Positions 1 through 64,000 of a stretch of 64,000 nucleotides of DNA are shown piece by piece. The notes under the pieces were generated by a model. The model saw only the letters and a list, made by a program, of their open reading frames with translations, ran no database searches and was not told the DNA's origin. The position numbers and the translations under genes are program-made. Source of the DNA: an uncultured Planctomycetia bacterium. Its GTDB lineage: Bacteria; Omnitrophota; Gorgyraeia; 2-02-FULL-51-18. The stretch is from contig CAZXLF010000006.1 of assembly GCA_964642015.1 (NCBI GenBank), forward strand, positions 58,661 to 122,660. Reading direction: 5' to 3'. Each line of letters opens with the position of its first letter. Positions within the stretch are counted from its first letter, which is position 1.

Positions 1-690
1 CGCCGCGATGACTATAAAACCCAAGATACCTAGATAACCGCACGGGTAGAACGCAATGCCGAATTTAGGCAAAAAATCCACGATAGCGATATAGGCGATG
101 CTGAACGCGGTCAGCAATGATTTGATTCTCGCTTTGTGCGTTTCAGTCTGCGGTTTTTTAAATTCCTGCCAATAATTCCAAAGGCTTAATGCCATGACGC
201 CAAAAAATAAAACAAGATATGGGATGCTGTACAGCTCGTATTCCGGATAATATCCCCACGCGTAGCGCCCCAACTTTTGAATAATAAGGTCCGTGCCGAT
301 AATGACGCCCGAACAAACAGCCGATAATATAAAGTTTACCCACACCCATTCTTTACGCGGACCGTAAAGGCGGAGCACGCGGACCGTGAAATAATAGATC
401 GTGGATGGGATAAAAGGCACGCCTACATAGGCCGCCTTAGCCCACCAAAGGGCGACGCGAGGATCGTGTGCGGAATACATCGCGGTAAAAGAAAAAAGCC
501 AAACGCAGGCGGGTAATGTCATCAGAAAAAACGCAGTACCTATTGCCGAATAACGCTCACGGATCAGTACGGAAAGTCCGAAAAATAATATGATGGCTGC
601 CGTTATAAAAACCGGTAACGCAAAGATATTCCAATGGTAACTGGATGAAAGAAAAACCTTCCAAAGAATATCTATAGAATTTTGAGGCAT
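1..690 (-). CDS. Integral membrane protein with a multi-TM sensor-like N-terminal domain; partial, runs off the window start
   Basis: Open minus-strand frame from an ATG (revcomp of 688-690) with no stop to position 1. The translation MPQNSIDILWKVFLSS... shows multiple hydrophobic helices. It is absent from the ORF track because it is truncated by the window edge. Confidence 0.45.
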   Translation of the reverse strand, partial: MPQNSIDILWKVFLSSSYHWNIFALPVFITAAIILFFGLSVLIRERYSAIGTAFFLMTLPACVWLFSFTAMYSAHDPRVALWWAKAAYVGVPFIPSTIYYFTVRVLRLYGPRKEWVWVNFILSAVCSGVIIGTDLIIQKLGRYAWGYYPEYELYSIPYLVLFFGVMALSLWNYWQEFKKPQTETHKARIKSLLTAFSIAYIAIVDFLPKFGIAFYPCGYLGILGFIVIAA

Positions 691-911
691 AGACTACCTT
701 TGAATTGTTAACCTTTAATAATATTAGTTAATTATACTTAAAATTATACCATATTGTAAACTGAAATTCCAATACCGGAACTTGTCAAGTCTGCTCAAAA
801 AGATAAGGGGGATGATTTCCAAGTTTCCGTGGATTTGATCTTCAAAAGAGACTCAAAAGGGATTGAATTAAACTTGAGAATCAAAGCATGCTGAAATATA
901 ATGTCTACTCC

Positions 912-2317
<1,406 letters not shown>

Positions 2318-2318
<1 letters not shown>

Positions 2319-2923
2319 TGAAACCGTTCCGATCACATAAAGGATTGATCGTAACCCTAGACCGTTCGAATGTCGACACAGATCAGATCATCGCTAAACA
2401 ATTTTTGAAATCCATTGCGCGGACGGGTTTTGGGGAACATTTGTTCCATGATTGGCGGACGCTTCCTAACGGAAAACCCAATTTCGACTTCCCTCTCAAC
2501 CAGCCGCGATTTAAAAATGCGTCCATTCTGGTGGCAAGAAGCAATTTTGGTTCCGGCTCAAGCCGCGAACACGCAGTCTGGGCGGTTCAACAATATGGAT
2601 TTCAGGTAGTCGTCGCTTCAAGCTTCGCCGACATTTTCAAAAATAACTGCTCTAAGAACGCTTTATTGACCATTGAGCTGTCGGAGACCGAGATAGATGA
2701 GATCTTCCGGATGGTTGAAAGATATCCGGGGCTTCAGGCGACTGCCAACGTCGATGAGCAACGACTGACACTGCACTTGCCCGAGGAGATCTCATTCCAC
2801 TTCGACATCGATGCAGGAGTAAAAGAGCGTCTGATCCACGGGTTTGACGATATCGGTTTGACTTTAAAAAAAGAGAGCGAATTAAAGGCCTTCGAGAAAA
2901 AACACGACGTACAGCTGGCTTAA
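2318..2923 (+). CDS. leuD: 3-isopropylmalate dehydratase small subunit
   Basis: MKPFRSHKGLIVTLDRSNVDTDQIIAKQFLK matches the LeuD N-terminus. Its ATG overlaps the leuC stop (taATG), consistent with translational coupling. Confidence 0.9.
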
Positions 2924-3297
2924 TCTTTTCTGTTCTTTTCTTCGGATAAAAATTTCTCCACGGTTTTTTCGATCATCTCAGCGTCCGCGTTGTTGATCTC
3001 AGTGAAGTAAACTCCCGCCTCATAAGTGATCGGGTTACCGCTGGTTTCCATACGCACGACCTTGCCTATGCAATGGATCGGATTTTTATTCAAAGCGATG
3101 TTGATCTTCAGGTTAAGCGTCGTGCCTATTTTCAATTCATCATCATAATTAAAAAGCAGGCCGCCCTTGCTGATATTTTTGATCAGGATCATGTCCCAAT
3201 CTTTGGAAACGCCCTGAAACTGCATCCTGACAATAAACTGTTTATTGAGCCGTTTGAACTTTCTTTTTTCTGCGCCTGCGTATTGTGTTTGATCCAA
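2920..3297 (-). CDS. PilZ domain protein (c-di-GMP binding family)
   Basis: N-terminal KRKFKRLN (RxxxR-like) and a DxSxGG-like NISKGGL motif typical of PilZ. Confidence 0.65.
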   Translation of the reverse strand: MDQTQYAGAEKRKFKRLNKQFIVRMQFQGVSKDWDMILIKNISKGGLLFNYDDELKIGTTLNLKINIALNKNPIHCIGKVVRMETSGNPITYEAGVYFTEINNADAEMIEKTVEKFLSEEKNRKD

Positions 3298-3459
3298 CTT
3301 TGGACTCCTTTGATATCCCGCGCCAGTACACCCTGCCTGTGACCGTTTAATACTTTAAATTATAGCTCGCAATATTTCAAATTTTTTATTTATCTTTTAG
3401 CCCGAAAATAGTATCCTAACCTCTTTTGATTCGCAAGCAAATCTGAGGTGAGGTAAAAT

Positions 3460-3894
3460 TTGAAGAAAACGTTGTTGGTCTTTCTGATAGTCGCCGGTGC
3501 AGGCTTTTCGAAAGAATCCTACGCTCAGCCCAAAGTGTCTCCTCAAGCAATAGAAAATTTCGTAAGAAGAATGTGCCCGATGACCAATGATCCGCGCGGA
3601 GCGCTGCTTGAGAAAAGATTCCATATCACCGAATACCGAGACGGCAAATGGACATGCGATGACCGCGCCGAAGTGGCCAAGAGAGTTGCCATCGCCTACG
3701 GCTATGGCGCTGTTTACGGGATCGACAAAACTTCGGATCCCAATGTCTTTCACCGCTACGTGATCTTGTCGGACAAAGAGGGTCATCAGCATACGATCAT
3801 GAGATCGCGCGTTGATCCCCCTCCTCCGCCTACATCAGCACAGATTTTAATCCAAAGCCACAGGGCTCTTCCGGCTGCTTTGCATGGCTTTTAA
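3460..3894 (+). CDS. Secreted hypothetical protein with signal peptide
   Basis: N-terminal signal peptide MKKTLLVFLIVAGAGFS and a Pro5 tract; no recognisable family. Confidence 0.45.
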   Translation: MKKTLLVFLIVAGAGFSKESYAQPKVSPQAIENFVRRMCPMTNDPRGALLEKRFHITEYRDGKWTCDDRAEVAKRVAIAYGYGAVYGIDKTSDPNVFHRYVILSDKEGHQHTIMRSRVDPPPPPTSAQILIQSHRALPAALHGF

Positions 3895-4464
3895 AAGCTT
3901 CTCGTGATGCTGTTCCAATTTTTTCAATGACGCCTCAAGCATTCCGACTTTTTTCTCTAGCTCAGAATTTTTTGATTCCAGCTCTTCCTTCTTTTTAAGT
4001 TCCGCGGCAAGCTGAGTCGAAATGCCCTGAAGTTTCGAAGCCAGATCACCGATCTCTGCATTCTTCTCTTTCAATTGCTCGCCGAGCTTCTCTGCATCAG
4101 ATTTAGACCTGGCTTCCAGTGCGTTCATCTCTTCCGATTTTTCTTTAAGCGCAGTTTCGTGTTTCTCCGCATCCTGCTTCATCTGTGCATCAAGCTTGTT
4201 CAACTCCTCATTCTTCTGGCCTATTAAAACGCTGTATCGGTCATTGGCGTCTTTTAATTTTGCGGTCAGGTCATCTATCTGATTCTGTAATTCGTTAGTT
4301 ACGTCGATCTTGTCGTTGTTCAACGTGTCGATCTTAGATTGAAGCTGTTGAACTTTGGCTTCGGCGGCATTAGCCCGGCTATTTTCTCGGATGCAAAGAA
4401 ATAGCAAAATGAATAAAGCTGCAACAAGCGCGATCGTGATCGATCTCTGCTGTGATATGCCCAT
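3847..4464 (-). CDS. Membrane-anchored coiled-coil protein
   Basis: N-terminal TM helix followed by a Lys/Glu/Leu-rich heptad-like sequence. Confidence 0.45.
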   Translation of the reverse strand: MGISQQRSITIALVAALFILLFLCIRENSRANAAEAKVQQLQSKIDTLNNDKIDVTNELQNQIDDLTAKLKDANDRYSVLIGQKNEELNKLDAQMKQDAEKHETALKEKSEEMNALEARSKSDAEKLGEQLKEKNAEIGDLASKLQGISTQLAAELKKKEELESKNSELEKKVGMLEASLKKLEQHHEKLLKAMQSSRKSPVALD

Positions 4465-4527
4465 GGCGTTCTCCGTCGCTGAATAGTGTGTGTTTCGGGA
4501 AAATATGGTAACAGATTTCGGGAAAAT

Positions 4528-4558
4528 AAAAAACCGCCGGAATGGCGGCCTTTGGATA
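4528..4558 (-). terminator. Rho-independent terminator-like hairpin (GGCCGCC/GGCGG stem then U-tract on the minus strand)
   Basis: Plus strand reads aaaaaaccgccggaatggcggcctttgg; the revcomp gives a stem followed by TTTTTATTTT. Confidence 0.4.
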
Positions 4559-4583
4559 TAATCGTTTTCTAAAAACTTAAACT

Positions 4584-4730
4584 ATTTGTCCCACCAGGAC
4601 AAAATCACGGGCACTGCTAACGGCTGAATATTGCCAATTTCAGCCAGGTATTTTCTGAATCGGCTGATCGTCGATTCTTCAAGCTGGATATCCATTCTCT
4701 GATCCATCAGTTCATGGTATTTCATCTCGC
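4584..4730 (-). CDS. Small ORF (48 aa) with a strong RBS
   Basis: MKYHELMDQRMDIQLEESTISRFRKYLAEIGNIQPLAVPVILSWWDK. It is preceded by AGAGGGGGG 6 nt upstream and followed by the hairpin+U-tract at 4528-4558. It falls below the ORF-track length cut-off. Confidence 0.3.
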
Positions 4731-4817
4731 CCCCCTCTTTTAAAGATGGTCCTATGATGCCATAGCCACGTTAAAATATTATGAACCGATTGTAAATTCT
4801 ATGTTAACAAGTTGAAA

Positions 4818-6608
4818 CTACTGAAAGAGCTTGCTGAGGACTTTTTGATAGGATTGCTCTTGCGTTCCGTCGCCCGAAGACGCGGCGGCCGATGAGGAAG
4901 ATTGACCCTTCGCGATCGCTTTTTGGAGCGCCTGCGATATCAACTCGTTGCCCTTAGTCTCCATGACCTTGGAAAATATAAAACTCATATCAGGCTCAAT
5001 GACGAGATTGCGCACATTGCCACGTATTTTTACAGGGATCACAAGTCTTTTATCATTATCCAAAATATACTGGATCTGCGGAGCGCTCTGTGCGATGACC
5101 TCTGAAAGTCCGGGATCGATCACGAACGTAGCATCAAAACTGACCGCACCTTCCAAACTCACTCTCCCGGCCGTGCGCAATTCAAAACCCTCCAGCACGA
5201 TCTCAAGGTTAGGAATCATCAACACGCCATCCGTGATCTCCACAGGAAATTGTATCGGCGGCAAAATCGTATCATGTTTTTCAAAAATATGCTTATACTG
5301 CAAAGGCAATTGGTTATTGACTGCATCCCCGACGCCTGGAATCTGAGACAATTTATCAAACACAAGTTTCAGGATGTTGAGATTCACGATGGCGCCTTCA
5401 GTCAAAGAAATACTGCCTTTTCCGGTCAAGCTTTTAGAGATCGGGGGCCAAGTCAGGCCGTTAGCCTCTCCATTGAATGTGGCAGAAAAATTTCCATGAA
5501 GCTGGGGCGTATAAGCCTGCGGTTTTGGTATGGCTCGAGCCAATGAAATTTTTTCGACGCGGAGTCCTACCATGGATTGGGGAGCAGCGCCCATATAATT
5601 TTGCGAAGCACCGGTAGCGGTGACTTTTCCATCAGCAAAATCCGCAGAAAAATTCTTCAGTTGGAGCTGAGTCCCTTTTGCATTGGCTTTAAAATTCACA
5701 TTCTCAAGCGGGCTCATAAGCGATGCGGTAAAAATCCGGCCTCCCGTCAGATCAACATCAGCATCCAGATCCGAAAGGCCTTTTCCATCAATCTTCAAAT
5801 GCCAAATCGTTCCGTCCAAACGGCCCAAGAGTTTGTCTTGAAGTCCTGCGCTTTTAAGCGAAGGGGCCGCATCCATCAGCTGATCCAGTTTAATATTCGC
5901 CAAGTCAAGACTAGTCTTGAACTCCTCAAGCACATAAGGTCCTGTCATGGATGCAATGCGGATACGGCCTTCCAAATGCAAGTTTTGTGTGGAATTAAAA
6001 ATACCCATATTCGCTTGAAAATCGACCGTATTAGAAAATGACAGATTTTTGATCAAAATATCCAGACGATGGATAGGCATCTGCAGCGGCGCGGAAGGAG
6101 ATCTGTCGTAATAGCCGATCTCGGCACCTTCTACTTTGACACTGCCGATAATGACAGCGGCCGCAAGCGATGCTGACTCTGAACGGGCGTGATTAGAAGA
6201 TTTGGCTTTATTAGGAGGGGGTGGGTTGATGCCATTAATATGAATGGAGCCATCCGCTTCTTTGATGACATTGAACTTGGGCCGTACCAATCTGATCGAA
6301 CCAATCTCCAGCCTTTTGCCTAGAAGCGGGAGCAGACGTACGCTTAGAACAGCGCGCTCCAAGTAAAGCGCGGGCCTGTCCAAAGTTTTCTTGTCACGAT
6401 AGATAGCCAGCTCTCGGAGCTCAAGCGCAACACCATTGCTCCATCCCAAGGATATCTCGCCGATGGCTACAGGGCTTCCAATGGCCGATTCAATACCCTT
6501 CGTGATTTGTGTTTTATAGTGATTAATATCAAATGTAGCCAGAAAAATAGCTAACACCGTGCCAAGAGCGACGGCAGTCCCTATGATGCCTATTAATATT
6601 TTTCTCAT
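4818..6608 (-). CDS. AsmA-family outer-membrane biogenesis protein (N-terminal anchor)
   Basis: 596 aa with an N-terminal TM and long beta-rich repetitive architecture typical of the AsmA/TamB-like family. Inferred from architecture. Confidence 0.5.
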   Translation of the reverse strand: MRKILIGIIGTAVALGTVLAIFLATFDINHYKTQITKGIESAIGSPVAIGEISLGWSNGVALELRELAIYRDKKTLDRPALYLERAVLSVRLLPLLGKRLEIGSIRLVRPKFNVIKEADGSIHINGINPPPPNKAKSSNHARSESASLAAAVIIGSVKVEGAEIGYYDRSPSAPLQMPIHRLDILIKNLSFSNTVDFQANMGIFNSTQNLHLEGRIRIASMTGPYVLEEFKTSLDLANIKLDQLMDAAPSLKSAGLQDKLLGRLDGTIWHLKIDGKGLSDLDADVDLTGGRIFTASLMSPLENVNFKANAKGTQLQLKNFSADFADGKVTATGASQNYMGAAPQSMVGLRVEKISLARAIPKPQAYTPQLHGNFSATFNGEANGLTWPPISKSLTGKGSISLTEGAIVNLNILKLVFDKLSQIPGVGDAVNNQLPLQYKHIFEKHDTILPPIQFPVEITDGVLMIPNLEIVLEGFELRTAGRVSLEGAVSFDATFVIDPGLSEVIAQSAPQIQYILDNDKRLVIPVKIRGNVRNLVIEPDMSFIFSKVMETKGNELISQALQKAIAKGQSSSSAAASSGDGTQEQSYQKVLSKLFQ

Positions 6609-6629
6609 TTATTCACGATCTCTTAAAAT

Positions 6630-7163
6630 TCAGCTTTGTACTTTCTTAAAACTTTTAATCACTATCGGACGGCCGTTCCTGTCCACATAGGTCAACACAA
6701 TATCTCCCTGATGAGGCATCTGATCTCTCTTGGCTGCAGGAAGTTTTACCAGCGCTTCCGCCGGAAGATCTTTTGTCACATAACTGCACATACAGCGCTC
6801 AGGGTTTGGGGACTCGAGCTTAGTAATGCTTAGGACGCTTCCTTCATCGATACTGTACTTAGAAGTTGACGCGGCTTTGTTGAATTTATTAATCAGCGCT
6901 TTATCAGTTGAGATCGGCGTGGTGGAAATAACCTGCTTCACATCGCCTTTTCTGTCGAACATCAATCTCTGATAAGGCCAAGCAAAGGAATCTTTGGGAT
7001 CGATCTTGATCTTGGTGTTGATATCCCTCATATCCCAGGTGCCGATCAAATCCGACATAAAGCAGGGTCTGACTCCCTTCTCCGTCGCCGCAAAGACCGA
7101 ACACTGATATCCGCCGAGAAAAACAAAAAGGAACGACCAAACAAAAAGCTTGCAAAACCGCAT
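6630..7163 (-). CDS. Secreted hypothetical protein
   Basis: Signal peptide MRFCKLFVWSFLFVFLGG...VFA. Confidence 0.4.
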   Translation of the reverse strand: MRFCKLFVWSFLFVFLGGYQCSVFAATEKGVRPCFMSDLIGTWDMRDINTKIKIDPKDSFAWPYQRLMFDRKGDVKQVISTTPISTDKALINKFNKAASTSKYSIDEGSVLSITKLESPNPERCMCSYVTKDLPAEALVKLPAAKRDQMPHQGDIVLTYVDRNGRPIVIKSFKKVQS

Positions 7164-7175
7164 GGATGCTTCCTT

Positions 7176-7334
7176 TCAATATATCGAGTTTTTAACGGAC
7201 GACCGCCCGCTCAGTAAATTTTGAGCCGCAGTACTCGTGCTTTCTATATCCTTTCCCAACCCCTTCATGGTCTCGCACCCGACCAAAGACAAGGCCAAAC
7301 AAAGAAACGCGGCCACAATGAGCAATCGGTTCAT
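7176..7334 (-). CDS. Entericidin EcnA/B-family small lipoprotein
   Basis: MNRLLIVAAFLCLALSLVGC lipobox, then ETMKGLGKDIESTSTAAQNLLSG resembling entericidins. Start moved to the internal Met. Confidence 0.5.
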   Translation of the reverse strand: MNRLLIVAAFLCLALSLVGCETMKGLGKDIESTSTAAQNLLSGRSSVKNSIY

Positions 7335-7344
7335 CGCGCCACGC

Positions 7345-7755
7345 TTAATCCCATTCTTCACTCCAAGCAAGGATCTCGCTGAAGGCCTGTTTTTGAGAAT
7401 CCAGGATCACAAAAATATTCTCTAATTTAAGGATCTGGAGCATGCTTCTCAGAGATTCGGGAATATTCATCAGGCCTAATTTAAAATTTTTCTGTTTTAA
7501 CTTCGAAAGCACTTTAACAAATCCGGCCACAGCCGCTGAGTCCACTTCTTCCACGCGTTTTAGGTCAAGCAGCACGCTTTTGTTGACCTTACTGTCCTTT
7601 TTCTTCGTATCCTGCAGAAAAGCCTGCACTTCCTGTATCGTGGAAATATCAAGGCGGCCTTTTAATTTAACGATCTTCAAATGCGGGTACTCATCCATAC
7701 TTTCCACAAATGAAGGAAGATCATCTTTGCCGCTATTAAAAAAACTGATGGCCAT
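7345..7755 (-). CDS. STAS-domain anti-sigma-factor antagonist
   Basis: SpoIIAA-like STAS core (LDLKRVEEVDSAAVAGFVKVL...). Start at an internal ATG. Confidence 0.55.
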   Translation of the reverse strand: MAISFFNSGKDDLPSFVESMDEYPHLKIVKLKGRLDISTIQEVQAFLQDTKKKDSKVNKSVLLDLKRVEEVDSAAVAGFVKVLSKLKQKNFKLGLMNIPESLRSMLQILKLENIFVILDSQKQAFSEILAWSEEWD

Positions 7756-7905
7756 GCTTTTTATATAATTCCGTGATGTAATTATCCTATTGAATCGCGG
7801 AATAGTCAAATAAACAAACGAGTCTTATTTATCACCAAAAAAATCCCGGTCAGTTATATGCTGACCGGGATCTTATAATAAGCGTACAGTCGTGAAAATA
7901 CAGGG

Positions 7906-8187
7906 TTATGGCTTACAAACTGCGCAAGGTTTATAACCTGCCTTCTCGGCTTCCGCCTTTGTTTTGAAGGTAATCTTATTTTCGGGCTTGATATTCTTCG
8001 CAAGACCGCATGTCGCTCTGTGATATTTGCCGCCCTCTTTTGATGCTACAAGAAGCTCTGCTTTCTTTTGAACTTTCTTGGAAGCATCAACAGTTTCGGC
8101 TGCGAATACCGGTGCGGTAGTTTGAAGAAAAAGTGCGGCCGCCAGAACCAATAAAGTATTTGCGAACATGATTTTCAATAGTTTCAT
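7906..8187 (-). CDS. Secreted protein with an Ada-like Zn-binding domain
   Basis: Signal peptide plus KYHRATCGL...KITFKTKAEAEKAGYKPCAVCKP, which aligns to the Ada N-terminal Zn site (FCRPSC...SFYANASEALAAGFRPCKRCQP) with His replacing the first Cys. Confidence 0.45.
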   Translation of the reverse strand: MKLLKIMFANTLLVLAAALFLQTTAPVFAAETVDASKKVQKKAELLVASKEGGKYHRATCGLAKNIKPENKITFKTKAEAEKAGYKPCAVCKP

Positions 8188-8340
8188 CGGATCTCCTTTT
8201 TTCTATATTATCGGCGCTTTTTTAAGCGTCGATAGTACAAGCTTATAGCAAACTACCTATCGCTTGCATGAATTTTGGATTACAAAATGTTCATGTTGAG
8301 CGGCAGTTCCGCCAGGAACAGGCCTGTGGATTAGCAAAAA

Positions 8341-8994
8341 TCAATTACCTTTTTCAGAGTCGCCGACGGCATTCTCCGCATCTTTCTTTGCTTTTTCGAT
8401 CATGTCCTGCACAGATGAAGTGTTAGTGCCCTGATACATAGACGCCATGTTAGGGATCGCCATGGATTGATAATCCGACGGGACCTCAAATAACGATTCC
8501 GGCTGCGGGTTTGCGCTGATATTTTTATACTCCACGCTCCATTTCCCGTCTTCGGACGCCACCTTGACCGGAATGCCGTTCGAATCGATCCACTGGAATA
8601 CCGTCGTGGTCCCTTGTCCATCTTTGTAAGTCACTCTAAATTTATCGGTATCTTTCCCATCGATCGTCTCTTTACCCATGGCCACACGGTCGACTTCCCC
8701 TTCGGATTGCACAGCTGTCTTTGCCGCCGCCAATCTGTCGATCGGATGCTCCATATACATTTTCTCGGACGGCATTAAAACATAAGATACTTTACGGTCC
8801 AGACGCGAGATCGTGATCGCCTCCGGCATCTCAAAACGCATTTTATCCTTGGACACGAACATTTTTCCCGACATTGTCTGACCGTCAGCCTGAGTAATCA
8901 CATCGGCTGAAAATTCCGGCTGTTGTGCGGCCAAGACTGGCACGGTAAATATCGCCGCTGAAATTAAAATCGCCTGGATAATCTTGCGAATCAT
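8341..8994 (-). CDS. Secreted DUF4412-like (LolA-fold) protein
   Basis: Signal peptide and overall resemblance to DUF4412 periplasmic proteins. From family recall. Confidence 0.45.
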   Translation of the reverse strand: MIRKIIQAILISAAIFTVPVLAAQQPEFSADVITQADGQTMSGKMFVSKDKMRFEMPEAITISRLDRKVSYVLMPSEKMYMEHPIDRLAAAKTAVQSEGEVDRVAMGKETIDGKDTDKFRVTYKDGQGTTTVFQWIDSNGIPVKVASEDGKWSVEYKNISANPQPESLFEVPSDYQSMAIPNMASMYQGTNTSSVQDMIEKAKKDAENAVGDSEKGN

Positions 8995-9027
8995 GAAACA
9001 CTCCTCTCTTTTGTTTTCTAAAAAAAT

Positions 9028-9066
9028 CCCCCGCTTCCTTTTCAGAAAGCGGGGGATGTTCAGAAC
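9028..9066 (-). terminator. Rho-independent terminator downstream of the cold-shock gene
   Basis: atcccccgcttcc...ggaagcgggggat stem followed by a T-run on the minus strand. Confidence 0.55.
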
Positions 9067-9076
9067 TAACGTCTTC

Positions 9077-9283
9077 TTATGAAAGCTTAACGACGTTGGT
9101 GGCTTGCTCGCCCTTGGGGCTGCTCACGATATCAAAAGATACCTGCTCGCCCTCTGCTAAGGTCTTAAAACCCTCGCCTTGGAGCGCTGAATAATGGACG
9201 AATACGTCCTTCTTACCGCCCTCGGGGGTGATGAAACCATAGCCTTTTTGGTCGCTGAACCACTTGATTGTTCCTTTTGCCAT
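9077..9283 (-). CDS. cspA: Cold-shock protein (CspA family)
   Basis: [18 protein letters not shown]...VFVHYSAL carries the RNP1/RNP2 motifs. About 180 nt of upstream leader. Confidence 0.9.
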
Positions 9284-9467
9284 TTAATGTTACCTTCTTT
9301 TATTTTACTTATTGTGACTAATGTCTTTGGCCCTACAAAACAAAAAAACCGCGAATTAAGTAAGGTCCGCGGCTTCTATAACATATTCTGTGTAAGCTTC
9401 AAAAACAACCTATACTAACTACGGTCTGAAGTATAACAGAATCCGACGGAATGTCAAGCAATCGATC

Positions 9468-9926
9468 TCATCCTCTGTTTAGGGCCTTGCCGGAATACTC
9501 CAACATCTTCTTTTCCGTCCAGCGGACAGCTTCATCGAACTTTTTCCGGTCAATCTTGAAATCCCTGATCTTTTGATCATGGCTTTTCTGCAAGTAAACC
9601 AAAAGATCATTACTTAAGATCTTAACGGAGCTTTCGATCTGCGATTTTATGGTCGTTTCCGGAAAATAAACACGTTCTACTTTCCGGCCGGGCATTTCAT
9701 CCACGTGAATGTGATAATGCCCCCGCCCCTCTCCGAAGCAATCGCACCGAATAACCTCTCTATCATGGATATAAAGAGAAGCTGCGGGTCCCGCGCCAAT
9801 ATCGAGAACTTTCCAGAATACATGAATGCAGGCGCCTTTTTGGATAGGACGGCAAACAAGATCTTTTCTTACTTTGATAAAACGCCTTGCGATCCTGTTT
9901 TTAATGATCCGCAGGCCCGCGAACAT
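9468..9926 (-). CDS. Hypothetical protein, co-oriented with and overlapping the upstream GT-A gene
   Basis: 152 aa with no recognisable motif; 1-nt overlap with the glycosyltransferase. Confidence 0.35.
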   Translation of the reverse strand: MFAGLRIIKNRIARRFIKVRKDLVCRPIQKGACIHVFWKVLDIGAGPAASLYIHDREVIRCDCFGEGRGHYHIHVDEMPGRKVERVYFPETTIKSQIESSVKILSNDLLVYLQKSHDQKIRDFKIDRKKFDEAVRWTEKKMLEYSGKALNRG

Positions 9927-10924
9927 TATTTTTTAAACCATTCACCATAACCGAGAAGTTGCGCTTTCAAAGCTCTTAATAACTTCCGCGGAATGCCGAA
10001 CCAGGATTTTATCTGATAGCCGCATTCATCCAAAAATAATCCGAACCGCGACGGGAACATTCTAGGCACCAAGCCAAGCTTGGCATTCAAGATCACTAGA
10101 AAATCAAGCCACCTTCCGCCTTCGGTGATATCAATGTTCCATTTTTTCTTGAAATGCTCATAACCCGCAGCGATCGCAGCAGTGTCCCATTTGAATAAAA
10201 AAGGAGGGATATCTTCAACGTGCGTGATACGGACCGGATAATAAAAATACACGACTGACGCCGGCTCGAACCACATCGTGCATCCGGCCTTCGCCCAGGT
10301 GAGTCCGGAATCAACTTCTCCCACTTCCCGCAATTTTTCATCGTAGACGCCGAGCTTTCTGGCTGTTTCCGCGACGACCAATTGACAATGAAGCTCGCCG
10401 TAGCCGGTCGGCTCGCGTTTTAAATTGCAATTTTCATAAAAAGCCTGCCGGCCATAACGCAGTTCTTTGCAACCAAACGCCTGTCCATTCTTATAAGTAA
10501 TGTAAAGATCGTTCCCGGCTGTGTGGATCTCGTTTTCTTCATCCAATACGATCGGCACGACCATCGCAGCGCCTGTTTCATTCAGGCATCGGATCAAAGG
10601 CGCAAGCCAGCCGGGCCTGACAAAAACGTCGTTGTCCATCAGCATAGCTAGCCGCGTTTTGACTTCACGTAAACCCACATTGCGTGATTCGGAAGGATTT
10701 AACAGTCTTGGACCAAATAAGAAACGAACCTTTCCTTCAAAATCCTTTTTCAATTCGCTTTGGACATTCGCCGGCGCTCCATCCATCACCGCAATAAACT
10801 CGTAAGGCTCGGGAGTATTTCGGATGATATGATCCAAACATTTTTTGGTCGTCGAAAAACGGTCTCTCACCACGACGACAATCGTGCATTTTTCAATATC
10901 GCTCATATCAGATATCAACCCCAA
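9926..10924 (-). CDS. GT-A fold glycosyltransferase (family 2-like), paralogue of 36240-37163
   Basis: N-terminal Rossmann-like region TIVVVVRDRF...EFIAVMDG and a DxD motif (LMDNDVFV). About 50% identical to the second copy. Confidence 0.65.
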   Translation of the reverse strand: MGLISDMSDIEKCTIVVVVRDRFSTTKKCLDHIIRNTPEPYEFIAVMDGAPANVQSELKKDFEGKVRFLFGPRLLNPSESRNVGLREVKTRLAMLMDNDVFVRPGWLAPLIRCLNETGAAMVVPIVLDEENEIHTAGNDLYITYKNGQAFGCKELRYGRQAFYENCNLKREPTGYGELHCQLVVAETARKLGVYDEKLREVGEVDSGLTWAKAGCTMWFEPASVVYFYYPVRITHVEDIPPFLFKWDTAAIAAGYEHFKKKWNIDITEGGRWLDFLVILNAKLGLVPRMFPSRFGLFLDECGYQIKSWFGIPRKLLRALKAQLLGYGEWFKK

Positions 10925-11789
10925 AAATTTTTCTTACAGCCATACCGATAAAGAACGTGATCGCGGCGATGCTGATGCTCAAAATAGCCATTTCGAAAAA
11001 CCGTTTCTTGAAATCCAGACTTTTAGCTACTGAAATGTAAAAAGTGAACACTAAGATCAATACAAGCGCACTGCCAACTGCCAGACCTAGACAGATAAAG
11101 ATATTTGAAAAGAAAAAATAAGGCGTCACCAACACGACCACTGTGCCAATGTAAGTCAGTCCGGTATAGATGCCGGCTTTCAATGGATTTTTATCCGCCT
11201 GCTCCTGTTTCGTGGATAAATATTCTGAGGAACCCATCGACATCGAGGCGGCAATGCCGGTAATGAGCCCGACGATGCCTATGAGCCGTGTATTCTGCAA
11301 AGCCAATGTAAAACCTGCCAAAGTCGCCGTCAACTCCACCAATGCGTCATTCAGGCCTAGAACTATCGAGCTGACGTATTTCAAACGCTCTTCATTGATC
11401 AGATCAAGCAAAGCGCGTTCATGTTTTTTCTCCGCCTGCACTATCTCCTCGACCTTAGGAAGCACTTCCTTCAGTCTGACATAAGCATCCTGCGCGATAT
11501 CTTCGCCTTTTTCCATCAGCTTCAACCCAAAATTCAATCCGAAGATCCTGGATATGAGCGAATAAACCATGATCTTAAAACGGTCAGGCCTCACATTCGA
11601 TCCGGTAATGCTCTTAAAAGCTTCGTAGTGCGTCAATTCTTCTCTGGATATCTTATCCAAGATCACCGCATGATCGCCAACATTGACTATCTTGGATAGC
11701 TTTTTGTAAACAAAATGTTCGGTGATCTCGTTCCGCTGGTAACGCAATATTTCCTGCCGAAGTTCCGGACTTAAGACTTTGTTTTCCAT
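10908..11789 (-). CDS. MbfA-like membrane-bound ferritin: N-terminal erythrin/ferritin-like domain fused to a VIT1/CCC1 transporter
   Basis: N-terminal E...EXXH ferritin-like helices (EITEHFVY..., EELTHYEAF) then a 5-TM VIT1-like C-terminus (GLNDALVELTATLAGF...). Confidence 0.6.
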   Translation of the reverse strand: MENKVLSPELRQEILRYQRNEITEHFVYKKLSKIVNVGDHAVILDKISREELTHYEAFKSITGSNVRPDRFKIMVYSLISRIFGLNFGLKLMEKGEDIAQDAYVRLKEVLPKVEEIVQAEKKHERALLDLINEERLKYVSSIVLGLNDALVELTATLAGFTLALQNTRLIGIVGLITGIAASMSMGSSEYLSTKQEQADKNPLKAGIYTGLTYIGTVVVLVTPYFFFSNIFICLGLAVGSALVLILVFTFYISVAKSLDFKKRFFEMAILSISIAAITFFIGMAVRKIFGVDI

Positions 11790-11794
11790 TTCGT

Positions 11795-12574
11795 TTATTG
11801 AAATATCTCCGTAAAAAATTGTTTCATCGCTTCCCAGGAACGTTTATCCGCAGAAGCATTGTAGGCGGCTCCCTTTGAGGGATCGTCCCCAGCTTCCGGG
11901 ATCGTAAAAGAATGGACCGCGCCTCCATACAAGTGCACTTGATAATCAACGCCAGCATTCCTCATTTCATCTTCCAGGGCCAGTACCTGCTCTTTTGGAG
12001 CAAAAGGATCATCGGCTCCGTGCAATATCAGAACTTTACCTTTAATATTTTTCGCGTCTTCAGGATTCGGTGTGTCCAATCCACCATGAAAACTCACAAC
12101 ACCGCGCAGATCCGCCCCGCTTCTGGCCAACTCGAGCACCGTTGTTCCTCCAAAACAATAACCGATAGCGGCGATACGGGAATCGTCCACATTTTTTTGG
12201 CTCAAAAGAACTTGAAGACCCGCTTTGGCGCGGTCACGCATCAACTGACGGTCCTTCTTATAGATAGCGGCTTGGGCGCCGGCATCCTTAGGATCGGTCG
12301 GACGAATGCCTTTGCCGTACATGTCAATCGCGAATGCAACATAACCCAATCCTGCCAACTGCTCAGCGCGTTTTTTCGGATTTTCGCGCAGACCCGTCCA
12401 ATCATGGACTACTAAAACGCCAGGACGCGCGCCGGATGCGGCATCGTCGTACGCAAGATAACCCTCCAGAACAGCATCGCCATGTTTGTATTCGATCGTT
12501 TGCGTTTTGATCTCTGCCCACGCATTGATCTGGAATACAAATAAGGCGGCGATAAGCAAAAAAATGCGTTTCAT
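11795..12574 (-). CDS. Dienelactone hydrolase-family alpha/beta hydrolase (secreted)
   Basis: Signal peptide; GYCFGG nucleophile elbow; VLILHGADDP and HSF motifs. Confidence 0.75.
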   Translation of the reverse strand: MKRIFLLIAALFVFQINAWAEIKTQTIEYKHGDAVLEGYLAYDDAASGARPGVLVVHDWTGLRENPKKRAEQLAGLGYVAFAIDMYGKGIRPTDPKDAGAQAAIYKKDRQLMRDRAKAGLQVLLSQKNVDDSRIAAIGYCFGGTTVLELARSGADLRGVVSFHGGLDTPNPEDAKNIKGKVLILHGADDPFAPKEQVLALEDEMRNAGVDYQVHLYGGAVHSFTIPEAGDDPSKGAAYNASADKRSWEAMKQFFTEIFQ

Positions 12575-12588
12575 ATAATCCCTCCCGG

Positions 12589-13140
12589 CTAATTCTTTAA
12601 ATATGCTTTGATGATCTTCTGATCGGATTTAGGTTTATCCGAACTATCTACAGACGCATTTTCTATTTTTTGAACCACATCATAACCGGAGACGACTTTA
12701 CCGAATATCGTATGACGGCCGTTCAACCATGGAGTTTTGATTGTCGTGATAAAAAATTGGCTTCCATTAGTTTTTGGGCCCGCATTTGCCATCGCCAATA
12801 TTCCGGGGCCATCGAACTTAACATTCGGATTGAATTCATCTTCAAAAGGCCTGCCCCACACTGATTCTCCTCCGGTGCCGGTACCTGTCGGATCCCCGCC
12901 CTGGATCATAAAATCTTTTATGACACGATGAAATATCAAACCGTCGTAATATTTTTTTTCGGCCAATTTGATGAAATTTTCGCAAGCCTTCGGCGCCACC
13001 TCCGGCATCAGTTGAAGCTCGATCACACCTTGATTTGTTTCTAAAACCATTATCTTGTTCATACCTGATTGGTCTCCATAGATATTCGTGCTGGTTACTA
13101 CGGCTAGCGCCGCTATTGCAATGATCAAAGATTTTCTCAT
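12589..13140 (-). CDS. ppiA: Cyclophilin-type peptidyl-prolyl cis-trans isomerase (periplasmic)
   Basis: FHRVIKDFMIQGGDP...GILAMANAGPKTNGSQFFIT...WLNGRHTIFGKV. Confidence 0.9.
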   Translation of the reverse strand: MRKSLIIAIAALAVVTSTNIYGDQSGMNKIMVLETNQGVIELQLMPEVAPKACENFIKLAEKKYYDGLIFHRVIKDFMIQGGDPTGTGTGGESVWGRPFEDEFNPNVKFDGPGILAMANAGPKTNGSQFFITTIKTPWLNGRHTIFGKVVSGYDVVQKIENASVDSSDKPKSDQKIIKAYLKN

Positions 13141-13308
13141 AAACAGCCATCTCCTGTTTTAATTCACTGGTCATTAAGCTTACCTAGCTTAAAAGAGATA
13201 GATAAAAAACGCCAATGATTTTTTACCTACTTTCTCCGCCAACTCTATCTCCAGTTATCATCTAATCTTATGTGATGCAAAACCTGTTAATAGTATAAAA
13301 ATTAGATA

Positions 13309-13343
13309 CTATTGATAATTTTTAGTTAATAATGTATATTTTA
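13309..13343 (+). promoter_or_regulatory. Candidate sigma70 promoter (TTGATA-N17-TATATT) for the 13348 gene
   Basis: Near-consensus -35/-10 with 17-nt spacing in an AT-rich intergenic region. Confidence 0.35.
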
Positions 13344-13347
13344 TAAT

Positions 13348-13965
13348 ATGGTAAAATCTGCACACTTTTTTTGGGCAAAGACAATAAATAGGGCTCTAGC
13401 CACTTGCTTCTTGGGCTTAGCAGTGATAGCCCCTTTTTGTTTTCATTATGGCTACCATCGTGTATTTCCGCTCCGCGGGGAATGGGTCGATCAGACTGTG
13501 GGACAAATACTGAGCGAGAAATATGGCGATAAAGTAGTGGTGAAAGATACCGAGATCGTCAGTTGGCGCGATATTCGCTGTCAGACCGTCAAAATTTATG
13601 CAAAAGACAGCATGCTCCTTGTCAGCGCCAATTCCGGCAGGATCGTTCTAAAAAATCCCAGTCTGAGTATAAATCACGATTTCATTACCGAGATAGAACT
13701 CTCAGGCGTATCACTTTCCAAACGTTATTTTGAAAATACCAAAGGCATCAAACCTTGGATCCATTTAATGCGAAGGCCGATACACATGAAAAATCTGCTG
13801 CTCAGCATCTCTCAGGGGAACAAATCCACCACCGTCCGTGTCTTAAAATGCAAATCCAACGACATCATCTTAAGCGGCAGCATGATCTTCAATGACAAAG
13901 GTGTTCTTAAAGACGATCTATTTGTCTCAATGTCTCCGCTTAAAATGCTCTGGATGATGATTTGA
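13348..13965 (+). CDS. Hypothetical membrane-anchored protein
   Basis: N-terminal TM helix; no recognisable family. Confidence 0.4.
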   Translation: MVKSAHFFWAKTINRALATCFLGLAVIAPFCFHYGYHRVFPLRGEWVDQTVGQILSEKYGDKVVVKDTEIVSWRDIRCQTVKIYAKDSMLLVSANSGRIVLKNPSLSINHDFITEIELSGVSLSKRYFENTKGIKPWIHLMRRPIHMKNLLLSISQGNKSTTVRVLKCKSNDIILSGSMIFNDKGVLKDDLFVSMSPLKMLWMMI

Positions 13966-13973
13966 TTTAAAAC

Positions 13974-14294
13974 CTATAGGACAGCTTTGTCGCCCTTTTC
14001 GCCTGTGCGCACGCGAATAAGATCGTCCAAAGGAAGTAGCGCTATCTTTCCATTGCCAATATCGCCCGTGCGGCAAACCTTTACGATCACATTGACAAAT
14101 TCATCCGCTTGCTCATCCGTACAATAAATCTCGATCTTGATCTTCGGTAAAACCAGATAATTGTCCGGCCGGCTTGTTTGAGCGCCGAATCCGCGTACAT
14201 CGGATATCGTCATGCCGCCTACACCGGCTGTGCGCAGTTCGTTTTTCAGCTCTTCAAATTTTTCCGGCCTTATGATGCATTCGATCTTCTTCAT
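13974..14294 (-). CDS. PII-family signal-transduction protein (non-canonical T-loop)
   Basis: MKKIECIIRPEKF...GMTISDVRGFG...KIKIEIY...GDIGNGKIALLPLDDLIRVRTGEKG matches the GlnB/GlnK fold and B/C-loops. The T-loop is short and lacks the canonical RGxEY Tyr context. Confidence 0.8.
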   Translation of the reverse strand: MKKIECIIRPEKFEELKNELRTAGVGGMTISDVRGFGAQTSRPDNYLVLPKIKIEIYCTDEQADEFVNVIVKVCRTGDIGNGKIALLPLDDLIRVRTGEKGDKAVL

Positions 14295-14399
14295 AAAATT
14301 CTCCATTTGATCGGTATAATCTACAGGAATATCATTTCAAACAAGTTACAAAAAATGAACAACGATGAAAAAGCCTTGGATTAAAAAACTGCGGTCGAT

Positions 14400-15662
14400 C
14401 TATATTCTGAAAAACAGATACCAAATAACAAAAAAGATCGGTATCAGTATCGGGAGACTATATTTATAGAAATACTCAAAAAAATGTGGCGTCTTGGCTT
14501 CAGACTGATCCGCTATCGACTTGACCAAAAAATTAGGCCCATTACCGATATAAGTAACGGCTCCAAAAAAAACTGAGCCGACGCTTATGGCTCGAATAAA
14601 ATTCGGATAGTTTGAAAGAAGATCGACAACCCCCTTATTTCCAGCAACTCCTTTCCCAAATAAGCCCAATGCAGCACTAAAGAAACTGAGATACGTCGGA
14701 GCATTATCCAAGACGCTGGACAAGATCCCGCTGCTCCAATAAAACTGTCCGGGATTGTTCAGTCCGAGTTGAGGGGCGTAACGTTCAAGCCATTCCAAAG
14801 CAGGGATCATCGTAATAAATATTCCGGCGAACAAAATGGCCACCTCTTTGATGGGAGCGAAATTAAAATCATTGCTTTCATGAACAGACTTAGCCGTCGT
14901 TGTATAAGATAAAAATGCCGCCAATACCATTATCGCCTCTCTTAAAAAAGGCGGATGGTTGATAAAAACTGAGCCGACGATCATCGCCAAAAAAATCATG
15001 TTATGCATGCCTAAAAATTTCCATTCCTCGTGGGTCGTTTCTTTTTGGCGGATCTCCAAAGGCGCTTTTTTGAAATCCAGCGTATCCAAAACAAAGAACA
15101 CTGCCAGCAGTACACCGATCGCAATAAGCCAGATCGGAAATACATTATTCAAAACCCAAAAAAACGGCACACCCTTCAAATATCCCAGAAAAAGCGGCGG
15201 ATCGCCTATCGGTGTCAGCCCTCCTCCTATATTACTGACGATGAAAATAAAAAAGACCGTATGATACGCCGTGATCCTGTATTTGTTCATGCGAAGCCAT
15301 GGGCGAATGAGCACCATTGATGCGCCGGTAGTTCCCAGAACATTCGAAAACAACGCGCCGATCAAAAGAAAAATACAATTGGCCAGTGGCGTCGCTTCGC
15401 CTTTGACGTTGATATGAATTCCGCCGGATACAACAAACAAAGAACCGATCAGACAAATAAAACTGATATATTCGACGCCGGTATGGACAAGACTGGCTGT
15501 ATACTTCAATTGAAAAAGATAATGGGCTGTAATAAGAAAAGCCGGTCCCAATGAAACAAAAATAAAATTTTTCTCCCACCACTGCTTATTGGCAAGAGGC
15601 AGTACGGCAATCAAACCTAAAAGAAGAATAAAAGGCAGCGTCCAGAGAAATTCTATTATCAT
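14400..15662 (-). CDS. IT-superfamily (ArsB/NhaD-like) anion/cation permease
   Basis: About 12-13 TM with two re-entrant hairpin-like motifs (IGGGLTPIGDPPLFLG and IGNGPNFLV). Subfamily and substrate unresolved. Confidence 0.5.
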   Translation of the reverse strand: MIIEFLWTLPFILLLGLIAVLPLANKQWWEKNFIFVSLGPAFLITAHYLFQLKYTASLVHTGVEYISFICLIGSLFVVSGGIHINVKGEATPLANCIFLLIGALFSNVLGTTGASMVLIRPWLRMNKYRITAYHTVFFIFIVSNIGGGLTPIGDPPLFLGYLKGVPFFWVLNNVFPIWLIAIGVLLAVFFVLDTLDFKKAPLEIRQKETTHEEWKFLGMHNMIFLAMIVGSVFINHPPFLREAIMVLAAFLSYTTTAKSVHESNDFNFAPIKEVAILFAGIFITMIPALEWLERYAPQLGLNNPGQFYWSSGILSSVLDNAPTYLSFFSAALGLFGKGVAGNKGVVDLLSNYPNFIRAISVGSVFFGAVTYIGNGPNFLVKSIADQSEAKTPHFFEYFYKYSLPILIPIFFVIWYLFFRI

Positions 15663-15785
15663 GCTTGTTGGCCAGTGATGGTCTTAAAAAGTTCTGTCTG
15701 TTGAAACTTTTTGATAATTATACCAAGATAACCGCGAAATCAGACGGAGTTTCGTCTGGGCAATGATACCCGTTGATAAGGAATC

Positions 15786-17759
15786 TCAGACCCGAATCGG
15801 AAGGATCACGAACGGAATTCCCTGCTTGTAAAATTTTCTCTGCAATACAAAAACCGTGTGATTGTGAAGGATGCGGGTGAACACCGTCTCTTCCGGAAAT
15901 ACAAGCTGGCCTCCGAAAAAAACAGCGTTAGGGTAAAGTTTTAAAAGTTCAGGCGCTATCTTTTCAGCTTCACTGACAACATCGATCCCGATATATGAAA
16001 GACCTTCGGCATAACAGCCCTGGCTCTGCATAAAATCCACGTAGCGGTTCACTTCTTTATTTATCTTATTCTTTAAATGGTCCACTTCGTCCGCGCCTTT
16101 AAAATTTCCTGCATCAATGATCCCTATTTGAACGAATACAAAATTTTTGAATGCCGTTCCAAAAAGACGGATCGAATTAAAAAGCGTGTGAAGTCCGAGC
16201 CCGTTAAATCCGTTCACCAGAAACACAGCCGTTTTTGCATCAGGCGACGTGTCCTTCGGTGTCGCTCCTTTGGGGAATTCCACTGATGCGGCTTCTTGAA
16301 GCAGGTCATTCAGGCGCCTGAGCATATGCGCGGTCTTCAGATAATGCCGTTTGACGATCACGGCGACCGCGATCAATGATCCTGTTATCGCAATAGTGAT
16401 CCATCCGCCGTCATGGAACTTCAAAATCACCACTGTCACAAGAATAAAGGTCGTCGCAATGAGGCCCAGACCTGCGATGATAAGCTTTCCCCACCAGATC
16501 CGGACCGTCTTTCGCATTTCCCACCAATGTTTGACCATTCCTAAATGCGATAAGCAAAAGGTAATGAACACATTGATGCTATAAAGAACAACGAGGAACC
16601 GGACAGAACCCTTCGTTAACACGATCGTTACCAATGCTGCCGCACCCATCCACAAGACGCCGTTCTGCGACACCAGACGGTCGCTTAGCATCGCGAATTG
16701 GGAAGGAAACCAACGGTCAAGCGCCATATTTGAAAGTATTTTCGGTCCGCCTAAAAATCCGGTCTGTGCCGCAGTAAAAAGAAGTAACGCCTCCGAGATT
16801 AATGTCACCAATACAAAAACATAACCCCCGTGTCCCCATCCGGCTGTCACTTGTTCGAATAAGACTGCATTCAGAGTCTTGCCATGTATATGCTCAACGT
16901 GGAATAAAAGATACGCAAGCATGAGACCCATAACGGTAAACGCAAGAGAAAAAGCCATGTAACGCATCGTGCTTTTACCGGTCTTTACTCGAGGTTCTCT
17001 TAAGATCGCCATGCCGTTGCTGACCGCTTCGATACCGGTAAAGGTTCCCGCGCCCATACTATAAGCGCGTAAAATCAAGAAGATCATCGCGAAAAGTCCT
17101 ATCTGGGACCGCGTGGTATGGATCTCATTAACGGTCGCATGCAAGACCCCTGAAAAATTTCCGGAATGAACGATCAGTGCGTAGACAATAACCAACACGT
17201 GGGTAAATAGAAAGATCATAAAAATAGGCACTAGAGGAATAACGGATTCTTTGACTCCGCGTAAATTCAGGATCGTAAGCAATAAAACACCGAATATCGC
17301 GAAAAAAAGCTTATAACTCTGCCACTCCACCGGCAGAAAACTGTAAATGGCGTCCGTGCCGCTAGCGATCGATATCGCGATAGTCAGAACATAATCAATC
17401 AGAAGTGCACATCCAGACACTAACCCGGCATTCGGCGACAAGAGTTTGCTTGCAACCAGATAGCCGCCGCCGCCCGCTGGAAACAATTCGATGATTTGAG
17501 AATAGCTGGCACTGATCAAAAAAACCGTAAGCGCCGAAGCTAGAGCGACAAAAATACTGAGATAATAGTGCCCGTGTAAAGCTAAAAAAGCCTCTTCGGG
17601 ACCGTAACAAGATGAAGATAAGCCGTCCGCGCCTAAACCTACCCAGGCAAAAAAAGCGATCAGCGATAAATGATGGAAGACGCTTTGGTCCAACGGGCTT
17701 TTGGCCTGGCCGATCACGGCGTGTTTTATTTTTTTCGTAAAAGATTTGGAAGCAGGCAT
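15786..17759 (-). CDS. kimA: KimA-family high-affinity K+/H+ symporter (APC superfamily) with C-terminal cytoplasmic domain, copy 2
   Basis: Blocks shared with B. subtilis KimA: LSLIAFFAWVGLGADGLSSSCYGPEEA, FPAGGGGYLVASKLL...LLIDYVLTIAISIASGTDA, LNLRGVKES, TGIEAVSNG and C-terminal TVFTRILHNHTVF. The ORF-track start is TTG; the in-frame ATG at 17759 is used. Confidence 0.8.
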   Translation of the reverse strand: MPASKSFTKKIKHAVIGQAKSPLDQSVFHHLSLIAFFAWVGLGADGLSSSCYGPEEAFLALHGHYYLSIFVALASALTVFLISASYSQIIELFPAGGGGYLVASKLLSPNAGLVSGCALLIDYVLTIAISIASGTDAIYSFLPVEWQSYKLFFAIFGVLLLTILNLRGVKESVIPLVPIFMIFLFTHVLVIVYALIVHSGNFSGVLHATVNEIHTTRSQIGLFAMIFLILRAYSMGAGTFTGIEAVSNGMAILREPRVKTGKSTMRYMAFSLAFTVMGLMLAYLLFHVEHIHGKTLNAVLFEQVTAGWGHGGYVFVLVTLISEALLLFTAAQTGFLGGPKILSNMALDRWFPSQFAMLSDRLVSQNGVLWMGAAALVTIVLTKGSVRFLVVLYSINVFITFCLSHLGMVKHWWEMRKTVRIWWGKLIIAGLGLIATTFILVTVVILKFHDGGWITIAITGSLIAVAVIVKRHYLKTAHMLRRLNDLLQEAASVEFPKGATPKDTSPDAKTAVFLVNGFNGLGLHTLFNSIRLFGTAFKNFVFVQIGIIDAGNFKGADEVDHLKNKINKEVNRYVDFMQSQGCYAEGLSYIGIDVVSEAEKIAPELLKLYPNAVFFGGQLVFPEETVFTRILHNHTVFVLQRKFYKQGIPFVILPIRV

Positions 17760-17805
17760 AAAATTTTCTTTCGCTCCAATAAATGAATTAAAGATATTTA
17801 TTACA

Positions 17806-17846
17806 AGTAAACGCCAGCGCAAAATTTTTACGCTGGCGTTTACTTT
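17806..17846 (-). terminator. 14-bp perfect hairpin between glnK and kimA copy 2 (possible attenuator or terminator)
   Basis: agtaaacgccagcg-caaaattttta-cgctggcgtttact. Downstream on the minus strand is AT-rich but lacks a clean U-run. Confidence 0.4.
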
Positions 17847-17869
17847 CTAGATGGTTATAACAACAGGGC

Positions 17870-18208
17870 TTAGATAGCTTTGTCTCCCTGCTCTCCGGTA
17901 CGAATACGAATCGCGTCGTCAATGGGGGCTATAAAGATCTTGCCGTCCCCAACTGCACCCGAACGGCAAATTTCCATGATCGCCTCGATCAGTTTTTTAA
18001 CCTGGCTATCGGCAACCACGATCTCTATCTTTATTTTCGCGAGGAACGGCGTCTTGTACTCCGTGCCTCGAAATTGATGCGTCACACCCCCTTGTTTACC
18101 ATGACCTTTTATCTCTGTCACCATCATGCCGGGATAACCGATCTTTTCCAGATGTTGACGTAAAACTTCGAGTTTTTCAGGTCGGATAATCGCTTCGATC
18201 TTTTTCAT
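17870..18208 (-). CDS. glnK: Nitrogen regulatory protein PII (GlnK type)
   Basis: MKKIEAIIRPEKL...GHGKQGG...FRGTEYKTPFLAKIKIEIVV...GAVGDGKIFIAPIDDAIRIRTGE has a canonical T-loop with Tyr51. It lies 12 nt downstream of amtB. Confidence 0.9.
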   Translation of the reverse strand: MKKIEAIIRPEKLEVLRQHLEKIGYPGMMVTEIKGHGKQGGVTHQFRGTEYKTPFLAKIKIEIVVADSQVKKLIEAIMEICRSGAVGDGKIFIAPIDDAIRIRTGEQGDKAI

Positions 18209-18220
18209 ATATCCTCCCGA

Positions 18221-19684
18221 TTAAGCTGTCGGAAGTTCGGGATAAGCCGAACCGCCGTGTTCATGAATATCAAGACCCTGTAATTCCCCCTCTTTGGAAA
18301 CACGCAGAGTTCCTGTCAAATTCACTAGCCACATCAAAAGCAATCCACCAAAGAAGGCTCCGGCACCGATGGAAGCATTGCCAATGACTTGCGCAATGAA
18401 TTGATCCCAACCACCACCATAAAGCAACCCTTTGACCACCGCGGCTGCCGAATTGTCAGCTCCGGTCGGTGTAGGCGCTCCGAACTGTCCTGTAGCAAAC
18501 AAACCAAGACTCCAAGTGCCCCAAACACCGCACAGGCCATGTACCGGCCAAGCTCCGCACGGATCATCAACGCGAATATGTTCCAAAAAATCCGTGCCCA
18601 AGATAACTAATACGCCGGCCACAAGACCTATAACGATTGCACCACCGGGAGAAACCCAGTAGCAAGGACATGTGATCGCGACGAGGCCTGCTAAAATTCC
18701 ATTGCAAGTAGCTCCGCAATCCCATATCTTGGCCCGAGGATAAACAAAGAAAATGGCTGAAAGTCCTCCGGCGACAGCGGCAAGCGTCGTGTTGCATGCG
18801 ATACGGCCAATTCCTATCATATCCATTGCCGAAAGCGTGCTTCCGGGATTGAAACCGTACCATCCAAACCATAGAATGATCGTCCCAAGTGCTGCGATCG
18901 TCATGTCATGGCCTGGCATGGGTCCACCGCCATCCCTTTTGAACTTACGACCTAAACGAGGTCCTAAGACTATCGCACCTGCTAACGCGATCATACCGCC
19001 GATCGTGTGAACTACTGTCGAGCCTGCGAAATCATGGAACGCCGCCGGCTTGATTGTATTCAACCAGCCATCCGGACCCCATGCCCAATGACCCAAAATC
19101 GGATACATCACGCCGCTGACTACAAAACTATACAATAGGTCGCCGATGAATCCTGTGCGTCCAAGCATCGCACCGGAAGTAATAGTTGAGGTGCAATCCG
19201 CAAACGCAAACTGGAAAAGGAAATAGGCCAGCGTGGCCACACCCGTACTTCCATAGGTCTCAGGAATGCCATGCAGAAAATAATATTGATTTCCGATAAA
19301 GCCGTTGCCCGAGCCGAACATCCAAGCAAAACCCCATGCCCAGAACAAAATGCCGCAAAGACAAGTATCAATGACACCTTCCAGCAACACATTAATGGTC
19401 TCACGCGTACGGCCAAAACCCGCTTCCAGCATCATGAAACCGGCTTGCATGAAAAATACCAAAAACGCCGTAATTAGCACCCACATCGTATTGATCGGAT
19501 TAATATAAGGTGCCGGTGCAGCAGCGTCTTCTGCCCAAACCTTGGCTCCAAAATAAGCAGGCACAGCATAAATTATTGCAATGAGCAAGCCCACTCCAAG
19601 CATCTTACCGCCGAAGATCGCATAAAAGAGTTTCCTCTCTTTTGGATCCCGCATCTTTTCAAAAAACTTCTTAACTGACCTCAT
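18221..19684 (-). CDS. amtB: Ammonium transporter (Amt/MEP family)
   Basis: Amt signatures (MQAGFMMLEAGF, twin-His region) and a C-terminal tail. Confidence 0.9.
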   Translation of the reverse strand: MRSVKKFFEKMRDPKERKLFYAIFGGKMLGVGLLIAIIYAVPAYFGAKVWAEDAAAPAPYINPINTMWVLITAFLVFFMQAGFMMLEAGFGRTRETINVLLEGVIDTCLCGILFWAWGFAWMFGSGNGFIGNQYYFLHGIPETYGSTGVATLAYFLFQFAFADCTSTITSGAMLGRTGFIGDLLYSFVVSGVMYPILGHWAWGPDGWLNTIKPAAFHDFAGSTVVHTIGGMIALAGAIVLGPRLGRKFKRDGGGPMPGHDMTIAALGTIILWFGWYGFNPGSTLSAMDMIGIGRIACNTTLAAVAGGLSAIFFVYPRAKIWDCGATCNGILAGLVAITCPCYWVSPGGAIVIGLVAGVLVILGTDFLEHIRVDDPCGAWPVHGLCGVWGTWSLGLFATGQFGAPTPTGADNSAAAVVKGLLYGGGWDQFIAQVIGNASIGAGAFFGGLLLMWLVNLTGTLRVSKEGELQGLDIHEHGGSAYPELPTA

Positions 19685-19736
19685 AAACCGCCTCCTTTTC
19701 CATTTCTCTCCTCCCTTTCTTTTATTTTCCCTTTAA

Positions 19737-20468
19737 TTAATAAGCCAAATCATGGTTCATTAATCTAATGACTCCGTAACACCAATCAATGTCAGATTCC
19801 CTGACCCTGACAACCGACTGCTTAAGATCAATGGCCCGAAGAATCTTTGTTTTATTCTCGCTTGAATAGATCCGACACATCGGCGGATGGCCTTTTACTT
19901 TAATCACCACCAATTGGCCATCCTTTATCCGCTCCATCGACTTTCTGATATCGACCAGCACGATATCTCCTAACCGGCAATTGGGCTCCATGCGTTTATC
20001 GGTGATCTCAAATCCGAAAATAAATCCTGGAAAAACATCCGACGGTAAAAAACATCGTCTTTGCGTCCACTTAACGGGATTTTTGATGGCATCTAAAGGA
20101 AGGGATCTTGTCTTGTCGTTCAAAAGAGGCGCATAGTTAGGCCCTGAGATCGAAACAACCGGATCTTTCGATCCCAAAATCAAATCTCTTCGATATTTTG
20201 TTTTTCGTATGCCTTTAATCTTCATAACTTCCGTAAAAGGAATCCGGAAAATACCGGCTATTTTTTTTAGGATGTCATTCCTTAAAGGAAAAGAGCGTTT
20301 GTTCTCCCATTTGGAGACCGCCTGCTTTTTCACTCCGATCTTCCGGGATAATTCCTCTTGCGTCATTCTCAGTCCGGTCCTTAGCTCTTTTAATATGGAA
20401 CCAAATTCTTCTACAGCTATGCTCATACTGTGGTTGGGACTATTTAAAGTGTCTCTGTTTGTCATCAT
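19737..20468 (-). CDS. LexA/CI-like regulator: XRE-type HTH plus C-terminal S24 peptidase-like domain lacking the catalytic Ser
   Basis: HTH: TQEELSRKIGVKKQAVSKWE. C-terminal S24 fold: DKRMEPNCRLGDIVLVD...GQLVVIKVKG. Arg or Lys sits where LexA has the Ser-119 nucleophile (GDSM); Lys is retained. Confidence 0.65.
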   Translation of the reverse strand: MMTNRDTLNSPNHSMSIAVEEFGSILKELRTGLRMTQEELSRKIGVKKQAVSKWENKRSFPLRNDILKKIAGIFRIPFTEVMKIKGIRKTKYRRDLILGSKDPVVSISGPNYAPLLNDKTRSLPLDAIKNPVKWTQRRCFLPSDVFPGFIFGFEITDKRMEPNCRLGDIVLVDIRKSMERIKDGQLVVIKVKGHPPMCRIYSSENKTKILRAIDLKQSVVRVRESDIDWCYGVIRLMNHDLAY

Positions 20469-20525
20469 TTATTCATCAACTAAAAGCTTATTAATATCAA
20501 AATTCCATCAATTTATGTAAAAATA

Positions 20526-20552
20526 TGACATTTAAATGTTACAGCGAGATTT
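20526..20552 (-). promoter_or_regulatory. Conserved motif TCTGAAAT-N4-CTGTAACAT (minus-strand sense), copy 1, upstream of the LexA-like/amtB/glnK gene string
   Basis: 17 of 21 positions identical to a second copy at about 25060-25088 upstream of the APC-PII operon. The direct half-sites CTGAAAT and CTGTAAC are spaced about 11 bp. Confidence 0.3.
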
Positions 20553-20653
20553 CAGAGTTATTAATTGCGGGAAAACAGGGGGTTACTAAAGAAGGATTTT
20601 TACGACTTAAAAATGAGGAGGAGAAATTATAAAATTGTTAATCTTTGTGATGA

Positions 20654-21358
20654 TCACTCATCAATTCGAAGACGATAACCCACGCCGGGCTCGGTAAGGA
20701 TGTATCGGGGTCTGTTGGGATCAGGCTCGATCTTATCTCGAAGATTATTGATCGTAACTCTCACAATGTGTGAAGCATTCGGTGTCTGATCGGATTTGTT
20801 CCAAACCTCCTCCAAAAACTGGCGGTGAGTGATCACTCTGCCGGCATTCATCACGAGGATCTTTAACACATCATACTCTGTAGGAGTCAGCCGAACAGGA
20901 CTTTCATTAAGGCTGGCCGTATGCTTGGCGATGTCGATGGAGATCCCGGCCACATTGAAAACTGTTTGTTCATTTCGAGGTGTAAGGCGCCGCATTACGG
21001 CTCTTAGCCGTGCCAGCATTTCAGCGGCGTCGAAAGGTTTGGTCAGATAATCATCGGCACCCGCATCCAACGCGGCTATCTTATCCGACTGATCCTTCCT
21101 GACTGATAAAATAACTATGGGAGTCCTTGATCGCTTGCGGATCTGGCGCGTCACGTCAAGTCCATCCATATCCGGCAGCCCAAGATCCAGAATAATCGCG
21201 TCGGGATGAGATGAGACAGAATTTTCCAAGGCCTCAGCACCGTCAGAAGCCTCAAAGACTTTGTAGCCATTCGAAAGAAGCGTGGCTTTTAAGAATCTGC
21301 GAATGGTTTTTTCATCATCAACCACAAGCACCCGAAGATTATGGGACACATCCATCAT
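20654..21358 (-). CDS. kdpE: OmpR-family response regulator, KdpE-like
   Basis: REC domain (VVDDE...ILDLGLPDMDG...LTKPF) plus a winged-helix C-terminus. Close resemblance to KdpE (ILSVRKDQSDKIAALDAGADDYLTKPF). Confidence 0.75.
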   Translation of the reverse strand: MMDVSHNLRVLVVDDEKTIRRFLKATLLSNGYKVFEASDGAEALENSVSSHPDAIILDLGLPDMDGLDVTRQIRKRSRTPIVILSVRKDQSDKIAALDAGADDYLTKPFDAAEMLARLRAVMRRLTPRNEQTVFNVAGISIDIAKHTASLNESPVRLTPTEYDVLKILVMNAGRVITHRQFLEEVWNKSDQTPNASHIVRVTINNLRDKIEPDPNRPRYILTEPGVGYRLRIDE

Positions 21359-22479
21359 AGCGCCTTCGCCTCCTCCAATGGCATCAATATCGTAATAACA
21401 GCTCCGCCCTCCGGGTTATTGCCGGCATAGATCTCCCCTCCGTGCGCTTCCACGATCCCTTTGCAAATAGATAAGCCGAGGCCGGTCCCTGTTACGCGTT
21501 TCGGATTAACAGCTCTGTAGAATTTATCAAAAATACGTTTCAGATCCTCTTCCGGAATACCGAATCCGCTGTCCTTAATTTCGATCTTCACTTTTTTCTC
21601 CACGAACCTGGCTATAATCTCGACCGGCGTATAGGGTGATGAGTATTTTAAGGCATTATCTAATAAATTCATCAACACTTCCATCATCAAAGTAAAATCC
21701 ATCGGGATCAAGGGTAGATCTTTGGGAATATCCACACGGATCTGGCGTCTTTCTATCTTGTTATTAAGCTGTTGGAGCGAAGCTCGGACAATATCGATCA
21801 GTTCACAAGGCTCGGATCTCACTTTCAGCGTTCCGGCTTCCACTCGCGTCATTTCAAGAAGGTCATTCACCAGATGGTTCAAACGTCCCGAATCCTCATA
21901 CGCCGTTTCTAGGAGCTCTCTTCGGGACTCCTGGGCCTTAAGCGTCGGATCCTGTAGAAGAACGCTCAAAGTGCCCTTGATCGAAACAAGCGGCGTCCTC
22001 AAATCGTGAGAAATAGAATTAAGAAGCGCTGTCTGCAGTTTTTCCGTCTCGCGCATTAATTCCAGCTTACGGGATTCCTCGTCCAGTTTTTTCTGAAGAT
22101 TGTACATCGCGACCGCTTCGGCCTCTCTTTGCCGGGCCTGAATGGCTTGCTCCCTGGCTTTTGCGGCCAAATTGCTCACCACCAACCCCACAGCTAAAAG
22201 ACCGACAAAGGTAAATATATTTCTGACATCCGCGATTCGGAAAGACATATAAGGGGGACTTAAGAAAAAATCGAATGCCACAGCGCTTAAAATAGAGGTA
22301 ACAATGGCAGGGCCTATGCCCCATCGGACTGCCGAGAAAACAACGATCAATAGATATACCATCACAAAACTTGCCGGATCAAAGTTTGCTTTCAGATAAA
22401 TCCCGAAAAGAGACGTGAGGATCACAAGTCCCGCGGCGAAAAAATATTGATAGAAATTGCCCATTAATCTTTTTTGCAT
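21355..22479 (-). CDS. Short-form KdpD-like histidine kinase (TM region plus HisKA/HATPase; no N-terminal KdpD sensor or Usp domains)
   Basis: 4 N-terminal TM helices, H-box SISHDLRTPL, N, G1 and G2 boxes (DNALKYS, DSGFGIP, GTGLGLSICKGIV). 4-nt overlap with kdpE. Confidence 0.7.
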   Translation of the reverse strand: MQKRLMGNFYQYFFAAGLVILTSLFGIYLKANFDPASFVMVYLLIVVFSAVRWGIGPAIVTSILSAVAFDFFLSPPYMSFRIADVRNIFTFVGLLAVGLVVSNLAAKAREQAIQARQREAEAVAMYNLQKKLDEESRKLELMRETEKLQTALLNSISHDLRTPLVSIKGTLSVLLQDPTLKAQESRRELLETAYEDSGRLNHLVNDLLEMTRVEAGTLKVRSEPCELIDIVRASLQQLNNKIERRQIRVDIPKDLPLIPMDFTLMMEVLMNLLDNALKYSSPYTPVEIIARFVEKKVKIEIKDSGFGIPEEDLKRIFDKFYRAVNPKRVTGTGLGLSICKGIVEAHGGEIYAGNNPEGGAVITILMPLEEAKAL

Positions 22480-22538
22480 GAATTATGGTATTTTAACTCC
22501 AAATACTCCACCAACAAGGATAATCCTAAATAACAAAA

Positions 22539-22582
22539 CCCAGTAAAAAGCCGCAAGGAGTTTTTTCCTTGCGGCTTTTTAT
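22539..22582. terminator. Bidirectional rho-independent terminator
   Basis: aaaaagccgcaagga-gtttttt-ccttgcggcttttt: a perfect 15-bp stem flanked by A/T runs on both sides. Confidence 0.65.
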
Positions 22583-22612
22583 ACCCGAAAACCGGAAATG
22601 CGTGATCTTTAA

Positions 22613-23011
22613 TTAGATCGCTTTGATTCCGCGTTCGCCGGAGCTGATACGAACAACATCTTTGACATCATAGACAAAGATCTTTCCATCGCCGGGCTGG
22701 CCGGTCCAGGCAGCTTTGGAAACCGCCTGAATGATCGACTCAAGGTTAGCCTCAGGCACCACGATCTCGAGTCTCATCTTTGGAAGCATTTCCATTCTGA
22801 AACTCGTATCCTCAGACTTCTTGGACAACCCTTTTTGGTTTCCATGGCCTTCAACCTGTGAAACCGTCATACCAAAATAACCGGCTGTCTTAAGCGCCTG
22901 CTTTACGGCGTCGAGCTTTCCCGGCTTGATGATCACTTCAAGCTTTTTAACGGCTGAAGTGCTCTGTCCGGCACCTGTTGAATTATTAGACTTTGTTAAA
23001 ACGTCCGACAT
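22613..23011 (-). CDS. PII-family protein with a 23-aa N-terminal extension and a Tyr-less T-loop
   Basis: LEVIIKPGKLDAVKQAL...GMTVSQVEGHGNQKG...MLPKMRLEIVV...GQPGDGKIFVYDVKDVVRISSGERG. A genuine ATG start and a GGAGG RBS; 34 nt downstream of the permease-PII fusion. Confidence 0.8.
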   Translation of the reverse strand: MSDVLTKSNNSTGAGQSTSAVKKLEVIIKPGKLDAVKQALKTAGYFGMTVSQVEGHGNQKGLSKKSEDTSFRMEMLPKMRLEIVVPEANLESIIQAVSKAAWTGQPGDGKIFVYDVKDVVRISSGERGIKAI

Positions 23012-23045
23012 GATTATTTCCCTCCTCCATCACTTTGATATTCGT

Positions 23046-24974
23046 TTAAAGCGCGTACACGCCTCTTTCGCCGGTGCGGATACGCAAAGCGCTCGATGCC
23101 TCAAGCACGATAATCTTACCATCCCCTATTCCGCCGGTACGCGTTGCCTCTGTGATCACTTCCATCGTCCTATCCACATCCCAATCCCTGACGAGTATCT
23201 CTACTTTGGATTTAGGAAGAAATCGAATCGTGTCTTCCGAGCTGGCGACCCCATTTGTATCACCTTTCTGGCGGCCAAACCCACGCACATCCGTCACGGT
23301 CATGCCCATTACCAGATTGTGCTGTTTGAGCGCTGAGACGATATCACCCAACTGTTCGGGACGGATCACGCAAGTGACCAGTCGAACACGGTAGGTTTTC
23401 TGCAAGCTGGTAACTGCGACATAAAGCAAGCTGATCAAAGCCCAAGCGCCCGCGATCACAAAGCAGATCTTCGCTTCATTTTTGGCATCGGCATTTCCAA
23501 TAATGTAAAGATAGAGAATTGCCCCGGCCATGATAACGTTCGTAATGACTCCGAGCGCAGGAATAATGCCGTGTTTCAAAAGATTAAAATCTTTCCGGCC
23601 TTTGAACGCGACTATTGTCCAAACACAAGTTAGTCCATATAGAATAAAGGTGCCCAAGTTCGAAGCCAGCGTAATTCCAGTCAGACCCACGACTGATCTC
23701 ACACCGACCGCGGCGATCAGTGAAGAAACCACCACTAATACCCAAAGCGCTGTGTGAGGTGTGCTGAATTTTCCGTGCATAAATCCAAGGAATTCGGGCA
23801 ACTCCCTATCCTCGGCCATGCCGCAAGTTACACGAACCGCTGTATTCATACAGCTTAGTGTCGTGCCAACGATCGCAATGGCGACGGTAATAGCTATGGT
23901 GATCATAAAGCCAAAGCCAATACCGGGAAGCACATGATCACCCAAAAGTTTGGCCAAGTCACCGATCGGAGCGCTCGACGCAGCGGCAGCGGCCATTCCT
24001 GTCACTGCGGCTGCGGGAACCGCTGCTACCGCGGGTGTTGTAGCAGTTGCTGCGACTGCGGCCACCGCAGGAGTGGTACCAGTCAATTTCTCACTGAGCA
24101 TAAAACCTGTCGCGAAGTATTCGAAAAGATAAGCAATTGCACCTTGAACAATAAGAGCGAGAATGATGGCTTTAGGAATGGTTGTTTCGGGATTCTTTGT
24201 TTCAGCAGACAAGGCCGTACAGCTCTCAAAACCGACCAAGATAAGAATCGCAACAGTCGATTGTACCAAAACACCTTGGAGCGAATGCGGTTTAACAACA
24301 TCCCAAGCACCACTGAAAACCCACTGAGTAGCATGCTCAGGGTTCGCAAAACGATAATAAATCGCCAAACCGCTGAAAACCACCAAACTCACCCATTGGA
24401 TCACGTTGATCCAAATGTTGGTGACCGTGGATCCTGTCACTCCGCGATAAGCAATGTATCCCGTGGCTAAAGCGAACACTCCACCGATGATCGTCAATTC
24501 CGTATTTGATAATGTTTTGCCGGTAAATTGGGTATAGATGTATCCGATCAATGTTGCCATGAAAGCAACCATAACGCCTGGATAGACCCAATAGAACAGA
24601 TGCGCGGCCCAACCAGTGAAAAGTTTGCTGACGCGGGCGATAGAAGTGGGTCCGTGATCCTTTACTTTACCTTGGCGATCCAAGAAAGCTTTTTCGGCAA
24701 AATATGCGCAGCTCGCAAAACCCGCTTCTGGATAGATCTTCGCGAGTTGAGCATAAGATAAAGCCGTAAGAAATGCGACCGCCAACGCAGCAATAATGCC
24801 GAACCAAATATCGCTGGCTACTGAAGCGCCGCTTGGAGCTGTCGCAGCCGCCTGCAACTGATATGTGATCCACAAAAACGCCCCTGGCGCGATCAACGCC
24901 ATCGCATTCATTGTGGCGCCCATCAATCCCAGGGTCGGTTTTAAGGTTCTTGAACTAACTTCTGTCTGTGCCAT
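23046..24974 (-). CDS. APC-superfamily permease with a C-terminal fused PII domain
   Basis: N-terminal 12-TM APC core (FESCTALSAETKNPETTIPKAII). An internal Ala/Thr/Pro/Val-rich low-complexity insert (TGTTPAVAAVAATATTPAVAAVPAAAV...). C-terminal approximately 110 aa are RVRLVTCVIRPEQL...GMTVTDVRGFGRQKG...FLPKSKVEILV...TGGIGDGKIIVLE...LRIRTGERG, matching GlnB nearly block-for-block but lacking Tyr51. Confidence 0.8.
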   Translation of the reverse strand: MAQTEVSSRTLKPTLGLMGATMNAMALIAPGAFLWITYQLQAAATAPSGASVASDIWFGIIAALAVAFLTALSYAQLAKIYPEAGFASCAYFAEKAFLDRQGKVKDHGPTSIARVSKLFTGWAAHLFYWVYPGVMVAFMATLIGYIYTQFTGKTLSNTELTIIGGVFALATGYIAYRGVTGSTVTNIWINVIQWVSLVVFSGLAIYYRFANPEHATQWVFSGAWDVVKPHSLQGVLVQSTVAILILVGFESCTALSAETKNPETTIPKAIILALIVQGAIAYLFEYFATGFMLSEKLTGTTPAVAAVAATATTPAVAAVPAAAVTGMAAAAASSAPIGDLAKLLGDHVLPGIGFGFMITIAITVAIAIVGTTLSCMNTAVRVTCGMAEDRELPEFLGFMHGKFSTPHTALWVLVVVSSLIAAVGVRSVVGLTGITLASNLGTFILYGLTCVWTIVAFKGRKDFNLLKHGIIPALGVITNVIMAGAILYLYIIGNADAKNEAKICFVIAGAWALISLLYVAVTSLQKTYRVRLVTCVIRPEQLGDIVSALKQHNLVMGMTVTDVRGFGRQKGDTNGVASSEDTIRFLPKSKVEILVRDWDVDRTMEVITEATRTGGIGDGKIIVLEASSALRIRTGERGVYAL

Positions 24975-25059
24975 TTAATCCCCCTTTTTTGTTTCCAATC
25001 CATTCGACTTTCAAATAAAAACCTAACGATTATTTTGATGGGAAAATGATACCTTTGAG

Positions 25060-25088
25060 ATGTTACAGACACATTTCAGACAATTTAA
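25060..25088 (-). promoter_or_regulatory. Conserved motif TCTGAAAT-N4-CTGTAACAT, copy 2, about 85 nt upstream of the APC-PII start
   Basis: See copy 1 at 20526-20552. The downstream flank also shares a TCAT-ATTTT-like extension. Confidence 0.3.
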
Positions 25089-25372
25089 GGGTAGTGAAAA
25101 ATTGAGTTATTAAGATATTATAATTTTAGTTAATATTTTTAAATTATAGTGTTTATTAAATATGCCGCTTGATGACCTGTAAGCTCTTTTTATGTGTCTT
25201 GTTACATTTCAAAGCTCTTATTTTAAGATTTATGAGATCAATTTTTTCTAAATTTTAATAACAAGATGTGTTCTTGGGCAGGGAGTTTTATTACCTATTC
25301 ATCGAGAAAATTAACTTAAGATTTTTCGTGAAATGAATACTTTATCTATAATATCCGTAATCTGAGGGGTAC

Positions 25373-26695
25373 TTAGGCTAGAACTTTACGGTCTTTCAGC
25401 ATGTTATCATAAAATCCGGAAAGCGCTTGATAGAGATGTTTGGCCCTGAAAATTCGCGCCACCATATAACCAATAAGCGCTGAAAGCATGATCGGAAGAA
25501 GCATCTGATGATGTCCGGTCATCTCATAGATGATCACAAATGAAGTAATAGGCGCCTGGATCGCTCCGGAAAGAAAAGCCGCCATACCCATCACGGCGCA
25601 AGTCGCGATAGGTCCGTTTTGCCAAGATGCCGCCCATGCTCCGATAGCTGAACCCATCGATAGACATGGGGCAAAAATACCTCCCGCGATGCCGGACCAA
25701 TAAGTAAAAAGAGTCGCGCCCATTTTGGATGCCGCGAATAAACCTGGCGCGTTCTCGGTAGTCCCGTGCAAATAATTTTGCGCTACCAGATTTCCCGGTC
25801 CCATGATCCCTTTCATTCCGGTAGCAACCGCCAAAAAAAGGACCGCCCAGGCAAGAAACGTGATGAACATATACCGCTTCCATCCTTTTATCGCCATCAA
25901 ACGCCGCCTTCCTTCTACTAGAAACACCGAAAAAAAAGTGCCCCCTGCCCCGCCTATCACGCCAACGATAAGAATCATGATGATAGTAACAGATCCTGGT
26001 TCACTGAGATGTCCAAAATAGATATATTCTCCAGTCAATGTCTTTGCAGCAAGGCCGGCAACAATAATCGCCATTAAAACCATATCCTTGATACTGGCGA
26101 AATAATCCGATGAAAGCTCTTCGATCGCGAAAGTTACCCCTGCCAATGGCGTGTTAAAAGCCGCCGCCAATCCGGCTGCGCCGCCCGCCACCACAGCTGA
26201 ACGCATATTGAACGGCAATTTTAAAACACGGTGCAACGCCAAAGTGATCCCAAAAAACAAACACGCCGCAATATGGACTGTCGGGCCTTCACGTCCCGTA
26301 GAAGCACCGGCCCACAATCCGATCAAGAGAGCTGCTATTTTGATCGCCATCGTCTTGAACGAAACCAGGGGTTTTAAATCCTCAAAGTTCGAATCATTGA
26401 TATGTTTGGCCGCGAAAATAGTCTGCGGGATCCCGGCTCCGTCGGCACAAGGTGCCAAATATCGGATGAGTTCAATGGCCATAACAAAAAGGATGGGTGT
26501 CGTCACCCAACACCATAGCCCTATCCGCTGAGGATCCAAGCGATGGATATATACAAATTCAAAGGCACGCATGAATAGCACACAAACCATGCCTGTTAAT
26601 ACGGCCGCCCCTAAGTATATTCCTAAGCTGAGACCATAACGGTGGGTGAATAATTTCTTATAAAATTTATCGACTATAGCGAATGAGCGGGTCAT
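25373..26695 (-). CDS. ClC-family chloride channel / Cl-/H+ antiporter
   Basis: GAGIPQ (GSGIP-like), GREGP with the gating Glu, GIFAP and Y-containing motifs. Confidence 0.85.
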   Translation of the reverse strand: MTRSFAIVDKFYKKLFTHRYGLSLGIYLGAAVLTGMVCVLFMRAFEFVYIHRLDPQRIGLWCWVTTPILFVMAIELIRYLAPCADGAGIPQTIFAAKHINDSNFEDLKPLVSFKTMAIKIAALLIGLWAGASTGREGPTVHIAACLFFGITLALHRVLKLPFNMRSAVVAGGAAGLAAAFNTPLAGVTFAIEELSSDYFASIKDMVLMAIIVAGLAAKTLTGEYIYFGHLSEPGSVTIIMILIVGVIGGAGGTFFSVFLVEGRRRLMAIKGWKRYMFITFLAWAVLFLAVATGMKGIMGPGNLVAQNYLHGTTENAPGLFAASKMGATLFTYWSGIAGGIFAPCLSMGSAIGAWAASWQNGPIATCAVMGMAAFLSGAIQAPITSFVIIYEMTGHHQMLLPIMLSALIGYMVARIFRAKHLYQALSGFYDNMLKDRKVLA

Positions 26696-26769
26696 TAATT
26701 GTTAATTTTACCATATTTATGTTAAACCGACATTCAATAATTGGGCTATATGGATATTCGCCTGGTATT

Positions 26770-26798
26770 TGACTTTTGAAAGCAAAGGTGTAGAATAC
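26770..26798 (+). promoter_or_regulatory. Sigma70 promoter TTGACT-N16/17-TAGAAT driving the kimA leader
   Basis: Near-consensus hexamers; the predicted TSS at about 26805 leaves a 150-nt leader. Confidence 0.5.
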
Positions 26799-26804
26799 CG
26801 TTTT

Positions 26805-26940
26805 TATTTGCAGCGCCGAACCGGCCATAATATCCGGGCGGGGAACCCAAAGATTTACCGGGGCGAATCACTCATTCAAAGGTGACAGGTATTAAAACTT
26901 TTCGACCTGAGCCCGGCAGCTAACCTCGCAGGCGGACGTA
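26805..26940 (+). ncRNA. Candidate ydaO/kimA-type c-di-AMP riboswitch (cis-regulatory leader)
   Basis: The leader contains CGGGGAACCCA, GGGGCGAAUC and CCCGGCAGCUAACCUCGCAGG. As I recall it, the ydaO consensus has CGGGGnACCCA, GGGGUGAAUC and a B. subtilis CCCGACAGCUAACUCCGG block. It sits directly upstream of a KimA homologue, the classic regulated gene. Confidence 0.5.
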
Positions 26941-26957
26941 AAAGGAGTATTGAAAGC

Positions 26958-29015
26958 ATGTCTTCTGAAAACACTTCCGAGAACGTTCCTCCACCGGCTT
27001 GGTCTAACTTAAAGAAAACGCTTTTCGGCCCAGCCAGAAATCTTAACGATCCGTCGCTAGGCCACAAACTATCATTGATTGCTTTTTTCGCCTGGGTAGG
27101 CTTGGGAGCCGACGGCTTGTCTTCCTCAGCGTATGGACCTGAAGAAGCTTATCGGGCTTTGGGAAGTCACACGTATCTTGCGATATTCCTTGTTCTCGCA
27201 ACAGCCCTTACCGTTTTTGTTATCTCCTACACGTACGGCAAGATCATTGAACATTTTCCGGTCGGCGGAGGCGGTTATATTGTAGCCACAAATCTGCTTG
27301 GAAAACCGGCTGGCGTAGTTTCCGGGTGTGCTCTTTTCGTGGATTATATCCTAACGATCACTGTTTCGATCGCTGGCGGCGGCGATGCGTTATTCAGCTT
27401 GCTTCCGGCGGAACTTCGGCCGTTAAAACTACCGATCGAATTCATCGCGATCATTTTTCTGATCATCATGAACCTGCGCGGCGTCAAAGAATCGGTGACG
27501 GTTCTGATGCCGATATTCCTCACCTTTGTCGCGACCCATTTTATTTTAATATTCGGCGGCATCTTTGCGCACACTTACGATATTCATGCTGTGACTGACA
27601 ATGTGCAGCAGGGTCTTCAGTCAGGCGCTAAAGAACTGGGAATACTTGGCTTGTTCTTGGTCTTTTTGCGCGCCTATTCGCTGGGCGGCGGAACTTATAC
27701 GGGTATCGAAGCTGTTTCCAACGGTGTCAGCATTCTGCGCGAACCGCGGGTCAAAACCGGAAAACGTACGATGCTTTATATGGCGCTATCACTCGCTTTG
27801 ACCGCCGGCGGACTTTTGTTGTGCTACATGTTGGCCGGAGTAAAACCGACCGAAGGCCAAACGCTTAATACCGTTCTTTCGATGCAGCTTTTCTATGGAC
27901 TAAAATGGGGCGCTCTGCCTCTTGGACACTGGTTCGTCCTGGTCACAATATCTTCCGAAGCGATCCTTTTACTTGTTGCGGCTCAGACAGGTTTTATTGA
28001 CGGGCCGCGGGTCCTTTCGAATATGTCTCACGACGGCTGGGTGCCAAAAAGTTTTGCCGCGCTATCCGACCGTCTGACGATGCAGAACGGTATTTTCCTG
28101 ATAGGACTGGCTTCTATCGCTACTTTGGCTTACACCAAAGGGCATATCGGGATCCTCGTCGTCATGTACAGTATCAATGTGTTCGTGACATTTTCTCTTT
28201 CACAGCTAGGCATGATGCGATTTTGGATATCGCACCGCGAGAATGAAAAAAAATGGCTGCGCGAGTTAACGATCCACCTGACAGGATTCATCCTTTGTTT
28301 TTCGATCCTTTGGGTCATGATCGTGGAAAAATTCATGGAGGGCGCATGGATGACACTGATCATCACGCTGCTCTGCATCGCGCTCTGTTTTATCATCAAA
28401 CGCCACTATGATAATGTGCGCCGGAAGATCGTGGAGATCGACCGTGTTTTTTCACATTTACATTCACTGCCCGACGCGCCTACAAAACCCGAATTTAATC
28501 CGGAAAAACCCACGGCCGTGATCCTCGTCGGCGGCTACAGCGGTCTGGGTATCCATATTTTCCTGAACATCTTCCGCCTTTTTCCGAACACGTTCAAGAA
28601 TGTCGTCTTTGTCAGCGTAACAACCGTCGACTCTGATTTTTTCAAGGAAAGCGGCGAACAGCTCCACCATATGAATGAAAAAACGTATGCGATGCTGGAT
28701 AAATATGTCCGTTTTTCAGAGAAAATGGGCATTCCGGCGCGGGCTGAGTACAGCGCAGGCACCGATGTGGTTGAGTCCGTTTCTCAACTTTGCGTGGAAA
28801 TTTCGAAGAAATATTCTCACGCTGTCTTCTTTGTGGGTGAGCTTGTTTTCGAAAGAACCCAGTGGTACCACCGGATCCTTCATAACGAAACCGCGAACGC
28901 CATCCTTCGAAGGATCCGCTTTGCGGGTCTTCCGATGGTGATGATCCCGGCAAGAATTTCGGACAAAAAGATCTTTTCTAAACAGCAGGTGCCGTCTACG
29001 CCTATTTCAGCATAG
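26958..29015 (+). CDS. kimA: KimA-family high-affinity K+/H+ symporter with C-terminal cytoplasmic domain, copy 1
   Basis: Same conserved blocks as copy 2 (FPVGGGGYIVATNLLGKPAGVVSGCALFVDYILTITVSIAGGGDA, TGIEAVSNG, QTGFIDGPRVLSNMSHDGWVPK, C-terminal TQWYHRILHNETA). ATG with an AAAGGAG RBS. Confidence 0.85.
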   Translation: MSSENTSENVPPPAWSNLKKTLFGPARNLNDPSLGHKLSLIAFFAWVGLGADGLSSSAYGPEEAYRALGSHTYLAIFLVLATALTVFVISYTYGKIIEHFPVGGGGYIVATNLLGKPAGVVSGCALFVDYILTITVSIAGGGDALFSLLPAELRPLKLPIEFIAIIFLIIMNLRGVKESVTVLMPIFLTFVATHFILIFGGIFAHTYDIHAVTDNVQQGLQSGAKELGILGLFLVFLRAYSLGGGTYTGIEAVSNGVSILREPRVKTGKRTMLYMALSLALTAGGLLLCYMLAGVKPTEGQTLNTVLSMQLFYGLKWGALPLGHWFVLVTISSEAILLLVAAQTGFIDGPRVLSNMSHDGWVPKSFAALSDRLTMQNGIFLIGLASIATLAYTKGHIGILVVMYSINVFVTFSLSQLGMMRFWISHRENEKKWLRELTIHLTGFILCFSILWVMIVEKFMEGAWMTLIITLLCIALCFIIKRHYDNVRRKIVEIDRVFSHLHSLPDAPTKPEFNPEKPTAVILVGGYSGLGIHIFLNIFRLFPNTFKNVVFVSVTTVDSDFFKESGEQLHHMNEKTYAMLDKYVRFSEKMGIPARAEYSAGTDVVESVSQLCVEISKKYSHAVFFVGELVFERTQWYHRILHNETANAILRRIRFAGLPMVMIPARISDKKIFSKQQVPSTPISA

Positions 29016-29042
29016 ACTTCATTCAGACAAAAATTCAAAAGA

Positions 29043-30536
29043 TCATTTCGTAAAAAACAGCACTTCCACGTTCAGATATTTTTCATCATAGATCCTGCGG
29101 TAACGCGCCAACAAAGTCTTATCGATCAAACCTGATCGATCCTTGCTGTGTGACAAGATCACCCAGACGCGGTCATGCCCTTTGACCAATGATTCGAGTT
29201 CGCTCATCTTATCAGGCGTCACGTTCAATGAATCTTCCACAGGCACGAACCGCGTAAGCATTTGACCTTTTGGAAAAGTTTTTTTGATCAACCCTTCTTT
29301 TTTGGAATAGTATTCGAACAGCAAAGTAAAATCCCTGTGGAACACGATCAAGTCACCCGGTTTAGAGTGTTCTTCTACAAAATGAGCTGCTTCGCGGAAC
29401 TGAGTTTTTTGCGGATGACTGAAGTAAATCGTCAAACCGTAGACTGAGCACGCCAAAACAACCAGCGCCAATACCCATCGAACATGGCGTTGGCCTATGT
29501 CACAAATGCCTTTGGCGGCCAGAAGATAGAATGGAAACGTAGCAGCGATCGTATATCGCGGAGAAAAAATAGGCATCCATATAAGCGACACAACGATCGG
29601 CAGTCCCATTGTGACCAAAGTCCACAATGATAAAAGTGCGAATGAAAAAAAATAGTCTGATTTCCCGGATCGGAATGCTTTGTAGACAGAAAATGCCATA
29701 AGCAGTGCGTATAATTTCAAGAGCATGAAACCAGCATAAGAGCGGAATGTCACCCAAACAAGCTTCAATGTCGGTGTCTCGATCCAAAAATTATGATTGA
29801 TCATGCCAGCATCTTTTTTAGAGATCAGTATCCACGGCAGGTATAAAAAGAAGAGGGTGGCCTGTAAAACAATCCAGCTCTTTATTTGCTTCCAAGCAAA
29901 GTGCTTGCGCAATAAAAGCGCGGAAAATAAAAAAACATTCTGGACGATCACCGTAAAAACAGCGTAGGTATGCGTATACAAAAGAAACGCGCTGAATACG
30001 GTATAAGCCGCGCGACTTTGCATGGTATTTTTTTCTTCACGCAGTATCTTTACAAAAAAATACATCGAGACTAGAGACAAAAACGCCATCAAGCTATAAC
30101 TTCTGGCTTCCTGCGAATAAGCGACATGGAACGTGTTGAGCGCCATGATAGCGGCGGCTAAAAGACCGGCGCTTTCATTAAAAAGGATCCTGCCCAATAA
30201 ATAGATCCACCAGATCGCAAAGACGCCGAATATCACCGAAGGAAAACGAAGCGAAGCCTCACTTTCCCCGAAAATACTTACCCATATATGCATGATGCAG
30301 GAATAAAGCGGCGGGTGAATGTCTTCCAGAGAGTTTTCCATGATCCCCGCAAGATCATAATGGGCGACTTGCCTCGTGCAATCTTCATCCATCCAAAGAC
30401 TTTCGTGGCCGAGATGATAAACGCGTACAAAGATCCCCGCGCAGAGGATCAGAAAAAATATCCAACGGTACTTTGTTGAGGCGCTTTTAACTGAATGAGT
30501 ATTTTCCAGGCTCACCTCTTGATCGCTCCCAGACAT
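29043..30536 (-). CDS. GT-C fold glycosyltransferase of the ArnT/PMT (GT39/GT83-like) family
   Basis: About 12 TM; the N-terminal DE-containing loop (LWMDEDCT) and hydrophobic architecture are typical of PMT_2-type dolichyl/undecaprenyl-phosphate sugar transferases. Confidence 0.6.
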   Translation of the reverse strand: MSGSDQEVSLENTHSVKSASTKYRWIFFLILCAGIFVRVYHLGHESLWMDEDCTRQVAHYDLAGIMENSLEDIHPPLYSCIMHIWVSIFGESEASLRFPSVIFGVFAIWWIYLLGRILFNESAGLLAAAIMALNTFHVAYSQEARSYSLMAFLSLVSMYFFVKILREEKNTMQSRAAYTVFSAFLLYTHTYAVFTVIVQNVFLFSALLLRKHFAWKQIKSWIVLQATLFFLYLPWILISKKDAGMINHNFWIETPTLKLVWVTFRSYAGFMLLKLYALLMAFSVYKAFRSGKSDYFFSFALLSLWTLVTMGLPIVVSLIWMPIFSPRYTIAATFPFYLLAAKGICDIGQRHVRWVLALVVLACSVYGLTIYFSHPQKTQFREAAHFVEEHSKPGDLIVFHRDFTLLFEYYSKKEGLIKKTFPKGQMLTRFVPVEDSLNVTPDKMSELESLVKGHDRVWVILSHSKDRSGLIDKTLLARYRRIYDEKYLNVEVLFFTK

Positions 30537-31183
30537 TCTTCGGTATCGTTGGCCGGAGAATTTACTGCCCTAGAAACCGGGTACGCTTCCATCTCTTCGC
30601 TTGAATAAGGTTTAAGAAGCTGGGTCAAAACCGGTTCATCTTTATTTTCCGGATCAAGCCATATCTCTCTGGCCTCGCCATCCAAAATAACCGGCATCCG
30701 GTCATGGATCGGTTTCATCAATTCATTCGCGCCGCAGGTAATGATCGCGCAAGTGCGGATTTCCTGATCTTTAGGATCTTTCCAATGCGACCAGAGCCCC
30801 GCAAATGTGAAAGGTTCGCCGGTTTTTAGATGCACAAAATACGGTTGCTTACCGTGCGGCGACTCTGCCCATTCATAAAAGCCATCGGCAAGAATCAGGC
30901 ATCGATGCTTATGCAGCAGGCCTTTGAAACTGGGTTTTTCCGCCAGCGTTTCAGCTCGCGCGTTGATCATTCTCTGACCGATGGCTTCATCCTTCGCCCA
31001 AGATGGGACAAGCCCCCATCTCAAAGGTTCGATATGCGGCTCTTTTTCATTGATCACAGCGGCTATTTTTTGAGAAGGCGCAATATTAAAACGCGGCTTG
31101 AGAAGATCGATTTCTTCCTGTTTTATTTTTAACTCTTTGGCTTTTATGTTTTTTGGTTTGGATAGACTAAAACGTCCGCACAT
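30512..31183 (-). CDS. SOS-response-associated peptidase (SRAP/YedK) abasic-site processing protein
   Basis: N-terminal MCGRF (catalytic Cys2), then PRFNIAPSQ, RWGLVPSW and ADGFYEW motifs. Confidence 0.8.
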   Translation of the reverse strand: MCGRFSLSKPKNIKAKELKIKQEEIDLLKPRFNIAPSQKIAAVINEKEPHIEPLRWGLVPSWAKDEAIGQRMINARAETLAEKPSFKGLLHKHRCLILADGFYEWAESPHGKQPYFVHLKTGEPFTFAGLWSHWKDPKDQEIRTCAIITCGANELMKPIHDRMPVILDGEAREIWLDPENKDEPVLTQLLKPYSSEEMEAYPVSRAVNSPANDTEECLGAIKR

Positions 31184-31207
31184 CGGATCAATACCCCACC
31201 GGGCATA

Positions 31208-31996
31208 TCATCGGGGGATCCTGGGATCCATTTTTTCTAAAGTTTCGGTAAGGACTTGGGAAATAGCCGCGTTCCTGACCCATTTGTGATCCGAAGGGAT
31301 AACATACCACGGCGCCCAACCAGTCGAGCATTGGGTCAACGTTTCTTCATAAGCGCTCATGTATTTTTTCCAAAGCTTGCGCTCAAGCTCATCAGCTTTG
31401 TTGTATTTCCAATGTTTGGATCCCTCTTTCAGGCGGTCCTTCAGGCGTTGACCTTGTTCTTTCCTGCTGATATGCAGAAAAAATTTGAGGGTCGTCACAC
31501 CGTTCTCAAAAAGGTACCGTTCAAAATCATTGATCTGCCTGCACCGGAGCCGGAGAGTTTCCTTAGGCAAAAGCTTATGCGCAAAATTCACCAAAATATC
31601 TTCGTAATGAGAGCGGTTAAAAATACCGATCATGCCTTTCGACGGAATATTTGCGTGCACACGCCAAAGAAAATCATGGGACGCTTCCTCCTCAGAAGGC
31701 TTCTTGAAAGAAACGACACGGCACCCTTGAGGATTTACCCCTGAAAAAATATGGCGCACCACACCGTCTTTTCCGCTGGTGTCCATTCCTTGCAGTACGA
31801 CCAAAAGTGCCTGCTTATGTTCTGCATAAAGCCGATACTGGAATTTCTCCAGTTTCTCCAGACGATCATCCAGCAGCGCTTTGACATCATCCTTTTCGAG
31901 TTTTAACTTATCCGCTGGGTCGCGTTGATAAAGGCGGGCCGATGATCCGGGACGCACTGTAAGATTACGAAACTTTTTATCTGATTTGCCAGACAT
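31208..31996 (-). CDS. ppk2: Polyphosphate kinase 2 (PPK2 family)
   Basis: Walker A-like QGMDTSGKDG, a SFKKPSEEE...DFLWR lid and a NRSHYED motif. Confidence 0.8.
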   Translation of the reverse strand: MSGKSDKKFRNLTVRPGSSARLYQRDPADKLKLEKDDVKALLDDRLEKLEKFQYRLYAEHKQALLVVLQGMDTSGKDGVVRHIFSGVNPQGCRVVSFKKPSEEEASHDFLWRVHANIPSKGMIGIFNRSHYEDILVNFAHKLLPKETLRLRCRQINDFERYLFENGVTTLKFFLHISRKEQGQRLKDRLKEGSKHWKYNKADELERKLWKKYMSAYEETLTQCSTGWAPWYVIPSDHKWVRNAAISQVLTETLEKMDPRIPR

Positions 31997-32025
31997 ATGA
32001 AAATGTATCGATACGGCGGTCTGAA

Positions 32026-32469
32026 CTATTGCTTAATATAATACCCTGCCAGACGCCACTGACTGTCATTATCCTTCATAACGGTGACAGTTTCAAAAGC
32101 CGATTTCTTGTTCTCAAAAAAAGTATAATAACCCAACACATAATATTCGCCATCAGGAGCACCCGGTAATTTCGTAGTAAATTGTCTTGTGCTTAAATTA
32201 CGGGATACCAAACCTCCGAACACTTTACGAGCGGCCGAAAGCTGCGTAATGAACTTATCTTTCTGGGCCATTGTTTTTAAATACACGCTGCCGGCATCCC
32301 AAGCTTCTGCATACTGCGCTTTATCAATAGCTGTTAAAGCTGTCTGCGACGCAGTAACGGCTGCCTGATCGCGAGTCTCGGTGTTTGGGACTTCCGCAGC
32401 CGACGCCTGATTAAAATTTATCAAGAAAAGAGCCGCAAAAAACAAAGCCAACATAACTTTTTTCTCCAT
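32026..32469 (-). CDS. Secreted DUF4019-like protein
   Basis: Signal peptide; resemblance to DUF4019 family (recall only). Confidence 0.4.
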   Translation of the reverse strand: MEKKVMLALFFAALFLINFNQASAAEVPNTETRDQAAVTASQTALTAIDKAQYAEAWDAGSVYLKTMAQKDKFITQLSAARKVFGGLVSRNLSTRQFTTKLPGAPDGEYYVLGYYTFFENKKSAFETVTVMKDNDSQWRLAGYYIKQ

Positions 32470-32606
32470 CCACGTCCTCCTTTGATTTTATCTATAATTA
32501 GACAGAAAGATTTTATGCGCGCTTCTTTGAAAAGCGGTCTCTCACGAAAACTCTAGCAAGTTCTTCGGTCACAAGAGGGATACTTTCTTTTCTTGGCATG
32601 GAGGTT

Positions 32607-32921
32607 TTAGTCATCATTGTTTTGGATCATTCCTCGAAGATAAAGCCCTTCCTCGGCCAACTGCCGCCTGATCTCATAATGACAATCAAGCCAGTGGCGC
32701 AGCTTCTTGGGATCTTCAACGGACAACAGCTTTGTAAGCTCATCCTTCGGGACATCCAATAAGGCTACGATAGCCACTTCTTCTTTTTCTCCTTCGGTGT
32801 GCACATGCTCCATGAGCTCAGTGGTCGGAACATGGTGAATAAAATGCTGCTGCACAAGATAAGCTAACTTTTCCCTAGGAATATCACAAAAACATTTATT
32901 CGTATGGACAACCTGATCCAT
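32607..32921 (-). CDS. Hypothetical cytoplasmic protein, His-rich
   Basis: No recognisable family. Confidence 0.3.
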   Translation of the reverse strand: MDQVVHTNKCFCDIPREKLAYLVQQHFIHHVPTTELMEHVHTEGEKEEVAIVALLDVPKDELTKLLSVEDPKKLRHWLDCHYEIRRQLAEEGLYLRGMIQNNDD

Positions 32922-33106
32922 GCTCTATTCTCCGGACTGATGACGATGGGAGCATTTTACTTCGGAATAGATAAATAGTCCACTTCTCATTATAAAGATC
33001 AAAAATTAAGCATTTTTTATCAGAATATTTTACTTAACCTTTAAGCCAAGCCATGATATGATAAAATTTGTAATTATTGATTATAAATATATACAAAGGA
33101 GATAAA

Positions 33107-33280
33107 ATGCGTAAAAGAATGTTCCTAGTAAGCGTCCTTCTTATCTTAGCGGTCGCATGGTGCATCAATGCATATGCCGCAGATAGCGGGACAACAGCAT
33201 GGCAAGGATTCTGGAATTCTGTTGGCGGATTTCTTTATAATGCGCTGCCCTGGAACTGGGGCAGCTGGTGGGGTAAATAA
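33107..33280 (+). CDS. Small secreted Trp/Gly-rich peptide (57-aa precursor, about 30-aa mature)
   Basis: AAGGAG RBS 7 nt upstream. Signal peptide MRKRMFLVSVLLILAVAWCINAYA. Mature ADSGTTAWQGFWNSVGGFLYNALPWNWGSWWGK. Immediately followed by a perfect terminator. Confidence 0.5.
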   Translation: MRKRMFLVSVLLILAVAWCINAYAADSGTTAWQGFWNSVGGFLYNALPWNWGSWWGK

Positions 33281-33296
33281 GACCTTATTTGATTTA

Positions 33297-33336
33297 AAAA
33301 AGAGACGCGTTTCATTACGCGTCTCTTTTTTATGTC
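33297..33336. terminator. Rho-independent terminator (bidirectional) between convergent genes
   Basis: aaaaaagagacgcgt-ttcatt-acgcgtctctttttt. Confidence 0.7.
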
Positions 33337-33350
33337 CAAAATTCGTTAGC

Positions 33351-34136
33351 CTATTTTCTGCAAAGTAATATATTAGCCTGCTTCAAAAGTGTTTGCGGTT
33401 CATTAAAACAAAAAATATCACGGATGCCAAGTTTTTTACACAAACTTTGAGTGACTGAATGATTCAGCGTGTCGTATTGACGCGAATACAGGATCAACGG
33501 TATCGGAGCTGATTCCGTAACTAAACGGAATTCAAATGCCACGTCATCACCCGCCATGTCCTCTAGCCCTAATTTTATCATGACGATATCAGGCCGTTCA
33601 CCCATTGCACTGGCGAGCAAACCGATCCCGGCTTTGTAATGACGCACCGCGTAACTGACGCTTTCAAAAAGAGGTTTTGCTTGCTCTACAAATTCATCGT
33701 CGTCATCCGCCCAAAGCATTTTCCAGGTAGTTTTCAGTGTTTGAGGATAATCTTCGGTTGGCTCTGACGAACGCACAAGTGTGTGTTCTACCTGCCGGAT
33801 AATGTCCTCGAATTTCGCCGGCTTGACAATAAAATCCAACACATCCTGTTCTTTTAAAATATCGCGGAGCTCTTCGCGCGCAGAAACGACAAGCGTCGGC
33901 ACATCCATCTTACCTTTATCGTTCATTGCTTTATTGAGGAATTCGAGACCGTTCATGCGGGGCATTGTGATATCCAAAATAATAAAGTTAGGCTTATGTT
34001 TCTCCAAGGCCTCTAAACCTTCGCGCCCATCGTAAGCCGTAATGATATTATAACCGCGGTAATTTAGAGTGCTTCGCAGCGCATCCACGAAATCTTTTTC
34101 ATCATCGATGATCAGCACTGATTTAGTTTCGGTCAT
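33351..34136 (-). CDS. Orphan response regulator with two tandem receiver domains and no output domain
   Basis: REC1: IIDDE...ILDITMPRMNG...VKP. REC2 is degenerate: WADDDDE...IVMIKLGLEDMAGDDV. Confidence 0.65.
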   Translation of the reverse strand: MTETKSVLIIDDEKDFVDALRSTLNYRGYNIITAYDGREGLEALEKHKPNFIILDITMPRMNGLEFLNKAMNDKGKMDVPTLVVSAREELRDILKEQDVLDFIVKPAKFEDIIRQVEHTLVRSSEPTEDYPQTLKTTWKMLWADDDDEFVEQAKPLFESVSYAVRHYKAGIGLLASAMGERPDIVMIKLGLEDMAGDDVAFEFRLVTESAPIPLILYSRQYDTLNHSVTQSLCKKLGIRDIFCFNEPQTLLKQANILLCRK

Positions 34137-34292
34137 AGCGATAGTTTACTCTGCCGTTTTTTTTCTGTCACGCAAATCGTTTTATTAATTGCCGATTTTT
34201 AAATATTGCTGTCAAATAGATCTATATTGACATAAGCTTGTCTATTATTTTATATTGATGATAATATTTGATGCACAATTATAAGGAGATTT

Positions 34293-34658
34293 ATGGGCGT
34301 AATAAAAGATGTATTCTTCGGAGAGTCTACTACGGAACAGGCGATGAACGACACGAAATGGATACTCTTTTTTATTGCAGGCAATATCATAATGATCGGT
34401 TTTGTAAGAGCTATCGTTTCCTTACAGATGGGTCTGATCCCATTGGGAGCCGGCTTGCTTTTTCTGGCCCTCGCATTTATCCCGCAATATCACTTGAGAC
34501 TTCTGACTTTTATCGCGTTCACCCTTTTATTGTGGGCTGACTTTTTAATACGGCACAATCCGTTCTCGATCGTTTACAGCGTCATTGGCATCTATCATAT
34601 CTATCTTCTCCTGCGCTGGAAGCCTCAAAGTAAAAAAGAGGGCGCGACGTCATCATGA
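34293..34658 (+). CDS. Small membrane protein (3-4 TM)
   Basis: Hydrophobic helices; 4-nt overlap with the next gene (operon). Confidence 0.4.
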   Translation: MGVIKDVFFGESTTEQAMNDTKWILFFIAGNIIMIGFVRAIVSLQMGLIPLGAGLLFLALAFIPQYHLRLLTFIAFTLLLWADFLIRHNPFSIVYSVIGIYHIYLLLRWKPQSKKEGATSS

Positions 34659-35488
34659 AGAAAACCCCCATAATAATTTTTTTCTTTCTGGTTTTAACTT
34701 TAATGATTAATGGTTTTGCTTTCGCCGAAGATTACATTGAAGCAAAAGGCCGTGGCATTCTTTCCGGAAAGATCATCAGCGAAAATGAAAAAGAAGTGAT
34801 TTTCCGCGATTCTCACGGTATCACGCTGACATTTCCGAAAAGCGAGATCACGTTACTAGAACGGGGTAAGTCGGAAGAGCCTGCCGCCGCATCCAATCCT
34901 TTCTCGCTTTCAACGCCAGCCTCTGCTTCGCGTCACTACGACGCTTCCGTTTCTTCTTCTCCGCAAGTGAGAGATGCGATGCAGCAAATAAAACGCGCTT
35001 TAAAAGAAAGGGCTGAAACCAGAGCGGCAAATAAAGACATCATGACGAAAATAAATCTGTTTATCGAAGGTGTCTATCAATGGCAGGTGGCCTTTTTCGT
35101 GCCTGACACCGAGGCGCTTACAGGCGCTTTCATGGAAGCCGTGAATCAATCACACAGAAAGCAGGGAAGCCCTGCTATCGGTATCGCTGGCATCATCATT
35201 GTGATCGTCGGAGCGATCGGGCTAATGGTCTGCGGATTCAAAGTTTTGACCGCCTCATTCCGTCAAGGCGCTACTTGGGGCTTTTTGCTTTTAGGCAATA
35301 GTTTTATGTTCTACTTGATTCGATTCGGAGAATCGGCGATCTTCATTTCCCATGTGCTGAATATCTTTGTATCCTATTTTTTCATAACGCGCTTCAATGT
35401 ATTCCGCAAATTAATGATATTCGGACTGATCTGTTTAAATCTTATCCTTGCAGCGGTCATGGTTCTTCGCTTAGGTTTTACGACATAG
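34655..35488 (+). CDS. Membrane protein: signal peptide, a periplasmic beta-rich domain, then C-terminal TM helices
   Basis: Shares a short domain (GILSGKIISENEKEVIFRDSHGITLTFPKSEI) with the C-terminus of the next protein. Confidence 0.4.
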   Translation: MKKTPIIIFFFLVLTLMINGFAFAEDYIEAKGRGILSGKIISENEKEVIFRDSHGITLTFPKSEITLLERGKSEEPAAASNPFSLSTPASASRHYDASVSSSPQVRDAMQQIKRALKERAETRAANKDIMTKINLFIEGVYQWQVAFFVPDTEALTGAFMEAVNQSHRKQGSPAIGIAGIIIVIVGAIGLMVCGFKVLTASFRQGATWGFLLLGNSFMFYLIRFGESAIFISHVLNIFVSYFFITRFNVFRKLMIFGLICLNLILAAVMVLRLGFTT

Positions 35489-35489
35489 G

Positions 35490-36215
35490 GTGTCGAAAAA
35501 TTTCTTATTCATTCCGGTTATTATACTTTCGATCGGCTTGAGTTCACATTATATCCATGCCGAAGACATCCATGCGGAAGAAAAAGAAAATTATTCGAAT
35601 GTGTTGAAAACCGCCGCCGCTTTGCAAACCAAACCCTACCAATATTATGAAAAGATCGTTGACGATCTGGAATCACACGGTCATCTGAACGAAAATATGG
35701 AAAGTTTTGAAAGATCCGTATCCGGACTTTTTGGTCCGATGCAAACGGAAGATTACCATCGCCTTTCGATGGCGCTTTACTCCAGAGGATATGCGGAACA
35801 GTCTGAGCTGGTTTACAGAAAATTCGTGGAGCCTTCCAAAAAACTGTCTCCTCAGGAAGCATTGGAAAAAGCTCAAGAAAAACTTCATGCATATGAACAG
35901 GCGCGCGATCGTTTAACTGGAGACCAGTCCTCAACATCAGCCACCACAACTTCAATCGCAGATACAGCTACTCCGCTTAACAAACAAACCGCCGCCGCCA
36001 GAACGCCTTCAACACCCGCAATAAAACAATCATCATGGGAAAAAGGCACTGTATTTCACCGGCTCATTTTGACAAACGGCCAAACTATCGAAGGACGGAT
36101 CACAGAACAGGATGATAAAGGATTATGGCTTGAGACCGATCCTGGTTCTAAAGTTTATTTTGCGAAATCCGAATATAGCCAAGTTTCCCCTATTCAAACG
36201 GATAATTCAAAATAA
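35490..36215 (+). CDS. Secreted protein with the same small beta-domain at its C-terminus
   Basis: Signal peptide; C-terminal GTVFHRLILTNGQTIEGRITEQDDKGLWLETDPGSKVYFAKSEY. Confidence 0.4.
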   Translation: MSKNFLFIPVIILSIGLSSHYIHAEDIHAEEKENYSNVLKTAAALQTKPYQYYEKIVDDLESHGHLNENMESFERSVSGLFGPMQTEDYHRLSMALYSRGYAEQSELVYRKFVEPSKKLSPQEALEKAQEKLHAYEQARDRLTGDQSSTSATTTSIADTATPLNKQTAAARTPSTPAIKQSSWEKGTVFHRLILTNGQTIEGRITEQDDKGLWLETDPGSKVYFAKSEYSQVSPIQTDNSK

Positions 36216-36239
36216 GTCCAAAATTTCCGACTCATCATT

Positions 36240-37163
36240 TCATTCCCAATAGCGGAAAATTCGTTGTGCGAGCCGGTTTTTCCAGATATCAAGCGCAAGT
36301 GAGGTTTTGGAGGGCCAATGGCGCGTGAAAAAATTTACGCGCCGGTTCACAAAATCGAAATATTTTTCCGACATACCGCGATGGTTCAGGCTTAATCCCC
36401 ATTTTTTCTCGAAATAATCCATGCTCTGCCGGATCGCTTTCATGTCCCACTTCCAGCAATAGATCTTCACGTCATCAAGTTCCTGTAAACGATCCGTATA
36501 GTGGAGATAAACCATGGAATTCGGCTCGAACATCATCTTGCATCCACCCTTTGAAAGCGTCAGTCCCGAATCCATTTCATGAAATTCTCTCAAATTTTCA
36601 TCGTAAATGCCCAATCGTCTCGCCGTGTCGGCAACGACAAGCTGACAATGCACTTCGCAAAAATCCGATTCCTGGCGCTTGATGTTCGTATCCTGTCCTA
36701 CAACTTGATTGGCGAAACGAAGCTCCATTGATGCATACGCTTTGCCGTTCTCATGCGTAATGAAAAAATTGTTTCCGGCCGTGTGGATACGGTTCTGACG
36801 ATCAAGCACAATAGGCGCGACCATGTCCGCTCCGGTCTCGTTCTGACAGCGCACCAAAGGTTCATACCAGCCGGGGCGCACAAAAACATCCGTATCAATA
36901 AAGATCGCGAGCCTTGTTTGGACCAGTTTCAATGCTTTGTTCCTCGCCTGGGCGGTATTTAGAAATTCCAGTTCAGATATCCATTGAACACGCGATCCGA
37001 ATTTTTCCTTGAGACTCGTCTCAATATGCTTAGGAGCTCCGCCTAAGACGCCGATCACATCAAAAGGTTCTGGTGTTTGATTAAAAAGATTCGCGAAGCA
37101 ATGTTCGGCTGTCGAGAAACGATCCCGGGGGGTTACGACGATGGTGGTTTTTTCAAGCGCCAT
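36240..37163 (-). CDS. GT-A fold glycosyltransferase, paralogue of 9926-10924
   Basis: TIVVTPRDRFSTAEHCF...DTDVFVRPGW...IHTAGN...CQLVVADTARRLGIYDENLRE is collinear with copy 1 at about 50% identity. Confidence 0.65.
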   Translation of the reverse strand: MALEKTTIVVTPRDRFSTAEHCFANLFNQTPEPFDVIGVLGGAPKHIETSLKEKFGSRVQWISELEFLNTAQARNKALKLVQTRLAIFIDTDVFVRPGWYEPLVRCQNETGADMVAPIVLDRQNRIHTAGNNFFITHENGKAYASMELRFANQVVGQDTNIKRQESDFCEVHCQLVVADTARRLGIYDENLREFHEMDSGLTLSKGGCKMMFEPNSMVYLHYTDRLQELDDVKIYCWKWDMKAIRQSMDYFEKKWGLSLNHRGMSEKYFDFVNRRVNFFTRHWPSKTSLALDIWKNRLAQRIFRYWE

Positions 37164-37181
37164 ACGGTGTTATTGCTGATC

Positions 37182-37520
37182 TTAAGCGTTCTTTTCGGCC
37201 ATATCTCCTGCGATCGGCAATTTGAATTGTTCGCCTTGATAGGCTTTTACCATCAGCACGATCCACGCGATCAATTCCACGACGGACACAAGCGGGATCA
37301 GTGACCAGCCGACGACAGGAACAAACATCAGCACGAACGATAATGCGCTCAAAGCACCAAAAACAACTATCGATTGGAATGCATGAAAACGGACATACTT
37401 ATTATCTTTTTCTATGAGATAAAAAATAAGGCCTGTTATCCAACCAACCAGATAGCACAATAATGCAGCGACATTGGGTTGCGTGCCGGTGGAGGTCTTT
37501 CCGAGATCTTTGGCTTCCAT
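37182..37520 (-). CDS. DUF4870-family small membrane protein
   Basis: AALLCYLVGWITGLIFYLIEKDNKYVRFHAFQS signature. Start at an internal ATG with an AAGGAG RBS. Confidence 0.55.
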   Translation of the reverse strand: MEAKDLGKTSTGTQPNVAALLCYLVGWITGLIFYLIEKDNKYVRFHAFQSIVVFGALSALSFVLMFVPVVGWSLIPLVSVVELIAWIVLMVKAYQGEQFKLPIAGDMAEKNA

Positions 37521-37617
37521 GCATTGTCTCCTTTTTGAGGGTCCCGCAAAAATATTGCGGGACATGGTTTAGAGTATTCTAAACAAGCAAAGCCGGACGT
37601 TCAAGCAAGTTAGTTCA

Positions 37618-37920
37618 TTAACGAACCACGAGAAGCAGGATGATCGATGCAAAAATAAACGCAAGCAACAGGATCCCGGCCGGGTTTTTAAGAAAAAATC
37701 TTTTCAGTGCTATCAAAAATCCTTCGGGCATTTCGGTGGGCGCTCCGCAGTGCCGGCAGGACAGGTCTTCTTTGGTGAATGTCCAGCCGCAAGACCTGCA
37801 AACCCCAGCCCTTAGACCTTCTTTTTCTTCGTCACGCCATCTTTTCTCCAAAGACGCGGGGATCTTTTCTTCTTGCAGCTCCCATTCCGGAATCTCATCA
37901 TCTTCTTCATCTTCGAACAA
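37618..37920 (-). CDS. Zinc-ribbon protein with acidic N-terminus and C-terminal TM anchor
   Basis: CRSCGW...CRHCG Cys4 pair; C-terminal hydrophobic helix. Confidence 0.4.
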   Translation of the reverse strand: MFEDEEDDEIPEWELQEEKIPASLEKRWRDEEKEGLRAGVCRSCGWTFTKEDLSCRHCGAPTEMPEGFLIALKRFFLKNPAGILLLAFIFASIILLLVVR

Positions 37921-37952
37921 TGGAATCAGATCCTTTCAAAAAACAAAAAGCT

Positions 37953-37990
37953 ACAGAGATCGGATCCTCTGTAGCTTTTTTGAGATTTAA
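37953..37990. terminator. Bidirectional rho-independent terminator
   Basis: aaaaagctacagag-atcggatc-ctctgtagctttttt. Confidence 0.55.
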
Positions 37991-37993
37991 AGA

Positions 37994-38470
37994 TTACTTG
38001 CCTTCCCTTTCTTCCATTTCATGCTTTTCCATCTTCTCATGCAGCGCCTTCATCTTCGCGATCTGATCGGGTGTGAGAATGCTTTTCAGCTTCGCATAAG
38101 CGGCAAGATTGGTCTTCGCACCGGCCGACGCGGACGCAAAGCCTTTATCGATCAGCGCGCTCGTGGCTTCCACATCCACCTTGTCTTCAGAAAGATTGGA
38201 ATCAAGATCCAGCATGAAAGTCTTCATATCCGCCGCCTGCATGATACTGTCCTTCTCCGCTTGAAGCTTCAGCTCCTTGATGCTCTTCACCTGATCATCG
38301 GTAAGGCCTATATCGGATTTATTCTCAAGCAGGAAATGCGATTTCATCATCAACTTATTCGCGATCGGGCACTGACTTTCACTCTGATAACCTCCCCGTT
38401 CCGCCATATGAGCAAAAGCTGCCGAACCGGCACACAAAAACATCAGAACAAACATCATGGTCTTCTTCAT
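37994..38470 (-). CDS. Spy/CpxP-family periplasmic chaperone/stress protein (LTxxQ motifs)
   Basis: Signal peptide; two LTDDQ/LTPDQ (LTXXQ) motifs. Confidence 0.6.
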   Translation of the reverse strand: MKKTMMFVLMFLCAGSAAFAHMAERGGYQSESQCPIANKLMMKSHFLLENKSDIGLTDDQVKSIKELKLQAEKDSIMQAADMKTFMLDLDSNLSEDKVDVEATSALIDKGFASASAGAKTNLAAYAKLKSILTPDQIAKMKALHEKMEKHEMEEREGK

Positions 38471-38554
38471 AAAAAAATTCTCCTTTTAATAGTAACTATG
38501 GATAAATATCGAACTTCTATATTTTACCTCGAAAAATAAATAAGCTACAGAGAA

Positions 38555-40243
38555 TTAACTTTTTAAGGCGGATTTCGGATGTGGCGGAAGCTTCACATTC
38601 ACATCGATACCATTCTCGGCAAAAACCCTCCTCAAAACCCGATGGATCATAGGGACATCAGGAAGCGGTTTTAAGAGTTTTTCGAAATCCAAGCCTTCCT
38701 TGCGCTGCGCGCTTTTGACCAGCGCTAAACCCAAATTGCGCGCCGCGGGCACATAATAGGGATCCAGCTGCAAAGCCCGGACGAATTCGCTGATCGCCGC
38801 TTTGTAATTTGTTTGGCGGGCCAAAGCCAATCCCAGATTATTACGCGTGGGCGCGCGGTCCATGATCTCGGCGCTTTCCCGGAAAAGTTTTTCGGCTCTC
38901 GGCCATGCCGACCGTTCGTATGCCGACAGACCCTCCGCGAAAAGGAGCCACCGGCTGTAAGGAACACGGTTATGATAATTGTAAAAGCGATCTTCGTTCA
39001 GTGACGTCCATAAGTGATGAGCGCTGCTGCTGCCGTACCATAAGAACAATAGCCCGAAAAAAACTAAGACCGGTTTTTTTAGTGCAGGCCGCATCAGGGA
39101 AATTTCGCTGAAAATGACCATTATTAAAATGATGCTGACTGCGAGTAAAAACTGAGAACGTGTCGGCACGATCTCAAAACTCAAGCTGCTTCCAATAACA
39201 AGTTCCAATGATGCGATCAGAATGCACCATAGAAGCAACAATATCTTTGGTTTTTTTCTGGCGCCGATCATGATCGAACAAAATACCAGAAAAGATGCCA
39301 GTGTGAGCGGCCACCCGGGTCCTATCTGTAATTTCTTCGCGAAGATAAAATTGCTTCCCGACAGGATGTTCGCCAAATACTGCTTGACTATCCAAGCACC
39401 GTGGCTCAAAAAATGCAGGAAATTTCTCAAATGAAAACTTTCTTCAGCGCCCAAAGCCGTATGACGCTGAATAAGAAAAAAGATCCCTCCCATGACGCAG
39501 GATAGCCACAGAACAAAAGACCTCGGGATGTCCTCCTTTCCGGAATAAAAAATAAACGGAAAAAGAGCCGGAACGATAAGAAGCGCGCTGTCTTTACAGC
39601 ATGCCGCAAGATACACAGCTATTCCCGCCAGAGGGATCCAAAAAAGAAACTCGGTCTCAGACCTTGTGAGGATCCATCTATAAAAAAGCGCTGTCGCCAG
39701 CATCGCCGGCAGTTCAAGCGCATTAGTAGCCCAGGCGCCTTGGATATAAAACCAGCTTCCAAAAGGATGGGCCGCAAAAAAAAGCGACGCGGCCAGCGCT
39801 TTAAAAGGAGAAAGATTTAAAATTCTCGCGAATAAATAGACGCTGTAAACGGCCAGACCGAACATCAGAGCTGAAAAAAAGCGGAAAGGTCCTGCTTTTT
39901 TTGCCCCATAAATACGCGCCAATGTTAAAAGGGTCAGGTTATTCGCCGGACGGAAGTAACCTGTTTCAATGCCGGATTCAAATTGAAAGATCTTGGACTT
40001 GATCGATCCTTCCGTTAAAAAAACCGAGTTCAGTTTGATCTTTTGCAGATCTTCACTGATAAAAGGCCCGCAAGAAGTCACGATCGCCAGAAAAAACACA
40101 AACGCCCCAATGATCGCTAGCGCATGAGAATTTTTAAGAGAAGTCACAATAGATCTTCTGACATCGATTCGTTCATCAACCAAAGAATATGAGGCGTCAT
40201 CATCAATTGAAGCCGCCCACAGTCTGCAGAGCGCGCGGATCAT
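38555..40243 (-). CDS. Polytopic membrane protein with C-terminal TPR repeats (possibly a TMTC/PMT-like GT-C glycosyltransferase)
   Basis: More than 10 N-terminal TM helices and C-terminal TPRs (NNLGLALARQTNYKAAISEFVRALQLDPYY...). Confidence 0.45.
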   Translation of the reverse strand: MIRALCRLWAASIDDDASYSLVDERIDVRRSIVTSLKNSHALAIIGAFVFFLAIVTSCGPFISEDLQKIKLNSVFLTEGSIKSKIFQFESGIETGYFRPANNLTLLTLARIYGAKKAGPFRFFSALMFGLAVYSVYLFARILNLSPFKALAASLFFAAHPFGSWFYIQGAWATNALELPAMLATALFYRWILTRSETEFLFWIPLAGIAVYLAACCKDSALLIVPALFPFIFYSGKEDIPRSFVLWLSCVMGGIFFLIQRHTALGAEESFHLRNFLHFLSHGAWIVKQYLANILSGSNFIFAKKLQIGPGWPLTLASFLVFCSIMIGARKKPKILLLLWCILIASLELVIGSSLSFEIVPTRSQFLLAVSIILIMVIFSEISLMRPALKKPVLVFFGLLFLWYGSSSAHHLWTSLNEDRFYNYHNRVPYSRWLLFAEGLSAYERSAWPRAEKLFRESAEIMDRAPTRNNLGLALARQTNYKAAISEFVRALQLDPYYVPAARNLGLALVKSAQRKEGLDFEKLLKPLPDVPMIHRVLRRVFAENGIDVNVKLPPHPKSALKS

Positions 40244-40955
40244 TTTGATCCGAGACCCACGCAGAAATTGCCGTTTTCTTTACCGAAAAACCGTCGGGGA
40301 TTTTCAATCGCACTTTTGCTTCGAAGTGCCCGTCTTTTTCGGTTTCCGATTCTTTTTCCTCGTAATCGATCACCGTAAAATCATGCCTGATCCGTCGGCC
40401 CGCATTCTCGCCTGCCTTTACATCAGACACCATGTCAAATCCAAGCAAAGCCGCATGGATCGTAAACGACTTCGAGGACAGATCTCCGGCAGGTAAAAAA
40501 ATTATTTTATACGAGCCTTCCGCTTCCTTTTCGATGGAAAGGATGCCTGCACTTTCTTTCGGATTGAGATTGATCGATTCATAACGCGACCAATCGCGCC
40601 ACTCTTTACCATCCAAAACAAATCCCGGCGTATAGATATCCCGACTTCCCCAAAGTGTGGAATATGCTTGCTGTCTCTCGGTAAAACGCGCGTCGGAAAA
40701 TTTATCCTTCCATCCCAGACGGTCCCAATAATCGACATGAAAAACGACCGGCACATACTCTTTCCAGAGATCCGGATCTTTTTTAAGACGGCTCACCCAT
40801 TCTTCAGCCGGCGGACAGCTGCTGCATCCTTCGGAGCTATAAACTTCCAAAAGCGCGACTTTCTCGGGACCGCTTTGTGCAAGCACAGAAGCCCGGCAAG
40901 GGATTGTAATAATAAACGCGGAAATGACAATAGAAATAATGAGAGTTTTCCGCAT
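40203..40955 (-). CDS. DUF1223 thioredoxin-like secreted protein
   Basis: Signal peptide; EVYSSEGCSSCPPAEEW CxxC box typical of DUF1223. Confidence 0.6.
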   Translation of the reverse strand: MRKTLIISIVISAFIITIPCRASVLAQSGPEKVALLEVYSSEGCSSCPPAEEWVSRLKKDPDLWKEYVPVVFHVDYWDRLGWKDKFSDARFTERQQAYSTLWGSRDIYTPGFVLDGKEWRDWSRYESINLNPKESAGILSIEKEAEGSYKIIFLPAGDLSSKSFTIHAALLGFDMVSDVKAGENAGRRIRHDFTVIDYEEKESETEKDGHFEAKVRLKIPDGFSVKKTAISAWVSDQNDPRALQTVGGFN

Positions 40956-40975
40956 AAAAAACCTAACGCCCCATT

Positions 40976-41476
40976 TTATGCGCGCTGCTTTTTCATGTCA
41001 GCGTATTTTTTCTTGGCCTCCAGAACTTGCGGATGATTCGGGCCGTAGTAATCTTCAAGAACTTTGATAGCACGCTGGGAATATTCGTCGGCCTTCTTAT
41101 AATGTTTCTGAGAATCATAGTACATGGCGAGGTTATTTAAAGGCACCGCAAGATCCGGATGGCCTGCCGGTAATATTTTCTCGGAGATCGATAAAGCTCT
41201 TTTATAAAGAGGTTCCGCGGCTTTGTATTTCTTCGTCTTTTTATAAAGCAGAGCGAGGTTGTTCAGCGCAAGCACCGTTTCCCGGGAATTCGATCCATGA
41301 TCAGATTCCGCGACATCCAGCGCTTTTTGCGCCACAGGAATGGCTTTCGTGTAATATTTGTTCTGGTACATCTCGATCACCTGCGCGTTCAGCGACTCCC
41401 AAGTTTCGGTCGCTGCCGTCGAAATGCCGGGCATACAAAAAGCGGTCAATGCCAATACACCGATAAGTTTCCTCAT
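40976..41476 (-). CDS. Secreted TPR-repeat protein
   Basis: Signal peptide; TPR_12-like repeats (ALNNLALLYKKTKKYKAAEPLYKRAL...). Confidence 0.6.
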   Translation of the reverse strand: MRKLIGVLALTAFCMPGISTAATETWESLNAQVIEMYQNKYYTKAIPVAQKALDVAESDHGSNSRETVLALNNLALLYKKTKKYKAAEPLYKRALSISEKILPAGHPDLAVPLNNLAMYYDSQKHYKKADEYSQRAIKVLEDYYGPNHPQVLEAKKKYADMKKQRA

Positions 41477-41503
41477 ATGCTGCCTCCTATGCTTTGAAAT
41501 GAT

Positions 41504-41923
41504 CTACGATATTTTTTTCAACATTCTGACACCGCGGCCGCCGTTATAGAATTCGACGCTATCCATCATTTTTTTCATCAAGAAAATGCCGCGGCCGCCA
41601 GGCATATTCTCCGAATAACCGCTTTGCGTCGGATCAGGCACGGTCTTCGGATTGAATCCGCCGCCTTCGTCAGAGACGTCCAAACAAACCTGACCATGAT
41701 CCAGCGTGACACTGACTTTCACTTTGCGGGATAATTTCAGGATGTTGCCATGACGCATTGCGTTCGTGAGCGCCTCTTCTAAAGCAAGTTTTATATTGAA
41801 AAGAGTTTCTTCGTCTGTGATGCGAGAGCGCAGCTCTTTGAAAACGCGGTCAATGAACGGATTGACCTGCTTAAGGTCTGTAGCGAGTGTTTCGTGAAGC
41901 GTAAAATTATTTTCCAAACTCAT
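41504..41923 (-). CDS. Anti-sigma regulatory factor / RsbW-type serine kinase (HATPase_c_2)
   Basis: EEALTNAMRHG N-box; DEGGGF and GGRGIFLM G-boxes. Confidence 0.6.
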   Translation of the reverse strand: MSLENNFTLHETLATDLKQVNPFIDRVFKELRSRITDEETLFNIKLALEEALTNAMRHGNILKLSRKVKVSVTLDHGQVCLDVSDEGGGFNPKTVPDPTQSGYSENMPGGRGIFLMKKMMDSVEFYNGGRGVRMLKKIS

Positions 41924-42300
41924 GAAGGACGGATCTTCGGCTTGATCTTCCCTTTTTGCACACCGTCGAGAAATTTATCCAAGAATTCATCAGCCTGTTC
42001 TAGGCTTGCAAAAAGCTGAGGGCCCATGAATTTCGTCGACTCAAACACCAGCTGCACCTGCGGCTGCACGTTCACGAGCGCGATCGTCGCGGCTTTAGCT
42101 TCCAGCTCGATCTTCGCACGGAAAAAAGCGCTCAAGCCCATGCTGCTGATATAAGTGACCTGCGCCATATCCATCACCACCGCTTTGGCTTTGGGAATAA
42201 TGCTCTTAAACTGCTCGGTTAAAGCTCCATAGGTTTCCGTATTGATCTCGCCTTTCAAAGCTAGATTGTAAATACCGGCTTCTTTCTCGCTGACCTGGAT
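41920..42300 (-). CDS. STAS-domain anti-sigma-factor antagonist, translationally coupled to the RsbW-like kinase; start uncertain
   Basis: STAS core: VVMDMAQVTYISSMGLSAF. The annotated ORF start overlaps the upstream SGNH gene by about 110 nt, so the true start is probably internal. Confidence 0.45.
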   Translation of the reverse strand: MQVSEKEAGIYNLALKGEINTETYGALTEQFKSIIPKAKAVVMDMAQVTYISSMGLSAFFRAKIELEAKAATIALVNVQPQVQLVFESTKFMGPQLFASLEQADEFLDKFLDGVQKGKIKPKIRPS

Positions 42301-42388
42301 ATCAAGTGCCACGGACACTCCTTTGTTTTTTAATAGTTGGCGGTAATATTTTATCTTTTTTGATAAAAAAAGTTTAGATAAAACAGTT

Positions 42389-43561
42389 TCACAATTTTTT
42401 GATCTGCTCGGCGATTTTACCCGCTGCCAATTCGCGGCCCATCGGGTTAAGATGCGTGTCAAATTGATAGTAAAGATATTGCCTGTTCCTTGCAGCATCC
42501 TTAAAAAAAGGCGTGAAACTTAAGAACGAGATCGCTGACCGGCCGGCCAGCTCGCGTATTGCCGTCTCTTGGTTTTCTGCCGCTTGAAGCTGCTGGGTAC
42601 GGATCTTGAGCCACTTGGCTCCGCTATGCCCGGTAGAATAAGGACCGTAAATATGCACCGTCGACGGAAAATAAGCGATCAGCGGTTTGATGTGATAGTC
42701 ATGACAGGTCTTGGTCCATTCCTTAAAAACCTGATCCAATATCTTGCCTTCATTGGAATTCAAAATATCTTTCACCGTCCGCGTGTCCGATTTATAGGAA
42801 AATACCGTGGGGAACGTTCGATCCCCTATCTTCACTTCGACAAGTTCGTCGCGTACATCCGCCTCATAACGGTTCTTGATGCCAAGGATCCCTAAGATCC
42901 GCTTTTTGAAATATCTCCAAACATCCCGGGACGCGATCAGATATCTTTTGAAAAAACTTTTGGATGATAAATTAAAATGATAATAATTCCCGCCGGCTTT
43001 CCATCGCTGATACTGAACGACGTCTTCGAGATCATTTCCTTCAAAAAAACACATCACGGCATAGCGCGGCAACTGTTTTAATCCATAACGCTCAAATACT
43101 CTCAAATACTGGCATGGTCCCCACCATTCGGTCCCAAAATCGCTGGTCTGAAGGCCCGTCGCCTTTTTTATTCTGAACCGTAGAGAATCTTCCAGGCTTT
43201 CAGAAACGCCGAGAAAAGAATCTCCCAAGAGAACAATATCGGACCTCGATGGATTCTCGTTGCGGAAACCATCCGGTCCTACAACAAGCTCGAACGGGAA
43301 CGGTGCCGGTTTTACGTGAAGACCGGGACGGTAAAGATCGCCAAGACCGTCCTTCACGTGATAAGCACGCGGTCTCCAATGAAAAACAAGATCAGGGTCT
43401 TCTATGAATCGACGGCGGAGCGCATAGTAATGGATCTCGTCGGAGAAAACTCGCGACGACATCATCGGATTTGCTTCGAAAAAAGCAAAAATGATCAGTG
43501 TGGCAATTAAGAATGTCGCAAAAAATATCGCTAAACCTGCGAATATCTCATTTCTCGACAT
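42389..43561 (-). CDS. Membrane-anchored SGNH/GDSL-like hydrolase or acyltransferase (AlgX/AlgJ-like)
   Basis: N-terminal TM; IVLLGDSF block; C-terminal FDTHLNPMG (DxxH). Confidence 0.45.
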   Translation of the reverse strand: MSRNEIFAGLAIFFATFLIATLIIFAFFEANPMMSSRVFSDEIHYYALRRRFIEDPDLVFHWRPRAYHVKDGLGDLYRPGLHVKPAPFPFELVVGPDGFRNENPSRSDIVLLGDSFLGVSESLEDSLRFRIKKATGLQTSDFGTEWWGPCQYLRVFERYGLKQLPRYAVMCFFEGNDLEDVVQYQRWKAGGNYYHFNLSSKSFFKRYLIASRDVWRYFKKRILGILGIKNRYEADVRDELVEVKIGDRTFPTVFSYKSDTRTVKDILNSNEGKILDQVFKEWTKTCHDYHIKPLIAYFPSTVHIYGPYSTGHSGAKWLKIRTQQLQAAENQETAIRELAGRSAISFLSFTPFFKDAARNRQYLYYQFDTHLNPMGRELAAGKIAEQIKKL

Positions 43562-43598
43562 GCGGCTCTTGGTGCCTAGCTTTGGTGGACGGATGTTT

Positions 43599-43877
43599 TC
43601 AATGACTAATGCGATCTATCTGCTTCGCTTCTTTGCGATCGGCCATGAGCCATACTTTCAGCTTGTCATTCTTTTTGTAGTTGTTGATCATGCCCTGTTT
43701 GACAAGCACGCGGTATTCACGCCTGCCGATCTTGTTGTCCAGCTCATTCTTAACGATTATGATGCTTTTCGTGTAATCAATATTGATAATAAGCCCCTGC
43801 AGATCCGGGTCTCCTGCCCACGCGACAGCCGTGGTCAACATCATCCCGAGAAATATCCCTGCGATCGTTTTCTTCAT
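43599..43877 (-). CDS. Small secreted protein
   Basis: Internal ATG with AAGGAG RBS; signal peptide MKKTIAGIFLGMMLTTAVAWA. Confidence 0.4.
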   Translation of the reverse strand: MKKTIAGIFLGMMLTTAVAWAGDPDLQGLIINIDYTKSIIIVKNELDNKIGRREYRVLVKQGMINNYKKNDKLKVWLMADRKEAKQIDRISH

Positions 43878-43896
43878 CGTCTCTCCTTTTTTAATA

Positions 43897-44883
<987 letters not shown>

Positions 44884-44902
44884 TTCTCCCTCCGGAAAAT
44901 AT

Positions 44903-45451
44903 TTATTCTTCGATCGCGTAGATCAGATTGTCTTCGATGCGGTAAATGAAAGGTGCGACTTCTATCTTTGGATATTGGCGTTTCAGACGCTTGGACTCGC
45001 TCAGCACAAAATCGATCTCATTGCCGATCTCATGCTCGTCGACGAACTGATCAAAATGTTCTGCCGCTCGCTCACGGCTCCATCCGGCGCCTTCGACCAT
45101 GCCTTGGATGAAAAGTTCCTGCCTGTCCATGAGGCGCGACATGCCGCACTGATTGTGGCCGACAAGCGCGATGTAGCGCACACCGCCGATCGCGATCGCA
45201 TAGGATACCCTGAATTCACTGTAGCGCAGATTGGCGCCTCCGGTGCGGATGATGAACGCAAAATTTTCAGGAATATGCAGATGCTTGCGGTTGTCCATGC
45301 ACATGCCGATCAGAAGCCGTGCACTGGTGTAGGCCTCATAAGGACGGTTCAGATTGTGATATTCAAGAAGTCGCCCGATCGGTGTATCCCGAAGCTCAGA
45401 CGCAATGTCATTGACGGACTGTATCTTTCTGAGACGATCCAAAGAATTCAT
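44903..45451 (-). CDS. Beta-class carbonic anhydrase-like protein (variant CxDNR)
   Basis: CMDNR in place of CxDSR, and HNQCG (HxxCG), the two Zn-ligand motifs of beta-CA. Confidence 0.45.
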
Positions 45452-45688
45452 CCTCCGTAATTTAGGTCATATTCTATCTATTTTGCGGGGAAATGGTTAG
45501 GAAAATTTTGAGCATAAACAAAAAGCTACGGCAATTATCCACCGTAGTTTTATTAAATCAATTCCTATAAAAAATCGATCAGGCCACTGCTGTATCGTAA
45601 TGCCAAAAATACTAAAAAAAATTTTGGTTAAAATATTCCGGAATTTATGCAAAAATCAATGTCTTATTGACTGGGATATATTTGGATC

Positions 45689-46525
45689 ATGACAAACCTT
45701 ACTGTACAAAATACGGCCGATATTGACACACGCCGCGAGAAAGCTTTGGAGCTTGAAAGAAAAGCATCCTCACTGCAATCCGACGGCAAGATCCAGCAGG
45801 CGTTTGACGCGTATGATGAAGCGGGCAACACATTCCGTGATCTCGGCGAACATTTAAAATCATCGATCTGCTATTCCGCGGCCGCGACATGCTGGAGTAT
45901 CTACACAGGGCGCCATTCGCAGGTGCAGGCCGCAAGCCGGACTTATCTTGCCGCCGTCGAGGCCATGCAGGCCAAGCAATACGATTACTCGCGTTCATTA
46001 TTCCGCGACGCGGCGATCCTTTTTGAGAGTGAAGGTGATGCCGAAAATTATTCCAAGTGCTTCATCGGATCGCAGCGCGCAGGACGTCAGCGTGCTTTTG
46101 AATTATGGCTGCACGGACGTGCGTCTGATAGTTTTGACATCAGTTCGATCCTGGATGAAAAAGCGGGCTTCAGGCAACGGGCACACAATCTGCTTCGATG
46201 GCTGTTAAATATTTTAAATGATGCGATCTGGGGATACGGTGAAAAACCGTTCCGCACGTTCGCGGTTTTAGTCGTGATCGTGGTCGGCTGCGCAATAGCG
46301 TACAGTCTCTCCGGCTGTATCGTCATAGAAAATACGGTGCGGCGATTATCTTTTTGGGAAGGTCTCTACTTCAGCGCGACGACATTCACGACCGTAGGGT
46401 TCGGCGATTATGTGCCGACGCATTGGACGCGCTTTCTTGCCGCGATAGAAGCAATGTCAGGGATGGCGCTTGTGCCGGTATTTCTCGTAGGTCTCACCCG
46501 CCGGCATCTCAGGATGCATCAATAA
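45689..46525 (+). CDS. Two-TM potassium channel with an N-terminal cytoplasmic helical domain
   Basis: Pore helix plus selectivity filter TTVGFGD between two TM helices at the C-terminus. Confidence 0.65.
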   Translation: MTNLTVQNTADIDTRREKALELERKASSLQSDGKIQQAFDAYDEAGNTFRDLGEHLKSSICYSAAATCWSIYTGRHSQVQAASRTYLAAVEAMQAKQYDYSRSLFRDAAILFESEGDAENYSKCFIGSQRAGRQRAFELWLHGRASDSFDISSILDEKAGFRQRAHNLLRWLLNILNDAIWGYGEKPFRTFAVLVVIVVGCAIAYSLSGCIVIENTVRRLSFWEGLYFSATTFTTVGFGDYVPTHWTRFLAAIEAMSGMALVPVFLVGLTRRHLRMHQ

Positions 46526-46564
46526 TTTATCGACTTCACTAAGGGTCGATCAAAAAATCGAATA

Positions 46565-47569
46565 TCATCCCGCTTTCCCGACTCGCTGGCCATACGCAGG
46601 CGGAATAAAATGAGGCATCGCGCCCGGCATCAGGTGTCCCAAGTCATCGAATAGTTTCTCTTCATAGGTTTTGATCCGCTGTCTTTCTTCGGCAGAAAGA
46701 ATACCATCTGCTAAACACGGTTCCAGAAATTGATGCTGATAGTCGGTGTGATCATGTCCGGGCACGATCACCAAATTACCCAATGATCGGCGAAGACGCT
46801 GGATGCGTCTGATCGAATCGACCTGCTGTTTTTCCAAAATTTTTCCTCCGAACATGATCGGGCGCACATCATCAACGGCCAGATGCCTCAACGTGTACAT
46901 GATGTCGCCTGTAAGCAATAGATGATAGCCATCCATCCGCACGAGCACCGCCAGATGGCCCGGATTGTGCCCCGGTGTCGGCAAGAGGATCACGCTGCCG
47001 TCGCCCACGAGGTCTTGACTCGCGTCGAAACTATGAAAAGAACCCGACGTAAAAGTGACCGACTGCCATTCTTTGACCTTGTCTATCGAGGGCCGATAGA
47101 CGATCGGAACAAATCCAAATGCTTTCATTTTAAGGGACGCCCATTCCGCCTGCGATACGACGACTTTTGCCTCAGGCACATATTGGAGACCGCCGACATG
47201 GTCCTCGTGAAAATGCGTCAATACCACCATGCGGATATCCTCGCACCGGTAACCCAGCTGCTTGACCTGCGCCGGCAGTTCCTGTTCCCGAGTCAGAAGA
47301 TATTCGTCGTCATCCAGCAGATAACGCATGATCCCTTTGTAATAATTGCGATGTTCATGCGCCTGCTGCCAATTGATGCCTGTATCAACAAGGATCAATC
47401 CGGCCTTCGGATGATCGATCAAATAAGCATGGATCGGCACAAGGATATAGTGGCTTTTGTCGGTGATGAATTTCCACATGCCGCCTATTCCTCTCCATCC
47501 CTGCAGTCCTCCATAAAATTGTCCGAAAGGGACTTTTGTGTCCCCGACATAAAGAGAAAATATTTTCAT
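46565..47569 (-). CDS. MBL-fold metallo-hydrolase
   Basis: LTHFHEDHVGG (HxHxDH) and a downstream His/Asp motif. Confidence 0.7.
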   Translation of the reverse strand: MKIFSLYVGDTKVPFGQFYGGLQGWRGIGGMWKFITDKSHYILVPIHAYLIDHPKAGLILVDTGINWQQAHEHRNYYKGIMRYLLDDDEYLLTREQELPAQVKQLGYRCEDIRMVVLTHFHEDHVGGLQYVPEAKVVVSQAEWASLKMKAFGFVPIVYRPSIDKVKEWQSVTFTSGSFHSFDASQDLVGDGSVILLPTPGHNPGHLAVLVRMDGYHLLLTGDIMYTLRHLAVDDVRPIMFGGKILEKQQVDSIRRIQRLRRSLGNLVIVPGHDHTDYQHQFLEPCLADGILSAEERQRIKTYEEKLFDDLGHLMPGAMPHFIPPAYGQRVGKAG

Positions 47570-47723
47570 CGATTTTCCTCCTGCTTCGATCGGATTATAT
47601 TGTTCCTAAAACCAAAAAATAACCCGTTTATGAATTTATCTGACATAAATCGTCCGGATCAATAGAGCCATTTTACCCATTTTTGTTAAGGAAATTGTAG
47701 TTTATTTTCTGTAAAATGCTTTC

Positions 47724-49151
47724 ATGCACGTTATCCGTTGGATCTTCCTGCGTTTTCTGGGCCTGATCTATCTGTCCGCTTTTCTATCGCTTTGGCCGCA
47801 AATTCCCGGTCTCATCGGAAGCCGCGGCATATTGCCGGCGCATGACCTTTTGAACGCGGCCGGCAACCAGCTCGGCGTCATGCGTTACTGGTTCTTTCCG
47901 ACACTCTTTTGGCTGAATCATTCAGACATTTTCCTGCAAATCATCTGCATAGCCGGTATCTGCGCTTCGATACTCCTCGTCATCGGCATAGCTCCGGTCG
48001 TCAATCTGTCCGTTCTTTGGTTCTTTTATTTGTCATTCTACACGGTTGGCGGTGATTTTCTACAATTCCAATGGGACGTCCTGCTTCTTGAAACAGGTTT
48101 TCTTGCGGTCTTTTTTGCCCCGCTTCAATGGACGGAAAAACTTTCCAGCCCCTCGCAGCCGTCACCCATGATCGTGTGGCTTTTTAGGTGGCTGCTTTTC
48201 CGGCTCATGCTCCTTTCAGGCGCCTCAAAACTTTTGAGCGGAGATCCCACCTGGCGCGATCTTACCGCGCTTAATTTTCATTATCAGACCCAGCCTCTGC
48301 CGACATGGATCGGCTGGTACGCGCATCACTTGTCCGGACACTTCCAAAGTTTTTCGGTTTTCACGATGTTTGTGATCGAGCTTGTGATACCCTTTTTTAT
48401 TTTTCTTCCCAGAAAACTGCGCCTCTTCGCTTTCTTTCCGATCGTGGGCCTGCAACTTTTGATCTTGCTGACAGGCAATTATTGTTTCTTTAATTTACTT
48501 GCGATCGCGTTATCTATTTTACTGCTGGACGATGCGTTTATTATGAGATCCTCTTCAGCGGCAACTGAAAGAAAAGAATGGCCGAGATGGATCACGATAT
48601 CCGTCGCGAGCCTCGTCCTTTTCTTGTCCTTTATTCAGACAACGATCCGATTCAGAGAGCCCGTTCCAATGATGCGGCCGTTCTATATTCTGGGAGAGTT
48701 GTCCTCGCCTTTCTGCATCACGAATAGCTACGGCCTTTTCGCCGTGATGACGACGTCGAGGTCCGAGATCATCGTCGAAGGCTCAGATGACGGTGACACA
48801 TGGCAAGTTTACGAATTCAAGTACAAGCCCGGTGACTTGAAAAAGAAACCTTCTTTTGTGGAGCCGCACCAACCGAGACTTGATTGGCAGATGTGGTTCG
48901 CCGCTTTGGGCAATTACCGGCAAAACCGCTGGTTCATGCTGTTTCTAAAAAGACTTTTGGAGGGCTCAAAACCCGTATTGGATCTTATGGCAAAAAATCC
49001 GTTCCCCGACAAACCGCCCAAATATGTGAGAGCTGTGCTCTATGATTATCGGTTCACCAGTCCCGAAGAAAAAAAGAGGACCGGCGAATGGTGGACACGC
49101 GCCTATCAGCATCCGTACTGCCCGACCGTATCACTGGAAGATTATCGATAA
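47724..49151 (+). CDS. Lipase-maturation-factor (LMF1/DUF1222)-family membrane protein
   Basis: N-terminal WIFLRFLGLIYLSAFLSLWPQIPGLIGSRGILP signature and polytopic architecture. Confidence 0.55.
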   Translation: MHVIRWIFLRFLGLIYLSAFLSLWPQIPGLIGSRGILPAHDLLNAAGNQLGVMRYWFFPTLFWLNHSDIFLQIICIAGICASILLVIGIAPVVNLSVLWFFYLSFYTVGGDFLQFQWDVLLLETGFLAVFFAPLQWTEKLSSPSQPSPMIVWLFRWLLFRLMLLSGASKLLSGDPTWRDLTALNFHYQTQPLPTWIGWYAHHLSGHFQSFSVFTMFVIELVIPFFIFLPRKLRLFAFFPIVGLQLLILLTGNYCFFNLLAIALSILLLDDAFIMRSSSAATERKEWPRWITISVASLVLFLSFIQTTIRFREPVPMMRPFYILGELSSPFCITNSYGLFAVMTTSRSEIIVEGSDDGDTWQVYEFKYKPGDLKKKPSFVEPHQPRLDWQMWFAALGNYRQNRWFMLFLKRLLEGSKPVLDLMAKNPFPDKPPKYVRAVLYDYRFTSPEEKKRTGEWWTRAYQHPYCPTVSLEDYR

Positions 49152-49207
49152 GCATCTGACGATAATTTAAAAAATCGGCGGTGTCCTATTAGACAACGCT
49201 TTAAAGT

Positions 49208-49960
49208 TTACGGCGCGATCGCGAAATCCGCCTTCACGACAGCGTTTACTTTTTTGTCGAGTGATGTCGTATCGTTTGTTCCCCAGTCTGATACATCGTA
49301 AGAATTCACCGGCGTGATCTGGAATACACCCATTTTCGCGGAGCGTATGGCTCCGATCCTGTTGCCGCTTGACGCGGCGATCTCTTCGGCGCGTTTTTTG
49401 GCGTCCATCGTCGCTTCCTTCAGCATTTCGATCTTAAGCTCGGCCAGTTTCGTATAAAAATACTCCGGCGCTGCGGAAACGAGCTCGATACCGCGGTCGA
49501 TCAGTTCCGTCGCCTCGCGCGAGATCGCCGTCACTTTCTGGATATCATTGGACCGGACCTCGATCTGCTGACTCAGCAAGTAACCTTCGATCTCATTTGT
49601 ATTATTTCCCTTCTCGTTTTTCTTATAAAGGATCTCCGTGTTCGTCTGTGCGATGATCAGCTCATTTTCACTGATGCCTTTGGAAACCAGATAATCTTTG
49701 ACGACTTTGAGGTCCGCCTTCAAGAAATCGAACGCCTGCGTCATCTTCGGATCGCGCTTCGAAAACGTGAGCTTCCAGACCATGTAATCGGAAACGATCT
49801 TTTTCTCGGCTGAACCTGTGACGCTGACGACTTCTTTGGAGAATCGCATCGCTTTCATCACTCCCTGGGAAAGAATGACGGTCGAAACGATAGTGGCAAC
49901 GGCGATGCAGACACCCAAAACAACGATCTGTGAATTCTTGAAAATACCTTGTCCTTCCAT
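49208..49960 (-). CDS. SIMPL/DUF541-domain periplasmic protein
   Basis: N-terminal anchor; architecture and length match SIMPL family (recall). Confidence 0.55.
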   Translation of the reverse strand: MEGQGIFKNSQIVVLGVCIAVATIVSTVILSQGVMKAMRFSKEVVSVTGSAEKKIVSDYMVWKLTFSKRDPKMTQAFDFLKADLKVVKDYLVSKGISENELIIAQTNTEILYKKNEKGNNTNEIEGYLLSQQIEVRSNDIQKVTAISREATELIDRGIELVSAAPEYFYTKLAELKIEMLKEATMDAKKRAEEIAASSGNRIGAIRSAKMGVFQITPVNSYDVSDWGTNDTTSLDKKVNAVVKADFAIAP

Positions 49961-50090
49961 GGCGGGCCCCTTTAATTTGGTTTGGTTAGGTGGTTATACT
50001 TGGCTGGAATTGTATTATAACACCTTTTTATTTTTTATTTCAAAGAGAAGAGCAAGAAAAGGATCTTTCGATCCAACTTTTTTTAAATAG

Positions 50091-50564
50091 ATGACGTCCG
50101 GTATGTATAATGAAGCTGTGAGGATCTTCTTTCGTCTGATAGTTATTGTTTGCGCTTTGATGCCGATCGCATGCGCGACCGTCAACCGGAACAACTGGAT
50201 CGGTCACAGCGAGTCGGAGCTGGTGTCGACGCTTGGACCGCCGGATGCCGTTTATCCGCTGAATGAACGGCAAAAAGTGCTGACGTACAACACCTTTTCA
50301 AATGCATTCCCGCCCGGACACAACACCGAAAGCGAGATCTCTTATGTCGGCCGGGAACCATTCTATCCGCCGTCTTACGGCAAGACACCTCCGCAGAACA
50401 AAGGCGATCATTTCAAGACGGATTTCCTCGTGCAGGACGGACAAGTGATCTCTTACTCGCAGAAACAGAGTTTCAAACCGCCGAAAAAAAACGGCCAAGA
50501 ATCTAAAAATAAACCCGAAACCAAATCGGCTCAAGGTGAGGAATCAAAAAAAGAACCCGATTGA
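50091..50564 (+). CDS. Putative lipoprotein, Lys/Pro-rich C-terminus
   Basis: Signal peptide with lipobox-like IACAT. Confidence 0.4.
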   Translation: MTSGMYNEAVRIFFRLIVIVCALMPIACATVNRNNWIGHSESELVSTLGPPDAVYPLNERQKVLTYNTFSNAFPPGHNTESEISYVGREPFYPPSYGKTPPQNKGDHFKTDFLVQDGQVISYSQKQSFKPPKKNGQESKNKPETKSAQGEESKKEPD

Positions 50565-50629
50565 TCCCTCCTCTAGTTTCCGTCATTACGAGGAGTTCTT
50601 TTTGCGTATTTCGTAACCCGATCTTCAAA

Positions 50630-50857
50630 TCATTTCCCCACATACCGAAATCTCGGCACAGACTTTCCTTTGACGGAAACTTTTTCCTGAAACATCGCAA
50701 GCGGTCGCACCCAAAGCGAGCCTTTGGGAAACTCTCCTTTATATAGCGCTTTATAGACCACCATGAGCTCAAGCGTCTCGCTATGCCGCGCGACACCGAG
50801 CACTTCATAGCGTTTGCCTTTGAAATGTTCGTAGAGGCCTTTTTGGATGTTGTTCAT
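50630..50857 (-). CDS. DUF1653-family protein
   Basis: GLYEHFKGKRYEVLGVARHSETLELMVVYKALY signature. Confidence 0.55.
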   Translation of the reverse strand: MNNIQKGLYEHFKGKRYEVLGVARHSETLELMVVYKALYKGEFPKGSLWVRPLAMFQEKVSVKGKSVPRFRYVGK

Positions 50858-50877
50858 AAACTAATTAAACACATCTG

Positions 50878-51000
50878 GTTTTTCCCCTAGTCTTTTCCGA
50901 ACTCTCCCTAACCCTCTCTTTGAATAAAGAGAGGGGAAGTTCTGCACTTCTCCCCTCTTTAGTTAAAGAGGGGATTAAGGGGAGTTGGTATTTGGGACAG
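50878..51000. repeat. REP-B: paired-hairpin palindromic repeat (ccctctcttt-N-aaagagaggg plus ccctcttt-N-aaagaggg)
   Basis: Same family recurs at about 53225-53325 and 55595-55695. Confidence 0.5.
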
Positions 51001-51015
51001 TGTCTGGTTTATAAA

Positions 51016-52047
51016 TTATTTAATCCCGATCACCATCGAATCAGGGCCCAGTAGATGCTCGATGCGCGTTTGTTTGAAGCCGGCTTCTTTGAGCCAGCCC
51101 TGACAATCCGCGCCGGTATAATCAAAACCACCCGGCGTCTCGATCAGCATATTGAGACTCATCAGGAGTCCAAACGCGTTCGTTTGTCTGGCATCGTCGA
51201 TCATCGCGTCAAATACAATGAAAGCACCACCTTTAGGGAGCGCCTCGTAGGCCTTTTTGACAAGCATCCGCTTCTGTTCTAGGTTCCAATCATGCAGAAT
51301 GTGCCCCATGATCAGCACGTCCGCTTTGGGAAGCGGTTTATTGAAAAAATCCAGCTCATAAAACTTTAGTCTATCCGCGACCCCGAAAGACCGGACATAT
51401 TCCTCAAATATCGGTCTCACCTGTGGAAGATCCGCTCCTCCGCCTTTAAGGTGCGTATTCTTAAGCGCGATCTGCACGGGCATCGCGCCCTGGGCGCATC
51501 CGATGTCGATGAAGGTTTTATATTTTTTCCACGGGAACTTTTGCGCCATTACCATCGCGGAGCCCAGCGTGATGCCGGTCATCGCCTTTAAGAATTCGCG
51601 CAGATGTGCGGGAGTATCATAGAGTTCTTTGAACGGATCTCTCCCGTCTTTAACTTCATTCAGAGACTTGCCTGTCTTTAACGCTTCGCTCAGCGAACCC
51701 CAAGCCTTGTAAAGACGGTCGCCGCCCATCTCGAGGATGCCGCCGACATAGGAAGGCTTTGCTTTGTCCAAAAATTTATCCGCCTCGGGCGTATTGCGGT
51801 AGACCTGCCCTTGTCTTTGAAGAATGCCGAGAGCCACCAGCGCGTCAAAAAAATCCCTGGCACCGCGCTGATGAAGCCTGAAATGTTTACGCAATGATTC
51901 ATACGGCATCGGCCCTTTGGCCAATTCGGTGAATACCCCGAGCTCTACTGCGCTCAGTAACGTCTTCGATCCCCAATACGCAAGCCCGACGGACAAAATT
52001 TTTTGTGGTGTTAATTGACCGGTTGATTTCTTAGTTTGTGTTTTCAT
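51016..52047 (-). CDS. Class I SAM-dependent O-methyltransferase (Methyltransf_2 type)
   Basis: Dimerisation-like N-terminus; SAM motif [10 protein letters not shown]...[13 protein letters not shown]. Confidence 0.75.
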
Positions 52048-52094
52048 GTTTTCTCCTTAATTTATTTAAAGCCAATTTTAGCACATCTGATTAA

Positions 52095-52210
52095 ACTCAC
52101 CCTAATTGTCATCCCGAGAAGCCTAGTTTTTAAACTACGCAACGAGGGATCAAACGTTTGATCCCTCCTCTTTCCACTTGAAACTCGAATCGTCGGGATG
52201 ACAAATAATC
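52095..52210. repeat. REP-A: nested palindrome (gtcatcccgag...gagggatcaaacgtttgatccctc...cgtcgggatgac)
   Basis: Outer 11-bp and inner 11-bp perfect inverted repeats. Copies or variants at about 54440-54580, 56830-56960, 58110-58235 and 63945-63985. Confidence 0.5.
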
Positions 52211-52213
52211 TCA

Positions 52214-53125
52214 TCAGTCATATTTCGTATTCGAAAAAAATTCATAGCCCTTCAAAACACTCATCGCGGTCATTTGAACGATATTTCGGTAATCACCCAA
52301 GTCAGCGCGGCCAAGCGCCATGTAGTAAGAATAGCGGTCTTCTAAAGTAACCAGCGCCGGCGCAAAACCCTGCGTCAATAGCTGCGTGAGCATCAAAAGC
52401 CGTCCGACGCGGCCATTACCGTCAAAAAAAGGATGAATAGTCTCAAAGTCATGATGATCGATCGCTATTTTGCCAAGCGGATCCTTTCCGTATCGATTGG
52501 CGCCCCGCAGGAGTTTTTTCATCTTGAGAGGCACCTCCTGAAAAGAAGGCAGTTTTTTATCAGTATTCGTAAGATTAACGGCACCTGTCCGATACTTGCC
52601 GGGCAGTTTATTGCCGAAATTGTACAGGACGATCTCATGAAGTTTCAAAACAAAAGCTTCGTCGATCTTAAAGCCGGGCCGGACTTTTTCAATTAAAAAC
52701 TCAAGCGCGTTTTTATGGTTGATGGCCTCCATCACCTCAAAAGGCTCTTTGCCGCGGACCGTTTTTCCTTCGATCGCCCTTTGGGTTTCCCGCATCGTCA
52801 TACGGCTTCCCTCGATCGCGTTGGAATGATAGGTCATCCGCAGAAAAAATTCTTCCCGGAGCGTCCTATTTTCTTTGAGCATTTTTAGAGGATTCGGCCA
52901 TTTGGCACGCAGGTCCATGATCAGCCGCCGCAGGTCCGCGTGTTCTTTAAAAAGCTCATCAATATCTCTCGACTGGGCCGGATGGGGCTGAATCCCCTTT
53001 TCAAACCACCGGTAGACGGTCTTGTACGTCACTTCAAGGCGCCTCGCCAACTCTGACCGGCTTATCCCGGCTGTCTTGATAATAAGCTCTAATTTTTCTT
53101 TATCTGAGGGTAGGTATTTTTTCAT
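52214..53125 (-). CDS. fic: Fic/Fido-domain protein (class II, N-terminal inhibitory helix) with N-terminal HTH
   Basis: Fic motif [12 protein letters not shown]; inhibitory (S/T)xxxE(G/N) motif YHSNAIEGS upstream; N-terminal HTH ([20 protein letters not shown]). Confidence 0.85.
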
Positions 53126-53326
53126 ATTTTTATATAGGACATATGTCCTATTATTAGGAACATATATAATATACCATATGTCCTATCAAATATGCAACTC
53201 TCCCTAGCCTTGTCTAAACGCCCCCTGGATTTATCTAACTCACCCTAACCCTCTCTTTAAATAAAGAGAGGGAAAGTTCAGCGCTTCCCCCCTCTTATTT
53301 TTAAGAGGGGGCTAGGGGGCGTTAGT

Positions 53327-53614
53327 CTACCGTATCAACCAAACATAAATAAACGCGAATATCCCAAGAAAGAGAACCGACAGGCCCATGATACGTGTGT
53401 TTCTTATCTCCTTGGCCATAGAGATAGGTTCCATCCGCCAATTAATGAGCCGGTAAAAGGCTATTTGCAAATCGATGACTTTTTTCGGCTGCCAGGCCAC
53501 CAACGCTCCAAATGCTATCGCGATCACCGCCACGGTGAGCCGCATGCAATACGAGCATATCACTCCACCAAAACAGGTGCACTTCGCGAATAAAGACGGG
53601 AGTATGGGATTCAT
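53327..53614 (-). CDS. Small Cys-rich membrane protein (2-3 TM)
   Basis: CTCFGGVICSYC followed by TM helices; conserved within the duplicated cassette. Confidence 0.4.
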   Translation of the reverse strand: MNPILPSLFAKCTCFGGVICSYCMRLTVAVIAIAFGALVAWQPKKVIDLQIAFYRLINWRMEPISMAKEIRNTRIMGLSVLFLGIFAFIYVWLIR

Positions 53615-53690
53615 GGCTCTATTCTAACTCTCGCTAGCCATTTTGTGAATCTTGCTTCCTGGTGCGTTAAAAAGAGGATTTAAGGAGTGA

Positions 53691-53978
53691 TTATTTCAGA
53701 GCTTCTCGGATTGCATCGAGGCGATTTTCGGCGACTTTCAATAAAATTCGCGCTGCGCCATCAGGATAAGTGCGTCCCTGTTCCCAATTTCTAAGTGTAG
53801 CCGGACTTACGCCTATAAGTTCTGCAAACTGCGTCTGGCTAACTCGCCACTTCTGCCGTATAGATTTTATATCCATCGGCTTAACATCAAACACTCTAGA
53901 AGCTTTCCGTTTACCGGCATGGATCGTTCTCGCTTGATCAATACTTCTCAATAACTTCCTAAATGCTGCCTGCTTCAT
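53691..53978 (-). CDS. higA: HigA-type antitoxin (XRE HTH)
   Basis: HTH: SQTQFAELIGVSPATLRNWEQGR. 4-nt overlap with the upstream toxin gene (toxin-first order typical of higBA). Confidence 0.7.
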   Translation of the reverse strand: MKQAAFRKLLRSIDQARTIHAGKRKASRVFDVKPMDIKSIRQKWRVSQTQFAELIGVSPATLRNWEQGRTYPDGAARILLKVAENRLDAIREALK

Positions 53979-54295
53979 AACACTCCTGTTTTGATATAAG
54001 CCTGCAATTCCTTTAACTGACTTCTAGATAAGTCCCCATGACGAATCTTATCATACGCAAAGATCATATATAAGTTATCGTTTGACTGTATATAATAAAT
54101 GAGTCGAATACCGCTTCTCTTCCCCTTTTGTTTTTGGCGGGAGATCCATCGAACTTTTCTAAGACCTCCGCCGCCCGGGATCAAAACACCTTTTTTTGGA
54201 TCACGGACTAACAACCATTGAAGCGCTCTATATTCTTCATCAACAAGCAATGTCTTTATGACAGATGTGAAAATGGATGTTTCAATAAATACCAA
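53975..54295 (-). CDS. higB: HigB/RelE-family toxin (plasmid maintenance system killer)
   Basis: Resembles HigB-2/RelE-like killers (LRKVRW...GKRSGIRLIYY...MIFAYDK). A palindromic operator-like tatacgctattagcgtata lies just upstream. Confidence 0.65.
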   Translation of the reverse strand: MVFIETSIFTSVIKTLLVDEEYRALQWLLVRDPKKGVLIPGGGGLRKVRWISRQKQKGKRSGIRLIYYIQSNDNLYMIFAYDKIRHGDLSRSQLKELQAYIKTGVL

Positions 54296-54583
54296 CGGCG
54301 CCTTTCATTTATAAGTATACGCTATTAGCGTATGATTATACAAGTCTAAAGTTTGACTATAATAAACGATCCTTTCTTTCATATTAGAAGACGACGATAC
54401 ACCTTGAATTCGTTCAAAAATCTTCTGGATTTTTTTCGACTAACAGCGGGAGTTACTAATTGTCATTCTGAGTCCTAATGTCATCCCGAGGAGCTTATCT
54501 TTAAATCCGCGACGAGGGATCAAACGTTTGATCCCTCCTCTTTCCACTTGAAACTCGAATCGTCGGGATGACAAATAATCTCA

Positions 54584-55495
54584 TCAGTCATATTTCGTAT
54601 TCGAAAAAAATTCATAGCCCTTCAAAACACTCATCGCGGTCATTTGAACGATATTTCGGTAATCACCCAAGTCAGCGCGGCCAAGCGCCATGTAGTAAGA
54701 ATAGCGGTCTTCTAAAGTAACCAGCGCCGGCGCAAAACCCTGCGTCAATAGCTGCGTGAGCATCAAAAGCCGTCCGACGCGGCCATTACCGTCAAAAAAA
54801 GGATGAATAGTCTCAAAGTCATGATGATCGATCGCTATTTTGCCAAGCGGATCCTTTCCGTATCGATTGGCGCCCCGCAGGAGTTTTTTCATCTTGAGAG
54901 GCACCTCCTGAAAAGAAGGCAGTTTTTTATCAGTATTCGTAAGATTAACGGCACCTGTCCGATACTTGCCGGGCAGTTTATTGCCGAAATTGTACAGGAC
55001 GATCTCATGAAGTTTCAAAACAAAAGCTTCGTCGATCTTAAAGCCGGGCCGGACTTTTTCAATTAAAAACTCAAGCGCGTTTTTATGGTTGATGGCCTCC
55101 ATCACCTCAAAAGGCTCTTTGCCGCGGACCGTTTTTCCTTCGATCGCCCTTTGGGTTTCCCGCATCGTCATACGGCTTCCCTCGATCGCGTTGGAATGAT
55201 AGGTCATCCGCAGAAAAAATTCTTCCCGGAGCGTCCTATTTTCTTTGAGCATTTTTAGAGGATTCGGCCATTTGGCACGCAGGTCCATGATCAGCCGCCG
55301 CAGGTCCGCGTGTTCTTTAAAAAGCTCATCAATATCTCTCGACTGGGCCGGATGGGGCTGAATCCCCTTTTCAAACCACCGGTAGACGGTCTTGTACGTC
55401 ACTTCAAGGCGCCTCGCCAACTCTGACCGGCTTATCCCGGCTGTCTTGATAATAAGCTCTAATTTTTCTTTATCTGAGGGTAGGTATTTTTTCAT
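54584..55495 (-). CDS. fic: Fic/Fido-domain protein, duplicate copy
   Basis: Identical to 52214-53125. Confidence 0.85.
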
Positions 55496-55696
55496 ATTTT
55501 TATATAGGACATATGTCCTATTATTAGGAACATATATAATATACCATATGTCCTATCAAATATGCAACTCTCCCTAGCCTTGTCTAAACGCCCCCTGGAT
55601 TTATCTAACTCACCCTAACCCTCTCTTTAAATAAAGAGAGGGAAAGTTCAGCGCTTCCCCCCTCTTATTTTTAAGAGGGGGCTAGGGGGCGTTAGT

Positions 55697-55984
55697 CTAC
55701 CGTATCAACCAAACATAAATAAACGCGAATATCCCAAGAAAGAGAACCGACAGGCCCATGATACGTGTGTTTCTTATCTCCTTGGCCATAGAGATAGGTT
55801 CCATCCGCCAATTAATGAGCCGGTAAAAGGCTATTTGCAAATCGATGACTTTTTTCGGCTGCCAGGCCACCAACGCTCCAAATGCTATCGCGATCACCGC
55901 CACGGTGAGCCGCATGCAATACGAGCATATCACTCCACCAAAACAGGTGCACTTCGCGAATAAAGACGGGAGTATGGGATTCAT
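55697..55984 (-). CDS. Small Cys-rich membrane protein, duplicate copy
   Basis: Identical to 53327-53614. Confidence 0.4.
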   Translation of the reverse strand: MNPILPSLFAKCTCFGGVICSYCMRLTVAVIAIAFGALVAWQPKKVIDLQIAFYRLINWRMEPISMAKEIRNTRIMGLSVLFLGIFAFIYVWLIR

Positions 55985-56060
55985 GGCTCTATTCTAACTC
56001 TCGCTAGCCATTTTGTGAATCTTGCTTCCTGGTGCGTTAAAAAGAGGATTTAAGGAGTGA

Positions 56061-56348
56061 TTATTTCAGAGCTTCTCGGATTGCATCGAGGCGATTTTCG
56101 GCGACTTTCAATAAAATTCGCGCTGCGCCATCAGGATAAGTGCGTCCCTGTTCCCAATTTCTAAGTGTAGCCGGACTTACGCCTATAAGTTCTGCAAACT
56201 GCGTCTGGCTAACTCGCCACTTCTGCCGTATAGATTTTATATCCATCGGCTTAACATCAAACACTCTAGAAGCTTTCCGTTTACCGGCATGGATCGTTCT
56301 CGCTTGATCAATACTTCTCAATAACTTCCTAAATGCTGCCTGCTTCAT
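56061..56348 (-). CDS. higA: HigA-type antitoxin, duplicate copy
   Basis: Identical to 53691-53978. Confidence 0.7.
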   Translation of the reverse strand: MKQAAFRKLLRSIDQARTIHAGKRKASRVFDVKPMDIKSIRQKWRVSQTQFAELIGVSPATLRNWEQGRTYPDGAARILLKVAENRLDAIREALK

Positions 56349-56665
56349 AACACTCCTGTTTTGATATAAGCCTGCAATTCCTTTAACTGACTTCTAGATA
56401 AGTCCCCATGACGAATCTTATCATACGCAAAGATCATATATAAGTTATCGTTTGACTGTATATAATAAATGAGTCGAATACCGCTTCTCTTCCCCTTTTG
56501 TTTTTGGCGGGAGATCCATCGAACTTTTCTAAGACCTCCGCCGCCCGGGATCAAAACACCTTTTTTTGGATCACGGACTAACAACCATTGAAGCGCTCTA
56601 TATTCTTCATCAACAAGCAATGTCTTTATGACAGATGTGAAAATGGATGTTTCAATAAATACCAA
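56345..56665 (-). CDS. higB: HigB/RelE-family toxin, duplicate copy
   Basis: Identical to 53975-54295. Confidence 0.65.
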   Translation of the reverse strand: MVFIETSIFTSVIKTLLVDEEYRALQWLLVRDPKKGVLIPGGGGLRKVRWISRQKQKGKRSGIRLIYYIQSNDNLYMIFAYDKIRHGDLSRSQLKELQAYIKTGVL

Positions 56666-56968
56666 CGGCGCCTTTCATTTATAAGTATACGCTATTAGCG
56701 TATGATTATACAAGTCTAAAGTTTGACTATAATAAACGATCCTTTCTTTCATATTAGAAGACGACGATACACCTTGAATTCGTTCAAAAATCTTCTGGAT
56801 TTTTTTCGACTAACAGCGGGAGTTACTAATTGTCATTCTGAGTCCTAATGTCATCCCGAGGAGCTTATCTTTAAATCCGCGACGAGGGATCAAACGCTTG
56901 ATCCCTCCTCTTATCGATTTAAACTCGAATCGCCTGCCTGCCGGCAGGCAGGTCGGGATGATAAATAA

Positions 56969-57241
56969 TTACTCTGCCGTTGTAGGGTCTATCATTTGGC
57001 GAACAGCAGCAACCGAGTCGGCGGGAAACCCGCCTTGTTTTGCATGTTCGCGTATCATTGCCTCATTCGGCGAGATATAAACACAGTAGATCTTATCTTC
57101 CGTCACGTAGCTTTGAAGCCATTGTATTTCCGAACCAAGCTTGCGAAGAACTCCGCATGACTTCTGGGATATAGCCTTGAGATCCGCTGCGCTCATCTTC
57201 CCGGCGCCCGGAATATTTCGTTCGATTACATACTTTGGCAT
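56969..57241 (-). CDS. DUF4242-family protein
   Basis: MPKYVIERNIPGAGKMSAADLKAIS... resembles DUF4242 (recall). Confidence 0.45.
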   Translation of the reverse strand: MPKYVIERNIPGAGKMSAADLKAISQKSCGVLRKLGSEIQWLQSYVTEDKIYCVYISPNEAMIREHAKQGGFPADSVAAVRQMIDPTTAE

Positions 57242-57270
57242 ATATTTCCTCCTTTTATAAGGTTAATGGA

Positions 57271-58086
57271 TCAAAGTGAAACTGTGACTCTTAGGAACGT
57301 GGCCGGTATGGAAACGCCACCGTTACTACTCTTATTCTGCGCTTTCGCCAGTTCCAATATTTGTTTGTGTAGCTCTTCTACTTTCCCATTCTTTCGTGCC
57401 GCTTCGTAGGCATTCATGGTCGGGCCATAGTATCGGCTTAAAGATTCGACGATATCCGCCGGGCCTTTGTCGGGCGAAATAAAAGAATACGTGTCCTTGG
57501 TCATGGTAATTTTCTCTTTCGGCACTCCGGCCTGGCCAAAACGCTCCACAATATGAGTTTCTACACCCCATGTCATCGGACTGATAAAGCCTTCAGGTGG
57601 CGGAGGTGCGAATGCCGCGCTGATCTTCAAGAGCTGTGAGACAAATGAGGTAGTGTCATTCGGGATCCAATTGCCCATCACGATACGTCCGCCCGGTTTG
57701 GTAACACGGACCATCTCTTTGGCGACGTCAAAAGGTTTGGGAGCGAACATCGCGCCGAATATGGAGATCGTCAGATCAAAAGATTGATCGCCGACGCCTT
57801 GTAAATTGCACGCGTCCCCTTCTTGAAATTTCAGCCGCTTGAGCCCCGCTTCCATAGCTCGTTTATTTCCTGCGTCAACGAGGTTCTTGGCGATATCAAT
57901 TCCGACCACTTCGGCTCCCAATTTAGCCATAGGGACCGCTGTAGTGCCGTCTCCGCAGCCAAGATCCAAAACCTTCATTGATGGCTTCACTCCAAGCGAA
58001 TTGATGATATCTTCAGCGGATCGGCGCATGTAGGAAGCGATCTTGGTAAAGTCACCCTTCTCCCATAGCTCTTTATTTGGATTCAT
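57271..58086 (-). CDS. Class I SAM-dependent methyltransferase
   Basis: VLDLGCGDGTT motif I; the ORF-track start is TTG, so the internal ATG is used. Confidence 0.75.
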   Translation of the reverse strand: MNPNKELWEKGDFTKIASYMRRSAEDIINSLGVKPSMKVLDLGCGDGTTAVPMAKLGAEVVGIDIAKNLVDAGNKRAMEAGLKRLKFQEGDACNLQGVGDQSFDLTISIFGAMFAPKPFDVAKEMVRVTKPGGRIVMGNWIPNDTTSFVSQLLKISAAFAPPPPEGFISPMTWGVETHIVERFGQAGVPKEKITMTKDTYSFISPDKGPADIVESLSRYYGPTMNAYEAARKNGKVEELHKQILELAKAQNKSSNGGVSIPATFLRVTVSL

Positions 58087-58109
58087 AGTATCTCCCTTCA
58101 ATAAATATA

Positions 58110-58235
58110 TAATGAGACATAAACTGTCATCCCGAGCGTAGCGAAGCGAAGTCGAGGGATCTAAGAAACTCTTTTAGCATGCTAAGAAATTCTTTAGATT
58201 CCTCGACTCGGCCCATTGGCCTCGCTCGGAATGAC
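58110..58235. repeat. REP-A variant (gtcatcccgagcg...cgctcggaatgac with inner tcgagggatc...gattcctcga)
   Basis: Nested palindrome of the same family. Confidence 0.45.
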
Positions 58236-58285
58236 ATACTTCAGAGCCCTGTACCTAGCAATCTTGACACGCAGCGTCGTTTCAT

Positions 58286-58498
58286 TCATCCCTCTACTCC
58301 TGGCAATGCCAAATATAGATTTTCCACTTTGAGGCGCGCCCAGGGAGTCTTTCGAAGAAACGTGAGACTCGACTTGATACTCGGATCAGATGTGAAACAA
58401 CGGATACGTATCCTCTTCCCCAGCTCTTCCCAACCATAATGTTCGACGAGACGCTCAAGTATCGCTTGAAGCGTCATCCCATGCAGAGGATCACTCAT
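58286..58498 (-). CDS. DUF2132-like small protein
   Basis: [23 protein letters not shown]...[18 protein letters not shown] signature (recall). Confidence 0.45.
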
Positions 58499-58517
58499 TT
58501 CTACTGTGAATCTCCCT

Positions 58518-58880
58518 TTATTTTAGAAACGCCAACGACCCCCAACCCAATATAAATAAAATCCCGCCAATCGGCGTGAGAGCGCCAAGCCAGCGCGTGC
58601 CTGTAATGGATAAAAGATACAAACTACCGGAAAAGATCACGATGCCTAACGCGAACGCGAAGCCCGCTATGCGAACATGGGAATTATTCGGATATTGTGA
58701 AGCGGTCCAGGCCACAATGAAAAGACCCAGCGCATGAATGAAATGATACAACACTGCCGTATGATAGACATCGAGGTATTCCGGAGTAAGACGTGCCTTA
58801 AGCGCGTGCGCACCAAAAGCGCCGAGCGCTACGCCTGCTAACATAAAAATCGCCGCGATCCGAAACCAGTTATTCGACAT
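58518..58880 (-). CDS. DUF423 (YgdD-like) membrane protein
   Basis: 4 [10 protein letters not shown] motif. Confidence 0.6.
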
Positions 58881-58986
58881 TGTTAAATATGATACCGCGA
58901 CAGAGGAAGATGGTCTAGGGGAGGTTTGAGTGTGGTTCTGCCCTCTTATTGATGCTGATGAATCCCAACAGATGGAGGGCAGTTTA

Positions 58987-59700
58987 CTATTTTTGAATCG
59001 GAGAGGGCTTTGCTAGCACTCGCTTTTCTATGGCTACAAAAAACTTATCTGCAATTTCTAATAATAAATTGGTGTTTCCAACCATATCTTCACGTTTTCT
59101 AGGGAATCTTCTTCGATTACTTTGATTAAAATCAATGTCCATGTCATGACTAATACGGTTACGTATTTCAAACACTTGATCGACCTTTTTAAAATCTGAC
59201 ATTAATTCGTCAGCTATTATCCCAAAATGAGCTGCTGCCGATAATAGCTGGCTTCTTGATTGCATGCTATTTGAAGTCAATTTTTTTACTAAAGTAGATA
59301 AGAAAGCATCCCGAGGCGTCCTCTGAGAAAGAGCAGATGCTAACATATTAAAATCAATTGTAGGTAATTGAGATCCTGAAACTGGCATCTTGATCGCCGT
59401 TGAAATAAATGATTCAAATTGTTGAAATGCGCCTCTATCACAATTAATTACGATCCCTAATGCATCCTTTACTAACTGCTGAACCATAGAATCCAAACCG
59501 GCTGATGCAAAGATTAACATTGCTCGAAGCAGATCTTGATCCTGATCAGTCGGCGCTCCCATTTTATTTGGACGGCTATCAAATGACGAAAGAAATGAGC
59601 CAGAAGTTTCATGAGTGTGCACTAGTATAAAATATGCCTTTGCTAATTCTTGATTTTTAGGTTCTTTTTTTACAGATGGAGACTTGATTCCTGTCTTCAC
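58987..59700 (-). CDS. Hypothetical cytoplasmic protein, last gene of the R-M operon; carries an Rx4H (HEPN-like) motif
   Basis: EIRNRISHD near the C-terminus; all-alpha-like composition. Family otherwise unrecognised. Confidence 0.35.
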   Translation of the reverse strand: MKTGIKSPSVKKEPKNQELAKAYFILVHTHETSGSFLSSFDSRPNKMGAPTDQDQDLLRAMLIFASAGLDSMVQQLVKDALGIVINCDRGAFQQFESFISTAIKMPVSGSQLPTIDFNMLASALSQRTPRDAFLSTLVKKLTSNSMQSRSQLLSAAAHFGIIADELMSDFKKVDQVFEIRNRISHDMDIDFNQSNRRRFPRKREDMVGNTNLLLEIADKFFVAIEKRVLAKPSPIQK

Positions 59701-59704
59701 GGTG

Positions 59705-60013
59705 TTAACCCTTTTTTAATTGAACATCTTCTGCGCCTAGCGGAAGTGGGAAATATCCAGCATATCCCGGATAGCCGGGATAACCAGGATAACCAGGATA
59801 GCCGGGATAACCAGGATACCCTTTATATGGTCTATTATAAAAATAAAGTAATCTATTTTTATGGTAGATGCTGCCCAAATATTCTCCATCAGTTGTAACG
59901 ACATCTGATTCATCCCAAGGCAACCAACCTATCCATTCGCCATCAATGTCGTATACATATTTACCCCTACGGAAGGCTATCCAATTGCCTGATGAATCAA
60001 ATAAATACTGCAA
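59705..60013 (-). CDS. Repeat protein with three G-x-WIa/YLG beta-repeat units and a (GYP)x6-7 tandem tripeptide repeat
   Basis: GNWIAFRRGKYVYD / GEWIGWLPWDESD / GEYLGSIYHKN repeats, then GYPGYPGYPGYPGYPGYPGYA encoded by a 9-nt DNA tandem repeat at about 59755-59820. Confidence 0.4.
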   Translation of the reverse strand: MQYLFDSSGNWIAFRRGKYVYDIDGEWIGWLPWDESDVVTTDGEYLGSIYHKNRLLYFYNRPYKGYPGYPGYPGYPGYPGYPGYAGYFPLPLGAEDVQLKKG

Positions 60014-60095
60014 TATTTTACCCTCTAACGATTATCACTTTTGTCCAACTAAAGCAGCCAGTTTATATGAAAACCTTCAAAAAAATTATGCACAT

Positions 60096-60542
60096 TTATT
60101 TAAGCGGCTTTATTTTCTTAATAATTTTTATAATTTGGTTTTCAGATTTTAAGGAATGCTCCCAAAAGCGTTTAACCTCAAAACCTCGTTGCTTCAAAAT
60201 ACGGTTTATTCTTCTATCTCTCAATTGATTTCGTTCAATCTTTGTTTTCCAATATTTGCTTCTAGTTTTGGGAATATGCCCACAATCATGGCATCCATGC
60301 CAAAAGCATCCATCGACAAAAATAATAAGTTTTGTTTTTGGGAAAAACACATCAGGGCAACCAACCATACCTGCGGGATGCAAACGCCATCCTTTCAACC
60401 CATTCCGCATGAGCGCAGATCTGAGCTTTCTTTCCGTAGTCTTATTATTCTTTCCACGGATAGCTTGCATGGTTTTAGATCGAATGGTGCTTACTTTTAT
60501 AAACTTTCCATATCGTAGGGTTCGTTTAAGTATTTTTTCCAT
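60096..60542 (-). CDS. vsr: Very-short-patch repair endonuclease
   Basis: IIFVDGCFWHGC...H...W motif; abuts the C5-MTase gene. Confidence 0.85.
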   Translation of the reverse strand: MEKILKRTLRYGKFIKVSTIRSKTMQAIRGKNNKTTERKLRSALMRNGLKGWRLHPAGMVGCPDVFFPKTKLIIFVDGCFWHGCHDCGHIPKTRSKYWKTKIERNQLRDRRINRILKQRGFEVKRFWEHSLKSENQIIKIIKKIKPLK

Positions 60543-61814
60543 TTAAACACTTAAACTTAATTCAAGCTGCGCCTCAGCAGGTTCCTGAATTACCATTGTC
60601 TTGGAATCGAATTTGCCGCTTAACATGGCTATGAGGCAACGACCTACATAGTAAGCCAAATTAACAGGAACAGCATTTCCTATCTGCTTATATTGAGATC
60701 CCATAGATCCCTCAAATTTCCATTGGTCAGGAAAAGATTGAATTCGCGCAGACTCTCTTATAGTCAAAGGTCTTGTTTCTGTGGGGTGGCATCTTTCAGT
60801 CTGCCCCTGTGCGGGTGTACAAACCAGAGTCAAACTTGGCTCATCCCATGCCAGACGTCTCGCCATTCCTGTTTTACCACCTCCCAGGTAAAAGCTCCCT
60901 TGCATATATTCTTTTTGCAGCTCAATTGGTAAATCCCTCCAGTAACCTCCTTCGGGAACCTTTGACATAATATAAGCTTTTCTCTTCGGATACGTGGCAC
61001 CTTCTGATTTTGGACAACTCTTTAAAACATCTCGTAAAATAAGGCAATGGTCTCTCCCCTTAGGAAATATAAAAGGCATCTTCAAATCCTTTCTTATACC
61101 CAGTATGATCAGCCGTTCTCTCTTTTGAGCGACATCGAGATATTGAGCCTGAAGTAATTTCCACGTAACGTCGTATCCAAGCTCACTCAAACGTTCTATC
61201 ATGGCTTTTAGGGTTCTGCCATTATCGTGTTGAATCAACCCTTTAACATTTTCACCTAATGCTATCTTAGGTCTTATTTCTTCAACGCATCTAGCGAATT
61301 CAAAAAATAGGGTTCCTCTTGTATCAGTAAATCCTCGCCCAGCACCTGCATAACTAAATGCCTGACAGGGAAAGCCGCCCGCGACAACATCTACCTCATT
61401 GTAATAAGGCTTAAAATCGACGTTTTTTATATCGTCATGTATAACTGGCCATTTTGGCCTATTTTTTTTCAAAGTTGCAACGGCGTCCTTATCGAATTCA
61501 ACCAGCAATCGTGATTTGAATCCAGCATTTGAAAGACCTAAGGCTAGTCCACCTGCACCTGAGAATAGCTCGATAACCGAATATTTAGTGGATTTGGAAA
61601 CGTGGACGTGAAATCTATATTGCGATCTCTTGCTCTTTAGTCTTTTCTTTAAGTTCAAAATTTGCTGCACATCAAATAGCCTTCCATACAAACTCGACCG
61701 CTCTGATTTAATCAAACATTTCTTTTCCCAATACAAAATCTCTTTTGTAGACGTCTTTGTCTTTTCAGAAACTAATCCAAGCGGCAGTTTGTTTGAATTT
61801 ATATTATTAAGCAT
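60543..61814 (-). CDS. dcm: DNA (cytosine-5)-methyltransferase
   Basis: Motif I FSGAGG, motif IV GGFPCQAFSYAG, motif VI ENVKGL, motif X QIGNAVPV. There is a roughly 75-aa extension before motif I. The ORF-track start is TTG; the internal ATG is used. Confidence 0.85.
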   Translation of the reverse strand: MLNNINSNKLPLGLVSEKTKTSTKEILYWEKKCLIKSERSSLYGRLFDVQQILNLKKRLKSKRSQYRFHVHVSKSTKYSVIELFSGAGGLALGLSNAGFKSRLLVEFDKDAVATLKKNRPKWPVIHDDIKNVDFKPYYNEVDVVAGGFPCQAFSYAGAGRGFTDTRGTLFFEFARCVEEIRPKIALGENVKGLIQHDNGRTLKAMIERLSELGYDVTWKLLQAQYLDVAQKRERLIILGIRKDLKMPFIFPKGRDHCLILRDVLKSCPKSEGATYPKRKAYIMSKVPEGGYWRDLPIELQKEYMQGSFYLGGGKTGMARRLAWDEPSLTLVCTPAQGQTERCHPTETRPLTIRESARIQSFPDQWKFEGSMGSQYKQIGNAVPVNLAYYVGRCLIAMLSGKFDSKTMVIQEPAEAQLELSLSV

Positions 61815-61819
61815 ATTGT

Positions 61820-62527
61820 TTACCGATAAGTTCTCCAAAAGATCTTTTCCAATTCTTTGGCATCTTTAAGATTATCAATTTTTATTTCACACTCTTTCTC
61901 TAATATTTTGGGGATAACGTTAAATACTTTGAGCAGCCCATCTTTATCTCCCGTAATTAACTCATAGAATTTAAAACCTGATATCTCCAATATATGGTCA
62001 TTTTCAGGTCGCCTTTTGTGTGTCGTTCTATCAGATGGCACAAAAGATTTAAGATGGTTTTTGTCCTTTGTTATCATCATCACATGATACGCCATAAAAC
62101 CTCTATGCTCATTCCGTGATAAAGCCTCTTCCAATTCATCGTAAATCTTGATTAAATGAATGCCAGTGACTGTATTATATTTATTTTTTATTTCTGCTAT
62201 TATTTTTTTACTCTTATTGCGTACATCAATAAGGTTCCCTTTCCCTAAATTCTCCCACCCATCTATTCCTCCAATCACATCTTGATGGAATTCACCTACA
62301 GCATTTTGCATGGTCTTTTGAGCTTGGCGAGTAGCTTCTAATTTAAGCCATTCGCCATATGAGACGCCACCAACTAGCGCCTCATACATGGCTGAAAAAG
62401 CATCGAGAATATTTTCATCAATATTTGTATGTAAAAGAGCGGCTTGAGTCTTTGAAACTACTGCTTTGACCGCAGCTACAAGCTTTTCATTAGAAATAAA
62501 CGGAACTAACCTCTTGTCTACCAACAT
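61820..62527 (-). CDS. Type II restriction endonuclease (PD-(D/E)xK-like); family uncertain
   Basis: First gene of the operon, 5 nt upstream of the MTase. GIDGWENLGKGNLIDVRNK...EIKNK is compatible with a D...E-x-K core. Confidence 0.5.
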   Translation of the reverse strand: MLVDKRLVPFISNEKLVAAVKAVVSKTQAALLHTNIDENILDAFSAMYEALVGGVSYGEWLKLEATRQAQKTMQNAVGEFHQDVIGGIDGWENLGKGNLIDVRNKSKKIIAEIKNKYNTVTGIHLIKIYDELEEALSRNEHRGFMAYHVMMITKDKNHLKSFVPSDRTTHKRRPENDHILEISGFKFYELITGDKDGLLKVFNVIPKILEKECEIKIDNLKDAKELEKIFWRTYR

Positions 62528-62769
62528 TTAATAGTTACTCCTAGAAGGAACATGTTAGATTTATTAGATTTTAATAGTCTACTCCCCTCCCTTTTTGCTG
62601 TCACGAAAATCGTTTGCCCCGCACCCACCCCCGCGCTCACCCGCGCTCTCGGCGGTTTCGACAGAAAACGCCGTACTGCGTCAGCAGTTTTGCGTTAAAC
62701 CTACCCGCACTCAACGCAAAGAGAGCGCCATTCTTTTATATTTTATGTTTTTACTATTATTTCAAGGGA

Positions 62770-62975
62770 GCTGTGGGGTAGTCCAAGCGGCGAGTTCCGC
62801 AGGACGCGAGCATCCACAGGTATTTTCTAAGCGCGAGCGCCGAGGACCTGTCTGAGCCGTGGACTACCCCACAGCGACCGTACATTTACGGAGAAGTCAT
62901 GCAGCGTGATCTGAGAAACAGAGTGAGTCAAAGCTTTGAGCCGCGGACTAACCTACAGCGACCGTTAGTTAAACG
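62770..62975. other. Structured GC-rich intergenic element: 19-bp inverted repeat (ctgtggggtagtccaagcggc / gccgtggactaccccacag) plus two 37-nt imperfect direct repeats
   Basis: DR1 at about 62853-62890 (gagccgtggactaccccacagcgaccgtacatttacgg). DR2 at about 62932-62972 (gagccgcggactaacctacagcgaccgttagttaaacg). Lies between divergent R-M and ORF6N genes. Confidence 0.35.
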
Positions 62976-63046
62976 TAAAAAATTCAGTAAAATCCATGAA
63001 CGAAAACAAGGGAGTTCGTCGTCTTGTATGGTTAAGGAGGACAGCT

Positions 63047-63586
63047 ATGCCTAAAAATATTGTCTCGGTTATTCAAGGCTCTACAATTTCATCACGGATC
63101 TATCTGATACGCGGGAAGCGCGTACTGCTTGATTCGGACCTAGCGGAACTCTACGGAGTACTAACGAAGAATTTAAATAAAGCTATTCATCGCAACGTGA
63201 GCCGTTTCCCTGAGGACTTTATGTTCCAGCTCACTTCTGGTGAGGCAGAATCTTTGAGGTTCCAAATTGGAACCTCAAAAAAGGGTCGTGGTGGACGCCG
63301 TTATTTACCCTATGCATTTACCCAAGAAGGCGTCGCTATGCTCTCAGGCGTCTTGAATAGCCCGCGGGCCATCCAAGCCAATATCCTTATCATGCGAGCT
63401 TTTATAAAACTCCGTGAGCTAGTAGCTACAAATGAACTCATCCGCCAAAAAATTGAAGAACTTGAGCGCAAATACGAAAAACACGACAATCAATTAAAGG
63501 CTGTTTTTGAGGCATTGAGAGACTTACTCGAACCGCCGGAGATCCCTAAGAAAAAACCCATCGGTTTTCATGTGAAATATGAATAG
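63047..63586 (+). CDS. ORF6N/KilA-N-like domain protein (phage antirepressor-associated family)
   Basis: IRGKRVLLDSDLAELYGVLTKNLNKAIHRNVSRFPEDFMFQLT...RRYLPYAFTQEGVAMLSGVLNS is a hallmark ORF6N block. Internal ATG with AAGGAGG RBS. Confidence 0.7.
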   Translation: MPKNIVSVIQGSTISSRIYLIRGKRVLLDSDLAELYGVLTKNLNKAIHRNVSRFPEDFMFQLTSGEAESLRFQIGTSKKGRGGRRYLPYAFTQEGVAMLSGVLNSPRAIQANILIMRAFIKLRELVATNELIRQKIEELERKYEKHDNQLKAVFEALRDLLEPPEIPKKKPIGFHVKYE

Positions 63587-63618
63587 ACTTGATATCCCAA
63601 TTTGGGACATCAAGTTGA
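63587..63618 (+). terminator. Hairpin (cttgatatcccaa / ttgggacatcaag) immediately after the ORF6N stop
   Basis: 13-bp inverted repeat with one mismatch. Confidence 0.4.
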
Positions 63619-63944
63619 GCAGCATCCTATTTTGCAGACACAAGGCTCTCTCTCGCAGCGTATAGCTGACGCGCATATCAAAAGTCCGGCAAAAATATGA
63701 TCCTATTTTCACAAGTCGTCCACGCCAAGAGAACATTTGTGTATTTCAATCAAGCGGCAGTAGCGAGAGAGATGGCCTTGCGGGAGCGACATTATGACTA
63801 ACGCTTATACCCCATCATTTATAGAGAAACCATGCATCCGGAAATCCAAACCCAAATCGAGTCAAATCCCCACAGCAGCTGCGCTGCTGAGATTGCTACG
63901 CCACGCCTGCCACAAAGCTTGGCAGGCCACGCTCGCAATGACGT

Positions 63945-63985
63945 TTAAATGTTGATCCCCGATAAAAAATTTCGGGGATGACAGA
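63945..63985. repeat. REP-A-like palindrome (gatccccgat...atcggggatgacag)
   Basis: Shares the atccccga/tcggggatgac core with REP-A. Confidence 0.35.
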
Positions 63986-64000
63986 AATAGTTTGAACGAA

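Follow-up and report, generated by a model that had tools for sequence, protein, structure and literature searches.

Organization of the locus

Within the window (the whole 64,000-nucleotide stretch of DNA that was analysed), the genes described here form a reverse-strand cluster with the order amtB-glnK-kimA-like-CitMHS_2-PII, of which the permease and a short PII gene make up the 3' end. The cluster opens with an AmtB ammonium transporter of 487 aa (18221–19684; PF00909, 384 bits; TIGR00836, 398 bits, above its cut-off), followed by a canonical GlnK of 112 aa that carries R47 and Y51 (17870–18208; PF00543, 103 bits). Directly upstream of the permease lies a homologue of the KimA family (APC) of K+ transporters (15786–17822), which contains an AA_permease_2 domain and matched KimA in the PDB (6s3k, E = 2e-59); its true start is likely M22 at 17759, and the homologue was called at 657 aa in L001. 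The CitMHS_2-family permease of 420 aa (14400–15662) and, just downstream on the same strand, the GlnB/GlnK-type PII gene of 106 aa (13974–14294) were both recovered as open reading frames with Pfam matches; the preliminary description of this DNA had reported the two genes in this order.

Some details of that description needed correction. At 13348, where it placed the left end, an unrelated ORF of 205 aa begins on the forward strand (13348–13965); it runs convergently, had no Pfam or NCBIfam match and lies outside the feature; porin-like genes found 3' of the short PII elsewhere had no counterpart in the window, and this ORF is unrelated to them. The 93-nt spacing given between the two genes belongs to an alternative reading of the PII gene from 14306, which yields 110 aa. 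A second ATG at 14294, which yields the 106-aa protein, has a GGAG 8 nt ahead of it and begins the MKKIE with which all 70 homologues start, and the spacer is therefore 105 nt long (14295–14399, reverse strand).

The cluster lies within an ion-transport island of the window. A gene fusion of an APC permease to a PII domain was found 9 kb from the cluster, a second KimA paralogue stands behind a c-di-AMP riboswitch, and the window also encodes a CLC channel and a KdpD-C-like kinase with its response regulator. A natural permease-PII fusion so close by makes PII control of secondary carriers plausible in this lineage. No nif genes were seen among the annotated ORFs of the window or in the related loci that were read.

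The permease is a CitMHS_2 protein with an ArsB-like predicted fold

The permease matched PF16980 (CitMHS_2) with 474.2 bits against a cut-off of 25.7, with residues 4–418 aligned to model positions 5–448, and CitMHS (PF03600) more weakly with 46 bits. No other Pfam family, including ArsB (PF02040) and DASS (PF00939), was matched at E ≤ 10, and searches of NCBIfam models and PDB sequences gave no match. The two IGxxPxFL motifs noted previously were present as LTPIGDPPLFLG (residues 149–160; 15183–15218, reverse strand) and TYIGNGPNFLVK (residues 370–381; 14520–14555, reverse strand) and were invariant in 43 homologues. In the AF2 model (pLDDT 77), which has the elevator-type fold with two re-entrant hairpins, helix breaks at residues 150–166 and 370–374 hold these invariant motifs. 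The top Foldseek match was ArsB (10tp_A, TM 0.53), followed by Pho90, NaS1, VcINDY and NaCT; nearly all of the top 24 PDB matches (TM 0.32–0.53), which also included DiT and TRAP-QM, were carriers of the IT superfamily or related elevator-type carriers. The earlier assignment to an ArsB/NhaD type of IT permease thus stands by fold, with ArsB at the top, but not by profile, since CitMHS_2 and CitMHS were the only families matched. On the predicted model, the permease is an ArsB-like, elevator-type secondary transporter of the IT superfamily.

The family comprises at least 8000 clusters at 90% identity, and the literature search found no characterised CitMHS_2 member. Relatives are annotated in databases as 'sodium:proton antiporter' or 'NhaD/arsenite permease-like', which are database names only; the Pfam name 'putative citrate transport', itself a prediction, suggests an anion substrate instead.

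A narrow clade of PII proteins with a shortened T-loop

Judged by its sequence, the downstream protein is a PII paralogue of the GlnB/GlnK type. It belongs to a narrow clade, which reduces to about 2 representatives at 50% identity and most of whose named source records were Omnitrophota (or Omnitrophica). Its PII identity was borne out by a match to PF00543 over the full-length model (positions 1–102) with 88.9 bits against a cut-off of 25. The AF2 model (pLDDT 91) showed a beta-alpha-beta-beta-alpha-beta arrangement, the double beta-alpha-beta ferredoxin-like fold, and Foldseek aligned it to GlnB/GlnK structures with TM 0.85–0.91, with the S. elongatus PII protein as the best match (TM 0.9). 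When the clade profile was searched against the PDB, GlnB/GlnK structures scored up to 126 bits and 9p1x_H, a NifI1-sized chain of 105 aa, only 46 bits. NifI1 identity was rejected on this weakest PII match and on the lack of nif genes seen nearby. The PDB search at E ≤ 1e-3 retrieved no SbtB chain; SbtB identity was rejected, in agreement with the earlier statement that the protein is not SbtB-like.

As described previously, the B-loop (TGDIGNGKIA) and the C-terminal RVRTGE are retained. Among 70 clade members, G35, G37, K51 (equivalent to K58), G80, G82 and K83 (equivalent to G87, G89 and K90) were invariant, and G27, R94 and R96 (the latter two equivalent to R101 and R103) were kept in 67–69 (R94 in 67, R96 in 69). 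The short PII therefore has the nucleotide-binding residues G87, G89, K90, R101, R103 and K58, and its adenine-nucleotide pocket is preserved at the residue level.

The T-loop region, GFGAQTSRPDNYLVLPK (14142–14192, reverse strand), is indeed shortened and has 7 residues fewer than canonical PII in both HMMER and MAFFT alignments. It spans residues 37–47 in the AF2 model, short of the canonical length of about 19–20 residues (37–55), and has the clade consensus G-F-G-x-[QE]-T-T-R-P-[ED]-x-Y-L-x-L-P-K, in which R42 (100%), P43 (99%), Y46 (89%, with F in 10%) and L47 (100%) are conserved. In PII proteins Tyr51 is the modification site and Gln39 serves in Mg-ATP/2-oxoglutarate binding. The reported absence of Tyr51 hinges on the alignment: HMMER pairs the invariant R42 with R47 and the 89%-conserved Y46 with Y51, which contradicts it, whereas MAFFT places the deletion at residues 48–54, which agrees with it. 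Q39 is present in the short PII of the window, and is Glu in 29 of the 70 members (41%). What is new here is this narrow PII clade, with a T-loop that is 7 residues shorter, almost invariant and tipped by Arg-Pro.

Genomic contexts of the short PII

Eight contexts of the short PII besides the window were compared, with PII proteins 55–81% identical; in addition, a metagenome scan with back-translated short-PII patterns returned, among the matches listed, canonical 112-aa PII and one partial short-PII locus. The permease was adjacent to the short PII in none of the eight. The short PII was the first gene of a cluster in four: in L166/167 it is followed by a hypothetical gene, amtB, glnK and, 4.4 kb away, the CitMHS_2 permease (the one context of the eight with both genes); in L168 and L177 by a Gcw_chp porin gene, amtB and glnK, with glnA next in L168; and in L179 by a BBP2 porin gene, GSIII and GOGAT, with no amtB within 7 kb. 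It was solitary in the remaining four (L165, L169, L173 and L174), with unrelated neighbours and no nitrogen genes, even though the proteins of L165 and L173 are 80–81% identical to that of the window. Overall, 2 of 9 organisms carry the short PII and the permease no more than 7 kb apart, a frequency far beyond what chance would give for single-copy genes, and a functional link beyond shared regulation is therefore possible.

The short-PII genes of the window, L165, L173 and L174 share an upstream element, GTAAY-N6-GAAAY, located ~40–55 nt before the start codon although the genes upstream differ. It occurs once in the window, as GTAACTTGTTTGAAAT at 14334–14349 within the permease-PII spacer. 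Independent promoters had been named in advance as evidence against a gated pair, and such an element was found for the short PII whatever gene precedes it; as this shared motif suggests, the short PII probably has a promoter of its own. Upstream of short-PII genes nothing convincing resembled a sigma-54 -24/-12 element, and no known RNA family was found there in the related loci (Rfam). No terminator-like site was found in the 105-nt spacer, so that co-transcription of the permease and the PII gene in the window is possible.

Genomic contexts of the permease

Loci of the permease were examined in 80 species genomes, together with 3 further loci, and no short PII occurred at any of them. The closest permease (80% identity) lies in the arrangement amtB-glnK-amtB-glnK-CitMHS_2-glnA without a short PII; the closest long contigs had this order or APC-amtB-glnK-x-APC/Usp-CitMHS_2-glnA. 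Both amtB and glnK were found within 6 kb of the permease in 12 of the 80 genomes, and KimA-like or APC+Usp genes within 6 kb in 5. A canonical 112-aa GlnK was the immediate neighbour in 7 genomes, only 10 nt apart in L035. These permease-adjacent GlnK proteins were fully canonical, and a specialised GlnK subclade beside the permease was therefore rejected. In 68 of the 80 loci no nitrogen genes were seen within the flanking DNA that was read, and in Verrucomicrobiota loci the commonest neighbour was waaA (23/80). As a control, 80 unselected metagenome loci of canonical PII were inspected, and the permease was present at 2 among the matches listed. In several phyla the permease shares its neighbourhood with amtB-glnK(-glnA) as well as KimA-type K+ transporters, and at the level of the family its gene link with PII is real.

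Relation between the short PII and the permease

The preliminary description saw in the two genes the layout of sbtA-sbtB and amtB-glnK and suggested that the PII protein gates the carrier. The gene order is of that type, but a conserved pairing failed from both sides, in 0 of 8 PII contexts and at the other permease loci. Gating as a dedicated pair would have the short PII bind the cytoplasmic face of the permease and respond to adenylate/2-oxoglutarate status, as in SbtB/SbtA and GlnK/AmtB. This is consistent with same-strand adjacency across 105 nt free of a terminator-like site, with a nearly invariant T-loop whose invariant tip Arg fits a plug for one conserved partner, with the presence of both genes in one cluster in a second organism (L166), and with the covalent fusion of a transporter to a PII domain in the window. 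However, beyond the missing adjacency, 80–81% identical PII proteins stand amid unrelated genes (L165, L173), the short PII carries its own conserved upstream motif, and the permease is spread far more widely (at least 8000 clusters at 90% identity versus about 2 PII representatives at 50%). A dedicated gate is unsupported because the pairing is not conserved and the short PII has its own promoter element; gating of the window permease by the short PII is possible but unsupported, and we consider a dedicated pair very unlikely. The control could instead operate at the level of the family, such that CitMHS_2 permeases are PII-regulated and whichever PII is available docks when nitrogen is sufficient; this would be canonical GlnK in most lineages and might be either PII in the window. 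The canonical GlnK neighbours in 7 of 80 genomes point this way, as do three loci (L035, L042 and L066) in which glnK lies 10–159 nt from the permease and 400–493 nt from amtB, the second glnK beside the permease in L066 (glnK-amtB-glnK-CitMHS_2) and L171 (amtB-glnK-amtB-glnK-CitMHS_2), and the two permeases among the matches listed for unselected PII loci. Nevertheless, amtB lay within 0.5 kb of every permease-adjacent glnK, so that the link may be mere co-regulation with amtB-glnK; the T-loops of these GlnK proteins are not specialised, most permease loci have no nearby PII, and the literature search found no experimental or literature support. Given the gene link across the family, some PII protein may control the CitMHS_2 carrier, and we regard this broader form of control as a minor but real possibility.

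It is also conceivable that the permease is a bystander and that the short PII acts on AmtB or GlnK, either as an alternative plug or in mixed trimers with GlnK that tune ammonium uptake. Mixed trimers of PII paralogues occur in E. coli, and in the GlnK-AmtB complex Arg47 of GlnK, the residue with which HMMER pairs the invariant Arg42, enters the AmtB pore. The short PII heads clusters with amtB and glnK in L166, L168 and L177, and the window has all three genes. Against this, with 7 residues fewer the loop may fall short of the AmtB pore, L179 pairs the short PII with GSIII-GOGAT with no amtB within 7 kb, and nitrogen genes are absent from four short-PII contexts; we consider an AmtB or GlnK target unlikely.

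The reading that we favour, with slightly better than even confidence, is that the short PII and the permease each belong in their own right to a nitrogen/cation-uptake neighbourhood and do not form a dedicated pair. We propose that they came to be adjacent in the window when one amtB-glnK cluster recruited both of them. The short PII would form a trimer and read ATP/ADP, with 2-oxoglutarate binding uncertain, and its short loop would bind a conserved target within the nitrogen-assimilation network. The permease, probably co-expressed with amtB-glnK(-glnA) and KimA-type transporters, might transport some small inorganic ion, with Na+/K+-proton exchange as the likeliest mechanism; this guess draws only on its neighbours and on the conserved Asp/Asn in its hairpin tips. 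Such a flux might keep charge or pH in balance while NH4+ and K+ are taken up. The repeated occurrence of CitMHS_2 genes inside amtB-glnK-glnA clusters indicates a probable role in ammonium assimilation or the accompanying ion balance, for a large family whose annotations go no further than 'putative citrate transporter' or 'sodium:proton antiporter'.

Few signal proteins are as widespread as those of the PII family, yet to our knowledge they have only a handful of established direct targets among transporters, namely AmtB, SbtA and, in cyanobacteria, the ABC systems for nitrate and urea. CitMHS_2 permeases could join AmtB and SbtA as a third class of transporter plugged by PII, in which GlnK, and here the short PII, couple ion flux to nitrogen/energy status; we think this improbable. 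If true, it would imply, together with the APC-PII fusion, that a whole set of secondary ion carriers is gated directly by PII modules across Omnitrophota and its neighbouring phyla, and the locus would lengthen the list of PII targets without overturning current understanding. Literature on CitMHS_2, short T-loop PII, PII in Omnitrophota and PII-domain permease fusions yielded nothing relevant, and a 2023 'valve plug' preprint did not mention the CitMHS_2 carrier family.

Comparison with known systems

The permease resembles ArsB in having two inverted repeats with a re-entrant hairpin each and an elevator-type architecture, but it is only 15% identical to it, has no Pfam ArsB match and is filed in CitMHS_2, its hairpin tips read IGDPPLFL and IGNGPNFL, and no ars genes lie near it, its neighbours being ammonium, potassium and glutamine-synthetase genes. 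The short PII has the same fold as GlnK/GlnB (PF00543) at about 50% identity, with the same B-loop and C-terminal nucleotide-binding residues, and differs from them in a T-loop that lacks 7 residues and carries an invariant R-P-x-x-Y-L motif of its own, a variable position 38, the replacement of Q39 by E in 41% of the clade, the clade-specific and nearly invariant C6 and C74, and F92 changed to Ala. Like glnK in amtB-glnK, it is clustered with amtB and adjoins a membrane transporter, but it has no conserved pairing to any single transporter gene. With NifI1/NifI2, PII paralogues of non-standard T-loop length that work together as a hetero-oligomer, it shares a size of ~105 aa, a short T-loop and a cluster that also encodes another PII whose loop is of normal or greater length, whereas 9p1x_H is its weakest PII chain match (46 bits versus 126 bits for GlnB/K).

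In cyanobacteria, sbtA and sbtB are co-expressed and SbtB is ubiquitous (PMC9974498; bioRxiv 10.1101/2022.05.18.492403). The locus described here is like SbtA-SbtB in its order, with a transporter followed on the same strand by a small PII-fold protein, and in placing next to a secondary carrier a protein that might regulate it as a plug. In contrast to that system, the permease is CitMHS_2/ArsB-like and not SbtA (PF05982), the short PII ends in ...GEKGDKAVL without the CGPxGC redox loop of SbtB, and its pairing with the permease is not conserved.

Genomic organization of the permease and the short PII

Five genes on the minus strand of the window follow one another in the order amtB (18221–19684; PF00909, 384 bits), a canonical 112-aa glnK (17870–18208; PF00543, 103 bits), a homologue of the KimA-family K+ transporter (15786–17822; PDB 6s3k, E = 2e-59), a 420-aa permease (14400–15662; CitMHS_2, PF16980) and a 106-aa PII protein (13974–14294; PF00543), hereafter short PII. 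Both the permease and the short PII are thus members of a nitrogen- and cation-uptake neighbourhood, and a search of the spacers from amtB to the short PII for terminator-like sites found none. The short-PII start codon is the second ATG, with GGAG 8 nt upstream and an MKKIE N-terminus shared by 70 of 70 homologues; the PII gene lies downstream of the permease, as the preliminary description stated, but the spacer is therefore 105 nt rather than 93 nt. The left edge assigned to the pair (13348) is the start of an unrelated convergent ORF (13348–13965, plus strand) that had no family match. A LexA/CI-like repressor gene (HTH_3 + Peptidase_S24; 19737–20468, minus strand) ends 52 nt before amtB, a position that is kept on the second contig with this cluster.

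The short PII has a conserved, shortened T-loop

The short PII matched PF00543 as a GlnB/GlnK-type protein (88.9 bits), and a profile of its clade gave scores of up to 126 bits with canonical GlnB/GlnK structures, cf. only 46 bits for the NifI1-sized 105-aa chain 9p1x_H. No SbtB was found among PDB chains searched with this profile (E ≤ 1e-3), in agreement with the earlier view that the protein is not SbtB-like. Its structural model (pLDDT 91) superposed on S. elongatus PII at a TM of 0.9. Among the nucleotide-binding residues, the equivalents of K58, G87, G89 and K90 were invariant in the clade, and R101 and R103 had nearly invariant counterparts; the protein retains the adenylate pocket and has a short conserved loop. 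The T-loop, correctly described as shortened, lacks 7 residues relative to canonical PII and has an almost invariant, clade-specific sequence (R42, 100%; P43, 99%; Y46, 89%, with Phe in 10%; L47, 100%). The status of Tyr51 depends on the alignment, as HMMER paired R42/Y46 with R47/Y51 while MAFFT deleted residues 48–54. Gln39 is kept in the window protein, yet 41% of the clade has Glu at this position, which makes 2-oxoglutarate sensing uncertain. The clade is narrow, as this T-loop occurred in only about two of 12,522 PII-family representatives (50% identity), among which a few further 101–106-aa PIIs had other short loops. Two cysteines, C6 within the MKKIEC start (14277–14279, minus strand; nearly invariant) and C74 (14073–14075, minus strand; 69 of 70 clade members), occupy positions that are mostly other residues in canonical PII and may be a redox-sensitive pair.

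The permease is predicted to have an ArsB-like elevator fold

The permease matched CitMHS_2 over its full length (474 bits) and CitMHS weakly (46 bits), while the ArsB and DASS models of Pfam (E ≤ 10), NCBIfam models and PDB sequences gave no match. An AlphaFold model built from an alignment of 43 homologues (pLDDT 77) was most similar among solved structures to ArsB (10tp_A, TM 0.53), followed by Pho90, NaS1, VcINDY, NaCT and DiT, and nearly all top matches were elevator-type carriers, either of the ion-transporter superfamily or related to it. The modelled fold is accordingly ArsB-like; the proposed ArsB/NhaD-type assignment holds for the fold but not for the ArsB profile. Both motifs reported previously, LTPIGDPPLFLG (residues 149–160) and TYIGNGPNFLVK (residues 370–381), were confirmed, were invariant in 43 of 43 homologues and coincided with helix breaks in the model. 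The family is both large, with 8000 or more clusters at 90% identity, and strongly conserved: identity was 67–81% for sequences labelled Omnitrophota, Planctomycetia or Eisenbacteria in their source records, and roughly 50–60% to Verrucomicrobiota members.

Neighbourhoods of the two genes in related genomes

Eight short-PII contexts besides the window (55–81% identity) were compared, and in none did the permease adjoin the short PII. Four were solitary, with unrelated genes around them (L165, L169, L173 and L174), including the two closest relatives (L165 and L173; 80–81% identity). The others read short PII-hypothetical-amtB-glnK, with CitMHS_2 4.4 kb downstream (L166/167), short PII-Gcw_chp porin-amtB-glnK (L168 and L177; glnA next in L168) or short PII-BBP2 porin-GSIII-GOGAT (L179). 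Between the short PII and amtB/GS, L168 (6336–7106), L177 (7337–8092) and L179 (7338–8612) thus carry a gene predicted to encode an outer-membrane beta-barrel (Gcw_chp or BBP2 family), which may be an operon-borne porin for ammonium or nitrogen compounds; the gene at the matching position in L166 (6350–7171) had no Pfam match.

A GTAAY-N6-GAAAY motif lies about 40–55 nt upstream of the short-PII start codon in the window (14334–14349, minus strand; its single occurrence there), L165 (about 5020–5040), L173 (about 5785–5800) and L174 (about 345–360). Since it is kept in these four contexts despite differing upstream genes, the motif points to a promoter or operator belonging to the PII gene itself. 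Its spacing does not match standard sigma-70; a promoter of lineage-specific or ECF type is possible, as is an operator. In the more distant L168, L177 and L179, where the short PII is the first gene of a nitrogen operon, a different leader is conserved (5900–5985, 6900–6985 and about 6740–6800, respectively): in it, a GGACGNAGGCGUCC hairpin overlaps with a long stem, and a U-tract comes next. Its folding z-scores were -5.1 and -2.1, and it looks like a candidate transcription attenuator or novel riboswitch. Rfam gave no match to it, and the window has no copy.

From the permease side, 80 species-representative genomes were surveyed (56 of them with 3 kb or more of DNA upstream), none of which had a short PII near the permease. 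The family is nevertheless linked to nitrogen clusters: amtB and glnK lay within 6 kb in 12 of 80 genomes, and a KimA-like or APC+Usp gene was nearby in five and in the window. The gene order is amtB-glnK-amtB-glnK-CitMHS_2-glnA on the closest long contig (80% identity) and APC-amtB-glnK-x-APC/Usp-CitMHS_2-glnA on the next (75%), while a third (70%) had no nitrogen genes. Conversely, the permease was present in two of 80 unselected canonical-PII metagenome loci. The commonest neighbour in Verrucomicrobiota was waaA/kdtA (Kdo transferase, PF04413), directly downstream in 23 of 80 (loci within L005–L084) at about 0–125 nt (602 nt in one locus); another lipid A gene, lpxB, lies just past glnA in Omnitrophota/Planctomycetia-labelled loci.

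An APC::PII fusion in an ion-transport island

Between about 14 and 29 kb, the window carries an ion-transport island, which includes a histidine kinase resembling the KdpD C terminus (DUF4118+HisKA+HATPase) and its OmpR-type response regulator (20654–22479, minus strand) and a CLC chloride channel (25373–26695, minus strand); an Ion_trans_2 channel lies at 45689–46525 (plus strand). A c-di-AMP riboswitch (RF00379, 80 bits; 26804–26949, plus strand) ends 9 nt before a second, 685-aa KimA paralogue (26958–29015, plus strand; 46% identity to the first), so one K+ transporter paralogue would be under c-di-AMP control and the other lies in the nitrogen cluster.

A 642-aa protein (23046–24974, minus strand) consists of an APC permease (PF00324, residues 50–492) with a PII domain at its C terminus (PF00543, residues 531–636, 70 bits). 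In this PII domain the T-loop is full-length, and position 51 is not Tyr. Both domains were present in all 120 best-matching clusters (67–100% identity), whose names include Omnitrophica, Elusimicrobiota and Endomicrobiales, indicating that the fusion is widespread across uncultured lineages; a literature search found no paper on such a fusion. Judged from this architecture, it is plausible that PII modules control secondary carriers in these bacteria. The fusion thereby keeps alive the idea of CitMHS_2 permeases as a PII-plugged transporter class, albeit as a slim prospect, and it does not reveal what the short PII itself partners with.

Interpretation

The preliminary description proposed that the short PII gates the adjacent permease as a dedicated pair, a layout likened to sbtA-sbtB and amtB-glnK. 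With no conserved pairing from either side and a motif of its own upstream of the PII gene, this model fails on the grounds that the description itself had named for its refutation, and we regard it as highly improbable. PII control of the permease at the family level is unlikely, though less so: canonical GlnK directly adjoins the permease in 7 of 80 genomes, lies 10–159 nt from it, cf. 400–493 nt from amtB, in L035, L042 and L066, and in L066 occurs in the order glnK-amtB-glnK-CitMHS_2. However, these GlnKs are fully canonical and each has amtB nearby, so that co-regulation is inseparable from direct PII control. That the short PII targets AmtB or GlnK seems rather doubtful.

We slightly favour a reading in which the two are separate members of an uptake cluster. 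The short PII would be an autonomous ATP/ADP (perhaps 2-oxoglutarate) sensor whose loop binds a conserved target in the nitrogen network, not specifically the permease, and the permease would be expressed along with ammonium uptake and assimilation. The AmtB and KimA genes near the permease and the conserved Asp/Asn at its hairpin tips hint, weakly, at a small inorganic ion as its substrate, with Na+/K+-proton exchange as a possible mode of transport. Compared with known systems, the permease belongs to a known superfamily but is itself uncharacterised, and its link to nitrogen is no more than suggestive; the short PII is a variant of an otherwise known PII type.

Follow-up and report, generated by a model that had tools for sequence, protein, structure and literature searches.

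A predicted c-di-AMP riboswitch, very probably a translational OFF switch, in front of a kimA-like gene of an uncultured bacterium

Does the leader of a kimA-like gene from an uncultured bacterium carry a c-di-AMP riboswitch and, if so, at which level would it act? The question is raised by a 64,000-nt stretch of DNA (hereafter the window), for which a first-pass annotation had proposed a ydaO-type element behind a near-consensus promoter and upstream of a KimA homologue. KimA is the classic target of the c-di-AMP riboswitch in Bacillus subtilis (PMC9960051). We consider it very likely that a functional-looking c-di-AMP riboswitch at 26804-26949, expressed from the TTGACT/TAGAAT promoter, controls the kimA-like gene as a translational OFF switch. 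The features discussed are collected in Table 1.

Table 1. Features of the kimA-like locus and of its surroundings (window coordinates)
Feature	Position	Strand	Basis or remark
-35 hexamer TTGACT	26769..26774	+	consensus scan; TTGACA-like hexamers equivalently placed in most of 46 leaders
-10 hexamer TAGAAT	26791..26796	+	consensus scan; 17 nt before P1
Aptamer RF00379, full-length	26804..26949	+	cmscan 80 bits; R1 122 bits
P1 5' strand CGCC	26814..26817	+	Rfam alignment; pairs with 26931-26934; covariation in 47 distinct leaders
Helix CCG/CGG	26821-26823 with 26835-26837	+	Rfam structure projection
Helix GCGGGG/CCUCGC	26838-26843 with 26924-26929	+	Rfam structure projection
Helix GGG/CCC	26861-26863 with 26912-26914	+	Rfam structure projection
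Helix CACU/GGUG	26869-26872 with 26881-26884	+	Rfam structure projection
Last hairpin stem AGGU/ACCU	26887-26890 with 26905-26908	+	Rfam structure projection
Pseudoknot loop strand CUUUUCG	26898..26904	+	last-hairpin loop; complementary to tail
P1 3' strand GGCG	26931..26934	+	Rfam alignment; covariation
Pseudoknot tail strand CG(U)AAAAG, register i	26937..26944	+	homologous to relatives
Pseudoknot tail strand AGGAGU, register ii	26943..26948	+	alternative; pairs with ACUUUU 26897-26902
Shine-Dalgarno (SD) AAGGAG	26942..26947	+	read from sequence; 10 nt before ATG; starts 8 nt after P1
kimA-like gene (copy 1), 685 aa	26958..29015	+	Pfam, PDB, Foldseek; predicted APC-superfamily K+/H+ symporter with cytosolic C-terminal domain
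Second kimA-like copy	15786..17822	-	46% identical to copy 1; probable start ATG 17759
CitMHS_2	14400-15662		in ion cluster
glnK and amtB	17870-19684		in ion cluster
HTH/S24 repressor	19737-20468		in ion cluster
OmpR-type response regulator	20654-21358		in ion cluster
KdpD C-terminal-like histidine kinase with DUF4118	21355-22479		in ion cluster
APC-P-II fusion, 642 aa	23046-24974	-	AA_permease 50-492; P-II nitrogen-regulator domain 531-636
ClC channel	25373-26695		in ion cluster
Ion_trans_2 K+-channel-like gene	45689-46525		beyond ion cluster
Eco47II-type restriction endonuclease with C-5 cytosine methylase	60543-62527
ORF6N-domain gene	62996-63586

The aptamer and its promoter

The ydaO-type assignment was borne out by the Rfam search (cmscan), in which the c-di-AMP/ydaO/yuaA model RF00379, whose gathering score is 38, matched the plus strand with 80.0 bits and over its whole length (model positions 1-134/134, 3' tail included; E 5.8e-17 for the 64-kb window against 4227 Rfam families). 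The three motifs on which the first-pass annotation had relied, CGGGGAACCCA (26839-26849), GGGGCGAATC (26860-26869) and CCCGGCAGCTAACCTCGCAGG (26912-26932), are present as it quoted them. No other Rfam family reached its gathering threshold in the 64-kb window, and a permissive scan of 13500-32500 (E <= 0.5) returned nothing besides the RF00379 match. When the Rfam structure was projected onto the window, 25/26 consensus pairs proved to be standard base pairs, and the nested helices of the supposed pseudo-twofold architecture, with P1 around two three-way-junction halves, can indeed be formed by this leader. The single-stranded conserved cores, as read from the sequence and the Rfam alignment (GCGGGGAACC, GGGGCGAAU and GAGCCCGGCAGCUAACC), are present. 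A covariance model, R1, built from ten kimA leaders with the window included, gave the window aptamer 122 bits, a score that is partly circular because the window is among the seed sequences. The stability of a nested-only thermodynamic fold of the leader is not above that of shuffles (z +1.56), a calculation that can model neither a pseudoknot nor a ligand. Between the end of the aptamer and the ATG of the KimA-like gene, which is on the same strand, there are 8 nt. By family membership, 26804-26949 is a c-di-AMP riboswitch, predicted to bind this ligand, and its annotation under that label is justified.

The promoter hexamers are also as previously described, with 10/12 consensus matches and a 16-nt spacer. 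Such a match alone is not above chance (3 sites in the region versus 4.3 expected from shuffles), and its support comes from comparison: in 59% of the 46 homologous leaders, P1 is preceded at 6-23 nt by the end of a sigma-70 site that scores 9/12 or better, a frequency that drops to 1.8% when random anchor points of these loci are taken, and the promoter region is identical at 29/33 positions between the window and its closest orthologue (locus L162). Because of this conserved position and identity, the window promoter is very probably real. Transcription would start near 26802-26805, about 10 nt before P1, and the leader would measure about 155 nt (from ~26803 to the ATG at 26958), close to the ~150 nt estimated at first.

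The KimA-like transporter, its second copy and their neighbourhood

The product of the gene behind the leader matches AA_permease_2 in Pfam, and the sole PDB sequence found at E <= 0.001 is that of B. subtilis KimA (6s3k/8b70/8b71; E 1.4e-60, residues 33-496). In KimA, a transporter to which the KUP family name is applied, K+ is coordinated by Asp36, Tyr43, Thr230 and Tyr377 (PMC10284832), which correspond in the KimA alignment to D52, Y59, T248 and Y404 of the window protein, none of which varies among 30 aligned homologues. The AlphaFold2 model (mean pLDDT 79) has an alpha/beta C-terminal domain at 519-667, and its top three Foldseek matches are KimA structures (E 1.4e-24 to 1.5e-19, 630-646 aligned columns, cytosolic domain included), with the next family, NKCC1 (E 1e-11), 13 orders of magnitude weaker. 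Sequence, K+ ligands and predicted fold thus agree on the KimA homologue recognized in the first-pass annotation. To judge from its sequence, the copy 1 product belongs to a longer, distinct KimA subfamily, about 25-33% identical to KimA. Its closest named homologues come from metagenome-assembled genomes (MAGs) of Omnitrophota (63-70% identity), Verrucomicrobiae and Deltaproteobacteria. For 26958-29015 the label of KimA-family K+ transporter, in place of "amino acid permease", is justified. Among the c-di-AMP-binding residues of KimA (Arg337, Gln581 and Ser582), the first is replaced by Lys364 here, the family consensus being Arg, while Gln581/Ser582 (ILHNQS) become Glu644/Thr645 (ILHNET) in a local alignment that is not significant alone; L641, H642 and N643 of the latter stretch are invariant among homologues. 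Direct inhibition of the KimA-like protein by c-di-AMP is possible.

The second kimA-like copy had been said to lack the space for a riboswitch, and the gap of ~110 nt that separates it from the upstream glnK agrees with this, as do the RF00379 and R1 searches, neither of which finds an aptamer there. The genes stand in the row amtB-glnK-kimA2-CitMHS_2, and the same set occurs at loci L167/L168 in the order riboswitch-kimA-amtB-glnK-CitMHS_2. Co-transcription of copy 2 with the nitrogen operon is plausible, and a division of labour between the two kimA copies is a reasonable reading. Between glnK and kimA2 (17808-17836, minus strand) lies a strong, perfect 11-bp hairpin, AAACGCCAGCG-loop-CGCUGGCGUUU, with no clear U-tract after it, which could be a terminator or attenuator that separates, or partly couples, the nitrogen operon and kimA2. 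Because the mechanically assigned start of copy 2, TTG 17822, falls inside this hairpin, its real start is probably ATG 17759.

The window ORFs of at least 150 aa showed neither a diadenylate cyclase domain (DisA_N-type) nor one of a c-di-AMP phosphodiesterase. The region 14400-29015 is a cluster of genes for monovalent-ion homeostasis. It includes the APC-P-II fusion, a transporter that is unusual in having its own P-II sensor; the fusion gene is located between the KdpD-like/response-regulator pair and the ClC gene, and about 400 nt of AT-rich leader (24975-25372) precede it. Farther along, two 303-aa ORFs with HTH_23 and Fic/DOC domains (52214-53125 and 54584-55495, both on the minus strand) have the same Pfam scores and may thus be copies of one duplicated element, about 2.4 kb apart; since restriction-methylase and ORF6N genes lie near this pair, the end of the window looks like a mobile region or one rich in defence functions.

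Expression platform in related leaders and in the window

About 167 loci encoding KimA-like relatives were collected from genomes and metagenomes, and the R1 search returned 48 aptamers from 46 sources, each of them preceding a kimA-like ORF in the orientation of the gene (19/80 genome loci, among the matches listed, and 23/80 metagenome loci). With 46 of the about 167 loci, spread over many phyla, bearing an aptamer directly 5' of the kimA-like gene, the pairing of riboswitch and gene is widespread across phyla, yet patchy. In an alignment of 47 distinct leaders that was itself fitted to the model, 96% of the cells were paired versus 39-51% with slid partners, and 17/25 pairs showed changes on both sides, values that were reached by 0/500 shuffles.

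The loop of the last hairpin is pyrimidine-rich in the relatives, conserved and complementary to the tail behind P1. Counted at a fixed register this pairing gives a modest signal (71% paired versus 43-65% slid), because clades differ by small indels, and a permutation test on duplex energies is the better measure: over the 46 loci, loops and their own tails reach a mean of -8.9 kcal/mol, versus -6.6 for cross-pairs (0/5000 permutations attained the own-pair mean) and -5.5 kcal/mol for shuffled loops. The two strands covary, as seen in CUUUUCGA/UCGAAAAG (L165-L167), UUCUUCUC/GAGAGGAA (L083-L085, L089), CUUCCAAG/UUUGGAAG (many deltaproteobacterial loci) and CCUUCAC/GUGAGGG (L148, L149). On this comparative evidence the loop-tail pairing is recognizable as the known long-range pseudoknot of the c-di-AMP riboswitch class. 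The related tails are purine-rich, and 37/46 hold an SD-like tetramer no more than 14 nt from P1. A pseudoknot strand that doubles as SD is the usual arrangement in the kimA-like leaders of many phyla, which generalizes a mechanism shown by experiment in one thermophile.

Other arrangements were also seen among the relatives. A gap of 60-315 nt separates aptamer and kimA in L125 (1402-1590), L117 (1960-2200), L159, L152 and L057 (Smithellaceae/Syntrophaceae-type), and also in L045, L055, L076 and L104; in these loci the pseudoknot/SD tail is followed by a short ORF, not by kimA. In one group this ORF (44-63 codons) has the conserved start MFILL(S/L)xDVLIL(R/Q)(L/I)C, which overlaps an AAGAAGA...UCUUCUU hairpin, and in other loci the ORFs are of 14-33 codons and end near the kimA start; they may constitute a leader-peptide or coupled-translation platform for this riboswitch class. 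Some deltaproteobacterial MAGs have tandem kimA-like genes, each with its own c-di-AMP aptamer (L045, 373-507 and 2739-2874; L055, 2727-2862 and 5067-5202). In the GC-rich leaders L050/L153, L029, L156, L062, L127 and L059 a tail UCGAAGGAG... is followed by ...AACCUCC..., with possible back-pairing about 20-70 nt after P1, and the real SD of L050/L153 is a repeat of the tail motif, CUUCGAGGAAAUC, located about 50 nt farther downstream; a competing-helix platform more elaborate than that of the window is suggested by these features.

In the window itself, the terminator scan found no terminator-like site on the plus strand of 26797-26957, and the interval from the aptamer to the ATG has no stem followed by a U-tract. 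P1 ends at 26934, just 23 nt short of the ATG, and the pairing of the SD with the canonical anti-SD is predicted at -8.2 kcal/mol. With no terminator present and the SD right behind P1, the switch most likely acts on translation, via the pseudoknot, and is not of the terminator type of B. subtilis ydaO. In register i, seven pairs between C26898-G26904 and C26937-G26944, with U26939 bulged, are predicted at -1.7 kcal/mol and overlap the first G of GGAG only, whereas register ii, equal in energy (predicted -1.6 kcal/mol), covers the whole SD. The same-register pseudoknot in the relatives is predicted at -7.4 to -8.3 kcal/mol, and by duplex energy that of the window is among the three weakest of the 46 loci. 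Its loop, CUUUUCGA, is that of L165-L167, where the tail pairing is perfect; the window tail reads GACGUAAAAGGAG and theirs UCGAAAAGGAG, and two small indels (GACGUAAAAG versus UCGAAAAG) bring the helix from -7.4 to -1.7 kcal/mol. The window switch may be weaker, or the alternative register may be used.

Two other ways of masking the SD were set aside. An extension of P1, with the 5' tail upstream of P1 pairing to the SD, was suggested by CUU/CUUU 5-10 nt upstream in several relatives and was dropped because the -10 hexamer lies only 6-23 nt from P1, so that most of this tail is probably untranscribed; in the window the complementarity is just U:A and U:G, and it is the loop-tail pseudoknot that has statistical support instead. 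The minimum free energy fold also pairs CUUCU (26961-26965) of the early coding region with the SD, and GUUCCUC (26984-26990) with GGGGAAC of the aptamer. Both pairings were taken as chance, because shuffled sequences fold as stably and conservation is lacking in the N-terminal coding sequence.

Proposed control, rival readings and known systems

In the mechanism that we propose, transcription from the promoter at 26769-26796 would yield a leader with the aptamer. At high c-di-AMP, two ligand molecules would lock the pseudo-symmetric aptamer together with the long-range pseudoknot, in which the loop (26898-26904) pairs with the purine-rich tail (26937-26944 or 26943-26948). As this tail overlaps or abuts the SD (26942-26947), the 30S subunit would be excluded and KimA synthesis would fall, while at low c-di-AMP the tail would be free and the kimA-like gene translated. 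K+ uptake would thereby be tied to c-di-AMP in this organism, as in Bacillus. Against the mechanism we counted the weak pseudoknot of the window, the nested-only fold with its shuffle-like stability, the failure to find a cyclase or phosphodiesterase domain among the window ORFs of at least 150 aa, and the three closest orthologues, which are without an aptamer.

It is improbable, in our view, that the riboswitch acts mainly on transcription, either by a non-canonical attenuator or by Rho-dependent termination after blocked initiation. Rho-dependent polarity is, however, common after translational repression. The B. subtilis prototype works by premature termination, and in Streptomyces a riboswitch of this class that has no canonical terminator reduces the amount of transcript (PMC9960051); against this stand the short distance between P1 and the ATG, devoid of a stem with U-tract, and the fact that what is conserved is an SD-like tail within the pseudoknot.

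The orthologues bear on a second alternative. None of the three closest to copy 1 (L162, L163 and L164; 79-82% protein identity) has an aptamer, so it is dispensable in close relatives. We compared window 26766-26798 with L162 2432-2470, and also L163 1454-1637 and L164 119-357. The L162 leader has about 40 nt versus about 155 nt in the window, at 82% protein identity, and the difference looks like an aptamer-sized indel between promoter and SD, so that the riboswitch would have been gained or lost recently. The contig of L162/L165 does have a riboswitch, at its second kimA paralogue, whose identity to copy 1 is 72%. A turnover in which a module of ~125-135 nt is gained or lost between promoter and SD, with the window copy as an intermediate, is a tentative reading that we regard as possible though doubtful; if true, the window would hold a weakened or retuned switch, or one heading to loss, its core intact and its pseudoknot-SD link eroded.

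In this second alternative the aptamer would be a decaying or relaxed remnant, still recognizable and with no meaningful control of kimA. The two tail indels opposite an unchanged loop CUUUUCGA, with the loss of helix energy relative to L165-L167, speak for such erosion, as do orthologues in which a homologous promoter is not followed by an aptamer, be it through loss or from the outset. However, five to six base pairs of pseudoknot are enough in a crystallized member of the class (nucleotides 83-88 with 125-130; PMC11963983). The window core is also intact, at 80 bits and with none of the nested helices or conserved junctions missing, and the alternative register is still able to cover the SD, so that we give the remnant reading a low probability.

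Specificity-switched variants exist in other riboswitch classes, and in all the kimA leaders studied CCUGAGCCCG and GGGGCGAAU replace the CCCGAACCCG and GGGGUGAAU of the Rfam consensus, but a ydaO-fold variant that senses another ligand is highly improbable here, given the high score against the c-di-AMP model, the K+ importer as canonical c-di-AMP gene association, and substitutions that are common to many phyla and inside the normal variation of the family.

The translational OFF switch preferred here joins a known riboswitch class, its classic target and an already described pseudoknot/SD platform, and is a correct but ordinary example that raises no new question. With it, the classic pairing of c-di-AMP riboswitch and kimA extends beyond the Firmicutes to an uncultured lineage whose closest named relatives are Omnitrophota-type MAGs. 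Among the known systems, the nlpC riboswitch of Corynebacterium glutamicum is similar in lacking a canonical terminator and in evidence that points to translational control; this action was inferred, with a pairing proposed between a CTCC element and the ribosome-binding site (PMC9960051). Its target, however, is a cell-wall peptidase and not a K+ transporter, and the CTCC mechanism is not established (PMC9960051).

At the level of the protein, the window transporter shares with B. subtilis KimA (6s3k, 8b70, 8b71) the APC/LeuT-fold membrane domain, the cytosolic (PPAT-like) domain and the K+ ligands. It differs in its length (685 aa versus 607 aa), in its place in a distinct long subfamily, in c-di-AMP-contacting residues that are merely similar, and in the orientation of the domains in the model (rmsd about 14 A). 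At the level of the RNA, the B. subtilis ydaO (kimA) element has the same aptamer family, the same type of target, a KimA K+/H+ symporter, and the same presumed outcome, in which high c-di-AMP turns K+ uptake off, but it uses an intrinsic terminator (PMC9960051, PMC11963983), whereas the window leader is without one and has its SD directly behind P1.

In the riboswitch of Thermoanaerobacter pseudethanolicus (riboCdA), a pseudoknot driven by c-di-AMP sequesters the SD and turns translation off, as supported by smFRET, mutation and reporter data (PMC11963983). The window pseudoknot is AU-rich and bulged in comparison, predicted to be much weaker and ambiguous in its register relative to the SD, and the organism is uncultured and outside the Firmicutes. 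Both RNAs share the Rfam family, the P1-P7 architecture, loop and tail strands for a pseudoknot after P1, whose pairing in the window is a weak prediction, an SD in or next to the tail, the absence of a terminator and the same proposed logic.

Follow-up and report, generated by a model that had tools for sequence, protein, structure and literature searches.

Results

Two identical copies of a four-gene segment lie head to tail in the 64-kb window (the whole stretch of DNA that was analysed), framed on either side and joined in the middle by a palindromic repeat, an R-D-R-D-R arrangement. When the window was compared with itself base by base at an offset of 2370, positions 52142-54526 matched 54512-56896 over 2385 nt with 0 mismatches. 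The perfect 2370-bp tandem duplication at 52142-56881 that had been proposed from the sequence is thus borne out, with its units as first stated, as is the recurrence of four ORFs at +2370, the translations being identical for all four. A perfect repeat of 2.4 kb cannot be a product of chance, and because the copies are 100% identical over 2385 nt there has been no time for divergence and the duplication is recent. Past the first mismatch (54527/56897, T versus C) another 15 bases are identical (54528-54542 versus 56898-56912). The roughly 30 nt of similarity at this point had been read as the start of a third unit; they are instead the core of the right-hand repeat, which resembles the left-hand one, and no partial copy is present.

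Features of the locus (window coordinates, strand):
52103-52207, plus: left repeat L, nested-palindromic, REP-like type A; identical in single-copy contigs
52142-54511, no strand: duplicated unit, copy 1, 2370 nt; identical to 54512-56881
52214-53125, minus: HTH-Fic protein, copy 1; 303 aa with an N-terminal HTH; Pfam matches to Fic (2e-19) and HTH_23
53134-53186 (copy 2, 55504-55556), minus: fic promoter/operator region, palindrome plus half-site
53221-53326 (copy 2, 55591-55696), plus: type B repeat, double hairpin, between the membrane-protein gene and fic
53327-53614 (copy 2, 55697-55984), minus: small membrane protein, 95 aa; CxCx5Cx2C N-terminus, two hydrophobic helices
53691-53978 (copy 2, 56061-56348), minus: HigA-2-like antitoxin, 95 aa; Pfam HTH_3 (3e-8)
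53975-54295 (copy 2, 56345-56665), minus: HigB-2-like toxin, 106 aa, TTG start; PDB match V. cholerae HigB-2 (5e-18)
54474-54577, plus: middle repeat M, the novel junction; left part as in R, right part as in L
54512-54526, plus: 15-nt crossover interval ACGAGGGATCAAACG, from the mismatch map of L, M and R
54512-56881, no strand: duplicated unit, copy 2, 2370 nt; missing from the single-copy contigs L001 and L002
54584-55495, minus: HTH-Fic protein, copy 2; translation identical to copy 1
56844-56970, plus: right repeat R; built like L, with a perfect palindrome of 20 nt inserted at 56933-56952

The type A repeats are intergenic elements of 105-127 nt, and L, M and R all sit between the stop and start codons of neighbouring ORFs. 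They fold far better than shuffled sequences (z -5.4 to -6.4), with DNA folding energies of -23 to -30 kcal/mol, and their 24-nt core palindrome occurs in 3 copies in the window where shuffles predict 0. The outer stem of L (TGTCATCCCGA/TCGGGATGACA) encloses an inner stem (GAGGGATCAA/TTGATCCCTC), and the hairpin loop of R carries C where that of L has T (56897). L and R agree at 92 positions and are about 88% alike; the best stretch without gaps covers 35 nt at 94%, and their longest common exact word is 15 nt. The 15-nt sequence ACGAGGGATCAAACG is common to L (52142-52156), M (54512-54526) and R (56882-56896), where it forms the 5' arm of the inner hairpin, a 10-bp stem within the 12-bp outer stem. 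The last difference between L and M falls at 52141/54511 and the first between M and R at 54527/56897. Since M equals R through 54526 and equals L from 54512, the switch from one parent repeat to the other is confined to these 15 shared nucleotides.

The original prediction placed the unit boundaries inside nested-palindrome REP-A elements. The placement is correct for L, M and R, but the term REP is used loosely for an element of which the 64-kb window shows 3-4 copies, all within 6 kb: L, M, R and one distant relative (58121-58240). Searches for type A repeats in JGI metagenomes, in viral contigs and at other loci returned no matches, and no REP-associated tyrosine transposase (RAYT) was found among the scanned ORFs of at least 150 aa in the window.

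The genes of the unit were called as a class II Fic protein, a cysteine-rich membrane protein and a higBA pair, and these calls stand up to motif analysis, to the HigB-2 and HigA-2 matches and to the finding that the membrane ORF belongs to a real family. The Fic protein, which matches a FICD homolog in the PDB (1e-23), contains the active-site motif HxFx(D/E)GNGRxxR at residue 231. An inhibitory motif, SNAIEG at residue 101, aligns with TVAIEG of the FICD homolog 5JJ6; it precedes the Fic core in the same polypeptide, which assigns the protein to class II. With its inhibitory glutamate intact, such a protein is expected to be autoinhibited and not a free toxin. A perfect palindrome, TAGGACATATGTCCTA, adjoins the fic start codon and is accompanied by a second half-site that overlaps the -10 element. 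This operator architecture is kept upstream of homologs with 70-72% identity, and a 60% homolog has a different palindrome; the conserved upstream palindromes indicate that the Fic protein probably also acts as its own repressor.

The small membrane protein has 161 cluster representatives at E<=1e-3 and belongs to a family of 754 clusters, of which the named ones are from Omnitrophota; the cysteines are kept in close relatives. The toxin gene is the upstream one of the pair, and the two genes share 4 nt. The toxin match to HigB-2 spans residues 2-102, with a weak Pfam match (PF06296) below cut-off, and the antitoxin matches NCBIfam NadS (1e-13) and PDB HigA-2 (3e-10). A relative of the type B repeat, 79% identical, lies outside the unit at 50884-50989. 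In relatives the higBA, membrane-protein and fic modules occur separately and lack type A repeats, and each is common on its own in Omnitrophota. The three are independent modules and not a conserved cassette. Their separate occurrence makes the earlier description of a toxin cassette an overstatement.

As independent assemblies we used Logan contigs of the four sister metagenome runs (SRR12313477-80). A 10,647-nt contig from SRR12313479 (L001) aligns to the window with 0 differences once one unit is taken out of the latter, and a contig from SRR12313477 (L002) has the same one-unit structure between unchanged L and R. Contigs of these two runs pass through L and R unbroken. In SRR12313480, the best match to the window among the runs, the contigs are 100% identical to the window and the unit forms a separate contig of 2355 nt (L003). 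The right end of L003 lies exactly at 54526/56896, the point where M and R diverge, as expected if the junction had introduced a branch into the assembly graph. Its left end (52172), however, falls 30 nt short of the branch point expected at 52142, and the right-flank contig (L007) ends at 56952 and not at 56867, so M accounts for the breaks in this run only in part. Breaks of Logan contigs are likewise seen in an unrelated palindromic repeat, of type B (50912-50940), that stands in a single-copy context; breaks at palindromic elements are therefore not specific to the duplication. Across these assemblies M is crossed by no independent contig, the passage from R into the unit is crossed by three and that from the unit into L by two. 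Of the four sister runs, two or three have the single-copy allele as their assembled form.

Discussion

The locus is best explained as a real and very recent tandem duplication, polymorphic in the population, that was generated between REP-like palindromes, either through recombination at short homology or through template switching; we put the probability of this reading at roughly 0.7. What is observed directly is the perfect repeat, the hybrid make-up of the junction and the existence of a single-copy allele in this strain. The ancestral chromosome would have carried one 2.27-kb segment, with higBA, the membrane-protein gene and the autoregulated HTH-fic gene, between the diverged direct repeats L and R. 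If R of one sister chromosome exchanged with L of its partner, and the exchange was resolved inside their 15 perfectly shared bases, the product would be L-unit-M-unit-R, in which M is the left part of R fused to the right part of L. Unequal crossing-over at short homology is one possible route, and a RecA-independent template switch where hairpins stalled the fork is another. The recent REP-mediated unequal recombination that was originally proposed accordingly gains support from the hybrid structure of M and from the L-unit-R allele of the sister runs.

The join lies in non-coding DNA and each module is served by a promoter of its own, which leaves every gene intact and unfused and doubles only the dose. 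This doubled dose would fall on modules that are probably self-regulating, and we infer that the duplication is close to neutral. Tandem duplications are lost quickly by recombination, and a two-copy state at high frequency is for that reason unusual without selection or a bottleneck. Selection of this kind, in which twice the dose of Fic, HigBA or the membrane protein brings an advantage such as phage defence or stress tolerance, would account for a duplication visible at the consensus level of one assembly despite its intrinsic instability. The neighbourhood, rich in defence and accessory genes that include an Eco47II-type restriction-modification system with Vsr, is in keeping with it. We nevertheless regard it as improbable: there are two copies only and no higher-order array, the prevalence of the single-copy allele among the sister runs points the other way, and the conserved fic operator palindromes and HigBA self-repression, which is typical of HigBA systems, would buffer the dose.

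The main rival reading, which the original proposal also named, puts the duplication in the assembly. The dominant genome would be single-copy, and a rare junction, carried by a minor subpopulation or by chimeric library molecules that arose at hairpins, would have made a graph loop that led the assembler to thread the unit twice. The source is a 168,803-nt metagenome-assembled contig, in which loop traversal is set by software, and all independent contigs that cross a boundary show the single-copy arrangement. Unitig-based assemblers break at graph branches, and the contig that reads through in SRR12313479 implies that junction k-mers are absent or rare in that run. De Bruijn assemblers with k of at least 21, however, do not merge across shared words of 15 nt, and as L and R have no longer exact word in common, M could not have been produced without reads that bear it. 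The exact hybrid join at a 15-nt microhomology thus cannot come from k-mer collapse at the usual k, and an expansion in assembly would itself need real junction-bearing molecules. Perfect repeats are, moreover, usually collapsed and not expanded by assemblers, and L003 ends at the M/R branch point. We consider such an expansion possible but unlikely, and the junction is probably present in the reads.

A mobile unit would give the same junction by another route. Recombination of L with R would excise a 2370-bp circle, and a type A repeat could take it back in, in the manner of integron cassettes and their attC sites; M would then be the circle junction, which would be identical in sequence, and the apparent duplication a re-insertion or the assembler's reading of chromosome plus circle. 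The region from 50.6 to 58.9 kb, where nested-palindromic repeats stand between minus-strand groups of one to three genes, is suggestive of such a cassette array, and the closest solved relatives of the toxin-antitoxin pair are those of V. cholerae HigBA-2, which is located in a superintegron. Against this, the scanned ORFs of at least 150 aa in the window include no integrase, transposase or REP-associated transposase, and L, M and R carry no attC R''/R' boxes (RYYYAAC...GTTRRRY) on either strand, their outer arms being TGTCATCCCGA/TCGGGATGACA. The confinement of the type A repeats to this locus in the searches above, the separate occurrence of the three modules without such repeats in relatives and the lack of any observed empty site argue in the same direction, and we hold excision and re-insertion to be extremely unlikely.

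A broader and still highly speculative idea is that the nested-palindromic repeats at 50.6-58.9 kb serve as boundaries in an Omnitrophota region where cassettes are shuffled without an integrase. If so, hairpin recombination or template switching would routinely duplicate, delete and perhaps circularise accessory and defence modules, and the present duplication would be a single event caught in the act.

If the tandem duplication is real, it offers a clean natural example from an uncultivated phylum with the parental and product alleles both in hand, and it shows short hairpin-forming intergenic repeats generating copy-number variation of defence-type genes, with the crossover mapped to 15 bases. 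It reveals neither a new mechanism nor a new system. For users of the metagenome-assembled genome it is also a warning that assemblies of one and the same strain disagree on the copy number here, which needs a read check before it is counted as a gene-family expansion.

Comparison with known systems

Among class II Fic proteins, FICD/HYPE (PDB 5JJ6, 4U04) shares with the protein described here the HxFx(D/E)GNGRxxR motif and an N-terminal inhibitory (S/T)xxxE(G/N) helix on the same chain. The present protein has an N-terminal DNA-binding HTH in place of the TPR and membrane anchor of FICD, and its AMPylation activity is putative. The toxin-antitoxin pair resembles V. cholerae HigB-2/HigA-2 (PDB 5JA8, 5JAA, 8A0X) in placing the toxin gene first with a 4-nt overlap, in a toxin match of near full length and in a match over the antitoxin HTH domain. 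Unlike its relative, it lies outside an integron, in a chromosomal accessory region of an Omnitrophota bacterium, and mRNA cleavage is predicted.

The locus also recalls integron cassettes and their attC sites, in that short gene groups of one orientation, toxin-antitoxin genes included, are separated by imperfect palindromes at which recombination changes cassette copy number. Here, in contrast, there is no attC consensus and no integrase is seen within the window ORFs scanned, the repeats are of at least two unrelated kinds and the genes have their own promoters.

The closest parallel is provided by Salmonella and E. coli, where tandem chromosomal duplications have join-points in REP elements. 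The repeat-segment-repeat-segment-repeat order, the hybrid join inside short imperfect hairpin-forming extragenic repeats, the perfect identity of the copies and the coexistence of a single-copy allele in the same population are all alike. The unit here is 2.4 kb versus tens to hundreds of kb classically, the repeats, which are long compound palindromes, agree at only about 88% and are perfectly identical over 15 nt at the switch, and the host is an uncultivated Omnitrophota bacterium known from metagenomes only. In bacteria more generally, tandem duplication mediated by short repeats or microhomology is well documented, as is the instability of its products (reviewed in bioRxiv 10.64898/2026.05.22.727201). 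The locus thus represents a known kind of event, either an ordinary, very recent copy-number variant or an extra loop pass by the assembler.

Two identical units meet at a hybrid repeat

Compared with itself base by base at an offset of 2370 nt, the window is identical between 52142–54526 and 54512–56896 (2385 nt, 0 mismatches), and a single T/C difference at 54527/56897 is followed by 15 more identical bases. A repeat finder agrees with this comparison, and the 64-kb window contains no second long direct repeat. The original prediction had placed two units of 2370 nt at 52142–56881, which the offset comparison finds to be exact, and had reported identical open reading frames at +2370, which is borne out by identical translations for four of four frames. 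It had also described the first ~30 nt of a third unit; this stretch is instead the conserved core of the right boundary repeat. The boundary repeats (type A) are REP-like intergenic elements, and a second repeat family (type B) lies in the same region.

Repeats of the duplicated region
52103–52207, L, left type A repeat, compound palindrome
54474–54577, M, type A repeat at the junction between units, compound palindrome
56844–56970, R, right type A repeat, compound palindrome
53221–53326 (copy 2 55591–55696), type B repeat inside the unit
50884–50989, type B repeat outside the unit, 79% identical to 53221–53326

L, M and R share an outer stem, TGTCATCCCGA...TCGGGATGACA, and an inner 10-bp stem, GAGGGATCAA/TTGATCCCTC, and their single-strand folds (−23 to −30 kcal/mol) are ~6 standard deviations better than those of shuffled sequences. 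L and R are diverged copies with 92 identical positions and small indels between them, and their longest ungapped stretch at ≥92% identity is 35 nt (94%). M equals R on its left side through 54526 and L on its right side from 54512, and is a hybrid of the two rather than a third repeat variant. The switch from R to L is therefore confined to 15 shared bases, ACGAGGGATCAAACG, which form the 5′ arm of the inner hairpin common to all three elements.

Several smaller features accompany these repeats. R alone carries a 20-nt perfect G+C-rich palindrome, CCTGCCTGCCGGCAGGCAGG, at 56933–56952. In M and R, but not in L, the full type A left arm is preceded at a distance of 18 nt by a partial extra copy, TAATTGTCATTCTGAG (54462–54472 and 56832–56842), which looks like a small local duplication inside the repeat. 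A distant type A relative at 58121–58240, between a methyltransferase gene and a VF530 gene, shares the type A outer arms (GTCATCCCGAG/CTCGGAATGAC) and inner arms (CGAGGGATC/GATTCCTCG) but has a longer and different interior. The type B family is unrelated to type A; in it, an outer stem encloses two adjacent 10-bp hairpins, CCCTCTCTTT/AAAGAGAGGG and CCCCTCTT/AAGAGGGG. A pattern covering the L, M or R core had 0 matches in JGI metagenomes, and the core is absent from viral contigs. A search of Rfam found no family; its sub-threshold matches were hairpin look-alikes from miRNA models, which scored well short of the gathering cut-offs. The label REP fits only in part, through the palindromic and extragenic character of the elements.

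Sister assemblies carry a single-copy allele

An exact-protein look-up retrieved contigs of the Logan collection from independent assemblies of four runs, SRR12313477 to SRR12313480.

Contigs from the sister assemblies
L001, SRR12313479, 10,647 nt: the window minus one unit, 0 differences
L002, SRR12313477, 3300 nt: single-copy structure as in L001, with L and R exactly those of the window
L008, SRR12313478, 1306 nt: passes from R into the unit
L003, SRR12313480, 2355 nt: the unit alone as a contig, 52172–54526
L007, SRR12313480, 5954 nt (4290 nt read): right flank, ending within R at 56952

L001 extends from the restriction-modification genes into an O-methyltransferase gene and takes in R, a single unit and L on the way. 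M is crossed by none of the contigs from the four runs, and the contigs 100% identical to the window are those of SRR12313480. Because the SRR12313479 and SRR12313477 contigs read through L and R, neither repeat has long words in common with other genomic sequence, and the breaks in SRR12313480 point towards sample-specific variants. Of the three break points, the right end of L003 alone is accounted for exactly by the M junction; it is the final base ahead of the divergence of M and R. The left end of L003 (52172) and the end of L007 do not fit a graph with the M junction only, and explaining them requires further microvariation, or low coverage, within the palindromes. A Logan contig pair also breaks inside an unrelated palindromic repeat elsewhere, the type B copy at 50884–50989. 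As support for the junction, the SRR12313480 contig ends are suggestive, not decisive. L007 stops at the final base of the 20-nt palindrome of R, which suggests a presence/absence variant or a drop in coverage there.

A literature search with the run accessions gave no match. In JGI metagenomes, the neighboring O-methyltransferase gene identified 80 loci, all ≤68% identical and none with cassette genes or repeats, so that these loci offer no usable synteny and no empty site.

Duplication or assembly artefact

The longest exact word common to L and R is 15 nt, and de Bruijn graph assemblers working with k-mers of ≥21 are unable to fuse L and R without reads that contain M. With the hybrid M and a single-copy parental allele both in hand, the interpretation in the original prediction, recombination between repeats, is upheld, and we place the probability of a real tandem duplication, polymorphic in the population, at roughly 0.7. 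The source is a metagenome-assembled contig (168,803 nt), and a rare junction, contributed by a duplication-bearing subpopulation or by excised circles, would form a loop that some assemblers thread once too often. A mainly single-copy genome with a loop traversed too often is an unlikely but credible account of the window, and copy number at this locus is flagged for read validation before use.

A circle or mobile cassette is far less plausible still. A phage or plasmid origin of the unit is a separate reading. It was rejected, as no phage match was found, the sole plasmid match covers 76 nt around the Fic motif and viral contigs lack the repeat core.

Genes of the unit

All genes of the unit lie on the minus strand. 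The 106-aa toxin matches V. cholerae HigB-2 over residues 2–102 (E 5e-18), the 95-aa antitoxin matches HigA-2 (E 3e-10) and Pfam HTH_3, and higB and higA overlap by 4 nt. The join in M creates no fusion gene, and higB is preceded by identical sequence in the two copies.

53327–53614, minus strand, membrane-protein gene, 95 aa, two hydrophobic helices

This small protein belongs to a real, large and unnamed family, with 161 cluster representatives at E≤1e-3 and 754 clusters at 90% identity in a profile search, the named ones from Omnitrophota. Its conserved core reads QIAFYRxINWKxEPISMEKEIRNTRIMG, with a strongly conserved loop between the two helices, and the CxCx5Cx2C N-terminus is kept in a subgroup of close relatives. 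No Pfam family matches it above threshold, and the family includes a few weak PF19701 matches. The gene was missed in two of three sister-run gene calls, and the third called a 72-aa version.

The 303-aa Fic protein combines an N-terminal HTH with a 12-residue Fic motif. Its SNAIEG aligns to the inhibitory TVAIEG of FICD, which makes it a class II Fic protein, and it is presumably autoinhibited. Upstream of fic (53134–53186; copy 2 55504–55556), TAGGACATATGG overlaps a −35/−10 pair, and the start codon is adjoined by the perfect palindrome TAGGACATATGTCCTA. The same layout occurs in homologs only 70–72% identical, in other genomes and unrelated genomic contexts, while a 60% homolog has a different palindrome, ATATCATATGATAT, at both positions (regions compared: about 4880–5000 in locus L009, 4140–4261 in L011 and 4520–4652 in L004). 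This co-variation looks like operator and HTH evolving together and argues for self-repression by a Fic enzyme, with the HTH domain acting on the gene that encodes it.

A genome-collection scan with the Fic protein returned one relative, 60% identical, in an Elusimicrobiota MAG. The nearest homologs of Fic are encoded by solitary genes next to GH57 and YchF genes, and membrane-protein homologs have varied neighbors; a conserved operon of the three modules was rejected accordingly. The gene content described for the Fic, membrane protein and higBA cassette stands, but the cassette consists of modules that lie side by side locally, within an accessory region, and are unlinked in relatives.

Neighborhood and host

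Around the unit, the accessory region also holds methyltransferases and, at 60100–62530, a restriction-modification module in which an Eco47II-type restriction endonuclease is combined with a cytosine-5 DNA methylase and a Vsr-like gene. This module is adjoined at 62770–62875 by a long inverted repeat with 16-nt perfect arms, GCTGTGGGGTAGTCCA, 74 nt apart. At 59705–60013, a 102-aa ORF holds at least six tandem 9-nt units, PGYPGYPGYPGYPGYPGYAGY, that encode a (G/A)YP repeat (59753–59824).

The remainder of the window is ordinary chromosome, with ammonium transporters, permeases and two-component systems. A 642-aa protein (23046–24974) joins an amino-acid-permease-type transporter domain to a C-terminal P-II nitrogen-regulatory domain, and its gene clusters with an ammonium transporter (18221–19684) and two further permease-like genes. 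The isopropylmalate dehydratase large subunit (888–2318) has its best named matches, 81–84% identical, in Candidatus Omnitrophica/Omnitrophota, and Omnitrophota also predominate in the Fic and membrane-protein families.

Mechanism and precedent

L–unit–M–unit–R is the arrangement expected when direct repeats on two sister chromosomes exchange unequally, and it is the geometry found, with a hybrid M and a parental L–unit–R allele. With just 15 nt of perfect homology, or 35 nt at 94%, the repeats only just reach, or fall short of, the minimum for efficient RecA-dependent recombination. Alternatively, replication could have switched templates at a stalled fork, with the switch point in the hairpin arm; since the homology is short and the switch lies in that arm, this route is no less likely than classical crossing-over. 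A recent tool paper sets the signature of homologous recombination at 35 bp and 92% identity and classes 5–25 bp microhomology as RecA-independent (bioRxiv 10.64898/2026.05.22.727201), and the present case sits on this dividing line. The copies differ at 0 positions, which indicates a very recent event, and tandem duplications of this kind are inherently unstable (bioRxiv 10.64898/2026.05.22.727201).

Unlike an integron, the region lacks attC consensus boxes and no integrase was seen among the ORFs of ≥150 aa scanned in the window, and an attC reading of the repeats was rejected. The closest precedent is the classical tandem duplication with join-points in REP elements, which works alike, and at the sequence level the event passes every test for a tandem duplication between flanking repeats. 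The observation is confirmed and correctly interpreted, and the event is probably a new instance of a well-known process; what makes it useful is that both alleles are available from an uncultivated lineage, together with a crossover mapped to the base.

Follow-up and report, generated by a model that had tools for sequence, protein, structure and literature searches.

The locus described here is probably a composite, horizontally acquired island, in which a restriction-modification (R-M) operon with a Vsr gene stands next to an autonomous cassette of toxin-antitoxin (TA) or abortive-infection (Abi)-like character that encodes a small beta-flower protein (gene 4, Bflower) and a predicted HEPN protein (gene 5). 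It lies on the minus strand at positions 58987-62527 of the 64,000-nucleotide stretch of DNA that was analysed (the window). The identities of the genes, the autonomy and conservation of the Bflower-HEPN pair, the invariance of the HEPN motif and the asymmetry between orphan copies of the two genes are established here; a role of genes 4 and 5 in defence or abortive infection is our best guess.

Organization and composition of the island

Five co-oriented genes occupy 3.5 kb that form the GC minimum of the whole window. All five minus-strand reading frames listed in an earlier, sequence-only reading of this DNA are present (Table 1), and its description of an AT-rich island holds: the GC content is 38.0%, against 45.6 ± 2.0% in 3.5-kb windows across the stretch, of which 0.17% are as low, and GC3 is 0.27 to 0.36 in the island versus 0.53 to 0.55 in the flanking genes. 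The same atypical GC and GC3 are common to the R-M-Vsr genes and to the Bflower-HEPN genes, which argues for joint acquisition of both modules.

The tight packing claimed for the first three genes was also confirmed, with 5 nt between the endonuclease (R) and the methyltransferase (M), if M is read from the ATG at 61814, and 0 nt (TAA-ATG) between M and Vsr. A longer gap of 82 nt then precedes gene 4, and 4 nt separate genes 4 and 5. In the 82-nt spacer, a consensus scan found no terminator-like site and no good sigma-70 consensus, a repeat search found no inverted repeat, and the RNA fold gave z = +0.41; a GAGGG Shine-Dalgarno-like motif lies in it ahead of the TTG start of gene 4. Because neither a terminator-like hairpin nor a good sigma-70 consensus interrupts the gap, co-transcription of the five genes is possible. 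In this genome the R-M-Vsr transcript may extend through the pair, which does not depend on R-M-Vsr. The promoter-like site upstream of R is a putative candidate for the promoter of that transcript. At the other end, directly past the gene 5 stop and at the edge of the low-GC island, an inverted repeat (fold of –21.3 kcal/mol, z = –1.2, no T-tail) may be regarded as a weak terminator or junction candidate.

Table 1. Features of the island and its borders (positions in the window)
Feature	Positions	Strand	Basis
Promoter-like site GTGACA-17-TAGACT upstream of R	62576..62604	-	Consensus scan only, 9/12 matches
Type II restriction endonuclease (R), Eco47II family, 235 aa	61820..62527	-	Pfam RE_Eco47II 1.8e-44
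C5 cytosine DNA methyltransferase (M) with N-terminal MerR-like HTH	60543..61838	-	Pfam DNA_methylase 2.2e-82
Vsr very-short-patch-repair T:G mismatch endonuclease, 148 aa	60096..60542	-	TIGR00632 2.6e-31
Spacer between R-M-Vsr and Bflower-HEPN (module junction)	60014..60095	-	82 nt, AT-rich, 30.5% GC
Gene 4, 4-fold beta-flower protein with C-terminal (G-Y/F-P)n tail, 102 aa	59705..60013	-	Pfam PF21784
Tandem repeat encoding the GYP tract, 9-nt unit, 7.3 copies, 82% matches	59753..59818	-	TRF
Gene 5, HEPN-like protein, periphery of the RiboL-PSP-HEPN family, 237 aa	58987..59700	-	Pfam PF18735, AF2
R180-N-R-I-S-H185 codons, putative Rx4H catalytic motif	59146..59163	-	Motif invariance and AF2
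8-bp perfect inverted repeat CTGCCCTC/GAGGGCAG, 29-nt loop	58938..58982	-	Repeat search

The R-M and Vsr module

The identities proposed for R, M and Vsr are supported by profile matches. R scored 152.2 bits against the RE_Eco47II model (cutoff, 25.9) and matched PADLOC REase_II (1e-42), and PF09553 is present in all 81 of its homologues. M, whose length is 431 aa with the TTG at 61838 as its start or 423 aa with the downstream ATG, matched Pfam DNA_methylase over aa 87 to 401 (277.6 bits) and TIGR00675 (2e-78), with M.HhaI and M.HaeIII as its closest PDB relatives (1.7e-41); the 5-nt gap produced by the ATG start recurs in the locus of a 65%-identical homologue. The N terminus of M (aa 23 to 64) gave a weak match to the MerR_1 HTH (0.0016). 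M.SsoII/M.EcoRII-like C5-methyltransferases carry N-terminal HTH autoregulatory domains. Vsr scored 108.4 bits against TIGR00632 (cutoff, 97.85) and 1.7e-17 against Pfam Vsr, and it is linked to the C5-methyltransferase by a start codon that abuts the stop codon of M. The order of R followed by the MerR-HTH methyltransferase is kept in the closest relatives of the endonuclease (65% and 47% identity), and Vsr, Bflower and HEPN are all absent from those loci. Since these relatives lack it, Vsr is a variable add-on to the methyltransferase.

Eco47II-type systems belong to the GGNCC family of type II R-M systems. The island contains no GGNCC site, versus 4.4 expected (P about 0.012), a weak hint that GGNCC may be recognized; across the window, the observed/expected ratio is 0.76, without marked depletion. 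The module would work as a conventional type II R-M system, in which the MerR-like HTH of the methyltransferase probably autoregulates the operon and the Vsr nicking endonuclease would repair the T:G mismatches left by deamination of the 5-methylcytosines that the methyltransferase makes.

The beta-flower protein

Gene 4 scored 31.2 bits against PF21784 (Bflower; cutoff, 25), and most of its 378 homologues at 55 to 70% identity carry the same domain. The only other profile matches were weak ones to collagen-like repeats, and the profile search found no DNA-binding domain of the HTH, RHH, or AbrB type. The beta-flower is defined by eight short antiparallel strands arranged in four hairpins, with [DNEQ]xxG motifs at the hairpin tips (PMC10584680). 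The AF2 model of gene 4 (pLDDT 90.7; 83 to 95 in the tail) agrees with this definition in having 7 to 8 predicted short strands, seven in residues 2 to 58 and one at 94 to 96, and the protein carries the motifs D6-S-S-G9 and D22-I-D-G25, with G9 and G43 invariant in the alignment. Gene 4 is predicted to act as a partner of the HEPN protein or to inhibit it.

The GYP tract had been described as slippage-prone. The 9-nt unit is in frame, and the (G-Y/F-P)n tail is kept across the gene 4 family at the protein level, so the tract is neither a local slippage device nor a phase-variation switch; the repeat is the same in two near-identical contigs (L002 and L003).

The HEPN-like protein

The HEPN definition calls for an Rx4-6H motif whose arginine is directly followed by a polar N, D or H (PMC3710099). 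In gene 5, R180 is followed by N181 and by H185, and none of the three residues varies among 30 sequences with 34 to 50% identity to gene 5. The AF2 model (pLDDT 91.5) is all-alpha, with a helix at 52 to 87 that bears the invariant D56 and D70, small helices in 89 to 166, and helices at 170 to 188 and 203 to 229. Helix 170-188 carries R180 to H185 at its C-terminal end, ahead of the loop 189-202, and this modelled position fits the end of helix-3, or of the penultimate long helix, in the HEPN definition (PMC3710099). Together with the matches of the family to PF18735 (HEPN_RiboL-PSP), the invariant residues and the motif position uphold the earlier reading of RNRISH as a HEPN marker. A HEPN profile check, suggested for the 237-aa protein, holds for the family but falls short for the window protein itself: 27 of the 30 members match PF18735 at E ≤ 0.01 (best, 4.2e-10), and many homologues carry a precomputed match, whereas gene 5 gave E = 0.0037 and 17.6 bits, below the 28.4-bit threshold. 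The structural support that had been asked of the motif is likewise partial, in that the predicted helix topology agrees with a HEPN domain, but a fold-level match to HEPN structures was sought and none was obtained. Membership of gene 5 in the RiboL-PSP family of HEPN proteins is credible from profile, motif and predicted topology.

The family has 959 representatives at 50% identity among 1.84 billion proteins, and its members stand alone, at about 225 aa. The profile search of gene 5 found no ABC-ATPase or other domain able to couple to R-M subunits. Gene 5 is predicted to be a metal-independent RNase effector or toxin.

The Bflower-HEPN pair across genomes

Two sets of loci were compared, one seeded with HEPN (80 genome loci whose record titles give 18 lineage names, 78 of the loci being evaluable) and one seeded with Bflower (64 loci). 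Bflower is located directly upstream of HEPN on the same strand in 73 of the 78 evaluable loci, with a modal overlap of –4 nt, and HEPN occurs without Bflower in only 5; Bflower-GYP proteins are paired with HEPN in 40 of the 64 loci and stand alone in 24. That Bflower is often alone and HEPN rarely so suggests a toxin/antitoxin-like logic. The two proteins diverge in a correlated way (r = 0.58, Mantel 0/2000), which could come in part from host phylogeny. In the window, the two proteins complement each other in charge (pI 5.2 versus 9.5), although the trend is weak across the family (52/73). Apparent Bflower-HEPN fusions were rejected as over-extended gene calls.

No third conserved gene was found beside the pair across the HEPN-seeded loci. 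Its nearest neighbours are mostly housekeeping genes (tRNA synthetases, RecA, topoisomerase, FtsW), with DNA methyltransferases, of type I or III, making up about 5 of 124; cyanobacterial examples lie between pheT and scpA-type genes without R-M. An R-M gene is found nearby in only about 10% of pair loci, and about 85 to 90% have none within 5 to 8 kb. Where present, the R-M neighbours range over types I, II and III and differ in gene order and orientation: one pair (L090) adjoins an AlwI-type system, and only three loci (L064, L074, and L106) combine a C5-methyltransferase with Vsr, in varying gene order. Judged from these neighbourhoods, Bflower and HEPN form an autonomous, translationally coupled pair and are not R-M accessories.

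The proposal that genes 4 and 5 ride as accessories on the R-M/Vsr operon is thus contradicted by the near-constant pairing, by the mostly housekeeping neighbours without R-M, and by the closest Eco47II-type relatives, which have no pair. It had also been considered that homologues of the two genes might be unrelated to defence; they are unrelated to R-M, but not unrelated to defence. An integrated five-gene system, in which HEPN and its partner would serve R-M as a PrrC-like second line, silenced by R-M and freed when a phage disables restriction, is accordingly improbable. It would suit the shared orientation, the single atypical composition, the lack of a terminator between Vsr and gene 4, the minority of pair loci near R-M (three of them with C5-methyltransferase and Vsr), and the linkage of many HEPN clades to R-M operons, for which PrrC is a precedent (PMC3710099); however, the R-M partners vary or are mostly absent, gene 5 has no R-M-coupling domain, and the conserved partner of HEPN is Bflower and no R-M protein.

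The pair is widespread and apparently undescribed, and PADLOC had no match or model for either gene. This silence, the housekeeping flanks of most loci and the near-absence of the pair from phage and plasmid collections are what a housekeeping or stress-related role in RNA processing would predict, with no part in conflict and only a chance proximity to R-M. Such a role is nevertheless very improbable: the distribution is patchy over the 18 named lineages, with few representatives for so large a protein collection; the composition of the pair is atypical in this window; R-M, TA, and SocA-type genes adjoin the pair at a frequency above a roughly estimated background; and one copy is an integron cassette, while a viral-family match (phrog_13503) exists.

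Proposed function of the pair

We infer that the HEPN protein is an RNase, that the beta-flower protein inhibits it, and that the pair acts against phages or in addiction. In the TA/Abi-like reading that we prefer, the small cytoplasmic beta-flower protein is translationally coupled to a HEPN protein with an intact R-N-x3-H site, which, once active, would arrest translation or growth as a metal-independent RNase. The beta-flower protein would bind HEPN and keep it silent, or would sense a phage cue, and infection or loss of the cassette would release the HEPN protein. Against a TA reading, most pair loci lie outside recognisable defence islands.

The beta-flower protein may do more than inhibit, because a related beta-flower protein works alone in defence. 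In one alternative, it would be the primary, Cernunnos-like component, sensing a phage product or an envelope or membrane cue, and the HEPN RNase an optional effector that it activates. Solo Bflower-GYP genes do occur in mobile contexts, namely, as a single-gene integron cassette without HEPN in Vibrio metschnikovii (65% identical to gene 4), on a viral contig and in a conjugative-element-like region; the single-gene PF21784 cassette Cernunnos gives phage resistance; Bflower is the more conserved member of the pair (mean distance, 0.45 versus 0.56 for HEPN); and the lipid-binding Tubby domain belongs to the beta-flower clan (PMC10584680). We consider this alternative unlikely, however: E. coli genomes and phage records, in which homologues of Cernunnos are reported, yielded no relatives of gene 4, and the layout of a small upstream gene overlapping by 4 nt, like the scarcity of orphan HEPN, is explained by inhibition no less well than by activation.

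More tentatively, and with slightly less than even confidence, Bflower-HEPN may represent an undescribed, phylum-spanning two-gene conflict system, in which a HEPN RNase is under the direct control of a protein that has the recently discovered beta-flower fold and a conserved polyproline-II- or collagen-like (GYP)n tail. This protein would be either a proteinaceous antitoxin of a new class or a sensor of phage, and could also act alone in the manner of Cernunnos. If so, the beta-flower would be a minimal defence gene by itself and the controller of a HEPN RNase in the pair.

Comparison with known systems

The R-M module resembles Eco47II-type systems with Vsr in its order of Eco47II endonuclease and C5-methyltransferase and in the Vsr gene abutting the methyltransferase stop; nothing notable differs. 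RiboL-PSP-HEPN proteins (PF18735) are known from fusions to endoRNase L-PSP and from operons with ParB (PMC3710099; Anantharaman et al. 2013). Gene 5 shares with them the all-alpha prediction and the conserved R-N-x3-H motif that closes helix-3, and most of its family matches the Pfam model; it differs in standing alone, in its beta-flower partner and in its score below the Pfam threshold. Neither context applies to the pair, since the HEPN proteins stand alone and ParB is not among the recurrent neighbours.

PrrC, the HEPN anticodon nuclease guarded by the type Ic R-M system EcoprrI, likewise places a HEPN RNase beside R-M, with a second-line role conceivable here. However, PrrC has an N-terminal ABC-ATPase and is an obligate partner within its R-M operon, whereas gene 5 lacks the ATPase and the link of Bflower-HEPN to R-M is facultative.

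Among the toxins of TA and Abi systems, HEPN domains are well established (PMC3710099). HEPN-MNT, AbiD/F, AbiJ, AbiU2 and AbiV resemble the pair in joining a HEPN RNase-type toxin to a small, tightly coupled partner, in their patchy, mobile distribution and in occasional R-M adjacency; here, a beta-flower protein with a (GYP)n tail takes the place of a nucleotidyltransferase or HTH antitoxin, and PADLOC gives no match. Type II TA systems share the co-directional, coupled genes (4-nt gap here, modal –4 nt in the 73 loci), the correlated divergence, and the rarity of the orphan toxin-like gene (5/78) beside tolerated orphans of its partner (24/64), but gene 4 lacks their HTH, RHH or AbrB DNA-binding domain. 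Cernunnos, from the Vibrio cholerae superintegron, is a phage-protective, single-gene PF21784 cassette (Darracq et al., bioRxiv 10.1101/2024.07.02.601686). It shares the Pfam 4-fold beta-flower domain with gene 4, and the V. metschnikovii relative is likewise a solo integron cassette; in contrast to the single-gene Cernunnos, gene 4 has a coupled HEPN partner in the window, as does Bflower in 40 of the 64 Bflower-seeded loci.

A low-GC island of five co-oriented genes

The five co-oriented minus-strand ORFs described in the sequence-only reading were all recovered at their positions and could be assigned as listed below. R, M, and Vsr form an R-M/Vsr operon of a kind that is already known and textbook; the intergenic gaps are 5 nt between R and M (counted from the ATG start of M), 0 nt between M and Vsr, 82 nt between Vsr and gene 4, and 4 nt between gene 4 and gene 5. 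The N terminus of M carries a weak MerR-type HTH (aa 23 to 64). The island has a GC content of 38.0% versus 45.6 ± 2.0%, the lowest of any 3.5-kb stretch in the 64-kb window, and a GC3 of 0.27 to 0.36 versus 0.53 to 0.55 in the flanking genes; in base composition, genes 4 and 5 are the same as R, M, and Vsr. The locus recurs in three Logan metagenome contigs at 99.9 to 100% identity. Within the 82-nt spacer, a consensus scan, a repeat search, and RNA folding revealed neither a terminator-like structure nor a convincing promoter, and visual inspection showed a -10-like hexamer (GATAAT) that lacks a -35 element.

Features of the island and its neighborhood (window positions)
Feature	Position	Strand	Assignment
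R	61820-62527	-	Eco47II-family endonuclease; Pfam 1.8e-44, PADLOC REase_II 1e-42
M	60543-61838, or from ATG at 61814	-	C5-cytosine methyltransferase, 2.2e-82
Vsr	60096-60542	-	Above curated TIGR00632 cutoff
Vsr-gene 4 spacer	60014-60095		
Gene 4	59705-60013	-	Above Pfam threshold for PF21784, "4-fold beta flower protein"
Gene 4 (GYP)n tail	59705-59830		
Gene 5	58987-59700	-	PF18735 HEPN_RiboL-PSP, sub-threshold match only
c-di-AMP riboswitch	26804-26949	+	RF00379, full-length; 80 bits versus gathering score of 38
Tandem duplication, 2370 bp	52130-56870		Copies begin at 52130 and 54500
Fic/DOC-domain ORFs	52214-53125, 54584-55495		303 aa each, identical
RelE-like and Xre/HTH_3 ORFs	56061-56665	-	106 aa (RelE-like, sub-threshold) overlapping 95 aa (Xre/HTH_3)
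ORF6N-domain gene	62996-63586	+	Pfam 1.2e-31; PHROG anti-repressor families 1.4e-24

The sequence GGNCC is absent from the 3.5-kb island (0 sites versus 4.4 expected from composition, P of about 0.012). Over the whole window it is only mildly under-represented (O/E of 0.76), and several other NNxNN palindromes are depleted more strongly; because this window-scale depletion is not distinctive, GGNCC avoidance was rejected as a clue to specificity.

An Rfam scan detected no RNA family inside or near the island, and the c-di-AMP riboswitch is the only Rfam match of the window. The tandem duplication holds the two Fic/DOC-domain ORFs; the 2370-bp unit occurs only once in the near-identical contig L001, so the repeat arose either by recent duplication or through a difference in assembly. 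The RelE-like and Xre/HTH_3 ORFs, about 2.3 kb from the island, are a probable toxin-antitoxin (TA) pair and, together with the Fic genes, make this neighborhood rich in TA-type genes. The divergent ORF6N-domain gene just upstream of R points tentatively to a mobile-element or prophage-remnant setting for the island edge.

Gene 4 encodes a beta-flower protein with a conserved GYP tail

Searches with gene 4 returned 378 matches with 55 to 70% identity over the full length; no relatives turned up in E. coli genomes or in phage records, and the plasmid matches are divergent and uninformative. When first reported in 2023, the beta-flower fold had neither a PDB relative nor a known function (PMC10584680); a PDB fold search with our gene 4 model likewise yielded no match, in agreement with that description. 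The AlphaFold2 model (pLDDT of 90.7) has 7 to 8 short strands. In its C-terminal (GYP)n tail (model mbcc2d40028c8), pLDDT values are unexpectedly high (83 to 95) despite the lack of regular secondary structure, suggesting that the tail packs against or threads the beta-flower rather than being disordered; other beta-flowers enclose a C-terminal helix (PMC10584680).

The GYP tract had been read from the sequence as slippage-prone, and we considered it as a phase-variation device, but this was rejected. The underlying DNA repeat has a 9-nt, in-frame unit with only 82% matches and is identical among near-identical contigs, and the whole family keeps the (G-Y/F-P)n tail in its protein sequence. 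Being in frame, conserved in the family, and invariant among these contigs, the tract is a structural family feature and not a contingency tract.

Gene 5 encodes a HEPN-like protein

A word-index search found 46 homologues of gene 5, and an exhaustive profile search extended the family to 959 representatives at 50% identity, nearly all of which are stand-alone and about 225 aa long. Across 30 aligned sequences sharing 34 to 50% identity with the window protein, the RNxxxH residues R180, N181, and H185 never vary, and neither do a QDLLRA block, D70, S145/Q147/S148, D188, and R201. The AlphaFold2 model is all-alpha (pLDDT of 91.5); the RNxxxH motif forms the C-terminal end of helix 170-188, after which come a loop and one last long helix, the invariant D56 lies within the long second helix, and small helices are placed between the second helix and helix 170-188. 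Anantharaman et al. define HEPN by a motif that closes helix-3, by the polar residue that follows its R, by an acidic residue within helix-2, and by sequence inserted between helices 2 and 3 (PMC3710099), and the predicted layout of gene 5 is this arrangement. The HEPN reading proposed from the motif is supported by the invariant motif, by the helix order, and by Pfam HEPN_RiboL-PSP matches in 27 of the 30 family members (best, 4.2e-10), although the window protein itself stays below threshold. Three other HEPN families were each touched by single members of the 30, and in PHROGs gene 5 matched only an unknown-function family. Profile searches of PDB sequences with both families gave only spurious collagen or TFIIF matches.

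Beta-flower and HEPN genes form a conserved pair

We compared 80 genome loci seeded with the HEPN gene (one genome per species, 18 lineage names in record titles), in which genes were called as crude six-frame ORFs. Once over-extended ORF starts were corrected and two contig-edge loci excluded, a beta-flower gene lay immediately upstream of the HEPN gene on the same strand in 73 of 78 evaluable loci, a count from seeded searches that lean toward the conserved core of each family; the commonest spacing is a 4-nt overlap. The remaining five loci belong to a divergent HEPN subgroup (L052, L055, L057, L075, and L086; GLDG/DILRAM variants). In L075, the HEPN gene is preceded by a 1585-aa ORF, and in L052 by a 252-aa ORF with a possible R..H-type motif of its own. 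No third conserved gene accompanies the pair in the 80 loci. Conversely, among 64 evaluable full-length beta-flower-GYP loci on metagenome and viral contigs, a HEPN gene follows directly in 40 and is absent in 24, whose neighbors are heterogeneous, with no alternative conserved partner.

Pairwise divergences of the two proteins correlate (r = 0.58; 0/2000 Mantel permutations), and the window pair is charge-complementary (pI of 5.2 and 9.5), a weak trend family-wide (52/73). Apparent beta-flower-HEPN fusions (P0255, P0248, and P0324) would have supported physical interaction of the pair; they were rejected as gene-calling artefacts, their N termini being GYP-repeat DNA translated in the wrong frame of over-extended gene calls. 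The two genes are a conserved, autonomous, translationally coupled pair, a partnership mentioned in none of the papers naming both domains in our literature search.

The pair is separable from restriction-modification

The sequence-only reading took genes 4 and 5 for accessories riding on the R-M/Vsr operon. This was not borne out: the nearest neighbors of the pair are mostly housekeeping genes, with DNA methyltransferases (type I or III) accounting for about 5/124, and in Phormidesmis and another metagenome the pair stands among housekeeping genes with no R-M close by. An Eco47II-type REase occurs in none of the 80 HEPN-seeded loci, and C5-MTase plus Vsr in two. Nearby R-M genes vary in type and arrangement. 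In L074 (212-1742) and L106 (3338-4886), the beta-flower, HEPN, and Vsr genes share one strand with a convergent C5-MTase, so that Vsr adjoins the other side of the pair; in L064, M and Vsr lie about 3 kb downstream; and in L090 (5401-8330), a SocA_Panacea-domain gene comes directly after the pair and, beyond it, an AlwI-type REase and two DNA MTases, a defence-island-like setting in a lineage abundant in metagenomes (91 contigs). Among REase relatives, the closest two (65% and 47% identity) retain the core of R and MerR-HTH-MTase, with the same 5-nt gap in the 65% homologue, and are without Vsr, beta-flower, and HEPN genes; a Gp49/HTH TA pair or else resolvase and integrase genes come after their core. 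Given these relatives and the varied contexts of the pair, three separable layers can be told apart in the window: the R-M core, Vsr as an add-on, and the beta-flower-HEPN cassette. They make up no fixed system, and here they were probably acquired as one block.

An integrated, PrrC-like model, with gene 5 as an RNase guarded by R-M, is not supported: the pair is only facultatively associated with R-M, and the gene 5 protein has no coupling domain. R-M neighbors occur in roughly 10% of pair loci, versus ~1% expected per random 10-kb window by a rough estimate of our own, made without a control set. This suggests a tendency of the pair to settle in defence neighborhoods and offers weak guilt-by-association for a conflict role. 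Adjacency to an R-M operon should not be read as functional integration.

DISCUSSION

The main value of the locus lies in genes 4 and 5 rather than in R-M/Vsr. HEPN genes almost never occur without a beta-flower gene, whereas beta-flower genes often occur without HEPN, the pattern expected if the HEPN protein were a toxin needing a partner and the beta-flower protein harmless alone. Correlated divergence, charge complementarity, and the precedent of HEPN domains, whose role as RNase toxins in TA and Abi systems is established (PMC3710099), fit this toxin-partner reading. The best explanation, all of whose mechanistic steps we infer, is a TA/Abi-like cassette of a predicted HEPN RNase with a beta-flower partner that would restrain, or sense for, the RNase.

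For PF21784, the only functional clue comes from Cernunnos, a phage-protective single-gene integron cassette of Vibrio cholerae (bioRxiv 10.1101/2024.07.02.601686), whose likeness to gene 4 is drawn from the shared domain. Vibrio metschnikovii (L088 4001-4321, L089 4001-4321) carries a beta-flower-GYP gene with 65% identity to gene 4 as a solo integron cassette between VCR/attC-like repeats; no HEPN gene lies within 4 kb of it, and it may be of the Cernunnos type. In the main rival to the toxin-partner reading, a sensor-effector arrangement, the beta-flower protein would itself be the primary defence component.

With about 960 family representatives in many bacterial lineages, the cassette is a further candidate for the list of small TA/Abi-type defence modules. 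Through its constant pairing with a predicted RNase toxin, the beta-flower fold gains a first testable functional context, as inhibitor or sensor of a HEPN effector. What is new in this predicted HEPN toxin module, of a kind otherwise known, is the beta-flower as partner fold: PADLOC has no model for gene 4 or gene 5, and the original contexts of RiboL-PSP-HEPN, an L-PSP fusion and a ParB operon, differ from the beta-flower partnership of gene 5.
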